A stretch of 64,000 nt of DNA from Sphaerodactylus townsendi (taxonomy: Eukaryota), in the NCBI RefSeq assembly GCF_021028975.2, contig NC_059428.1, forward strand, positions 138,942,001-139,006,000, given 5' to 3'. This document shows, in pieces, positions 1 to 64,000 of the stretch (positions are counted from its first letter, which is position 1; every line of letters starts with the position of its first letter). Below the pieces are notes generated by a model that saw only the letters and a program-made list of their open reading frames with translations, ran no database searches and was not told the DNA's origin. The position numbers and the translations under genes are program-made.

Positions 1-153
1 CCCCCTCCCCTCTGCTCCAAATGGGTCCCTAATACCATCGGGACCCATTATTCTTTTTGGGAGGGTTGCATAAGGGTTTCGTGGGACGCTGTTTTAGGAT
101 ATAACTGTTTTAAATTGTATGTATGATTTTATATATGATGTTTTATACTGTAC

Positions 154-281
154 NNNNNNNNNNNNNNNNNNNNNNNNNNNNNNNNNNNNNNNNNNNNNNN
201 NNNNNNNNNNNNNNNNNNNNNNNNNNNNNNNNNNNNNNNNNNNNNNNNNNNNNNNNNNNNNNNNNNNNNNNNNNNNNNNNN
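154..281. other. Assembly gap (128 N)
   Basis: Run of N in the sequence. Confidence 0.99.
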
Positions 282-1056
282 CAAAGGAGGGGGGCAAACC
301 AACCCACTCCCTCATTGCTGGCTCCAGGCGGCTCAAACAAACCAGCCAAGCCACATTCCGTGGGAGAAAACAAGAAAAATGTAAAACCTTTTTTAAAAAG
401 TTGTAATTAGAAACCCTTGTGAAGCGGGAGAAAATTCCCACTGAGACCCAACCTTTGAGTTGTAAATGAAACCCTTGTGCCACCAGAGGGAGGCCCACAG
501 CGCCAGCGCATCACCATTTCAGCATGGTTCTCCCCTGCGGCTGGCCAGATCTTGCTAGAAGAACTGAAACTACCCAGCTCTTTAGCAGAGAAAAAAAACA
601 AAACACAGCAGAGCTATAAAAAGAGTTATCCTTTAGTAAAGTTCTAAGTATAAAAAGTCAGGCTGCAAAATATGTACTTACAAAAGAGGAAGACAAAATA
701 GTCCTGTGCTAAAAAGCACCGGAAAGCAAACAAGCTCACACAACAAGCAAATAAGGAAAAAAATACAGCATTGTTAAATTTGCCACTCCCACATAAGAGG
801 CGGCCTTGATGGTCATCCACAATCAACCAATTAACTGCCCAGCTGCCCTGCACAGTGGCCAAATGGTGCAACTACCTCACTCCTGCAATTTACTTGCATA
901 AAAGATGCCAAATATTCTAACAGATCTCACCCAGCCCCCCAGCCTGTCCTCACAAGGGAAAAGTGTGGGGGGGGGGACGGAGCTCTTGGGCCCCCAGCTG
1001 GGTGTGAAGTGAAGACGAGGGGGCACTCAGCGGCTGTCTGTGCTTGCTCCCCTCAG

Positions 1057-8072
<7,016 letters not shown>

Positions 8073-8884
8073 GCTGCCGTGGGTCTCAGTGGCAGCCTCT
8101 CCATTGCTCCTCTGGTCCCCCTCCCCGCTTTCCTGCTGAATCTCTGGTGCCCCCTGTGGCAGGGCCAACGGGCAGCAGCTCCAGGGCCCAACTGCTTCTG
8201 TGTGGGCAGAGGCAGAGGGGAGAGACTTTGCCCCTTGGCTTCCCTGGGGGCCTTCCTGAAGTGTGCCCCGCCTTTGAACGAAGTGGGTGGGGTGGGAGAG
8301 GGCACCAGGCCTCCTCTGAAGCAGTTTGTGGAAGAGTGGGGAGGGGGCTGGTGGAGGGTGGGGTTTGCTGGCCAGGAAGAGACAGCCCCGACCAGCTGCC
8401 TTCTGAAAGCTGCCAGGGTTCTCCGCGGGAACTGCCCGGTGGCATTTGGACTCTGCAGTAGAGCTGGCACGAGCCTCAAGAGCTCTCGGACTGAATTGCT
8501 GACCCTCCTGGACAAGATAGGGGCTGGAGATCCTCTTGAATCTGGCTGGTCTCTGGCAAGATTTTGTTGAGGGCAAAACCCCCCATAAAGATTGTTTCTC
8601 TTTGTTAAATGGCTGGAAGCAGGTCTTGCTACGGTCAGGTTATTTGGGAATGGAACACCCTACCTCTGTGCCTGCTCCCCTCACCCCCTCCACCTGACCC
8701 CAGGATGCCATTGGCGCTGAGGCACACTGGGAAGGGGCAGATCTGGAATGCCACACCGACCAAAAGGCCCCGGGCCAGTCTGGCTGTGGGGCTGGCCCCT
8801 CAGTGTCCAGTTGCACAAGAGTGCTGCAGATGTGGACCCCCAAGCAACCCGCAAGCATCTGCAGATTTGGGGGAGGTCCCAGCA

Positions 8885-9632
8885 GCCCTGAGGTGCAGAG
8901 CGGTCAGCTGCAGCCCCGCAGTCCAAGCGCTGGTCGTGACCTGAGTTCGACCCAATGGAAGTCAGTTTCAAGAGGCCGGCTTAAGGTTGACTCCGCCTTC
9001 CATCCTTCTGGGGTCAGTCAAACGAGCACCCAGCTTAAGAACATAAGAAGAACATAAGAACTAGCCTGCTGGATCAGACCAGAGTCCATCTAGTCCAGCA
9101 CTCTGCTACTTGCAGTGGCCCACCAGGTGCCTTTGGGAGCTCACATGCAGGATGTGAAAGCAATGGCCTTCTGCTGCTGCTGCTCCTGAGCACCTGGTCT
9201 GCTAAGGCATTTGCAATCTGAGATCAAGGAGGATCAAGATTGGTTAGCCATGGAGAATCTAGAGCTTCCTCTCCTCCACTCCTAAAATCTGTCCAAGCCC
9301 TTTTTAAAGCTATCCAGGTGGCCATCACCACCTCCTGTGGCAACATATTCCAAACACCAATCACACGTTGCGTGAAGAAGTATTTCCTTTTATTAGTCCT
9401 AATTCTTCCCCCCAGCATTTTCAATGAGTGCCCCCTAGTTCTAGTATTGTGAGAAAGAGAGAAAAATTTCTCTCCGTCAACATTTTCTTGCAGGGGGTGA
9501 AGCGTAGATGACTGGGGAAGGCCACGGCAAAGTACCCCGTAAACACAGTCTTGCCTCCTAAATGTCATGATGTCATATTATCACCCATGGGTCAGTAATG
9601 GCCCAGTGTTTCCAGAGACTGTCCTTACCTTC
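8885..9632 (+). mobile_element. Sauria-type tRNA/RTE SINE split by a CR1 insertion
   Basis: tRNA-like head (GAGTTCGACCC), body GGTTGACTCCGCCTTCCATCC, resuming at about 9490 with RTE-like GACTGGGGAAGGCCACGGCAAA. Confidence 0.6.
9036..9486 (-). mobile_element. CR1 LINE 3' end (young family)
   Basis: ORF2 C-terminus [43 protein letters not shown]; (TTCTTATG)n tail; near-identical to the copies at 24185 and 47577. Confidence 0.9.
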
Positions 9633-10629
9633 TAGCCCCCCAATAAGAGCCAGCTGGTCAGAAAAGTTCTGCAGATTCTGCCTCTTCCTCAGGCTTCCTG
9701 GAGAAGATTCCGTTAATAACACTCAGTCTCAGGCCGAGAGCTTTTATCTCATGAAAATCTAATTTCTGTAGTAAGATTGAGGGTGGGTGGAAATAGTTCT
9801 TGCTTGGGCTGGGCGCTTTCTCTTGAAACCACAGAATTTGGCTGTTCCTGTGCAACACTCAGCTCAGGAAAGATCCTGTGGCTGGCTGGCTCCAGCATCT
9901 CCTCTCTGGGGGCTGGCGCCTGGGGCGGGGGGGAGGGTTGCAGCAGATCCAGGGGGGGAGCCAGACCACTGGGAGCCTCCTCTGAGGACCACCCAGGCAT
10001 GGGCCCCATGTCACATGTGAGACTGTGGCCCAAATCTCCCCCCCCCCCCGCACAGCCCAGCACGAGGCCTGCGTGGCCACCTGCCTCGGCCCAAGCTGTT
10101 GCACAGGCAGTCCGTTAGGAAGGATTTAATCCGCACCAAAAATGAACTGATCATGGAGCAAAAATTATTTTTTCAAAAAAGACCGATGTGGTTTCTGTGG
10201 GATGTTTAAAAGGCTGCGTGCAGGTTGGTTTGGAGCTGAGGGGCCTTCCCGAGAGTGAGCGGCAAAGCTTTTCCCTCAGCTGCCGGGGAAAAGAACTGAA
10301 TGGCAGGATGGGGACAAACACCCCTCCCCCCATGCCCAGCTAAGTGAGTTACTTCAATTCAACAGCAAAAACACATCCTCTACGGAGAATCCAGAGAAAG
10401 GTCTTTGCTGCACTCGGGAGTCCTCTGGTTCAAGGGAACCAGGCAGAGCCCCCCCCCCCCCGCCCCCCTGCTTGCATAGCTGCAGCCCCCTCCTCCAGTC
10501 AGAAACAACATGGCCAACCTCCAGGGCAGCTCTCAGGGCTTTGGCCCAGCAGCCATTTTGCACTTGAAGGACTCTGCCATCCCTCCTGGATAGGGTGGTG
10601 CCCCCTCCACCTGTCCTTCATCCACTGCC

Positions 10630-10870
10630 TCATCTTTTCCCCTCTAGGGTGGTGCTTTGGAGTGGGCTGGCTGCCCTCAGACTTTGTGGAAGGGAGCTAG
10701 GCCAAAGCGCCCCCAGCTGAGAGAGCGGTGGGGGCGGAGGAGGAGGGCAGCCAGCCATCCCTCCTGCACCTGTTGGTTGCCTTGGAAACAACCCTTGGAG
10801 GCCTTGGCCCAGAGAATGTGGCAAGGGGGTCAGGGAAGTTGGGGGGGGGGATGTTGCTGAGCGTTCACAT
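10630..10870 (-). pseudogene. UBALD1: Degenerate last coding exon of UBALD1 (UBA-like domain protein), probable unitary pseudogene
   Basis: On the minus strand, acceptor tgttgcccccag is followed by ATG TGA ACG CTC AGC AAC ATC CCC CCC CCC AAC TTC CCT GAC CCC CTT GCC ACA TTC TCT = M*TLSNIPPPNFPDPLATFS, versus UBALD1/2 MCTP(A/S)NTPATPPNFPDAL(T/A)MFS. After frameshifts it reads KAS.. and ends ..TTLEGKR* (UBALD1 ends ..AMEAER*). Position and strand between C16orf96 and MGRN1 are as expected for UBALD1. Confidence 0.75.
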
Positions 10871-11057
10871 CTGGGGGCAACACAGACAGCACAGCTGGTC
10901 AGAATGGCCTCTCGCTCCCCGCAACTGCTGCTTGAGAGGCTCTTTCTTCTGCCCCCCCCCCCCCCGGGAAGGGTGTGGGCAAGGAGGCACAACCCCTCTG
11001 AGTGTAGAACCCAACATTGGGTGGGTGGGGGGAGGCAGAAGAAAAATGATGGCGACT

Positions 11058-11350
11058 GAAGAAGAAGAGTTTGGAATTATACCCCTCCCCCTTTCTCTCC
11101 TGCAAGGAGACTAAGGGGCTTACAAACTCCTTTCCCTTCCCTCCTCCACAACAAACACTCTGTGAGGTGGGTGGGACTGAGAGAGCTCCGAAGAACTGCC
11201 CAAGGTCACCCAGCTGGCGTGTGTAGGAGCTCACAAGCTAATCTAGTTCACCAGATAAGCCTCCACAGCTCAAGTGGCAGAGCAGGGAATCAAACCCAGT
11301 TCCCCAGATTAGAGTGCACTTGCTCTTAACCACTACACCACGCTGGCTCT
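11058..11350 (-). mobile_element. Squam3-like SINE
   Basis: Reverse-complement family consensus with GAAGAAGAAG tail. Confidence 0.85.
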
Positions 11351-12850
11351 GGGAGGCAGAAGAAAAAGGATGGTGACTGAAGGAACCTTTTGAAATGGCA
11401 ACTCCAGAGGAAGAAGATGTGGGAGCAAGCGAGAAACAGCCCTGGAGACGCAAGAGGGCAGTGCCCAGGGAGCAATGGGGGGCGGGGGCAAGGGAAGGCG
11501 TGTCCTGTGAGGGCACTAAGAGGCCAGTGGCCAACCGATGGGCCCCAGCGCTCATCTCTTGGAAAAGGGCCATTTCCCATTTTCCCTGGGGGTGTCTTTG
11601 CAGGGATCTCCCTCCCCCCTTGGAGTTGGTGTTCTCACCTGGCATCTGCCACTTCCCAAGTGGGCACACAGATTCTTCCTCCCTCCCCGGGTAGGACTGG
11701 TTGTGTCGCACTCGCACAGCTGGGTCAATCCTTGAAGTGTGTCATGTTGTCTGAGCAGCTGAAGACTACATTTCCCACACCCCCTCCGTTTTGTTTGCAA
11801 AATTGTTTTGGGGCGGGCTGATAAAGCTGGAGTGACATCCCAAGGCAGCCAATGGCCAAAGCCCCTTTGTGGACACCGGGCCGCATAAGGTAACAGGACC
11901 ACACAGTCCTGCAGAAGATGCAGGTGGCAGACAGCCTTGCAGTCGCATGGGGTTCCTTGTAGAGAGACGCTGGCCAGTGTGGCACTAGGAAGTGGCGGCT
12001 AGGCCCTGCTCTAGATCCCCAGAATCTGCAGACTCTCCTCTTTATAGTCAGTGTCACAATCAACAAGGGAACGACCAGGCCAACTTTCCTCCCACTGGCA
12101 CCTATTTGGTGCATTCCCATCCACAGCGCTGGTGAAATTCTGCCAGTGTACATTTGTAAAGCCGAAATCAGGTGTAGGGAACAGGAACAGAACTCCAGCA
12201 TTCCCCACCACTCCCACTCCCCCCGTGTGCCTTGGCTTCTTAATTTTAAAAAATTTACATTATTATAAACTGCCTTCACAGTAGATCATGCAGCGTTGGT
12301 TACATACAATCAACAGGATGGGACATCCCATAAGCAATATGATTTTATTTTTTAAAATTTATTTCTAAGTTTTATATACCGCCCTACCCCCGAAGGGCTC
12401 TGAGCGGTGCCTATGTTTCCCCCCCTTATTTTCCAAAAACGTTTTATTTCCAGTCCCAAAACTTTTTAAACCAACCCCTTTTTAAATAATTCTCTAGCCT
12501 GAAACATTTTCAAACCGTCTTCACTTGCTGTGCGATCCATTTACTCTGTTTTGCAAAAATCCGAAAACAGGCAGAAATCTGAAACAAAGCAGGAGCATTC
12601 ACACAAGTTAGATGATGACAAAATCACACAAAATGATCTTACTTCCTCTTGTCTACTGCGGGACTCTGTTGGAAACACCAGGGCCACACAACCCGGAAAA
12701 CCCACCACAACCAGCAGAACTAGAGACTGCAACTTTCTCATATGTATAATTATCTAGCCTTTGTCTTGCATCAGATATTATCCTTTAGTTCCTAGCTTGG
12801 TTTGCTACCTTCAAGTATGCCTTGCTCCTGAATATGTTATGTATTCATAT

Positions 12851-13040
12851 ATCGTCGAAGGCTTTCACAGCCGGAATCACTGGGGTGTTGTGTGGTTTCC
12901 GGGCTGTATGGTCGTGTTCTAGTAGCATTTTCTCCTGACTTTTCGCCAGCAGAAGATGCCAGCCACAGATGCAGGCAAAATATCAGGAGAAAATGCTACT
13001 AGAACACGGCCATACAGCCCGGAAACCACACAACACCCTG
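12851..13040. mobile_element. Penelope-like-derived inverted-repeat element
   Basis: GTCGAAGGCTTTCAC tail plus inverted arms; hammerhead core damaged. Confidence 0.8.
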
Positions 13041-13419
13041 ATGTATTAATAGATCTGTTAACATACACCCCCATGTTTACAGACTATTTGAACTGACAAT
13101 CCTCTGAAACTCCTTTCTTTATTCTGCGTCCAGACCTCTTTAATTGGGGACTCTTTATTCTTTGAGTAACCCGGAAAAATAATTGCTGGTCCCAGGCATG
13201 CTTTGGCCCTGGCTTGTACAAGCATCCCCCATAATCTTCTAGGGCAAGACCACCAACAGTTATCCTGTATTTCTGGACACATCTGTCACTCTTAATTTTA
13301 AGGAGGAATTGCAGCAAATCCAGAGAAAACTTCCTGCACCTCTGAGCCTGATCTAGAAAAAATAAATGCGACACCGCCTCCCGTCCTAAATGCAGCAACA
13401 GAAAAGAAGGAAAGCGGGT

Positions 13420-13960
13420 AAATAATGCAATAATCCCCTAACCGGCACACTCCCCCTTCCCCCGCAATGGGCGAGGCAGCCTTCGCCCTTTCAGGAGCGT
13501 TCAGCCTCGCCGGCATCTGCTCCTCCGCACCGACCGCCCCCGACCGCTCACTCCAGCCCGCGCTCCCGCCCGTTGTGTCGCCTTCCTCCGCCTCCTCGCT
13601 TGTTTTTCCCAGCCGAGCGCACCGCCTTCTGGGAGTTGTAGTTCTTGGGTGGGCGCTGCCGTGTCCGGCGCTGGGCGGAGGAACTCGCTTTCCCGTGGTG
13701 CCCCGCGCGCGAGCGGCCTGGGCTGAGCTACGGAGCCTGTGCGACGCCCGCCTGGCTTGGCCCTCCGGTCCCCCTCCGCCGCCGCCGCCACGATGGGCTC
13801 CCTGCTCAGCCGCCGCATCGCCGGCGTGGAGGACATCGACATCCAGGCCAATTCAGCCTACCGCTACCCGCCCAAGTCCGGTGAGCCCCGCCCGGGGGGA
13901 GAGACCCGAAGCCCCCGCTGTACCCCGTTCCCGCGAGGGGGAAAAAGAGGGGGTTCTGGC
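13420..13960 (+). promoter_or_regulatory. CpG-island promoter of MGRN1 with ZNF143/THAP11-type ACTACAACTCCCAG motif
   Basis: CpG-dense region around exon 1. GCCTTCTGGGAGTTGTAGTTC at 13624-13644 is the reverse complement of GAACTACAACTCCCAGAAGGC. Kozak-like GCCGCCACGATGG at the ATG (13793). Confidence 0.75.
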
Positions 13961-16900
13961 CGAGGGCTGCCATCTCCAGTTGGGAGGGGGTGACGCCAGA
14001 GAGCCCCCCCTCCCCAGCACCTCTGTCGCCTGGAGGTCAGGGGCAACTCCAGGAGATCTCCAGGCCCCACCTGGAGGTTGGCAACCCTGAAACACGGCAT
14101 TGAATGGTGACCAAGCGAGCCCCCATTCCCTCCGTCCTCCCACGGCCTCCGCCCTGCTGTGCCTGCCCCACCCCTCGGCATCAGCTACCCAACCTGTGCC
14201 AGGGGCGCTGGGGGGAGTGTCACTCATGGATGAGCTCGCTCGCTGCTTTCCTCCCCCATGGGGGGTCCAAAGCTGCTCGCGTCGTTCTCTGCTCTTCCAC
14301 CGCTCTCCTCACAACAACCCTATGAGGTCGCTTGGGCTGGGAGTGGCCAAAGGCTGTCCGGTGAATTTGTGACCGCAGGATTCGAACCTGGCTCTCTCAG
14401 ATCCTGGTGGACCTTCTACTCTGCTCTGGCTCTCTGGGGTTGCTTTGTTTTGGGAACGGGCCCAGGATGCCTCCGTCCCCTTTTCTGCACAGCCTCTTGG
14501 AGAGCTCCAGGGCTCAGGTGGAGGGGCCGGCCCGGTTGGTGGGCCTGGCTGGGTACCTCCCCTACCCCAGCCCCCTTGGGGATGCATCCCAGTCTAGATT
14601 GCCACCTCTTTCATAATAGAAAAAGCATTTTCTTGTGCAAGGACAAAGCCCCAGGGAGATGTGGAGGGACCCACTCCTGTGGCTGCTTGTTGTGTCTCCT
14701 GTGCTGACCCCCACCCATCTGTGGCCTTGCCACTGGTGTCCTGCCCCCAACATCCTGCTAAGTGGTGCAGATCTCAGGCATGTCAGGAGCCCTAAGCCTC
14801 TCAGCTTCTGGGCCCACTGGCCTCCCAGTACCTTTCAACCCAACCTTCGTGGCTTCCGCTGTCTTGCCCCATGGGTGTCGTTGGGGTATTTCCAATGGCT
14901 TTTTGACCCCCTTTCTCCAGGCAACTATTTTGCCAGCCACTTTTTCATGGGAGGAGAGAAGTTTGACACTCCACATCCTGAGGGGTACCTCTTTGGGGAG
15001 AACATGGACTTGAACTTCCTTGGCAACCGGCCGGTCCAGGTGAGCGTTCTGAAGTAAAAAGCGGGAGCTTAGTTGCCACCAGAAGGAATGGGGGTGGGGG
15101 TGGGGGAGGCAGCCAAGTTCTCCCTCAAATTCTCTGCATCTGATTTAATCCTCCTTAAAACAAATGATGCCATTTCACTTGCTTTTTCCTTTGTTTGCTT
15201 GTTTAAAGAAAAGGCCTCCCCGTTGCCTTGGCTTGTTGATTGCTATATTTCAGGGAACAGGAAGTACAAAATATATTTCCTGTAATCCCAGCAAAGCTAA
15301 TCATTTCTAGAACGTGTCCCCCACAATGCCCATTGGAACGTCAAGATGGTGGGCTTCCCTTTGGGAGGTGCGCTGATTTCCGTTGCCATTCAGCCTTTGG
15401 GTTTGTCTCTCGCCTCTGGACAAGTTCCCTCTTTGAAGCAAGTGGGGAAAGGGCTGCCTTGGTGGGGACTCATTGATGACTCTTGGGCTGCCCGTCTCCC
15501 TCGGCCTGTCTTTTACTCAAAATGGCTCCTGGTCTTTTATTCCAGTTCCCTTACGTAACCCCAGCACCTCACGAGCCGGTGAAGACGTTGCGGAGCTTGG
15601 TGAATATCCGCAAAGACTCCCTTCGCCTGGTCAGGTACGGCAGACACAGCGTCCTGGCTGTTCTGGTGAGGCAGGGAGCCTCGTCTCAAGAGTTCCGTTG
15701 GGGGTTCTATTCTGCTGCAGTCCAGGGACCTTGTGTAATGTATTGTCGAAGGCTTTCATGGCTGGAATCACTAGGGGGTTGTTGTGGGTCTTCCGGGTTT
15801 TATGGCCGTGTCCCAGTAGCATTTTCTCCTGACGTTTCGCCTGCATCTGTGGCTGGCATCTTCAGAGGATCTGATGGCAGTAAAGCAAGATGCCAGCCAC
15901 AGATGCAGGCGAAATGTCAGGAGAAAATGCTACTGGAACACAGCCAGACAGCCCGGAAAACCCACAACACCCTAGACCAGTGGTTCTCAACCTGGGGGTC
16001 GGGACCCCTTGGGGGGGGTCGAACGACCCTTTCACAGGGATCGCCTAAGACTCTCTGCATCAGTGTTCTCCATCTGTAAAATGGATACATGTTAGGGTTG
16101 GGGGTCACCACAACATGAGGAACTGTATTAAAGGGTCGCGGCGTTAGGAAGGTTGAGAACCACTGCCCTAGACCTTGTGTAAGTTGTTCATGTCCGTTAG
16201 ACGGCTGTGGTGCTTCTACTTACTACAAGGAGGCAGGTCTCTGCTCTGAGGAGTTTCCCACCACAGTTGTGACACTAGGGACGAGGGAGAAACAGCTCGG
16301 ATCCTGGGTGGGACAACATTCTCAGGAGTGTAAATAATAACTCCATAGCAAAAGGGAATGTCAATAAACTGTGCAGCGGGCAGACAAGGAGGGTTCAAGC
16401 TGCCTTGCTTTTTGCCAGTCGGGGGATGACGTGACCACTTTCAGCGGCCTGGAGCCTGGCGTCAGTGAGATGAAGGCCCGAGTCACAGAGCGCTGTCATT
16501 GGCCTGACAGCCAAGAATGAAAGGCCAGCGGCAGACCAGTCGGATTCAGACAGCACTCGGTGTGGGAAGAGGGAGGAGGCCAGCTGGCTGAGAAAAGATA
16601 GACAGTGAGGGCTGAGCCGAAGCACGCCTTCCAAGCCACACAGAAACTGGCTGGGGGGGGGTGGGGTGGGTGGGCAGGGGGGTCCCTTATGAGGATATCT
16701 GCGGCCGGGAAGGAACCATGGAGGCTTTGGAAGCACAAGGGTGGGCTGGAAGCCAGCGCCTGGATTTAAGGAAGAGCCACATGTGGGGAGCAGGGGGGAG
16801 GAGGAGACAAAAGACCTGACCAGTAGAATGCTGCTGGATAGAGGGAAGAGGTTGTGGGGTTCAGGGGAAGCGCCAGAAAGGCTGGGTGGAGCGCAGAGTG

Positions 16901-19900
16901 TTTGTGTGAAGATGGAGGAGAGGGTCCATGTGTGGCTCTGCAGGCGGGAGCGCAGGGCGCTGCTGTCTTTGGCACCTGTGGGACCCACTGGCCATGGCTG
17001 TGTGGAATGACGGCCCCTGGAGAAAGGGCCAGAGGCATCTGGGCAGGTGAAGATGTGGCAGCAATGAGGAGGGGCGATCCCCACCCAGTCTTGAAGAATA
17101 GAGTCCAGGGGTGTCAGGTGAGGCCTCAAGCCCTGATGTTTGAGGAATGGGAAAGAAGCATAGAAAGGGATTGGAGTGGCTCAGGAGCTGAACTCTTGGC
17201 CCAGGCGAGGCAGCCAGGAGTTAAACAGAGCCCCCCCCCCACTCCTGCTCCCTCTGCGTTAGGTACAAGGAGGATGCCGATAGCCCCACCGAGGAGGGTG
17301 GGAAGCAGAGAGCCTCGTACAGCCTGGAGTTCACCTTCGACGCTGACGCCCGCGTGGCCATCACCATCTACTGCCAGGCAACGGAGGAGTTTGTGAGCGG
17401 CATGGCCATGTAAGTGCCGGAAGGCCTTTCGCACCAGGGGGTGGTTTGCCACGGGGGTCCCCGGCCTTTTCGACCCCGAGGGCACCCTTGCAATGCTGAT
17501 GCGGGGCGGCGGCCGCTGCCAAATGTCAGGTCAGGCATAGCTTTAACAGAGACTCTTCAACATTTCCGGTAGAAATGCTACCTTTTAATATTAATATATC
17601 ACTTTAAAACATTTTCATGCGCACACACGTTTTTCCTTCAGTTGCATAGTCTGTACAGCCAGTCAAGAGCCCATCTGCGCCCACCCGCTTCCTAAAAAGA
17701 CTCGGTGGGTGCTAGGAAAGGGGTCGGTGAGTGCTGGGACACCCGGCCAGTGTGGTGCAGTGGGTAAGAGCAGCGGACTCCAGGAGTCTGAAGAACCGGG
17801 CTTGATTCCCCCTCCTCCACTTGGGCTAGTCACGGTTCTCTCAAAACTCTCTCCGGCCCACCGACCTCACAAGGGGTCTGTTGTGGGGAGAGGAAGGGAA
17901 GGAGTTTGGAAGCCCCCTTGAGTCTCCTTACTGGAGACAAAAGCAGGGCAGAAATCCAGACTCCTCCTCTTCTTCATGGACACCATGCAGGGTGGGGGGG
18001 TGGGGGTTCTGATTTATTGGAACCTTGGGGGTGGGGGAGGGGGATGGTCGTCTGCCTGTCAAGAGCTTCCTTGATGGAGGTCTTTTCCCTGATGGGGAGA
18101 TCATCTCAGCCCAGTCACGGGTGGAGCCTGGAGGCCTCGGGGGGTGGGATGGGGGGTGAGGGATGGTATGCGTCTGGTGGGATGGGGGGTGGGGAGGGTA
18201 CGTGTGCGCCAGCACTTCAGTGGGCTTTGGCTTGTGCTCGCCTGAGGGCTGGCGAGGGCCGGAGCCTGGCTTCAGGGGGCTGCCCAGAGCGACGTCCAGC
18301 CGGAGCCTCCTTCTGCCCCCTGCAGCTACAGCACCAAGAACCCCTCCCTGCAGTCGGAGACCGTTCACTACAAGCGTGGGGTGAGCCAGCAGTTCTCGCT
18401 GCCCTCCTTCAAGATTGACTTCTCCGACTGGAAGGAGGATGAGGTAACTCGCCTGCTCTTCTGGCCTCTCGTGGCTTGGGCGTGGCTCCTGGGTGGGTTT
18501 TCTTCAGAATCTTGGGATGGGAAAGAGAGTGGCTGGTGCTGAGTGGCTCTTTGGGCCTAGCCTCCCGGCCAGAAACAAAGGCTGCCCCTGGGCCCTGCTG
18601 GTGTGGCTGCCTGTGGCCAGCCCTGATCCCTGGGTTCCTGGCCCCGGGTCTTTGCCTCCACGACTGACGCCCTCTCTTTGCCCCTGTGTCCCAGCTGAAC
18701 TTTGACCTGGACCGTGGCGTGCTCCCGGTCGTCATTCAAGCGGTGGTGGATGAAGGTGATGGTAAGCTGGCGGAAGGGGGGGCTCTGTCATGATTCAGTT
18801 TCAGAAAGTGTGAGTGCACGGAGATGGCGAGGCCACGGAGCCACCCCTTCCTGTCTTGGGGAGGTCTGGGGCTCCAAAGGCACCTCTTTCAACAAGGATG
18901 TGCCCTATGCTCCAGCCTGCTGCGGAAGGCCCACGGCTTCCTAGCCAGTGTGGCATAGTGGTTAAGAGTAGGTGCACTCTAATCTGGAGAACCGGGTTTG
19001 ATTCCCCTGCCGCTTGAACTGTGGAGGCTTATCTGGGGAATTCAGATTAGTCTGTGCACTCCGCCAGCGGGATGATCTTGGGCTAGTCACAGTTCTTCGG
19101 AGCCCTCTCAGACCCACCCACCTCACAGGGTGTTGGGGTGGGGGAAGGGAAAGGAGATTGTCAGCCCCTTTGAGTCTCCTTACAGGAGAGAAAGGGGGAG
19201 TATAAATCTAAACTCTTCTTCTTCTAGACTAGGTCTGTGGGGGTGGGGAGCATTGCAGAGGATGCCCGTGGGAGAGCACTTGTGCCCCCCCCCCCCCCGC
19301 CTGTGGGGAAAGGCCATGAGCAGCTAAGGGAGCGTGCGATGGAGAGCTCAGGGCACCTTTGAGAGGGGAGGCTTGCTGGGGAGAATCTTTATCCTCAGAG
19401 AGTGGCCTGTCTGAACCGGGATGAAGACCCCGTATGGAGGACTGTACATCCCGTGAGTCACAGTGCGCTTGTTCTCATGTGCCACTGCAAACGATCCAAG
19501 CGCTTCATTTGTGCAAGAGAGTGAAATGCCCACAGCTCTCTCAGTCTGTCGTGACAGGGGATCTTTTTGTAGCAACTGAACGGGAATGCAGAGGCCACTG
19601 ATGGCCTGGTGCAGCAAAGAACGCCGCGTCTGCCTGGGTCCCGCAGGGCCATCGAGCCTAGTCTCCCTCCCCTCCTGGCTGGCCTGGGCTGCTGGGGAGG
19701 TGGGAGAAGGGGAAGATCTGTGCAGGCCCTTCTCGCTTTCCGTTTGTGATGATGGGAATCCCATGTCGGGGCTGCTGCGGGCTTCCCGCTCAGCTGGCAC
19801 AATTCTCCTCGGCCTGTGTTTTTTCTTCCAGTGGTGGTGGAAGTGACGGGCCACGCCCACATTCTCCTGGCTGCCTTTGAAAAGGTAAGAGAGGTTCTGG

Positions 19901-22900
19901 AGGGGGGGTATATTATGGGACTTCAGAAGCCCTCCCCTAGAGCTGAAGGCAGGGCGAGCACTGACCTTGTCCCTAAAGCAGCTGGGTCTTTGGAGGGGGG
20001 GGGCGGGCAGAGGTGCTGGAGCGCTGGAGAGGGAAGTACCCCCAGCTGTAGCCAATCCTCCTTGCCAGGTGACTTTCCTCCTTCTCAAACCCCCCCCCCC
20101 CCCCCCCCCCAGCCTTCAAATGGAAAACCAGCAGCCGCTGCGGTTTCTGAGCTTGGAAGCGAGCTTTGTTGGCCTGCGGGCTCAGTGCATCTGTACCGTG
20201 ATTCTGAGGATCAGTGTTTTGGGGTGGGTGGGGGATGGGGGATGGGGGATGGGGGGGGGCTTCCGGTGTTGTGGAGCAGTGCTGATCTCCTTCCTCTCTG
20301 TCTGGGGGGGCCCTGCAGCACGTCGATGGCAGTTTCTCAGTGAAGCCCTTGAAGCAGAAGCAGATTGTAAGTCCTGACGGATTGAACTAAAATATTTATC
20401 AGCTGCCTTTCCTTTTTACGGAGCTGCTGGCAGCTTTCAGTGGCAACGAAACCTGTTGAATAGATCACATAAAAACCATTGAGCCAAAATTTAAAACAGC
20501 AGCTTCAGACTTCCCGTTGGGTCAGTTCCTGGTTTGGCTGAAATTTTAGGTGCCTCTCCAGGGAGGCCCCCGGACATCCCCCCCCCCTCCCCCAGCGATT
20601 GGTCTGCCCTCAGAGGGTTCCCCTGAGCACGTCTGTTTTGGCTTCACAAAGGATCTTGCAGGGAGCTAAATCACAACTGAGCAAAGTGTGCCTCGGGTGG
20701 ACGGGTGGGGTGGGAGACTGGGGGAATGGAATTTTTAAAGGGAACCTCCATGAAGGGCGGTCGGCGGAAGGGCTCCGTGGGTCACTTGTCTGTGGGTACC
20801 GCTGGCTGATCTGCTTATGGGAGGAGGATGTAAACGTCTCATTCTCTCCACCACCACCACCCTGCCTTCCCAGGTGGATCGAGTCAGCTACCTGCTTCAG
20901 GAGATCTATGGCATCGAGAACAAGAACAACCAGGAGACGAAGGTGAGGAGAGGCGGCCGCCGGCCCCCGAGCTGGAGGCTGGAAGAAGGCCGCGGAGTGG
21001 TGGGGGGAGCCCCTTTGCACAGCCTTGATCTGCTAGATGCCCTCCGAAGCAGAGGATGCACGGCAGGGGCTGCCCCGTCTCTCGCTGCTGTTTCGGGGTG
21101 GGTGCAGGAGCCAGTGGGGTGTTGCGATTAGCTCACTGGACCCAGTAGGGGACACCTTTTTTGGCCTCCCCTCCAGGGGAATGATGAGAATGACATGGGG
21201 AGGAGAGGAGAGAGGACGCCTGGGAGGAGGCAGGGCAGTGCATACGTTTGACAGGCAGATGGGGAACGTGAGCAGAAACAGGCAAAGGGTGACAGTGGAG
21301 GAGCTGATGCTCGGGGAGGGGATGCGTGCTGCCTCTTGCGGTGCCCCAGAGAGGTCTCAGGGAAGGTCCCTCCTCCTTGCAGCCCTGTGACGACGAGAAC
21401 AGTGACAACAGCAACGAGTGCGTCGTGTGCCTCTCTGACCTGCGGGACACCCTCATCCTGCCCTGCCGGCACCTCTGCCTCTGCAACTCCTGTGCCGACA
21501 CCCTGCGCTATCAGGCCAACAACTGCCCCATCTGCCGCTTGCGTGAGTCGGGGGAGGCGGCCTCTTGTGCCAGCTGCTTTCTGCAGGGGGCTCTGCTTCC
21601 TTGGTTCAATGAGCACCGGCAGCCTTCTTGGCTGGAGGTTTCAGGGCTGGAAGCCAGTCCCGTTTCTAGTTCTGGGCTGGCTGGAGAGGCGGAAGGCCCT
21701 GACACGGCAACGGGTGGCTCACAGGGATCTCAGCCCTGCCCGTCCGTGCTGGTAGAGTCCAGGGCTCCCCTTGACCACAGGACAGCCGTCTTTCCTCATC
21801 AGTTTGGGGGGGTTCCGAGGTTCCCCCAGATCTTTCTTGAGCCTGGGCAGCGGCCAAGCCAGTGGTCCCGTCCGGGAGCCTTGCGATGCCGAAGGTCCGA
21901 GTGTCGCTTGTCCTCCCTCACAGCATTCCGGGCCCTGCTGCAGATCCGAGCAGTGAGGAAGAAGCCCGGGGCTCTGTCCCCCATCTCCTTCAGCCCCGTC
22001 TTGGCGCAGACGCTGGACCACGACGAACACTCGGTGAGGAGCCGCTCCAGGCCAACGTCTCGTGGCAACGGCCTTGCAGCCCTTGGTCTTCGCAGGGTGG
22101 GGTGGGATACAGTCAGTCGCTGCCTTCAGCTTATTGGGGAAATGTTGCCAGTGTTGGGGAAGACCCTTGAGGTGAGCCGCTGCCCCTGAGAGCGAGTGAG
22201 GTTGAGCTAGGGGGACTGAGGGGCCCCAGAGACGTCTCCGTGGGCTCAGCAGAGCGAGCTGTGGTGTGTGTTGAGGGGGGCTTGTGTCCTTGTGGGTCGT
22301 CAGGGGTTCTTGGCCGTGGCTGAGGAGACTGGGACTTTTGCTGCGGAGTCCTGCCACAGCCTCGGGCGAGAGGCCCCTTGAATCATGGTCAACCTACTAG
22401 GCCCGTGGTGGTGAACCTTTGGCACTCCAGATGTTATGGACTACAATTCCCATCAGCCCCTGCCAGAATGGTCAATTGGCCATGCTGGCAGGGGCTGATG
22501 GGAATTGTAGTCCATAACATCTGGGGTGCCAAAGGTTCACCACCACTGTACTAGGCAGAACCAGGCAGCCAAGGAAACATGCTGTGAAGATAGCAGAGCG
22601 AAAAGGGAACGGGCTCCACCCGTGGTCAGGAATTGCTGTTTGATCTTGAGAGCCCCTGGGTTGGGTTGGGGGTCAAGAGCATGAGATGGCAGCGGTGCCT
22701 CCCCCAGGCTCAGTGGTTCTGGAGGTGTTCCTGGGTCGGGCTGGGGGTGGGAGGTCCAAGCCAGGGTGAGCCAGAAAACCCAGCCGTGAGGAGGGGGCAC
22801 CCTGTCTCGCTCTCCCCACAGTGTTCGGACAACATTCCTCCCGGCTACGAGCCCATCTCCCTGCTGGAGGCGCTGAACGGCCTGCGCTCTGCCTCGCCTT

Positions 22901-25900
22901 CCCTCCCTTCTGCTCCCCTCTACGATGAGATCACCTACACCGGGGTGCTGGACGGGCTCCCCCCGACCGGAAGGCCTCTCGTGGGGCTCGACCGAGCCAT
23001 GGAGAGCAGCCATCAGAAGAGCAAGCGCAGCAAATCCCCTGACAGGTGAGCGGCCTGCGGGAGAAAGCCAGGATCCCTCCGTGCTTCAGGGTGGGTGGCG
23101 GGGCAGCTCTTGCCGGGCCTTGCTTGGACTCTGCCGCTCTCCTGCCCCCATGAGGAGGGCCTGAGGGGTTTCTGAGCCCACTTCCACCCTGGGGTGGGGG
23201 CTGGTTTGGAAGGGATCGTCTTCATGCATGTTCAGAGTCCGAGGGGTATCTGCTGGAACCCTGCAGTGTTGGTCAGGAGAGGACAGAATTGAGTTCCAGT
23301 AGCTGTCCCCTCCCCCGCTTCTCAAGCATGAGGCCCGAACGCCCTTGCAAGGGCACAGCTCCCAACCTCCTCTTACCCTCTGCAGCACCCTCCGGTCACC
23401 TTCTTCACCAATCCACGAAGAAGACGAGGAGAAGCTATCAGAAGACTCTGAGCTGCAGCCGCCGCTGCGAGGGACGGAGCTTATCCTGTGCGAGAGCAAC
23501 TCCCCAGAGGTGAATATCTCTTGCACACGCGTAGCCCTGGCCGTCCTCTTAGTAGGTGGCACTTGTCCAGACCAGCTGCCCCATGAAGGTAGAACAGCCA
23601 GTTGCCCACTGTGGGGAAACTCGTGGCTGCTGGGTCTCTGGATGCCCCACAGAATTGGGGCTGTGGGTGGGGGTGGCCACAGGAAGAGCACCTCTCCGCC
23701 GGGCCCTGCTGAGTTCTAGTCATGCCTGCAGTTGGAAGGGAGGATCCGGCGAGGCCCTCACTCTTTCACCTGGATCCAGGCCTTCAAACCTGGCTGGGGA
23801 GCCATCCTTCTGGCCAGCACCGTTGCCTAAGAAAGGGGCCAAACGCTTCCCTGCTCCCGCCCCCCAAGGGGTTGAGCTGTGCCAGGATGCGCCACCCGCA
23901 GCTGAGCCTTGGAGGGGCCACTGGTGCTTTTTGTCCCCTTGGAAGCGTATGTGGAACCGGCTTCCCAACCCACCCCCCAGCCTTTTGCCATCTTGTTTTG
24001 GTGTGGGTGGTATGGTATGGTAGATTTAATGTATATACCACCCTCCCCCGAAAGGCTCAGGGCAGTGCTCAACAGCATCATCACAACATCAATAAACATA
24101 ACATCATAGAACAACCATCAATAAATGCATCAATAACATAGGGTCAATAAACATAACATAATTCTCACAATATTAGAATCAGGGAGCATTCATTGAAAAT
24201 GCTGGGGGGAAGAATTAGGACTAATAAAAGGAAACACTTCTTCATGCAACGTGTGATTGGTGTTTGGAATATGCTGCCACAGGAGGTGGTGATGGCCACT
24301 AACCTGGATAGCTTTAAAAGGGGCTTGGACAGATTTATGGAGGAGAATTCGATCTCTGGCTACCAATCTTGATCCTCCTTGATCTGAGATTGCAAATGCC
24401 TTAGCAGACCAGGTGCTCAGGAGCAGCAGCAGCAGCAGAAGGCCATTGCTTTCACATCCTGCCTGTGAGCTCCCAAAGGCACCTGGTGGGCCACTGCGAG
24501 TAGCAGAGTGCTGGACTAGATGGACTCTGGTCTGATCCAGCAGGCTAGTTCTTATGTTCTTATTGAACAACCATCAATAAATGCATCAATAACATAGGGT
24601 CAATAAACATAACATCATAGAATATATAAACATCAATAAATGCATCAATAATATAGGATCAATAAACATAACATTATCGAAGGCTTTCACGGCCGGAATC
24701 ACTTGGGTGCTGTGTGGTTTCCGGGCTGTATGGCCGTGTTCTAGCAGCATTCTCTCCTGACGTTTCGCCTGCATCTGTGGCTGACGTTTCGCCTGCATCT
24801 GTGGCTGGCATCTGTGGCTGGAGATCCTCTGAAGATGCCAGCCACAGATGCAGGCGAAACGTCAGGAGAGAATGCTGCTAGAACACGGCCATACAGCCCG
24901 GAAACCACACAGCACCCAAAACATAACATTGAACAACCATCAATAAATGCATCAATAACATAGGGTCAATAAACATAACATCATAAATCATAACATTGTA
25001 CAACAACCATCAATAAACACATCAATAAATATAGGATTATAACATCATAAACATAATATCATATAGCAACATTATAATACCAATAAAATCCATACAGTAC
25101 AGAAATAATAGAATATATAAACATCATAAATACAATTAAACCAATTCAGACCAGTTTACCATGAATTAACAACAATTCAATAAACAGATGGCGTCACCAT
25201 ACAAAGGAATCCGAAGGTAAATATATAGCCATGCCTATTAAACAGCATAGGCAGTAGCACTGCATATTAACTAGTAGAAAAAACTAATAATAACTAGAAA
25301 ACTAGCAATAACCAGGAAAAAACTCCCAAAAAGCCAGTTTGGACAGAAGAACACAGATGGGAAAAAGAAAGAAAGGGGAAAAAAGAAGAAAATTATAGAA
25401 AGGAGGGGCAACCTGGACCCATCTGCCCCCCAGCATCCAGATACCTAGATCCACCTAACTACCTCCACCTAACTAACTATCTGTCTGCGTCCCACAAACT
25501 ACAAAATTAACTAACTACTAACTACTAGTCAATACTTTCTAATTACCTAGAGTGTATTGGCAGAAGTTGGGTGGGTGGGCGGGCCGGCGTCATTGCCTAG
25601 GCACTTGGCAGGGGCAAGATTATCATGTTCTGTTTCTGGGTGGCAGAGCGGGCGCTCTTTTGCCGCTGTGCCCTGTTCACTCCTTGCTTGACGCAGGGCG
25701 GCCATGTGGGGATCGGGGCGAGTTGGGTTTCTGTGCTGCCGCTCTGCCCTTTCCTTGTTGCTGCCATAACCACAAACAGGCGGGCTTCAAGAAGGTTTGC
25801 AGGGGACTTTCTCCCCTGGGGAAGCCGCCACTTAAAAATCACCTTGCATTAAAACCAAACCACAGCCGTGCAACAGAGGGAGAAAGAGACAATGCTTCCG

Positions 25901-28900
25901 CAGGAACTATGCTCGGTTACATGAATAAAATCAGGATGGCGGGGCCAGGATTTGCCTAGTGTTGCTGGTGCCGTTTTGTCCAACTTGAAACTGGAAGGAA
26001 AACAATTCCGGAAAGGATGTCTATTCAGAAACTGTTCAGAAATGTCGCAGCCCAAATCTGTTTCCCTTCAGCCGACTCAGTCAGTTTTCAAGTTAACGAT
26101 GCAGGAAAACTGAGCCCGGCAAGAGCCTCCCCGTTCCTTACGCAGTCAGAAATCGAGGTCTCCCACTTAGAACTGGGCTGCAAATGGAAAGTGAGGCCCT
26201 GATCCTGTGGGTGCAAAGATTTGGCCTTCTGCTGTGTGAATGGTCGCTTTTCTGTCTGCTGAAATGGTTCCCCTGTCCAGGGGAGGGCGCAGGAAGGGAC
26301 GAAGCAGCCAGGAATGCTCTTGTCCTCTTCCACAAACAGAAGTGTCAGCAGTCAGAGGAGGAAGGGGGGGCTAGGTTTTGGCCCTGTTTCATCTTCTTGG
26401 CTTCTCTGAAACGTGGGTAGGTTTTTTACGATGTTAAATTACTTTTGCATCAAGAGCCTTTGCCACATTACTTAGCTCCTAGTCTCCAGCATTGTTGATC
26501 AGAGAAACCTCTGATTTCTCAAAATGGATCAGGCTGGCGAGGACGGGCTTCTTCCAGCCACTGACCCATGCAGAAGAAACGGGCTGTCACTCAAACCCTT
26601 CTTTGGATAGTTTCTGAAGCAGATGTGGAATGTAGGGCAGCAGGACCCACAGACCTCCCCCACAATCTATGCGGATAGCTTTTATTCAGGGCACACCACC
26701 CATGGGGACGGGGTGGACGACAGGGCGTGTGATGGGGGTGTTTCCAAATGATCGTGGGCACAAGGCCCTCCTGCAAAATTGCCCCCACCTTCCTCCTCCC
26801 CTGCTCCGACCTGGGGGAGGCACCTAAAGACAGCTGCAGTCTGAGGAGGGGAGGAGGCACCGGGGGTTTGGGGAGGGGCTCGGATGGGTCCTGATGGGTC
26901 CACCACTGTCCTACCACAGTGGTGCCCGTCCGAGCCGCCCCCGAGCGCAGGGGGAGGGCGGCCCTCCTTTTATTATTACCCATAACAGACCTCTGCCAGT
27001 TTGGGGCTAGACTGAACCACTGACTACCCTAAGCAAAGTCTGATAGCATTTTTTTTGCCAGTGTCGCTCCCTGGCATTGGTTGGCAAAAGGCTGACAGAT
27101 ACACAGGAAAAGGAACCTGGAGAGAATTGACATTTTAATGGAAGTGATGTGAGCAAACATAGACCATCTAGCCAAGCTTTTAAAAAAGCTTTCTGAAGTA
27201 GGAGGCAGTTAATCTCTGCTCTGTGTTCCAAGTGTGGTGTTAACATGCATAGCTGGGCTATTATTACTGCAGCAGAATCCACACGGTGCAATGAAATGCT
27301 TGTATCTCTGTTCACCTCTGGCGCAGCAGTTGAGCCAAAATCTATAAATGGCAGCAGAGGCTGAGAGGGAAGCTCGGGGGCTGGGTCCAGCGGAAGCGCC
27401 AGGTGGCTTCTCTCCCTCCGTTTTTACAGGGCAGTTTTTGCCTGATTCACACAGACTACTTAATAGCCGGATGCCGCAAGTCGACCAAACTATCTAATCC
27501 CGGCAGCCGGCAGCCTGATAGCAAATACGGAGAGCAGCTGGGATGCCCAGTTCTTCTTTTCAAAACAGAAGAATCTGTCAGGAGTTGAGGGAAACCCTTT
27601 AGTGTAGCCCTACTGGGTTGGGGGTGAGTGTGTTGTATTCAGTTTGGGGGCAGGGCAAAAACAGAGGGGGCCCACCTCTGCCTGCCTGCCTGCCTGGGAA
27701 TGTTCCCCGTGCCTTTCTCCTCTTGGAACTGGAAGGATGACTCCCCCTCCCTCTGAGGACTGTCTAGTGGGAGCCGTGGTGCCCCTGTTCAATGATGAGA
27801 CTTCCTATTCAAGCAATTCCCTTGACTGTAACAGCATCAGAATGAAGCTGATTGTAACAGTTTGGTTGGCAGAACTGAACACTAGGGGCCAAACAGCTCC
27901 AGTTATCCCTCCCTCTTCCCGCCCCTTCCCTGTCACCTCCCCTCAGTCCCGATCCCCAGAGGGGGACAGCACCCCTCATTCTCACAAGAACAAAGCAGCC
28001 CAGACTCTGCAACTCTTTCAAGTGCAAAAGCCACGGGTGCCCAATGAGCAGAACAGGCGGGAAAGCGAAACTAACTGGCAAGCGAGGAAAAGCCATTCCG
28101 GCATTCCGTTGCTCAAAATACGGTTTGGGATCCTCGACAGGATCGGGCTGCAGCAGGGCTGGGAGGGGGCGGGGGGATGCCCGTGCTCTCTGACCTGCCG
28201 TTCTGTTCCTGAATCTCCCAACACGGACCTGCTTCGGATGAGCCAGGGTCTCCCTTTGGGGCTTGCAAGCCCCTCCCCCTCCCCTGCCTCCTATCGAGAT
28301 GATGCCTCCTGCCTGGGCGGAGGACAATCTTGCCACCAGCGGTGGGCGTCCCACGCGGAAGGTCCAGAGCTCTCCTGCCGTCTCTGTCTTGCCTCCGCAA
28401 GCATCCGGGGCTCGGCTGCTGGGGGCCCTGCAATCCAGCGGGAGCCTCCCGGCAAAGTCAGGTGGCCCAAACGTCTTCTCTCGCTGCATCCTCCAAGAGA
28501 TTGGACTGATTTCAGCAGGGGGAGTGTGCCGGAGGTGGGGGTAGGGGCTTTCCTTCTTTCAGCCATGGAAGTCCTGTGGAATTGTGTGAACTCTCTCTCT
28601 TCTTCTTTTCAAGAGCCTGACAGCGGAAGAAGCGGAAGAGGTGGTCTCGCTAGAGCAAGGTAATTGCTGGGCGTGGGCCTGACCCTTCTGGGGGAGGCTG
28701 GCCAGCCCAGAGGCCTGCCTCTCTGGGTGGGAGGGTTATTGAGTGGCATCGTTGCTGAGGTGTGGCCGAGGGCAGGATCTGCCGGTTGGGCTGGGTTGGA
28801 TGGAGCTGGGACAGAACTGAGCTCCTGGAACTGAGTCGGGAGAGGAGCAGAAGGGGGCCTGACGGGGACGGGATGGGGACGGGCTGGTGCTGGGGGGGGT

Positions 28901-29688
28901 TTGGCTGTCCCCAGCCGCCTGAGCGCCTTCCCTTGGGCCTGTCGCAGGCAGCCTGCTCCCCTCCAGCAAGGACATCCTTCAGGAGAGCCCCGAGTCCAGC
29001 GAGTCCAGCGCCCTCCCAAACCCAGACAGCGAGTTGCCGGTCGACGTGTACCTGCCAGGTAGCCGCCCAGAGGAGGGAGCGGGGGCCCCCCTGGGGCCTG
29101 TCTGGGGCTGGGGCTGGTTGGCCACCCAGCTCTGCTGAGGAGCCAGGCCAGCTGGAGGCCCCTGGGGCCGGGAAGCATCTGGGCTAGGCTCGCTCGCGGC
29201 AGGGTCCTCTCTGGGCCACTGACCCTCGTGCAACTGCCCTGCTGGGCTGGGGCCCAGGAGCCGAGCACAGGAGGGCGGCAGTGCCCAAGAGTGACCCTTC
29301 CTGGCCGTTCCAGAGGCCGCTGGGCTCCGCTGGGGCTTGGCCCTTCCGGAGCTCCTGGAACAGCCTGGGAGGGATGGAAGCAGGTGGGAAAGGCAGCCAA
29401 GGGGATGCCGGGGTGTCCAATAAGCCCAGTTGTTGGGGGGGGGGGGGGGGAATCTTTTAAGAAGGGTTGGGGGTGGTGAGAAGGCCAAGGCCCCCCTTCG
29501 GAGGCCTGCTCTGCCCAAGAGAGGGCTGGTGGTGTTGGCGAGGGAAGCCAGGATGCGCCCATCTGGTCCCAATCACTTCTAACGTCTCCCTCTCTGTCTG
29601 CCCCTCCTCACCCCGCCCCACTCCCCTCCCCCACCCTGCCTGGGCAGCACTCGGCCCCGATTCCTGCTCTATTGGGATAGAGGAGTAA
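13793..29688 (+). CDS. MGRN1: E3 ubiquitin ligase Mahogunin RING finger 1 (537 aa)
   Basis: Exons 13793-13880, 14921-15039, 15546-15634, 17263-17409, 18326-18443, 18695-18761, 19832-19884, 20319-20366, 20874-20942, 21383-21542, 21924-22033, 22822-23045, 23386-23509, 28614-28659, 28948-29058, 29648-29688; all GT-AG, phases consistent, total 1614 nt. N-terminus [30 protein letters not shown]; C3HC4 [43 protein letters not shown]; PSAP motif (LPSAPLY); C-terminus [13 protein letters not shown]. Confidence 0.97.
15744..15972. mobile_element. Penelope-like-derived inverted-repeat element in MGRN1 intron 3
   Basis: Tail plus inverted arms; intact hammerhead on the minus strand. Confidence 0.85.
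15827..15869 (-). ncRNA. Minimal type I hammerhead ribozyme motif
   Basis: Reverse complement reads TCCT-CTGAAGA-T-GCC..GGC-GAAAC-GTC-AGGA. Confidence 0.7.
15978..16165 (-). mobile_element. SPIN (Space Invaders)/URR1-type non-autonomous hAT MITE
   Basis: TIR CAGTGGTTCTCAACCT; internal GCGACCCTTTAATACAGTTCCTCATGTTGTGGTGACCCCCAACC and CCTGTGAAAGGGTCGTTCGACCCCC; 8-bp TSD CCCTAGAC at 15970-15977 and 16166-16173. Confidence 0.88.
17747..17975 (+). mobile_element. Squam3-like SINE, degenerate
   Basis: Partial match to the family consensus. Confidence 0.65.
18945..19226 (+). mobile_element. Squam3-like SINE
   Basis: Family consensus with (TTC)n tail. Confidence 0.85.
22403..22548. mobile_element. 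Palindromic hAT MITE
   Basis: TIR C(A/C)GTGGTGGTGAACCTTTGGCAC; 8-bp TSD TACTAGGC at 22395-22402 and 22549-22556. Confidence 0.9.
24185..24560 (+). mobile_element. CR1 LINE 3' end (young family)
   Basis: Reverse complement of the 9036 and 47577 copies; ends TTCTTATGTTCT. Confidence 0.9.
24676..24919. mobile_element. Young Penelope-like-derived inverted-repeat element in MGRN1 intron 13
   Basis: Near-perfect inverted arms, internal tandem duplication of CTGACGTTTCGCCTGCATCTGTGG, flanked by AACATAACATT (possible TSD). Confidence 0.88.
24825..24867 (+). ncRNA. Minimal type I hammerhead ribozyme motif (sense to MGRN1)
   Basis: TCCT CTGAAGA T GCC AGCCACAGATGCA GGC GAAAC GTC AGGA: stem I TCCT/AGGA, core CUGANGA, stem II GCC/GGC, GAAA, GUC cleavage triplet at 24861-24863. 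Confidence 0.75.
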
Positions 29689-29945
29689 GCTGGTACGTCT
29701 TCTCTTTCCTTCGCACGTTCAGGCAGGTGTCTTTCGGGAGGGGAGGGGGTGGGGTGGCGAAAGGCAGGCAGAATTGGGGGACGGGATCCCCACCCGCCAG
29801 TCCTGGGGCGTGGCTGGATGCAGCTTTGGGCAGGATGGGGAACCCACCCTCCCTTGCTGGCTCAGGCACCCGGCATCGTGGCTGGCTTACGGGGGGGAGG
29901 GGGCTCAGTTCCTTGTCCCACGTGCCTCTCCCCCCCCCTTTCTAG

Positions 29946-30058
29946 GGTCTTCTGACTTTGCCCACATCCTCCAGAGCCGTGGGACCAGCGACACCGGGCC
30001 ACCGACCCTCTTTGGCCATCCCCACCTCCACGTGGAAAGCAGGCAGAGGCCCGCCTGA
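29946..30058 (+). CDS. MGRN1: Probable alternative terminal coding segment of MGRN1 (downstream acceptor)
   Basis: Strong acceptor ccccccctttctag at 29945. Its phase matches the exon ending at 29058, giving GSSDFAHILQSRGTSDTGPPTLFGHPHLHVESRQRPA*. Mammalian MGRN1 also has two C-terminal isoforms. Confidence 0.5.
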
Positions 30059-31140
30059 ATCAGACTACCAGGCCCATCACAAATCTGTGAGACCTGGCCA
30101 CGGCGGCTGCCCCTCTGGGACGCTCTGCGCGCGCTCTGTTCTCTGCTCTTGTGCCACTGGCCAGGCAGCGTTTTCCCCCATGTTGGACTTGGCCCGCCCT
30201 TTCTGAAGGATGTGTGTCTTTGTGCAGATGTGCATGGATTCCCCCTCCCCTCCGGACCTTCCTCCTTCCCCCCCACCCTTGGCTTCTTGGGCAGTTGACC
30301 AAAGGCTCTTCCTGGCAGCTGTCCGGCTGGTACTGCCTCCCCCTTGTAAATAGCTGGCAGGGCTCAGTCCCTCTTAAATTATCTGTCCAGCTGCTGTTGC
30401 TGAAGGGCCAGGGGGCTTCCAGTTGGTGCAGCACCTGCCTCTCTCGCCTGCCTGCCGTGCCATCCGCTGTACCAGCTTGGAGTCCTCCGGTTGGGTGGGC
30501 ACGCCCTTCTTCCTATGCTTTGCCACAGGGTTCCTTCTGCCCAGTGGGGCACCTCTGTAAAAAGGGGTCAGTGCAGGGCGGGGGAGGGGGGGCTCACCTG
30601 GCAGGGAGAGGGAGGCTGTGCCTACTGCTGTATGGCTGCTGCCCTTTTCCCTTGGCCCCCAGCTCCTGCTTTCCCTTGGAGCGCTAGCTGCCTGGGCACA
30701 GATGCTGGGTGTGGATGCTCATGGCAGAGGTGCCGCCCATCTTGCGCCAAGCAGCTGAGAGAGGTGCTGCTCCAGCCAGAGGCCGCTTGCCCCGTAATTT
30801 CCTTCTCCCATTTGGCCCCCATCTGCGCTGCCACCATGATCCTGTGCCTGTCTGAGGCCCTCCACTCAGGCTGCTGGAGAGGGAGACGAGGGAGAGCAGC
30901 CATTTGGGCCTCTGCCCTCAGCCTGTAGAGCAGCGTTGGCCAGCGGTGTGGGGTCATGGGCAGCCTTCCCGGGCCCCAGCCTTTCTGCCCCTCCCCTGCC
31001 TAGGGGCCGTGACGTGCCTTGTGCCCTGCTGCCTCCCTCCCTCCCTCCCTCTCTGGTGGTGCCAACCTCCCCCCTCCAGGCCTCCTGAAGCCGAGCCGAA
31101 CTCTCGTCCCCAAGGCTGGGTGTGTTTCTATATTTATAGG

Positions 31141-31146
31141 AATAAA
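31141..31146 (+). terminator. Polyadenylation signal of MGRN1
   Basis: AATAAA preceded by an AT-rich stretch and followed by GT-rich sequence (tgtgtcttg..gtgggtgtt). Confidence 0.7.
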
Positions 31147-31284
31147 CTCCTCCTGTGTCTTGCCGGTGGGTGTTCCCTTCTCTGGCTGTTGGGTGGGTGG
31201 GGAGGTCGTGGATGCCAACTCCTTGACCGCAGGGTGCCCCAGTGGCTCAGTCGGCTGCCCATTCAGAAGGGTGGAGATCTACTC

Positions 31285-31740
31285 CAGCATGGTGTGATGG
31301 TGAAGTGCGGCAGACTCTAATCTGGAGAACCGGGTTTGATTCCCCACTCCTCCACATGAGCGGCGGACTCTTATCTGGTGAACTAGATTTGATTTCCCCA
31401 CTCCTCTCCACAAAGCCTGCTGGGTGACCTTGGGCTAGTCACAGTTCTGCTGGAGCCCTCTCAGTCCCACCTGCCTCACAAGATGCCTGTCTGAGTGGGG
31501 AGAGGAAGGAATGGAGATTGTAAGCTGCTGTGAGACTCCTTAAAGCACAGGTGTCAAACTCGCGGCCCTCCAGATGTTAGGGACTACACAGTTCCCATCA
31601 TCCCCTGCCATCATCACGTTGGCAGGGGGTGATGGGAACTGTAGTCCACAACATCTGAAGGGCCACGAGTTTGACACCTATGCCTTAAAGGTATAAAGGC
31701 AGAGAAAAGCAGGGTATAAATCCAAATTCGTCGTCTTCTG
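31285..31740 (+). mobile_element. Squam3-like SINE with a nested MITE
   Basis: Family consensus interrupted at 31546-31682. Confidence 0.75.
31546..31682. mobile_element. Palindromic hAT MITE
   Basis: TIR CACAGGTGTCAAACTCG; 8-bp TSD CCTTAAAG at 31538-31545 and 31683-31690. Confidence 0.9.
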
Positions 31741-33341
31741 CTCCCTCTGGTAGCGAAGGAGGCGTGCATCTTTGGAGCTGCTCCTGGGGGCCACAGGTGG
31801 CAGGCTGCTGCTGCTGCTGCTGCAGTCATCCTATTTGTGGGTTTCTGCTAGTTGGCCCCCGTGGGAGCAGAATGCTGGACCTGGTGGTCCTTCTTGGCTC
31901 TTGGGCTTCTTGGCTCTTGGGCTTTCTGCAGGGCCAAGAGGGGCTTCTCACCTAAGCTGGCTTCCGGGGCAAATATGATGAAGTACAGGGAACGGTTTGG
32001 ACACGAGGAGCACACACCTGTTCTCTTTCTCGCCCTAGATGAAGGGCGGGACCTATGGCACTCTCTTGCTGATTGTGGGGCCAGCTCTTTGAGGGCTGCA
32101 GCCAAGCCACCCTGGTTGGTTTTCAGGGGCAGCTGTGGTGGCACGGCCCTGCCCGCCTGCCTCTTCCCCTGAGTGCTGGGAGCAGAGCTGGGCTGCCTTG
32201 GCGTGTTCACTCATTCTCTCCCTGGCTGGTGCTTCCACGCAACTAGATGTGCAGCAGCACAGGGGACCTTTTGCAGCACCTGCTGGCCCTCTCTGCCTCC
32301 TGCAGCTCTTGCCGCTGCTCAGCTGTCCCTTTGAGGCCTTTTGAGGGTGTTGCTTTGCTCATGGCAGATTTTCCTGGCTCAAGGCCGGGCCAAGCCTAAG
32401 TCTGGGCTCCACAACACAGAGCCCACCATTTGTTTTTGGAAGGCGGATGGGACTTGGTGGGGTTTTCCCCTCACAAGGGTTTCCAATTGGTAGTGTGCAT
32501 ATTTTTTTAAAAACAGGGGCTTTGGCAGCATCTGCTGCAACAGGACAAGGGTCTCCACTGTGTGGCCGAGGGGAAGCTACAGCAGCCATGCTGAGACTTG
32601 CTCCACAGTGCTGGGTGAAAATTCCACAATGTTGAGGACCCCTGGTCGAGGGAAAGGGTCAGGTGGCCCTGCCCCAGCAAGGAAAGGCCTGCTCCAAAGC
32701 ACTCCCCCAGTCCTATCAAGCTAAACCTGGCAGGGTCACCCTGGACTGGGGTGAACAGGTAGGGCCATCCTCCTTGCCCCAGTGCCCCTAAGGTCAGCCG
32801 CTTCTGTGCCCAGTGCCAGGGGCTCCTGCTGGCTTCGTTTCCCCGCTGCTGCTTCTCCCGCCTTGCCAGGCCCAGAGGTGGGGCTGGTGCTGGGTAGGCC
32901 ATGCCCGCCTTGCCCTGAGTGGTGCCCGAGTCCTGTGTGACCTGACCTGCGCCTCTGTGGCTTGCACAGGCAGGAGGGGTCGCGATGGTGCCCCTGGGGC
33001 CAGTCTGCAAAGGAGGCCCGCCTGGAACCCACAACCCAAACAGGAGGGTTTGCAATTGCAAAGCGGAAGCCCCCTCCACCCCAGCTGCAGTCCTTGCCTG
33101 GAGGGGCAGCCCACGTGCAGAGCAGAGGAAGACACCGGATGTCACACCTGGCCAATTGGGGCCCAACTCCTCTTCCTACGGGAGTTTTACCTGTTAGGCT
33201 CGGCTGGGACGGGCACCCAGAGAGGCCTACGCAAGATCTTGCGACAGATTATTGTCATGGAAAGTCTGGAAAGATGCGGGGGCGGGGGGGGCATTCCAGG
33301 AGGTCGATTGGGGACATTAAATGCAGAGCAAAGTGCCAAGA

Positions 33342-33371
33342 GTGTGTGAGTGTGTGTGTGTGTGTGTGTGT
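33342..33371. repeat. (GT)n microsatellite
   Basis: Visible dinucleotide run. Confidence 0.9.
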
Positions 33372-33449
33372 CCGGGGGGGGGGGTCTGTGTTGCCCCCAC
33401 CCCTCGTGTCAAAAACCCAAACAAGCATCAGCTTCATTCCTTGCCTGTG

Positions 33450-33455
33450 TTTACT
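33450..33455 (-). terminator. Candidate variant polyA signal (AGTAAA) for the FOXJ1-like gene
   Basis: Plus-strand tttact about 265 nt past the stop; GU/U-rich TTGTTTGGGTTTTTG follows on the minus strand. Confidence 0.35.
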
Positions 33456-33717
33456 GGAAGCAGGGTCTGCTGCCAAGAGCTTTACTTCGGCTTTTGTACA
33501 AAAATGGAAAAGTGGAAGGTGGGGGAGTCAGTCAGGGCCTCAGACCCGTGGGGCGGGGGCCACACTAGGGGACTTGCCCCCCCTGCCCCACACCAGCCGC
33601 GCCTTCTTGCAGCCGGAGTAGGCCAGCAGCCCCCAGCCAGCCAAGCGGGTGCCCCCCTCCCCCCGACAGCGCCTGCTGGCCCTCAGGTCTGGCTGGCAGC
33701 AGCAGCTCCCCCATGGC

Positions 33718-35450
33718 TCAAGCTTCCCAGGGCGCCATCCCGAGCAGGAAGGTGTCGGCGAAGGCGGGCTCCTCGTCCAGGCCCCAACTGGCCCCCAGGG
33801 GCGGCTCCTCCCCGGCTTCCTCCCACGGCTCAGTCAGAGGCTTCGAGGAGCGCAGCACCAGGTCCTCCTCCTCCTCGTGCTCCTGCTGGGCCGGGGGAGT
33901 GGTGGGCCGGGCCGGGCTCAGGGTGCCGAGGGGTGGCGGGGGGATCAGGCCGTCGAGGGCTGCACTGAGCTCCAGGTCTTCGCTGGCAGCTGCATCAGCA
34001 CCCTCCAGCCCCAGTGCCCAGCTGAGCTGGCCCCGCAGGACGGCTGCCTCCTGGCTGAGCTCTGCTGCGGCCCTCCGAAGTGTAGCCTGTGGGCCTTGGC
34101 CTCTTCTGGCCCTCCGAGGGCACCCCCGTCTGGTGCCGGCAGCAGCAGCCGCAGCAGAGGGCAGGGCTGGCATTCGCTTCCGTGGCGTCCCCCCGTTGGT
34201 CAGCCTGCCCGCGAACTGGGGGTTGAGCTGCCAGAAGCCCCCTTTGCCAGGCTCGTCCTTGCCCCGCGGCACCTTCTGGAAACAGCGGTTCAGCGACAGG
34301 TTGTGGCGGATGGAGTTCTGCGGCAGACAGACAGAAAGACAGGAGGCTTAGCAGCAGGGGGCAAGAGGAAAGGAGAAGAAGTGCCCTTCATATCCGGCCT
34401 TTCTCTCCTAAAAAGAGCCTCGGACAACCTTGGGCCAGCCCAACCTACTTCACAGGGTTGTTGTGAGGATAAAGTGGAGGAGAACACTATAAGCCACTTT
34501 GCATTCCCATCGGAAGAAGAGAAGAGGGGTTTGGATTGATATCCCTGCCTTCCTCTCCTGTAAGGAGTCCCAAAACAGTGTACAAACCCTTTCCATGCTT
34601 CTCCCCACAACAGACATCTTGTGAGGCAGGTGGGGCTGAGAGTTCAGAGACAACTGGTCACCCAGCAGGGTCCGGGTGAGGAGCAGGGAAACAAATCTGG
34701 CTCACCAGATAAGACCCTGCCACTGAAGTGGAGGAGAGGGGGAATCAAACTCAGAGTGGGTTAATGGGTGCCCAGCGCATGGCTGAACAAGTCTCCGGCA
34801 GAACCAGCCCAAGGGATTTGGGAGGCAGCAATGCGGCTCCTGGCTGGCCTCTGGCCACAGCCGTCTCTCCCACCCCTGCTGAGGCAGCAAGCGACCCACA
34901 AGGCCCCTTAACCTTGACACAAACTGCTACCCCGCCCCCCACCCCCCTGCAGCCCTTTGCCCCACCCGGACTGCCCGTTATTCACCTGCCAGCTGGGCTC
35001 TGCGTTGCGGTAGTAGCAGAAATTCTCCATGATCCAGGAGTAAATGGAGGCGAGGGTGAGCTTGGCCCCTTGGGCGGCCTGCATGGCCATGCAGATGAGG
35101 GTGGCGTAGGAATAGGGAGGCTTCGCCCGGGCATTGGTCCTGTAGTCGACTGTTCCAAGAGCTGGCAGGGGAGGCTGCCAGAAGCTGGCGCTGGAGGGGG
35201 TGAACTTGCCCGTGCTTGGGGGCATCCCCTGGCCGGCTGTGTCTCCGGCTGGAGGGCTGGCTGGGCCGTAGCAGCCCTGAAGGACCCTTGAGGGCCCAAG
35301 CTGGACAGAAGCGGAGGGTGCCTCCGGGTCAGCAGGGAGGAAGGAGAACTCCTGGAGCCACTGGAGGTTGGTGAGGCTGTCGTCCGGAATCCCGGCCCCA
35401 TGGCCCCCCTTCCAAGCCCGCAGGTGTGCAGGTGAGCTGCGGCTGGCCAT
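33718..35450 (-). CDS. Forkhead box J1 paralogue (foxj1.2/foxj1b-like), 354 aa
   Basis: Exon 35450-34986: [74 protein letters not shown]|gtgaat. Exon 34317-33718: [49 protein letters not shown]1-specific N-terminal motif and WQ|NS intron position are present. An upstream acceptor at 35492-35494 implies a non-coding first exon. Confidence 0.92.
34430..34755. mobile_element. SINE fragments in the FOXJ1-like intron
   Basis: CORE-like piece (+) followed by a Squam3-like copy (-). Confidence 0.6.
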
Positions 35451-36234
35451 GGTCCGTAGCCCCGAGCCCCACCGGGCCCTGCTTTCTCCTGCTGTGAAGC
35501 AAAGAAGGGGTGGGCGAGACGAAGGCGACGGCTGCCTCGGGAGATTTCCTGCAGGGCCTGAGACAAAAGGGATGCTGTAGCTGGCCTCCCCCCCTCCCCC
35601 GCTGGATTCGGTTACCTGTGCTCTCTTTGCCAGAGCCTTGCAGCCGCCCGCCTCTTTGGGAAGCGGCTCCCTGGGGACCAGCGATCCTGTTTCCGAGGGT
35701 GTCCAGATGGCCACAGTCGAGCCAGGGTTCATGTTCGCCTTCATTAAGGGAGTGCGAGGCTAAGCCTATTGGGCTGCAACCTGAGAAGGCCCAGGGTGGG
35801 GGGATCACAGCTCCCCCCCATGGACTAGCTAGCTGACAAAAGGCCAGAGGCAGCTGCAAGGCCCAAAAGGTATCTTTTGGCTTCTGAGAAACAGCCGTGG
35901 GTGGTGGTCAAACCACCTGAATCATTCATGTGCGTTTGAGTCACCTGGAGGGATGTGCCCACCCCAGCCCACTGCTCTGGCCCACCTTCTGCCCCCCTTG
36001 CTGTGAGCTGCAACGTTTCTGGACTGGGCCTTGCAAAGAACAACCACCGCCAAAGAAGTCTCCTCCGGGCAAAGGAGGGGGCAATAAGAGCCAAGGCGAG
36101 TCCCTGGTTGAAATGCTGGGCCGAAGGATGAGAAAGGAGCAGGCCAGGGTGGCGGGAGGGCAGGTGTGAAGTAGTCTCTCCCCCCTCCCCCCCCCAAAGG
36201 TCTTGAGGCAGGGAATTGCCCGGAACACCAGGGA

Positions 36235-36328
36235 TGAGACATGACTCTTGGCCTGGCCCTTGAACACACACCTTTCACAGGTGAGACATGACTCTTGGAC
36301 TGGCCCTTGGACACACGCCTTTCACAGG
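36235..36328. repeat. Tandem duplication, 2 x 47 bp
   Basis: TGAGACATGACTCTTGG(C/A)CTGGCCCTTG(A/G)ACACAC(A/G)CCTTTCACAGG at 36235-36281 and 36282-36328. Confidence 0.9.
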
Positions 36329-37114
36329 TGCCAACTCCTTGTCACCTTTGCAAAGCCCCTCCCCCAGAAGCTTCCTTTCTCCCTTTCACACAACCTCAGG
36401 CAGATCCATGTCGGGGTTCCCAGTGACAGGCACCGTAATCCCAGAAAGCAGTTTTGTGGGAGAAAGCCCCACCAAGTGGAAGCCTGAGCTAATCAGTGTC
36501 TGTTTGGTCCTCAAGAGATCCCAAAAACATGGCTGTTAAGGGGCTAAAGTGGATTAATTTAAACCCAGTCCTGCTGGGGTCAGGGTCTGCAAACACGGGC
36601 CAGTTTCTCTGACGTGCATCAGGCCGTCACAGGCAGATCCAAGAAAGCCCAGCAAGGGCTCGTGTGGATTGCCGACAGCACGCAGACGTGTGTCACGCAT
36701 GCACGGGAGCATGTCTTGGGCTTCGCATAACAGACCACTTGGATGTGGGTCTTTGCAGAGGCCCCAACGTTCCCATGTTGCACAACAGACCACCTCCCAC
36801 CCCTGCAGTTGAAACCTCTTCTGGCTGGGTGGCTCTCTGCGTGCAATCAAAGGGATCGCCACAAACTTTTTGCCCTTGAGAATCAAAAGCCCAGTGCCAA
36901 CCAGGAAACACAAAGGACTCTGTGTCAACACGCAGTCCTTCATGTGGCATCAGGCTGCTTCCAGTTTATGGTGACCCTATGAGTTCCTGCCCTCCCAAAT
37001 GTCCTAACCTTAACAGTGCTTTGATTATGAGTTCCTACATTGCAGGAGGGTTGGCCTTGACGGCCCTGGGGGGTTTCTTCCAACTCTATGATTCTAACAG
37101 CCTTGCTCAGGTCC

Positions 37115-37400
37115 TGCCTTTATAGAGTCAATCCACCTCTGCTTCTGCTGCCTTCCACTTTTCTTAGCATTACTGTCTTTTCTAGTGAATCTTATCTTCT
37201 TATAATGTGACCAAAATACAGTAGCCTCAGTATTGTCATTTTACCTTCTAGGGACAGATCAGGTGTGATGTGATCTAGGGCCCATTTCTTTCTTTTCTTT
37301 TCTGCAGTCCACAATATCCATAACACGCTCTTCCGAGACCACATTTCAAAGGCTTTCTTCATTGCCCAATTTTAACACCGGTACATGGTGACAGGAAATT
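37115..37400 (-). mobile_element. RTE/BovB-like LINE 3' fragment, old
   Basis: Degenerate RTE ORF C-terminal region (CTAGAAAAGACAGTAATGCTAAGAAAAGTGGAAGGCAGCAG). Confidence 0.5.
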
Positions 37401-38199
37401 CTATGCAACCTTCAGAGCACTTAATCTCCTCGCTAAAAGCATATGTTCTTCCTACAATACTTAAAGATCTGTTCTGGCTCCTTTCTGGCAGCTGCCTTTC
37501 CCAGCCTCCAACTCCGCCTGATTTATTGGTTGTCGCCTCCCTTTTGGTCAGTGATGGAGCCAAGGAATAGTTTCAGTTTCCTCTCCACCAGCCTTGCATT
37601 TTGCCTTCTTGGTGATCAGCTGTACTCCTGCCTTGGCACTTTCTGCTTTTAATTTTCTTCCGCAGTCGTTTCAGGTCGTTGCTGTTTTCCAACTGCAATG
37701 TGATGTTATCTGCATATTGTTTTGTATGTTCTTATTATTTTACATTCTGTATTGTGTTATTATTGTTGTTGTTCACCGCCCTGAGCCCTGTGAGGAAAGG
37801 CGGGTGATAAATCAAATTATAAAATAAAAAATAAAATGGATATCTCAAATGGTTAATGTGTTAGGTTGGCTCCCCACGCTGTCACCTAAATCCAAACCAG
37901 CTCACCTTGTGACATGTTCTTCATACAGACTTAAGAGATGGGGACATCAGATGCATCCCTGTCTGTTGCCTTGGCCCTTCGGGAGCCACTCTGTTTCTCC
38001 ATATTCTGTCCCCACCCACTTCCAATAAAACCGGACAATAGTTTTGTGGAAGGGTTTCACAGCCGGATTCAACTGGTGGTGGTGGATTTTCCGGGCTGTG
38101 TGGCCGTGGTCTGGTGGATCTTGTTCCTAACGTTTCACTTGCATAACCAGGCAGTAGTTTTTCTCCAGTCCCTCACGCAGACTACACTTCCCAAAATGC

Positions 38200-38720
38200 A
38201 CAGCGCGGCCAGCTACACCCCCCCCCCCCCCATGGGCGGTGTAGGCTGAAGTGCGAAATAACCTCCCTAGCCAGCCTCCGGCCTGCTCAGTTCTCGCGAG
38301 CACCATTGACTCGGCCTCCCTCACTCCGCCCGTCCATTGGGAGGCCGGCCTTCGGTGCCCTTCCTCAGCCGCTGGCCCTGTCCGGCTTGAGTGAGCTGAA
38401 GCGGGGCGAGGTCCTCTGGCTGGAGCCCCGCCACGCTCTTCGCCCGTATCTCGCTGAGGGACGGAGCCGCAGAGGCAGTGGGGCGGGGCCAAGGGCAGCA
38501 GGGGGCGGGGTTTCGCCGAGGGTCCCCCGTGGCCGCGCCGCGCCGCCTGGCCCACCTTGGATCGGGCTGTTCTGGGTCGTGCTCTTCCCGGTGGTCTCCC
38601 TGGCCCGGGCTGAGGCGGGGCCTGGCCTCGCATGTGGCCCGGCCGACGGCACCCCTCCACGCCACAGCTGAGCTTGCAGGAGCTCCGCTTGCTGCTCTCC
38701 CATGGGCGGGAGGTGGGGCA
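38200..38720. promoter_or_regulatory. CpG island between the FOXJ1-like gene and the NAA60 3' end
   Basis: CpG-dense; TCTCGCGAG at 38292-38300, ATTGG (CCAAT) at 38336-38340, GC boxes GGGGCGGGG near 38479 and 38502. Confidence 0.6.
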
Positions 38721-40111
38721 GGATAGCCTCAACCCGCCAGAAGCAGAGCACTTTGAGAGACTGCCGCCACCTACCTTCAGGGGATTTCTCTGCATTGGAG
38801 GGCATGTTTATGTTTGACCACCAAGAGTGTTCAACACCACTCACAGCAGACAGAAACTGCAGTGGCTTTGTCACCAAGCTAGGCCGGGGGTGGGGGTGTC
38901 AGTGCCTTGATGTCTTGCTGTGTGTGAATTGTAAATATTTCCCTCTTCCCTTCCTGGCAATCTCCTGGCACCAGCCCACCTTCAAAGAGCTGTGAAAGGT
39001 TTCCAGGTCCTTTGAAGCACTGTAGTGTAATTGTGGTAGAAACTGTAGTAGACATTTGGTGTGGGGCAAAACGGGGGGGGGGGGGGGTTTAAAGGTCCTG
39101 GATCCGAGCACTCTAGCTCAGATCCTGCTTTACTCTTTGTATTACCTGGAATAAACTGCTTTTGAACTTTCCTATGGTCTCTGTTATTTCCACGTTTGAG
39201 AGTCTGACAGTGGGTGGGTCTGTGGTTGCTACCTGTATGTTTTGATACATGGGTGGGCATTTCAACAACATCCGTAGGCCTGGCAGCCTCTCCCTGCAGC
39301 ATCCACTGGCTCGTGGGGTAGGTGAGATGCAAGGCAGGGTCACCCAAGGTACTTCATGGCTGTGTGTGTGTGTGGGGGGGGAAGGGACTTGAACCCAGGT
39401 CTGCTAAGTCCTAGCCCAGAATGATTTACCATCAACGTTAAAGATAGGCCCCTTTGCACGCTCCGGATCATTACTGATCCATGGGGTGATGTCACATCAC
39501 GTCATTTACTAGCTGGTTTGCCAACCTTGCTGGCTCTCAAAAAGGAAACCCCCTACCAGATCCAGATCTCAAAGGGATCAGCTCACCTGCCATCCCCCTT
39601 GCACCAACAGCACCTGTGTCTGCCCCCTCATTGGGGTCTGATGGGTGGAAGAAACTTTGGCAGTAGTACAGGGCAGCCCACTGGAAGCATTGGGTGGGAA
39701 ATGTGCAAAGGAAGCCAACCACAATGATTAAGCACCTTTCCTGTGAGTAGAGGCTGACAGTTTTATGGAGGACCATGAAGTCATACCTGGGGTGGAATGG
39801 GTGCTTTCCCTCCCTCTTCCACCATACAAACCTCAGGGCCACTCAGTGGCATTCCTGGGAAACAGACTCTGGTTTAAATGTAAAAGAGGATTGAAAGTAC
39901 ACATGGGGGCCCATCAGCAGCCACTGGCCACAGCGACTGAAAGCACCTTTCACCTTTAGAGGCAGCAGTGGGGAAGGCCAGGACTGGTTGGCTGGCCTGG
40001 AGGGACCTCAGGGCTCTTGTTCCCCACAAGAGTCCCATTTTCACCCAGGGAAAGAAGATGCCACACAGCAGCCACAAGAACACAACCCACAAAGAACCAC
40101 AAACAAAATGT

Positions 40112-40117
40112 TTTAAT
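40112..40117 (-). terminator. Polyadenylation signal of NAA60 (ATTAAA)
   Basis: Plus-strand tttaat; strongly GU-rich sequence follows on the minus strand. A 3'UTR exon from acceptor 42061-42063 runs down to here. Confidence 0.6.
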
Positions 40118-42751
40118 CAGACATTGAAAGTGACCAGCTGACTGTTGTTTTGAATAAATAAAAGGTACAGCAGGCAAGTGGTCAACCTCAAAACCTTTAC
40201 AGGGAGAGCAGGTGGCAGCTGCGCAGAGGGTGTCACAGGGAAGACGGAGGCTTGTTTCCCAGAAGCCACTGGTGAGTACTGGTTAAGTGCACTGAATTCA
40301 GATGTGGAAAAGTGTATGTAAAACCACAAAAGGAAACCAGAATGTACAAACTGGAACTCAAGACAGTCTCAAGCAAAAAAGAAAGATTTAGAAAAATACA
40401 TTTAGAGAAGAACACACACTATGATGTATATTAAATGGGCTCTTCCCAACCCATCCCTTGCCCCCAGGACAGAAGGGCCTTTCACAAAGAGACCCTTTCT
40501 GCTTTTTGGTGCTACAGTAGAGAGAACCAATCTGTCTCTGCGGTAACCCCCGACTGCCTGGAGCGCATCTGCTGGGTTGACAGCTGGGCTTCGGCAGCAT
40601 AACTGGGTCCTCCTTCTGAGTTCTTCTGGCTTCGCTGGCTCTGTCAGGAGGTTCTGATCCCTTCTTGGGATGCAACTATGCCCAGGGGACTAAGGACGTC
40701 CGGAGACTCACCAAGTACATGCACAAGCAACTGGCATTGTCCTCTCACGCAGGGACAAGCCCCACTGGGAGGAGGCAGGACCAACTCCAGTCCCACGGCC
40801 TTTTTCTTTCCCAATGTGGAGGTGATTCCTGAGTCCCACACCTCGGCCAGAGGCAGGGAGCCTCTTTAACAGTGTGGCCAGCGTGGTTGGGGAGGGACTT
40901 CTTGGGTCACATGGGAAGGAAAACCCCAAGCTCCCCAGAGGGCTCTGTTGCCTCCTAACTCATGGGGAAAGGGGAGAAGGTCCCTGGGAACAACGTCCAA
41001 GACCCTGAAAGGACAGACCACTGACCCCACACCCACCGACGGGAGATGCCTCTGCTGCAGCAGTAAAGCTCAACAACTGAAAAGCCCCACAGCTGCCTGG
41101 TGCCAGGGAGGCCGTCTTCCTTCTCTGTAGGCTGACTGCATTTGCAGAGCTGGAGGAACTGATTTCCCATTCCTTGAGGATCAGGGATAACATTACAGGG
41201 CTCAGTCCTGCACCCCTTTCTCAGCTTAATTGTTGTTGGAAAGTATCTTGTGCAAAACAGGCAAATAATTGCTCCACTGGAGGGCTCAAGGGCCAGGAAC
41301 CAGAGATGGAACTCAGAGAGCTCAGCCCCTGGACTTTTCCAATCCTCGCTACACCTGAAAAGGGGAGACCATTTCAAAACTGTCCCTTGGAACCTCCAGA
41401 ACACTGATGGGCAACCTCTGTCCTAAACGGGCTCCTGGCAGAAGATGCCGCACGTGCCTGGATCCCTGTTACCCAGGCTCGATTCACCCTCTGTCCTTGA
41501 GTTCTAGCTCAGACAAGAGGCAAAAGGATATATACACACTGTATACTGAATTATATACACACATTTCACTATGAAACAGCAAATTCGTTCCCTGTGTCTT
41601 CCACGTTTCCATCTGCTTCTTGCGGAGTCACAACCAGGCCAGCAAGTCCCAAACTGCAGGGCCAAGGAGCGCTCCCAGCTCCAGAGCAGGTCACAAGCCC
41701 CACCAAGACCACTCCTCCGACTTCTGCACTGCCTCCTTCCTTCAGCCCGCCACCTGGCAGGTCACCACTCCAAGCAGATTTCCAGAGTCTGCCGACATCT
41801 CCCACCTGGCGCTAGAGGACCTTGCTTGGGCACCAACAGCCGCTCACCTGCGGCACGGGGCCAGGCCCCTCTGAGACAGACTCTCTTAAGCGCCAAGCCA
41901 AGGTGGGGAACTGGGAGCCCAGCCAGGTGGACGGGCTCCCAAATGCCGCCTGGTCCACAGAAGGGCATCCTGGTCTGCAGGGTCAGGTCAGTTCACATGT
42001 GGAGCCCCTGGCTGCTTCCTCACAACAGAGCTGTGCAACTCCAGCAAACATGAGAACGGCCTGCAAGATAACCAGAAGGCTTTTTCAGGCAGAGTCTCTG
42101 CTCCACCCCCCTGCCCTCAGACCCAGGCAAGGAGGGGAGCAGATAAGTACAGCCTCACTCGACCAGGGACTAAAACAGCAGCTTCAGGGAAACCCCTGCT
42201 CAAAGTGAGCACTGCCAAATGGCGGAAACAGGGTGGAGGCTGAGTGGGGAGGAAGCTGGTTTGATATAGTGTTGGACTAGGATCTGGGAGACCTTGGCTC
42301 AAATCCCTCTTGTGCCTCTGAAGCTCGCTGGGCAACCTTGAGCTAGTCACAGTCTCTCAGCCTGACCTACCTCACAGGACTGCTGTGAGGCTAAAATGGA
42401 AGAGAATGAAATGAGCCACTTTGAGTCCTCATGAGGGTATAAGTGGATAGAATACAATAAAATTAAAAATGGCTTCTGGGAGGGTGGGCTGGCTCCCCAA
42501 CTCCTGCACGTATTTTCTAAGCGAGCCAGCCAGTCTCCTGCCTGCATCAGTCCTTCAGATCCTCCACAGTTTTGTTTTATTGAATAATGCAATATTTTGC
42601 TCCCCGCTGAAAGGGGGGAGGCTGGCAACTGGCAGCAGGGGTGGCGGATGGGGGCCAAATTCATTGCCACAGAGTCCGTCCCATCTCACTCAGCATGGCA
42701 CCCCCTTCCCTCGCTCCAAGCCATGCAGCCAGGCCGTGGCCTACCTTCGTG

Positions 42752-45700
42752 TCACATGGTCCGGCTGTATTCAATGCTGCTCTTTGCTGAGATACTTGAC
42801 CACGGTAAAAGGCTGCAGAGGAGGCTCTGGGCTTGGCGGTAAATCCGCTGAGGAATCGTACAGGGGCTCAGACTGGCCAAGGCTGACCCAATGTGTTGGA
42901 GGTAATCCGTGCGCTGCCGTTAAGGAAGAGAACAAGGAGGACTGGGACAGACACAGGGGAGGGGCCACTCCTGCTGCACTGAACACGTTGACATTTTGCA
43001 CATTACACAGGGACAAACCAAAATGTTCTGCTGTGCCCCCAGAGCACACCCCATGGAGTCCCTCTTTTCTTCCAGGTCTTGCAACCCCACATCCAGTGGG
43101 ATGCATCCCATTCAGACTCCCAAGCCCTCTGTTTGCAGACCGCTGGGCAAGATCCTCTTCCCCCAGCTCCACTCGGGCTTCTTGGGACTGCACTGCTCCA
43201 GACGCAGCCCCATCACTAGCAAAGGATATAAGATTGTCCAGGGAGGGTGCCCGCCGTTGATGTACAGGACGTAAGTGAAGCCATCTTTGAGTACGCCCCT
43301 GATGGAGTAATAATAGGGCAGGTAGTGGTGCTGCTTGAAGTCTCTGTTCTCGTAGAAATTGATTGCGGTGTTGTTGGAGGTGAGGACGTGCAAATAGATG
43401 GCTTTGCAGTGGTCCTGGGCTGTGCTGGAGATGTGGTCTTTCAAGCTTTCCAGCAAGAGTGAGCCTGCCACAAGAGGGGACATGTGAGAAACAATGGGGA
43501 GCCCCGCCAGCACCCCCCTCCTCAGGGCTGGGCCAAGAACGTTTCCCCATTATGCATCTTGCCAAGAGGATGCAGACAGCTCAGGGGCTGCCAAAGGCCT
43601 GCATGAAAATCTGCACAGTGAAGCCCAAACCTCTGGCCAGATGCCATGCTGTGGAAATGTTTCCAGCTATTTTACCAGCACACTACATCTGGCAGAGCGA
43701 GCCAAAAGCCGGGCTCCTGAGGAGACCTGCCAAAATGTGAGCACCTTCCCCCTGCCAAGAACTGCAGGGCGATTTTATACCAATCTTCCTTAATCAAACT
43801 GCACCTTGAGGGAGCTTCAGCTCTGGCTGTGCATCTTTGCTGTAGACACAGAAAAGGCTTCCAAGGAATCTTACTTTTCTTTAAGGAAACAAAAACCAGG
43901 GAGGGAGGAAGCTTGTTTTCTGCTGCTCCAGAGACGAGAACCAGGAGTGACGGGTTCAAGGTGCAGGAAAAGAGATCCCACCTAAACATCAGGAGAAACT
44001 TCCTGACCTTCGGGGCTGTCTTGACAGTGGAATTTACTGCCTTGGGAGTGTGGTGGAGTCTCCTTCTTTGCAGGTTTTTAAAGAGAGGCTGGGTGGCCAT
44101 CTGTCAGGACTGCTTGGATTGTGTGTTCCTGCAATGCAGGGGGTTGGGCTTGCTGGCCCTTGGGGGTCTCTTCTGACTCAATGATTCTACCTCTGCGTTA
44201 TGACCCTGGACTTCCTTCATGTTCTCTCCTAACCAGGGCTGACCTCGCTTAGCTTCTGAGATCAGCTGAGATGAGGCTACCTCTGGCCACCCAGGTCAGG
44301 GCATGTTATTCCCTCTTTGATAAGACTTTTTTTTTTACCCATTTATCTGGGATAAACAAAGTAACCAGTCTAGTCATAGTTTTTGCTTCTAACATTTCGC
44401 CTGCATCTATGACTGGCATCTGAAGTGTGGAAAACCCACAACAGTCACTAGATTCTGGTCATGAAAGCCTCAATTAATCAGTCTAGCTTCCCAGGATCTT
44501 CTAGATCCCTTAAAAAATTGGCATGCAATTTGTTGTCTTTGTCTTCTAGCACAAAGATCAAATTTCAAATAGCCCATCATGTGGGAAACTGAGGCAGAAC
44601 AAAACAACCTTCGTAGCACAGAAATGATAAGGAGCCATTCAGATGTGTTAGTGCTCAGGATGTGAGATGATACCAGCCCACAGACAGCTGAGCAAAGGAA
44701 AAGGCCCTTACCGATGCCATGCTTTCGGAATTCTTTCACCACGCCGAGGCTTAAAATGTAGGCCACTTGAGTATCCACAGGAAAGCTGGAAGCCAGAATG
44801 TCACCATCCTAGAAAGGGGAGCGGGGAACCATGTCAGAGGTCAGACATCAGCACCCAGGCTCTTCTGCCTTGGGTTCATTTGAAAAAAGAGATTCCCTGG
44901 CAACAAAATTGAACCATCTGGAGTAAAACAGAACTACCCTCATCCTTTACCCAGTGGATAAAGACTGTGACACCCTTTTCTGATGAGACTGTATTTGGAC
45001 AGACTGTTATGTTGTGGGACATCTAGCGACTGGGTCTGAAGGCAGATGCTGACTTAAAACAGATGACAATTACAGGGTAAGAGGCAACCTTTGGCCAAAG
45101 GCGATCAAGGGGTGCATGTCTCCTCCAGGAGAGGGGCCCTTGGCCTACCTCTTTGTGTACTTTTGTCCGACTCTTGATCTCGGCTACTATCATTCCCACA
45201 ATGAGGCCTCGGTAAGTGGCTGCCAAGGAGAAAAACTTCTTGTTCGAAGTGATGTCCCGATACCATGAGTCAGGGTACCTGGGGAGAAAGCAAACAGAGA
45301 CAGGGAGGAGGCTGTTGACAAGTCCAGGCTGGCTAATGAAAAAGAGAGCCGAACTCTCGGAATAATGAGAACTAGGAGGGGAAATGTTCTGATGCTGTGC
45401 GGGACTCCCTTTCAAGCACTGTAGCTCTCTTGACTCAGATGGGTCCTCCACAGACACTGCCTGATTGTGGCAAACTGGCCAGGATGATATAGTGGGGAAA
45501 AGGAGTTTGGGTTCATATCCTGCTTTTTTTCACCACAAGGAATCTCACAGTGGCTCACAAACTCCTTCCCTTCCTCTCCCCACAACAGGCAACTTGTGAG
45601 GCAGGTGGAGCTGAGAGAGTTCTGGAGGAGCTGTGACTCTTTTAAGCATGTGGAGGAGCCAGGAAACAAATCTGGTTCACCAAATAACAGTCTGCTGTTC

Positions 45701-46071
45701 ATGTGGAGGAGTGGGGAATCAAACTGCCAGATTAGAATCTGCCACTCTTAGCCACTACACCATACTTGTTTCACTGTGGGGCAGGGGGTATCATCACATG
45801 TCCTTGGGCCCTTCCTATAGCCCTCTTCCCACCCCAAACCCCCATGTATCCCCAAACTGAAGCTCAGGATTGCCTCCGCTCCTCTGTACAGCTCACCGGA
45901 TTTCGTGGCCTTTCTCCCTCCTGACACCCCTCCCAACCCCAAAGCAAGGACTGTTACATACTCTATTGGGAACCAATCGCCGCAAAGCTGCTTGACCATG
46001 TCTATGTCATCATGGCACAGAAGGCGGAGGCTGATCTCACTAAGTGCAGTCGGGGGCACCTCCTCGGTCAT
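42752..46071 (-). CDS. NAA60: N-alpha-acetyltransferase 60 (NatF), 242 aa
   Basis: Exons 46071-45962 (MTEEVPPTALSEISLRLLCHDDIDMVKQLCGDWFPIE), 45278-45149, 44808-44712 (YILSLGVVKEFRKHGIG), 43464-43230 (KAIYLHVLTSNNTAINFYE..GGHPPWTIL), 42908-42752 (DYLQHIGSALASLSPCTIPQRIYRQAQSLLCSLLPWS..SRTM*); total 729 nt. A 3'UTR intron starts 7 nt after the stop (donor 42744). Confidence 0.97.
42909..43229 (-). other. NAA60: U12-type (minor spliceosome) AT-AC intron in NAA60
   Basis: 5' splice site ATATCCTTT (43229-43221), branch point TTCCTTAAC (42927-42919), 3' end ..GCAC (AC at 42910-42909). Removing it restores the frame (TT|G GAT = L D). Confidence 0.95.
43900..44190 (+). mobile_element. CR1 LINE 3' fragment
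   Basis: LFSAAPETRTRSDGFKVQEKRSHLNIRRNFLT in ORF 43829..44176. Confidence 0.8.
44190..44305 (-). mobile_element. 5S rRNA-derived SINE head
   Basis: Minus strand GATCTCAGAAGCTAAGCGAGGTCAGCCCTGGTTAG resembles 5S rRNA. Confidence 0.55.
45500..45765 (-). mobile_element. Squam3-like SINE, degenerate
   Basis: Reverse-complement family consensus. Confidence 0.65.
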
Positions 46072-47082
46072 TCACACCTAAAGGGGAGGGACAAGGCAAA
46101 GTCCGTTTGGGTGAACGTCGCCCACGTAAACAGGAGCGGTCAGCAAAGCAGGAAGTCACCAGACAGAGAATAAAGGAGACCGTCACCATTTGCCCCCTCT
46201 TCTTAATTAGCAATTTTTAAATGTATTTTCACAGTATAATTGACAGACATAGAAACAAGATACGAAACAAAAAGAATTCAAAACAGATAGAAATAGAACC
46301 AATAGGAACACAGCACATCTACCCAAAACTGTATTAACATAATCATTACACAGTGGATCCCAATGTGACATTCTAATATTTTCAGAGAAACCATTCCCAA
46401 ACCTTTAAATCACTATCTCTTATAACTTAATAATTATCCAGGTTTTTTATTTTTACACGATCAATTCTGCTTCATATATGAAATAAAATTCCCATCTCTC
46501 ATCAAATTCATGTTTTGCAGTTTGCCCGTTGCCATTACTCCCTCCTCACTTCCCACCACAAAAGACAACCAGTGTTCAGAGGTCTTATTCAAGACTTTTA
46601 GTTCACTTTTTAAAATGCTGGTAATTGATCTATCGATATATTGATATATTAATAAGATTAAAGGCAAAAAAGATTATATTAAAAAATTTAAGCATGCGTG
46701 ACAGACAACCTGTGAAACATCCCCCCCCCCCCCCCGATCCAAGCAAAAACCAGCTGCAAACAGGGTGGGGGGTAATAATGGCAAACATGCTCTGAAACAA
46801 AGACTTTCTGACATCGTGGAAACCTCGCCGTGCATAATCAGCATTTCTCTGGCTTTCTGACAGCCTGTTTGTATCAGGACTGAGGGAGAGAAGCCATATT
46901 CTTGTAATTTCCATGTACAATTTTCAGTCATTTGGAATAACAACTATCTTGGGAGAATTACAGGCCTTAGTCCATGAAGTTTGAACCAATATTTGTTAAG
47001 ATGAACCCACATACGAGCCTTAAGAGGAACTACCTCAGTCTCCAGTCTAAGGAGAATATTTGGTACACAGCACAGAACTCCT

Positions 47083-47500
47083 ATCATAGAATGGAAGCAT
47101 AGAGTTGGAAAAGACCACAAGGGCGGTCCAGTCCAACCCCCTGCCATGCAAGAAGACACAACCAAAGCACTTCTGACAGATGGCCATCCAGCCTCTCTTT
47201 AAAAACCTCCAGAGAAGAAGACTCCACCACCACCCACTTTCTACTGTCCAACAGCCCTTACTTTCAGGAAGTTCTTCCTAGTGTTTAGGTACCTTGAATC
47301 CATTACTCCGTGTCCTAGTCTCTGAGGCAGCGCAGCAGAAAAACAAGCTTGTCTCATCTTCAACATGACAGCTTTTCAAATTTATCATGTTACTCCTTAA
47401 CCTTCTCATCTCCAGGCTAAACATACTGAGCTCTCTAAGCTCCTCCTCATATGGAATGGAATCCATACTTTTTACCATTTTGGTAATTTGCTGAACTGCT
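47083..47500 (-). mobile_element. CR1 LINE 3' fragment
   Basis: ITKMVKSMDSIPYEEELRELSMFSLEMRRLR in ORF 47278..47514. Confidence 0.8.
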
Positions 47501-47576
47501 TCCAAAAGGTACAAATCTGGAAACCATAAGTTGATTGAGAAACCACCTTCCCATAAAAGACTCTAATTGCAGTGGG

Positions 47577-47985
47577 AGCATAAGAACATAAGAACTAGCC
47601 TGCTGGATCAGACCAGAGTCCATCTAGTCTAGCACTCTGCTACTCGCAGTGGCCCACCAGGTGCCTTTGGGAGCTCATGTGCAGGATGTGAAAGCAATGG
47701 CCTTCTGCTGCTGCTGCTCCTGAGCACCTGGTCTGCTAAGGCATTTGCAATCTGAGATCAAGGAGGATCAAGATTGGTAGCCATAGATCGACTTCTGCTC
47801 CATAAATCTGTCCAAGCCCTTTTTAAAGCTATCCAGGTTAGTGGCCATCACCACCTCCTGTGGCAGCATATTCCAAACACCAATCACACGTTGCGTGAAA
47901 AAGTGTTTCCTTTTATTAGTCCTAATTCTTCCCCCCAGCATTTTCAATGAATGCCCCCTGGTTCTAGTATTGTGAGAAAGAGAGA
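47577..47985 (-). mobile_element. CR1 LINE 3' end (young family)
   Basis: Near-identical to 9036-9486. Confidence 0.9.
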
Positions 47986-49232
47986 GTGGTGCTTAAGGGA
48001 GATCTTTTGGTTATTAATTCTGTCCATCCATGGGTTAAACATTGATAGGACTGAATTGCTTGCTCAGCAGAAGAAGCCGGAATCACATCGTTACAAAGGG
48101 TTTGGTCTAAACGGAGGAATTTTTGCCATTCAACTTTCCCAGTCCACAGGATTCTATGGAATTTTGAGTTAAGATATTAGCAGTAGGTTGAATAAAACCA
48201 GTACAAACCTTAATATTCAAATTAGATTTTATACTGAAACAAACTATGACTGGCTCTTTTGGATATCTTTTGGTTGAGGTTACCCATTAGTCCACATTAT
48301 CCATCTGAAGAAAGCCTCTCCAAATTTCTATTTCCAGCTTGCACTATATTCTGGAACCCGCTATCTCTTTATCTCCCCTATCTCCCCTGCTTGACTTTTT
48401 TTTTTTTTTACTGTTAAAGGGATAAAATTGGGATGTGGGGCGGAGTAGATTATTAAGTTTGGGGTCTGGGTCTCCTTTTGAGATAGCCATCTTGAGATAT
48501 ATATGTAATTTTTAGAGTTAAGTAATTTATTACTGGAATGTTAATGCTTTATGTTTTAGTCCTTGTAAGTCACCCTGAGCCCAGTTTCAGCTGAAATGGG
48601 AGCAGTAGAAGTATAATAAAATAAATACAGAAAATCACTACCTGAAGTTTCAGACAAAGGGGCCGCCTTATTCCTGTTCTTGTTACCATATGTACACCTA
48701 CAGGAACTTCCTTGGGTCCTTACAGGCGCCTATTTCCCCACATTCACTCCCACCAAGCCATTTCACAGCCTTCTAATCACATGCCATTCCATCCACAGTT
48801 TTCTCTCCACAAAGCAAGGGCCCTCTTCCAAAGTGGCAGCTAAGGTTATGCCATCAGCAAACACTAACCATATGAAAACTGCCACCAGATAGCCTTTCAA
48901 AACTATAGGGTTCATGGCGTATAAAAATAGGGGGAGGGGGAAAGGCTGTGAAGTTGGGCTATAAATAATTATTACAATTTGCAATCCTTTGGCTGTTAAT
49001 ATTAAATGTATTATACACAAACACTGGCATGTTGTTGCTAATTTACCAGGCTGTGTAAAACCAATCCTTGCGGCATTTAAGAAAACAAGATATTTATGTG
49101 ATATTATGGTCAGGTATGATTTTTCATATTCTGTAAGTAATGTTGATGGACTTGTGGAACATTATATTTTTGGTAGCTGTTCCATTTGTCCTTTAAACAT
49201 GGCAATTAAAAGGTTAGACAGTCTACAAATTA

Positions 49233-49448
49233 GAGTGTTGTGGGTTTTACAGGTTGTATGGCCATGTTACAGTGGCATTTTCTCCTGATGTTTTGCCTGC
49301 ATCTGTGGCTGGCGTCTTCCAAGATCCTCTGAAGATGCCAGCCACAAATGCAGGTGAAACGTCAGGAGAAAATGCTACTGAACATGGCTATCCAACCTGG
49401 AAAACCCACAACACCCTAGTGATTCTGGTCGTGAAAGCCTTCAACAAA
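49233..49448. mobile_element. Penelope-like-derived inverted-repeat element with hammerhead motif at 49325-49367 (+)
   Basis: TCCTCTGAAGATGCC..GGTGAAACGTCAGGA; tail GTGATTCTGGTCGTGAAAGCCTTCAACAA on the right. Confidence 0.8.
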
Positions 49449-50979
49449 TCTACGAGTTGTTTTCAAGAGCATCTTGGCACCTTTTGAATTGTAATTCAAA
49501 AAACGTTACTTATGTTATAAAACATCCCTGTGATTTATTATACACAGAGATGAGCAAAAACTTGCAGTATTGAACATGTCCTATATACTGAATAATTGCA
49601 TAGAGGCCTGATGCTTGTCACACATTTTATTGAAAGAGGTCCTTCTGAGAAAGACAAGACGATTTTGTGTTATAAGAAAGTACAAGCCATATAAGTACAA
49701 TCAGAATGTGTCAACACGTTACACTCTGACAAGAAACAGCCTTGAATTTATTGCTTAAGAACTTTTCACCATATGGTATGAATGTTTAAATGGATTTATC
49801 ATGCTTCCTGTAATACTCTTCTAGATATGAGGTTGTACAATTGGAGTAATGTTTATACAGGCCCCATTAAAATGTATTACCTATAGTTGTAGAAGGTTTA
49901 GTGGCACACAGCTATTAGTGAGTGCTAGTCGGAAACATGGTAGGAATGCTCTGATGAGGTGTACAACTGCAGTAATGGTACAGATATTTTTGGAATGTAT
50001 TTCTCTATTTTAATAATTATTTACAGCCTATCTTCACAGTGGGTTTCCCCTGTACTTTTAAAACAGCAGACATGGGAAGATCCATTATTCAAAGCTCAAA
50101 CTGAAAATAAGAACTCAGGGTCTCCATTATTTATACCAAGGGGCACTTAGCGCCAGACAGAATTCCAAGGAAAGTATCAAGTCTACCACCACATCAGCAG
50201 CTCCCTCTCCAAACTTGAGACAAAATCACACATCACTGAATCTACAGGGGATGCAGCATAAGCCCAAGAAAACCAAGAGGCAGAGCTCTAGAATCAGATG
50301 ACAGGACCAAGGAGAGGAGAATCCATCACAGGACCTGCACTCCAAACCAAGCACCCAAAGTCTCTTCCAATTTCTGACACCCGTCTGCTTCCTCACATTA
50401 AAGAGGCACCAAGTGAAACTGATACCTCAATCTACTCCTCCATTGCCTGGTCTGGCCAGTGGGTTTACAGAAGAAAACAAGGAGCAAGAGTCCCAGGAAA
50501 AAAACAGGAAATGGGAATGCTTTTCATTTCATTTCTTGGACTTGCACCCCGCCCTCCCCCGTAGGGCTCAGGAGAGAGTTATTAAAGCCTAGAAGGTTGG
50601 GGTTTAGTCAACCCACAGAGGACGGACTTATTCAGGACACCCCCTCCCCCAATCTACTGTATCTCAAATTCCTCAACAGAAAAAGTGCGAAATAAATCGC
50701 AGTAACTAAGTCAACACAGGACCAGGAGAGGAAGAGAGTGCGGCTCTACCCCAGGTGAGGGGGCCTGCCCCCGTGGCTGACATCCCATTGTGGCCTTTAA
50801 GGATTTGCTTGGAAGAGTCAGATATTCGTTTTGTTTACCCAGCGTTGCAACGACAAAACAGGTGCTCCTGCGCAACACCGGAAACACCGGCTTCGAAAGA
50901 TAAACTGAAGATGAAATTATCAGATCTTTCCAGGCAGCCCCTGGGAACGGACTTCCCCCGGTCCTCTCCCAGAGGACCC

Positions 50980-51930
50980 CCACCCACTCCCGCACGGGGG
51001 GTGCCGGGGCCAGGGCAGGAAGTGGCGCCCTTGGAACTGCCTGCTTTGGGCCTCTGCCCGAGCAAAGGTCCCGCCAAGGCAGAGGGCAGGAGCAGGAAGG
51101 AAGTCGACACAGGCGGGGGGGGAGGGGGGAGAGACTCCCGGGGTCAGGCAGAGGGCCCGGCCTGGACTCCCTCCCGCACTCCCAGGGCGACGCTGCTGCT
51201 GCTGCTGCCACTCAAGCAGCCCCCCCCCCCGGCCACTCAACTGGGCGGCTGCTGAAGGGGGGCAGCGCGAGGGCGGGCGATTCAGCCCCCCCGCGCCACA
51301 ACTCCCCCGGGGGGGGGGCGAGCCTCACCTTCTTGCCAGGCCTCAGGCTCTCAGCAGGGCCGGCCACGGGCAGCGCTGCTGGGGGGTCCAGGCCGGCGGG
51401 GAAGGCGCTGTGGCCCTCCAGGGCCCTCCCCCCCTCGCCTGGCCCGCCGACCCAGAAGCCGCACAGACCGGGCAGAAGGAACCGCAGTCTCCTCTCCACC
51501 CCCCCCCCCCGCACCACCACCACCACCACCACCACCACCACCACCACACAACCACACACAGAGATCACGGCCGCCCTGCTCTGCGGGGCTGTGGTGCTAG
51601 CGCAGCCATCCTTCACGGCCCAGCCTTTCGCCTCAGGCGGCTTGAGGGGTCCTCTGGGGGTGGCTGCCCCCCGCCTACTCGCCTGAGGGAGGGCGGCTGC
51701 CCCAGCGCGAGGCAGCGGCGTCCGGGCTCGGCTTCCCTCGGCGATACGACTCCTCTTAGCGGCCGGCTGCGACGGGCCCACCCCGCAAGAAGGCGCCGCC
51801 CCATTGGCCATCCCCGTGGGAGCCGCTCACGTGACCCTGACGGTCGCGGTGACGCCATCTTGGAGGAGGGCGAAGAAGAGCGCATGGCCAGCAGACCGAC
51901 TTTTCCCTTTCACCTCTACCGGTTGCCACT
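50980..51930 (-). promoter_or_regulatory. NAA60: CpG-island promoter and non-coding first exon(s) of NAA60
   Basis: CpG-dense; YY1-type AAGATGGCG (51861-51853), E-box TCACGTGA 51827-51834, CCAAT near 51803; minus-strand donor AAG|GTGAGG at 51328. Confidence 0.7.
51512..51547. repeat. (CAC)n trinucleotide microsatellite in the NAA60 CpG island
   Basis: About 12 CAC units after a poly-C run. Confidence 0.9.
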
Positions 51931-52624
51931 CCAGGTTCCCCTGGAGAAAGTGGCTGCTTTGTCATATGGGCTCTAAAGGGCATCACATCCCTTCAGTGCT
52001 CCCTCCCCGCACCATATCCTACCCTGAGATCTCCAGTAATTCCCTGCCTGGAGCTGGCAACTGCAGTGGCCATGCTGCTCCCCCTCCGCCGCCTGGAGCC
52101 ACTCACACGATGCTTTCACACACAGGGAACAATGCACTTTTCAGGCGCCAATGCAGCCATTTTCACACCTGAGGAAAACTGGTCTGCATCACCTGGAGAT
52201 CGGTTAGATTCCAGTCCAGGAGCCCCTTCAAGGCCACAAAAGAGTTTCAGGGGATCAGTTTCTAAGTGTCAAAGCTCCCATGGTCACAAATACCCAGAAA
52301 TGCAGGTTTCAGTGCTGGAAAAGACAATCATGCCAGGAAACATCAAAGGCCCAACATGAAATGGATGAACTCAAGGATGTCACACCCCTCAATTTGCAAG
52401 ACCTGAGCAAAACGATTGGACGTTTTGGAGTTCACCATAAGTTGGAAGTGACTAGATGGCACCTAACAGAGGTGAGAAGGGCTTTGTAAAGGACGCTGAG
52501 GTGCAGCTGAGAACAGCTTGATTAGAGCAGGGGGGAAAGCTTGGGGGTGAAAAACTAGCACCTGTGGTGAGATAAAAATCTGATATGCCTATTCAGTGCC
52601 CCCCCCCCCAATGGGGGAGTGGGA

Positions 52625-52630
52625 TTTATT
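52625..52630 (-). terminator. Candidate polyA signal (AATAAA) for INTS15
   Basis: Plus-strand tttatt about 1.5 kb downstream of the INTS15 stop and upstream of the NAA60 CpG island. Confidence 0.45.
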
Positions 52631-54119
52631 GTTCTGAAATGGTGTTGAGAGATCCTAGTGCTGTCTTCCAGCTTGACTGACTGCTTTTCAAACATGCTGA
52701 ATGATGCATTTCTCAACCTGGAGATTGGCAACCCTACTTCAATCCATTTGAAAGCAGTCATGTCTCCGCCAGTAACTAATTCTGCCCTTTTAAAGCCCCA
52801 GAAGAAATCCTGGCTGGCCTAAGTTAGATAAGAGATCTGTGGAACCTTAATGCTGCTAGGCTGTTTTTCACAGGGTGCACCAGTCCCCAAAAGATGCTTC
52901 TGCACTGTTTCCAGGGGAAGAAGTCATATAGACAGTGGAGGATGCTGTATTTGTAATTCCTTGAGAAAGCAATGAGCTGCATGGCAACACACCTGAAACC
53001 AGCTTGCAGATGAGGTGGAATTGGTGCATGGGGGTGCAGTGGGGCTCAGCCCTCTGCTGAAAGCAGGACTACCCCAGCATTTCTTAAGAACTTGCCTGAC
53101 TGATTTTTCTTTCCCAACATCTAAAGCTAGGGGGGGGGGGGGGGGGGGGGCTAAGAGAGATGCAAGAAGAGGGCCTGTGTACACAGGGACCAATTGCCTT
53201 CAGAGTACAAAATTGGGAGCACTGGCAAAAATATTTCTGCCACAGTCTATCAGAGCAAAGCTTATGGGTGAGACCCTCAGAAGGCAATCTCATTAAAATA
53301 CCAGCCCTTGTTGCAATGTCTAAGGACACAAAAGTAGGATACTGGCACGTTGGGACATTCTCTCCCCTTCATTTCCAGTGGTGGATTGTGGCACAAGCTC
53401 ACAGTCATATGCATCAGGGCCCCATTTTGGCATGTCAAAATCAGTGGAGTTCTCTCTTGCTGTCAAACTTTTAAGCAGAAATGCTACACAAAAGTGCACC
53501 AGTTACAATTTTCCTGTGAAAATTCACCTCAACTTGTCAACTGAAATAATTACCCCCAGGGAAGGGGCCCCAACTAAACTGAATTTGTCAAATACAAATA
53601 AAATTGTAGAAAAATACAATTGTAGGAAAGTGACAATTGCTTTTTTGTGTCCCACTCGCCCCGCCACACACTTTACCTCAACATGCCACATTGCTATGCT
53701 CCAAAGTAAAAACGGCATACAAAAATTAAAAAAGGCAAATTTTATACATACATGTTCACAGAGAAAAGCTAATATATTAACTGGAAGCTCTTCTGGCTCC
53801 TCTGCAAGCCTCATCTGAATTTCTACTGATGAAGAATTGGGGATGAGATTTCCCCATCCCAGGCACTGCAGTAGCAAAAGTCCACCTATATCCACAAGGC
53901 TTCTTATATACACAACAGGGTTTACTTTAAAAAGACTGTCCCGTTTTTATATCCGGTGCCACTGGTTCACTCTCAGAATAGAAGAACTCTCTCCAGACAT
54001 CATGCAGCAGCATTAAACACGGAGGTAAAAGAATGGTGTCCCAAGGGGATTGGGACGTCTGTGTAGGCTCCCAGTGGAAGGGAAACAGCTTTGCCAGTTG
54101 GAGCTTGGAAGAAATTCCT

Positions 54120-57100
54120 TCAGCGGATGGGCCGGTAGGGAAAGGCCATGCCTGGTATAAAGGTCTGCACGGGGTGTGCGGGAAGAGCCGGGTGTGCAGG
54201 CATGGCAGAGTGCGCTGTGTGAGTCGGATAGCCCAGCGGGGGCGTGTGGATGGGGGGATAAAACCCCGGCGGCAGAGCAGCATGGGCTGGCTGCTGGACT
54301 GGGCCCGAGACCACCAGCTGGAGCAGGCTGTGAGGGAAGGAGAGAAGGAGGAAAGAGTCTAGACAGGCACAGACAGCCTGAGCAATGGGGCTGCTGGGAT
54401 GCTTCCTGTTGAGGTACTGGTGGCCGGGCACTGGGTGGGTAACTGTAGGCCACCAGCAGGTAGAATCAAAGAGTGGGAAGAGACCACTAGGGTCATCAAG
54501 TCTAACTCCCTGCAATGCAGGAACACACCATCAAAGCACTCCTGACAGATGGCCATCCAGCCTCTCTTTAAAAACTTTCCAAAGGAGGAGACCACCACAC
54601 TCCCAGGCAGTGAATTCCACTGTCGAACAGCCCTTATTATTAGGAAGTTTTTCCTGACGTTTAGATGGAATCTCTTTTTTTTCCACCTTGAACCCATTAC
54701 TCCTAGTCTCTGGAGCCGCAGAAATCAAGCTTGCTCCCTCACCAACATGATATCCCTTTAAATATCTAAATACGGCTATCATGTAACCTCTTAAGCTTTT
54801 CTTCACCAAACTAATCACACCTAGCTCCCTAAATCTCTCCTCGTAGGGCATGGACTCCAGGCCTTTTACCATTTTGGTTGCTCTCTTCTGGACCTGTTCC
54901 AGTTTGTCAATATCCTTCTTGAATTGTGGTGCCCAGAACTGTACACAATATTCCAGGTGAGGTCTAACCAGTGCAGAATAGAGAGGCACAATTACATCCC
55001 ACGATCTAGATACTATACTTCTATTGATACAGCCCAGAATCGCATTGGCTTTCTTGGCCGCTGCATTACACTGCTGACTCATGTTCAGTTTGTGGTCTAC
55101 TAAGACTCCCAGATTCCTTTTGTTAGTAGGAAAGGTTGAGCTGGGAGCACCCAGCAGAACAAAACCGCCTGCTACAAACCAGCATCCAGGGGAGAATGCC
55201 CAAAGGACAACCTCTGTGGCCACCACAATATGCCAACTAGGAGCTGGTGCTAAAGCATACATGGCACTCTAGCATCCCTGCTCAAATGGGAAGGGGCAGG
55301 ATGCTTCCTCCCTCGCCCTCTGGGGAGAGGCTGAGTGGCAGGTGCCCTTAGGAAGCACATGGCACCATTTACAGCTGTAAAGCACCAGCTTCCTTACTTG
55401 TTGTGCGGCAGTCTGGAGCAGACGGTCCGGAGGTCCTCTGAAAGAAAGCAGAAAAAAGTGAGGATTTAGCAAACATCTGCCACGGGGCTGTTCCCTTTTT
55501 TGGGGGGGCGGGGGGGGGGCGCTTTTCAGCAGAGGCTTCCTGCACTGAACTGCTTGCTCAGTGATGACTGTGGTGCATGGCCTCCTTGGATGCACTTTCA
55601 GGGAGGTCAGCTCGAGCAGGTATGGGAACGATCTCTCAGTCGGGAGCATGCCTAGACAGACCCGGATTTCTCAGGGGCTTGGGCTATGCAGATGACGGGA
55701 GAAGGGAAGGGAATGGGCTGCTTCTGGGCCTGTTTTAAGGATGCTGGCAGGCATGAGCACTGAGAAGCAGAGTTGCGGCAGAGATGCAGACTACCCAGTT
55801 CAGCTACTGCACAACTGTCGCAGCTTCCCAAGATGGCAAAGAGCCTTACTGGCACGCAGTCATGCTTCACCCAGGAGGCTGTTCCTGGAGAATGCTGCTG
55901 CAGGCCCTCCTCCTACTCCTCCCAACTCCCACCACGTGGTTTCCTCTGCCCGGGGCACAAACCTCTTGTGCACAGCAACGCTCCGGCTGCCATGGCCACC
56001 TGCAGGGTTTGAGCCAGCCGGTCCAGGGCCAGCTCCACCTCTTGGGAGGCGTTTAGTGGGTTGAGTTCGTCAGAGAGCCTGCTGATGTCATCCACGAGAG
56101 ACACCACCACTTGGTCAAAGGGCACCAGCCCCAGGCGGCCATAGAGGTTTTTCTCCGTCAGGTGACCTTGCAGCAGCATCAGAACCTGCAAGACACTGAG
56201 GTGCAGCTTGGAGTACAGAGGCTGACAGTCTTTGTCCGAGGCTGCGGCAGTGCCCTTGGCGAGCTTGCCGTTGAGGTGGCCGTTCGTCAGGGCGGGCTTC
56301 CTCCGTTTATACGCCAGGGGGGCTTTCACACACCAGCAGATCAGGCCGCTGAGAGGGGCGAGCTCCAAAAATCCAATTGGCAGGCTGGCCGCAATGGGCG
56401 TGTTCAGGAAGGTGATCAAGATCAGGCGGGGGTCTTCGAAGATCCACGAAACGATCATCTCCAACAAGTCTGGAGGGGGGATGAGGTCATCTGGAAGGAA
56501 GGGAAGCACACCTCTAAAGCAGCTGCTGTCAGCCCCACAGGTTGTGTCAGCTCTCAGGAGGTTCACAACCCCTTTACACCAGACATTGAACCTGTGTACA
56601 CATTCAAGGCCCCAAACCCCTTTCTTCCGGCAGCAGAAAGAGGGGCAGCGAGGCAGCAAGAGGAGCTCACACGGTAGGGTTGGACTCTATTCCAGCCCGG
56701 GTGGGCTCAGACACGCCACTCTCTGTACGGGCTCCCCCTTCTCTTTCTTCCCCCCATCCCCCGCCTCTGCCAGATGATCCCCCCACAGTCTGAGCTTTCT
56801 TGCAGTGCAGGCCCCCTCCAGGAAAGATCGTAACTCATGCTATCAGCCTAATCTACCTCACCGGGTTGATTCAAAGGTAAAATGGAGAGGGGGCAAATGT
56901 TGTACACCACTTTGGGTCCCACTGGGGAGAAAAGTGGGACATAAATAAAGCCCACAAATAAATATTGTAGAACTTGAGCACTCTTATGCAGAAAAACCCT
57001 TCCATGCACAATGCATGCGCTGCGCCCGCTGGCACCGTGGGGCTGGGAAATTACCTGAAGACATGTCATAAAGCACAGTGACTGATGTGATGAACTGGCA

Positions 57101-60100
57101 GCAGAAGCGAGGGCTGGTGCTGAAGATCTGCTTTAGGGTCTGGATGGAACCCGGCACCAAGCTGCAGTAGTCGTCCACCAAGGCCCGGGCCAGCCTCACA
57201 CAGTAGACGGTCGGGGTTCGCTGGAAGAGATTTGCAAATGTGGCAATGACCAGCAGCAATGCTACCACCAGCTCAGTTGCCAGGGCAGACCACATCAGCC
57301 GCTCCTTGGGACTGCGAAGTGCCTGGTGCCATATTTGTTGCATGTTGTAAGAAGAAGAAGAAGAGTTTGGATTTATATCCTGCCTTTCTCTTCCTCTCTG
57401 AGAGAGTTCAGAGAGTACTGTGACTGGCCCAAGGTCACCCAGCAGGAATGCAGGAGTGGGGAAACACATCTGGTTCACCAGATAAGCCTCTGCCACAGGT
57501 GGAGGAGTGGGGAATCAAACCCAGTGCTCCAGATTAGAGTTCACCTGCTCTTAACCACTACACCAAGCTGGCTGCCTGGAGAGATTCTGGCTGGCTGCCT
57601 GGAGAGATTCTTCAGGATGTACGTTACACAATATAACCGTGGTGGCGAACCTTTGGCACTCCAGATGTTATGGACTACAATTCCCATCAGCCAATTCCCA
57701 TCAGCCAATTGGCCATGCTGGAAGGGGCTGATGGGAATTGTAGTCCATAACATCTGGAGTGCCAAAGGTTCGCCACCACTGCAATATAACATCACACAAG
57801 TGCATAAGGTGCTAAGAAGAAAATGTCATTACTGAACGCAGTGGCTCATTCAGGGGGGCTGCAGCTGAATTCTCTATGTAAGAAGAGCCCAGGATCCTGT
57901 TTCACACAGTGGTCGACCAGTTACCAAAAAAGGCATCGAGGGCAAAACTTCTCCTAATGCTATTTCTCAGCCCTGCTATCCAGAGATATACGGCCCCTGG
58001 ACATGGAGGTTTCCTTTACAGTCAGCATAAAATATCGCTACTGGTAAGCTTCAGGAAACTGTCCCTCTTTTTATCTTCGCTCATGGTCTTTCCTACATCT
58101 GCTGGCAGCAAACTCCACGATTCCTCAGTTCTCTCCCACATTTCAGAGAAGTGCTGAAATTAAGAGCTCAAAAGCCACACCACAAAGTTACAGCTGTTGC
58201 CCTCCAAAGATCAAAAAAGAACTAAGTCACATGACACAGAGTCACACAACACCCTTTCACAGAGACAGACTCAGAGGGGCTGATCGTGAACTAGTGGATG
58301 AAAGCCGCTGCGGGAGAACCTGTCAGAGCGGATGGAACTCCCCTTTGCCCCAGGACTGCGGCCGAAGATGTGCAACAGCCACTCCGAGGCAAGAAGCCTG
58401 TTCATCACTCTACTGGTGGGTGCTGCACGGTCAGAGAATGCATAGGAAGGACTCGCCCTCGGGCGGTTCTACCCCTGGCACACGCGTGTTTTCGCACAGC
58501 CAGTTCTGCCCCCGTCCAGGGCTCACCTGCAGCCAGGAAGCCGTGCATTCCAGGACGGGCACTCTGCACACGGCCACGGCCACGGAGACCAGCTTGCCCA
58601 GCAGAGCCATCCTGCAGTCGTCGGCCTTGTTGCCCTGCGGGCTGAAGAGGGAGGAGAAAATGATCTGCCGGACAGAGTCCTTGCTCTGCTCCTGGAAATA
58701 ATTGCACATGATCTCCAGCAGCTGAAGCTCCTGAAGCGAATTCAGCCTCTGCAAACACAAAGAAAAGGGCCCCTTTGCCGTTAGCTGCCCCTCCGAAGGA
58801 TCCTCTTCACCGGCTGTGTTCCAGAGCAGAAGCCAGTTGCCCTAAAATAGGGGATGCAGCCCTCCAATGGCAGCCTACAAATCTTGGGGTGGGGTCTTGC
58901 AGACAGCATTTCAAACTTTTGAGGCAAAATGGTTCTATTGGCAGTACCTTAACCACAATGGTAAAGGTAACAAAGATGTAGGTAACATCTAAATAAGCAC
59001 TAACACATAAAACACAGTCCTGTGTTTTATGAGCGCAATTTCATGCGATGCGTTCCTGCCAGCAATGAATTGAAGACCGCAATATTTATGAATGAACTCT
59101 GTGATCAACTGCAAGAACCTGGAATTTGAATGAATGTGGAAACACCTTTGAAGCCGTTTATGTTTACGTTTAGATTATTGAATAGAAAAAGAGAAAAATA
59201 ATTCATGTGATGATACAACAGTGAATGATGAAATTTGTTGATATGAGATAATATGATTACAATTGTATGTGATGAGCATTGTTCCTTAATATATAAGAAA
59301 TACCAAACCTAAATTGGCTGCCTAATGGGTGACATGTTTTATGTGTTAGTACCTTAACCACACCTGCAGCAGCTTTGTTCAGCCAGTGCAGGGGGGTTGT
59401 TTTATATTGAGTGCCTCACCATAAGGATAAAATCCCAGCTCGAAAATTTCTCTCCCAGACCCCCTTACAAAAGGTACGCAGGGATCAAACCCCACAGGAA
59501 GGAGTTAGTTGACAGCCATTGGGGTGGCATGGAAGGCATGTCTGAGATGATCTGTAAATCCTAGGTAGTTAGCGCCAGTTCTGTTGTGGAAAGTGCTGTC
59601 ACCACAGACATATAGGGACCCCAGGGGAGATTTCAAGGCAAGAAATGTTTGGAGGTGGTTCACCATTGCTGTCCTCCGGGTGGGCTCACAGAACCGTGAC
59701 TGGCCCAAGATCACCCATCAGAGCCAACGAGGTGTAGTGGTTAAGAGCAGGTGCACTCTAATCTGGAGAACCGGGCTTGATTCCCCACTCTGCCACTTGA
59801 GCTGGGGAGGCTTATCTGGGGAACCAGATTAGCCTGTGCACTCCAATACATGCCAGCTGGGTGACGTTGGGATAGTGACAGTTCTCTGGAGCTCTCAGCC
59901 CCACCTACTTCACAAGGTGTTTGTTGTGAGGGGGGAAGGGAAAGGAGTTCGTAAGCCCCTTTTAAGTCTCCTTACAGGAGAGAAAGGAGGGATATAAATC
60001 CAACTCTTCTTCTTCCTGTGGAGGAGGGAGAAACTGAACCCGGATCCCCAGATCAGAGTACCACTATACCATACTGGCTCCCCAGTGTCAGTTATACTCA

Positions 60101-61516
60101 GATACATTATCTGTTTCCTTTATACCCCCTTCTTCTCAATAAGGACCCAAAGTGGCCAACACAGATCTCCTCACCTTCACTTTATCTTTACTGCAACCCT
60201 GGGAGACAAGCCAGGCTGATAACCTGTGACTGGGCCAAGGCTTCCCGGCAGAGTGGATTTAACCTTGGTTTCCCAGCAACTAGGCTGACCCTCTAACCAC
60301 TATGCTACATTTTGTCCGGCGAAGTATTTGAAGGGCTGAAATATAGAGGATGGGGCAAAGTTGTTTTCTGATGGCCCAGAAGGTCGGGCCAGAACCAACA
60401 GATTGAAATTAAATCAAAAGAGTTTTTGGCTAAACATTTGGAGGAACTTCCTGACAGTTAAGAGCGGTTCCTCAGAGGAACAACCTTCCTTGGCAGGCTT
60501 TCACAGCTGGACTCAACTGGTTCTGGTGGTTTTTCCAGGCTGCGTGGCCGTGGTCTGGTAGATCTTGTTCCTAACGTTTTGCCTGAATCTGTGGCTGGCT
60601 ACAAGATCTACCAGACCACAGCCACACAGCCTGGGAAGCCCACAACAATAACTTCTTCAGGAGGTGGGGGGGGGGGCTCTCCCTTGGAGGTTGAGAAGCA
60701 GAGGCCAGGGGCAGTCTGACAACTAGGCTGGTTTGGTGAATTTAGGCAGATCATGAGAGGGAAGGCAGGAAGGGACGAATCACTATGGGGGTGGACTTGA
60801 TGACCCTTGAGGTCCCTTCCACCTCTGTGTTTCTAAGGGGAGCTTTATTTACTATTTTTATTTAGTCACATTACTTGCAACCCACTTCTCACTTGGACTC
60901 AAGATGGATTACACAGAATGAGTCAACACATTCAATAAATAGCAGCCCAGCCCAGTAGAATTTGGGTTGCAGAACCAATCAGAAATCTAAGGACAGAGCT
61001 TTGACTCTTGGAAGGTGGACCCTCATATGTTGCTAGCTATTTCACTACCCTACACTGGAGCCCTAGTAATAAATTAGCAATAATAAGTCATCAGCAATCA
61101 ATCAATAAAGATAAACTGCCTGGACAGATGAGCGACTTTGATCCGCTTTCCTGTTCTTCGGAGAGGCGGCACTCTGGATCCTGGGGCGGGGGGCGAGAGG
61201 GGGAAGGCCGCGGATTCCCAACCCAGAGGCCGAGACCGGCAAGCACCGCTGGGCTCAGGCCGGGGGAGAGACGGAAACGTGTGCAGGGGCGGGGGCACTC
61301 CGACATGCTGTGTTAGGGCCCTACCTTGGCGGGGGAGCCGCGCTCCTTGGGCACCTGGAAGACGAACTCCTCCAGGAGCTCGACGGGGCCCTTGTCCACC
61401 ATGGGCAGAGGCACGCTCTGCAGCTGACTGCTGAAGAAGATGTCCAGGTGGTAGAGCACCTCCTTGGCGGCGCTGAGGGCGTCGCGCCGCAGCAGCGAGA
61501 GGCGGATGTCGCTCAT
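54120..61516 (-). CDS. INTS15: Integrator complex subunit 15 (C7orf26), 451 aa
   Basis: Exons 61516-61325 ([33 protein letters not shown]), 58748-58527 ([21 protein letters not shown]), 57220-57055, 56490-55963 ([28 protein letters not shown]), 55437-55398, 54327-54120 (..[24 protein letters not shown]); all GT-AG, total 1356 nt. Confidence 0.96.
54460..55115 (-). mobile_element. CR1 LINE ORF2 3' fragment in the last INTS15 intron
   Basis: [82 protein letters not shown] in ORF 54531..55262. Confidence 0.92.
57349..57575 (-). mobile_element. Squam3-like SINE
   Basis: Reverse-complement consensus with (GAA)n tail. Confidence 0.8.
57637..57781. mobile_element. Palindromic hAT MITE
   Basis: Same family as 22403-22548; 8-bp TSD CAATATAA at 57629-57636 and 57782-57789. 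Confidence 0.9.
59720..60016 (+). mobile_element. Squam3-like SINE
   Basis: Family consensus with (TTC)n tail. Confidence 0.85.
60325..60835 (+). mobile_element. CR1 3' fragment with a nested second-subfamily Penelope-derived element (about 60494-60650)
   Basis: [25 protein letters not shown]; nested inverted arms GTGGCCGTGGTCTGGTAGATCTTGT / ACAAGATCTACCAGACCACAGCCAC; a related fragment lies at 38046-38145. Confidence 0.7.
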
Positions 61517-61800
61517 AGTTCACACGTGCGCCTAGACGCGCGTCGGGCACCCCCGGTCTCTCTGCGCTCACCGGCCCACTCCCGCCGCCATGGCCACGCC
61601 AGGCACTCGCTACGACGACGACGGCGGCCGCCGAGGGCTAAACGGACCTCGCGCGTGCTCGCAGCGCCACCTGCCGGCAGCCACGGGCGGGGACCGGCGT
61701 GCCTCGCGAGGAAGTGCGAGGCGGAGCTTCACGTGGACACCCGAACCAATGGCGGCGCGCTTAAGAGTGAGTCTGTGGTTGCCAACTCCCGGTTCGAAAA
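61517..61800 (-). promoter_or_regulatory. CpG-island promoter of INTS15
   Basis: CpG-dense; CCAAT overlapping YY1-like AATGGCGGC at 61746-61756; CACGTG E-boxes near 61523 and 61730. Confidence 0.65.
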
Positions 61801-62839
61801 TTCCTGGCGATTTAAGGGTGGCACTTGAGAGAGTGCGCCTGGTCCAGTCAGTGTACACGAAATGTGGAATGACTATTCAGACTAATAAACAAATAAGAAA
61901 GCTATTGAGGTAGTCTGGAGATCGATTCCGGGGGATCTCCAGCCCCCACCTGGAGGCTGGCAACCGTACTAAAGAAAGTTTTCTGTCTGAAAATATCTTA
62001 TGGGAGGAAGAAGTCTGTGGGGAAATGAGAGGGATTTGGGCTGCGCTGCTGGGGGTGAGTGGGGAACCCCTGAGCCATCATTTCTGTCATTCGGGAAACA
62101 TGGATCTTCTAGACAGGATCTTTCCTCACTCACCGTGCCAAGTGTTTAAATAACAGTTTTCTTGTTTTCCACTGGAAAATTTGGAATAAAAACTCCTGGG
62201 AAACTTTTTTTCTCATGAGGGAAATGGCTCTTAAGGCCAGGTTTTCCCCTCACACAAGGTGTCTCATTCTTAAAAGCTGGAGACTTTTTGGATATTAAAA
62301 AGGGGACATCAGGAATGTTGAGGTGTGTGTAAAAACTCCTGGGAACTATTTTCACTCCTGTCTCTTCAGATAGCATTTTGGGTGTTCCTGTGGAAAATTT
62401 AGGGTGCCCTGAATGAAAACTGCTGGAAGATACTTTCTCTTTTGCCATAAAATAATTTGCTTTTCATGCAAGGTTTTTCTTCACTCAAAATGCTAAAACT
62501 GGAAAAGCCTGAGGACTTTCCCCCTTTTTGGAAATTAAATGGGCACATTTTGGGATGGAATGAAAAAAAAACCCTCTTGGCAACTAGCATTTTTCCTGTC
62601 TATGACAGAAATGCCTCTTAAGACAGGGCTTTCCCTCAGACTGTATAAAGTATGAAAAGTTCCCATGCAAAGGCGCAAATGGGAAACTAGTAGAGGTAGG
62701 ATTTAGGTGGGAAATATCCTGCTCCCAGAATTTTATCCCTGCTATCCATAAGCCCCCAGCCCCAAGGGGTTCTTGTGCTCCTTTCCATGTCTATACGGAG
62801 GAGGTGGGCTTCAGTCACTTTGCTGTAAGAAGTTTGAGC

Positions 62840-63007
62840 CGGCCGGGGTTTTTCATTGAAAAGGCTCAGTTTTCCAGAGGAGCGGAAAACCGCGCGTTAA
62901 GGAGGCGCGAGAGCGGCTGCATCAGGGCGGCTGCGTTGTCGCCGCCCCAGTAGTGGGGAGTACCGCGGGACCCCGCGGTACTTCTGTAGAGAAGCGCGCG
63001 GCATAAG
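62840..63007 (+). promoter_or_regulatory. Small CpG island with probable non-coding first exon of a divergent gene continuing beyond the window
   Basis: CpG-rich patch ending in a consensus donor AAG|GTAAGT at 63008; no recognisable coding sequence. Confidence 0.5.
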
Positions 63008-63594
63008 GTAAGTGGGGAAGGGCCCCATGTTTCCTAAACTTGTCGAATCTCTTTGACCAAGGACAGCGGCAAGAGAAAGTGCACGTCTGTATTGATCCGT
63101 TATTTGAAAAAGCAGCAGGACATATTTTTATGTAATACATGCTTCACAAAATTCTAGTGGACCAAAATGGTAGTCTCTGCCTATTTTGGGCAATACTACG
63201 TTGTCCAAGAAAGAAATTCCAGTAGCAGAGGAAGAAGATCCTCTTGTGAGATAGATTCAGGTGCTGGTCTGAAGCAGCAGAAAAATGATTTGAGTCCAGT
63301 GACACCTTCAAGACCAACCCAGTTTTATTCTGGGTATCACCATTCGTGTGCATGCATACTTCTTCAGGCACACTCTTGTGAGGTTTTGATTAATGGGTCA
63401 CTTGCCTTCCACCCCGTGAACTAGTGCATCACATATAATTAATGTTCAGTTAGGTTGACATCAGGATTTTCATGTTTCAGTTCTTCCCCCTGCCTTAGAA
63501 AAGCCCTGGGTATCCCAATTAAGGCCCGAAGGCTCATCGCTGGCCACTTTTCTGCTTTCAAGACCTTGCTTTCGCTTCTCCTAGCACCATGTTG

Positions 63595-63878
63595 CCAGCG
63601 TGGTGTAGTTGTTAAGAGCAGGTGTATTCTAATCTGGAGAACCGGGTTTGATTCCTCACTCCTCCACCTGAGTGGCAGAGGCTTATCTGGTGAACCGGGT
63701 GTGTTTCCGCACTCCTACATTCCTGCAGGGTGACCTTGGGCTAATCATAGTTCTCTCTGATCTCTCTCAACCCCACCTGCCTCACAAGGTGTCTGTTGTG
63801 GGGAGAGGAAGGGAAATGAGCTTGTAAGCCACCTTGAGTCTCCTTATAGGTATAAATCCAAACTCTTCTTCTTCTTCT
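63595..63878 (+). mobile_element. Squam3-like SINE
   Basis: Family consensus with (TTC)n tail. Confidence 0.85.
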
Positions 63879-64000
63879 CCAATGTCAAGACTGCTGCCTC
63901 CTTCTTGGACTGTTCCTTCTTGCCTTCAGAAGCAGGCAAGGGGCTTAAGAGACAGAGCGGCATCTGCTTGCAAGGAAAAAGCAACCCAATACTGAGCAAG

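Follow-up and report, generated by a model that had tools for sequence, protein, structure and literature searches.

The foxj1.2 gene and its chromosomal setting

The window, i.e., the whole 64-kb stretch of DNA analysed, lies on C4 of the gecko Sphaerodactylus townsendi and contains, in this order, a DUF4795 gene (+), MGRN1 (+), foxj1.2 (-), NAA60 (-), and INTS15 (-). The features are as follows:

2872..4983, plus strand: DUF4795 gene, two exons, each below the Pfam cut-off
13793..23043, plus strand: MGRN1, start codon to last exon verified, continuing further 3', tail to tail with foxj1.2
33718..34317, minus strand: foxj1.2 coding exon 2, residues 156-354 plus stop (600 nt with stop)
33721..34032, minus strand: C-terminal acidic and aromatic region, residues 251-354, with four family motif blocks (alignment)
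34210..35123, minus strand: forkhead DNA-binding domain, residues about 110-191, across the intron (Pfam PF00250)
34318..34985, minus strand: foxj1.2 intron, GT-AG, phase 0, split at WQ/NS (668 nt)
34986..35450, minus strand: foxj1.2 coding exon 1, residues 1-155 (465 nt)
35343..35384, minus strand: N-terminal FOXJ1 motif, residues 23-36, 13/14 identical to canonical FOXJ1
35451..35744, minus strand: in-frame upstream extension of RefSeq isoform X1 (452 aa)
43115-46071 and 55916-61519, minus strand: NAA60 (by eye from open reading frames) and INTS15 (Pfam PF14964)

The frame of foxj1.2 encodes 354 aa without internal stops and has a strong start context. It is identical, letter for letter, to RefSeq XP_048348609.1 (database protein P0003), which is named "forkhead box protein J1.2-like isoform X2" in S. 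townsendi. Gene model and RefSeq identity together confirm the initial annotation in its description of an intact two-exon gene for a 354-aa forkhead protein, with the FOXJ1 motif and the WQ/NS intron. The RefSeq isoform X1 carries 98 additional N-terminal residues, which are missing from most orthologues; this upstream extension is probably 5' UTR or intron, and about 45 nt 5' of the conserved ATG there is a candidate splice acceptor. Exon 1 is also covered by DNA contigs from four public runs, with no indel and no stop. Since these contigs run on into the intron and the upstream DNA, they are uninformative on expression; the Logan-derived reptile foxj1.2 proteins looked at are single-exon pieces.

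A CpG-rich stretch with possible minus-strand splice donors is found at 38150-38700, 2.7 kb upstream of the foxj1.2 start, and is a candidate promoter; it harbors a ZNF143-like motif, a TCTCGCGAG element, and CCAAT boxes. At 36252-36300 there is a short tandem duplication where 47 bases are missing from the contigs of three public runs out of four, reflecting either a length polymorphism or a collapsed repeat. Regular expressions for RFX X-boxes gave no match near foxj1.2 or canonical FOXJ1, but these patterns are narrow, so the result does not count as evidence.

The DUF4795 gene of the window is presumably C16orf96, NAA60 is a putative assignment, and the names RNF157, UBALD2, QRICH2, and C16orf96 follow the human map. 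In human, UBALD1 precedes MGRN1, and NUDT16L1 is found at the position where the gecko has NAA60 and INTS15. UBALD1 was found neither in 144 kb around the window, where the region lacking it is 5000-13800, nor genome-wide with the first exon of UBALD2 (one candidate scored); it may have been lost in this gecko or be missing from the assembly. The position of the forkhead gene beside MGRN1, also proposed beforehand, is established by exon matches to human MGRN1, one exon being 34/34 identical (PDB 9qru_D) and another matching with an E-value of 1e-23. Outside the window, 22 kb upstream of it, a gene with a LITAF domain is found.

According to the comparative accounts cited, the order cdip1, f100a, mgrn1, foxj1, rhbdf1, mpg is kept in gar and coelacanth (PMC4259306), in both of which UBALD1 precedes MGRN1, teleost foxj1b sits in the mgrn1 neighbourhood (PMC9670116; bioRxiv 10.1101/2024.03.26.586788), and FoxJ1 and Mgrn1 paralogues are linked to globin loci (PMC2975663). 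The pairing of MGRN1 with foxj1 is ancient and already published for fish. Directly after foxj1.2 the conserved block breaks, with NAA60 and INTS15 there in the gecko versus rhbdf1 in fish.

Origin of the gene pair and its taxonomic distribution

Canonical FOXJ1 is found elsewhere in the same genome, at C3:119660321-119674342. It encodes 445 aa and has a 12.7-kb intron at the position shared with foxj1.2. No other forkhead in the genome reaches the FOXJ1 level (65% over a 55-aa query, the next reaching 54%, with 42 candidates scored). A RING exon with 93% identity to the MGRN1 exon of the window is found 46 kb away from canonical FOXJ1; the RING gene preceding FOXJ1 has exons matching those of MGRN1 in order and strand, and a UBALD gene and a DUF4795 gene lie beyond. 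The separate RNF157-linked FOXJ1 which the initial annotation had proposed looking for is thereby present on C3. Two blocks can be paired, namely DUF4795 gene, MGRN1, foxj1.2 on C4 and DUF4795 gene, UBALD2, RNF157, FOXJ1 on C3. The MGRN1/RNF157-type and DUF4795 pairs are in the same order on both, while foxj1.2 is inverted relative to its RING neighbour MGRN1, unlike FOXJ1 and RNF157.

The RefSeq models of canonical gecko FOXJ1 have 486, 475, and 456 aa versus 445 aa for the two-exon model used here. The latter length agrees with that in other geckos, and those of RefSeq may contain additional sequence.

The main tree comprises 69 proteins chosen among several hundred retrieved so as to span taxa, with no FOXJ2/3 rows (IQ-TREE, bootstrap/SH-aLRT). 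In it, gecko foxj1.2 is nested with four other geckos (100/100), then within a group of 14 squamates (100/100) and one of 19 reptiles (100/100), inside a foxj1.2 clade of 35 rows (100/100; 13 rows with a support of 99 in a smaller quick tree). Besides the 14 squamates, turtles, and crocodilians, this clade includes Danio foxj1b, Xenopus foxj1.2, caecilian, newt, lungfish, coelacanth, and three cartilaginous fish. The C3 gene groups with the FOXJ1 proteins of birds, mammals, and lizards and with fish foxj1a in the canonical clade (26 rows, 98/90), and gecko foxj1.2 falls outside it; a placement within it, combined with the lack of an RNF157-linked copy, had been named beforehand as the evidence against a distinct paralogue. 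Gecko foxj1.2 is the orthologue of zebrafish foxj1b and Xenopus foxj1.2. Several gecko rows of the tree have an atypical amino-acid composition able to bias trees.

Both clades hold cartilaginous and bony fish, with the invertebrate rows outside and the canonical shark row on a long branch; the presence of cartilaginous fish in both places the split between FOXJ1 and foxj1.2 before the jawed vertebrates, and the position of the invertebrate rows places it after the divergence from invertebrates. Two lamprey genes group with the foxj1.2 clade (99/94) on long branches, hinting at the first genome duplication. With a clade spanning sharks to lizards, foxj1.2 is no novelty of lizards but likely the sister of FOXJ1 produced by a genome duplication early in vertebrates. 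The 35-row clade and the paralogous neighbourhoods uphold the initial annotation on this origin and on the orthology with foxj1.2/foxj1b. Hoffmann et al. in 2012, on the globin paralogon, and Aamar and Dawid in 2008 may already state this ohnology. The ESM Atlas search yielded FOXJ1 and J1.2 clusters only, with taxa at phylum level.

That the gene is instead a canonical FOXJ1 relocated beside MGRN1, or a recent reptile duplicate, is hardly conceivable. A 2026 brain atlas does label the lizard FOXJ1 pair, that of Pogona, as a small-scale duplicate (PMC13489949 supplement, 11 of 13 supplementary files searched). Against this stand the separate canonical copy on C3, to which foxj1.2 is only 37% identical overall, and the 69-protein tree; a squamate-specific duplication is moreover rejected by the AU test (p 1.5e-9; 30-row quick tree, squamate copies forced together).

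Scleropages, eels, and a mormyrid (P0040, P0042, P0067, P0074) seem to keep a second foxj1b-type gene, and one extra teleost copy of this type is placed in the foxj1b clade as a long branch. The extra gene of these early-branching teleosts probably comes from the teleost duplication.

Named foxj1.2 members are found in geckos, lacertids, an amphisbaenian, a cordylid, a skink, iguanians, a varanid, turtles, and crocodilians, and the gene is further present in amphibians, lungfish, coelacanth, sharks, and ray-finned fish. Being annotated and this widespread, it does not represent the unusual retention initially supposed, which was overstated. No bird, mammal, or snake foxj1.2 was seen among the best 120 of 416, 120 of 1127, and 150 of 14097 matches; diverged lizard copies (e.g., Anolis) also fall outside the best 120 of 1127. 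Snakes have no foxj1.2 among the matches listed, though snake canonical FOXJ1 is in the same collection. These searches suggest that foxj1.2 is missing from birds, mammals, and snakes, the case of snakes being the least secure. According to published counts, zebrafish, pufferfish, and Xenopus have two FoxJ1 genes and chicken, human, mouse, rat, and cow a single one (PMC3493443); a second tabulation assigns three genes to lamprey, two to lizard, and a single gene each to human and mouse (PMC13489949 supplement).

Database names mislead on second-copy retention, since proteins that carry the name "J1-B" or "FXJ1B" in birds and snakes are canonical FOXJ1 (P0149, P0283, P0324, P0325, P0335, P0488, P0505; tree or 90% cluster). 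The bird "J1-B" proteins were rejected as second copies, five lying in the canonical clade and 96 of 96 further matches being best to canonical FOXJ1.

Architecture and divergence of the protein

The DDSLTxLxWL motif of the FOXJ1 subfamily is present at the N-terminus of the gecko protein, and the Pfam Forkhead domain scores above cut-off in both exons separately. The recognition helix is intact and unchanged relative to canonical FOXJ1, and the two gecko forkhead domains are identical at 64 of 91 positions. The AlphaFold model exhibits a winged helix with a pLDDT of about 90 over the forkhead domain, the remainder being of low confidence. The second basic cluster, KRKQ, is absent in all five geckos checked.

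With 354 aa versus 445 aa, foxj1.2 is 91 aa shorter than canonical gecko FOXJ1, mostly in the post-forkhead linker. All four C-terminal motif blocks of the family can be aligned, and DTFL..PWE aligns with the final motif of the family, not with the internal DETF..HPW of canonical FOXJ1. As this is the last conserved family motif, foxj1.2 is not truncated within the activation region: the initial annotation correctly saw a divergent C-terminus stopping after DTFL..PWE, but the shortened activation region which it supposed is not borne out. Every one of the 19 squamate proteins checked (geckos, lacertids, amphisbaenian, cordylid, skink, iguanians, varanid) has the same W-x-x end, two residues past the last tryptophan. 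Among non-squamate orthologues, 19 of 21 end seven residues past it, which makes the gecko protein only five residues shorter. By comparison with human FOXJ1, the C-terminal acidic and aromatic region is likely an activation domain. Acidic residues account for 21% of the last 110 residues versus 19% in canonical gecko FOXJ1, and the acidic and aromatic content of the two tails is equal.

It had been proposed that a shorter activation region might make foxj1.2 a weaker competitor of FOXJ1, and a weak or dominant-negative protein sitting on FOXJ1 sites without activating could be imagined from the missing 91 aa and from a human FOXJ1 frameshift which, replacing the last 45 residues, is described as dominant-negative (PMC10485651). 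That human change is, however, much larger than a five-residue shortening, and the loss or replacement of the C-terminal activation region that marks the class of dominant-negative truncated forkheads is not seen in foxj1.2. Zebrafish foxj1b, moreover, is reported to activate as well as foxj1a (PMC8524669). With the C-terminal motifs and the acidic content kept, a competitor role is highly improbable.

The sequence of foxj1.2 diverges fast. Its identity is 62.8% to Paroedura, 53.7% to Anolis, and 51.4% to Pogona, versus 95.1, 92.8, and 93.7% for canonical FOXJ1 in the same pairs, and the branch lengths are 0.64 for the squamate stem, 0.36 for the gecko stem, and 0.35 for the foxj1.2 tip versus 0.011 for canonical FOXJ1. 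This divergence is unevenly distributed: against 16 orthologues, 66-72 of 91 forkhead residues and 11-14 of 14 residues of the N-terminal motif are identical, while the post-forkhead linker is 19-52% identical. At the level of the protein sequence, conservation focused on the motifs and the forkhead domain indicates purifying selection. GC3 is 79% versus 53% for canonical FOXJ1, and regional GC 54% versus 44%. Weaker constraint on a gene in a GC-rich region is the likely cause of the fast evolution of foxj1.2 in lizards.

An intact but weakly expressed duplicate, under relaxed selection in lizards and nearing the apparent loss in birds, mammals, and perhaps snakes, would also account for the low orthologue identities, for a GC content like that of loss-prone "elusive" genes (PMC5901865), and for the lack of snake foxj1.2 among the matches listed. 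All three exon-1 coding differences among the four public DNA runs are non-synonymous (V49I, N106D, M141V), a weak hint of relaxed constraint given that 68% of transition sites are non-synonymous and that there are only three variants; these sit, however, at columns variable among orthologues. Decay would not spare motifs for so long, and full length, motif blocks, and W-x-x end are kept in 19 of 19 squamate proteins, which makes this fading unlikely. A lizard-specific new role, such as a sperm-flagellum or testis programme with changed partners driving the fast evolution, is very unlikely. The long squamate stem followed by a new C-terminus fixed in all 19 squamate proteins would fit such a shift, but rates are high throughout squamates, which is better explained by relaxation than by a one-off change. 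The zebrafish evidence, furthermore, favours the ear, the nose, and brain cells with a single cilium, and the word "sperm" is absent from PMC8524669.

Proposed role and comparison with known systems

By analogy with zebrafish, gecko foxj1.2 probably serves to activate cilia genes in some of the ciliated cells, in partial redundancy with FOXJ1, from which it would differ mainly in its sites of expression, with a bias to sensory and single-cilium cells. It would bind the same forkhead sites as FOXJ1 and activate through its acidic and aromatic tail, while canonical FOXJ1 would carry the essential role in multiciliated cells. The likeliest sites, as judged from foxj1b, would be inner-ear hair cells, olfactory neurons, and single-cilium cells. 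Zebrafish foxj1b mutants are reported to be viable, with otolith defects and loss of the single cilia of the forebrain, and foxj1a mutants to die, the two genes overlapping in multiciliated cells (PMC8524669; review PMC11545745). When overexpressed, foxj1a and foxj1b induce cilia equally (PMC8524669), and foxj1b is the copy found in olfactory neurons and required for their cilia and markers (PMC10810531). Canonical FOXJ1 is listed as an ependymal marker in a table for the Pogona brain, which contains no entry for the second copy (PMC13489949 supplement file 11).

A broader and tentative reading, which we consider possible but hold at somewhat less than even chances, is that reptiles split the cilia programme, with foxj1.2 serving sensory and single cilia (ear, nose) and FOXJ1 the multiciliated cells, and that foxj1.2 was lost independently in mammals, in birds, and perhaps in snakes, both jobs being merged into one gene. 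Were this so, reptile studies with a single Foxj1 probe would have missed half of the system, and lizards would offer an amniote test case for the merging of the two FOXJ1 jobs. A chameleon left-right study reports one FoxJ1 probe, its electron microscopy and Dnah11 data standing independently (PMC10126504); "foxj" is absent from the main text of the chameleon genome preprint PMC11398420.

The gene itself is already known: RefSeq annotates it, and its orthologues in fish and frogs have been studied. As a gene foxj1.2 is ordinary, its modest interest being that of a neglected, fast-evolving amniote paralogue which reptile cilia studies can overlook. In the literature searched, largely outside subscription journals, no paper came up that deals with a second foxj1 of reptiles or with the disappearance of this copy from birds and mammals. 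The zebrafish pair is not restricted to fish, the foxj1b orthologue being kept in lizards, turtles, and crocodilians; foxj1b being orthologous to reptile foxj1.2, human FOXJ1 has its true orthologue in foxj1a only.

Among known systems, foxj1.2 resembles "elusive" ohnologues such as FoxG2 (Hara et al. 2018, PMC5901865) in its retention in reptiles and fish, its apparent absence from birds and mammals among the matches listed, its fast evolution, and its GC richness. Faster protein evolution and higher GC than in the retained paralogue, two traits of such genes, are both found in foxj1.2, and "elusive" genes are described as usually expressed below their sister paralogue (PMC5901865). The main text and 12 of the 19 supplementary files of that paper do not name foxj1.2, nor does "foxj" occur in four supplementary files of PMC10208646; the files of either may use gene ids.

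With canonical FOXJ1 (human, mouse, bird, zebrafish foxj1a, the gecko gene on C3), foxj1.2 shares the two-coding-exon plan, the intron position, the recognition helix, and the acidic tail. It differs in being linked to MGRN1 instead of RNF157, in its opposite orientation to the RING neighbour, in an intron of 668 nt versus 12.7 kb, and in evolving several times faster in lizards.

The closest counterparts are zebrafish foxj1b and Xenopus foxj1.2 (FXJ12_XENLA, FXJ12_XENTR), which belong to the same clade (100/100), display the same motif order, and match the gecko forkhead domain at 71/91 and 72/91 positions, respectively. The linkage to MGRN1 is likewise shared by gecko foxj1.2 and fish foxj1b, as described in PMC4259306 and PMC9670116. 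The gecko protein has 354 aa versus 442 in zebrafish and 371 in Xenopus and ends five residues earlier, the KRKQ cluster kept in zebrafish foxj1b is missing, and the squamate proteins are far more diverged.
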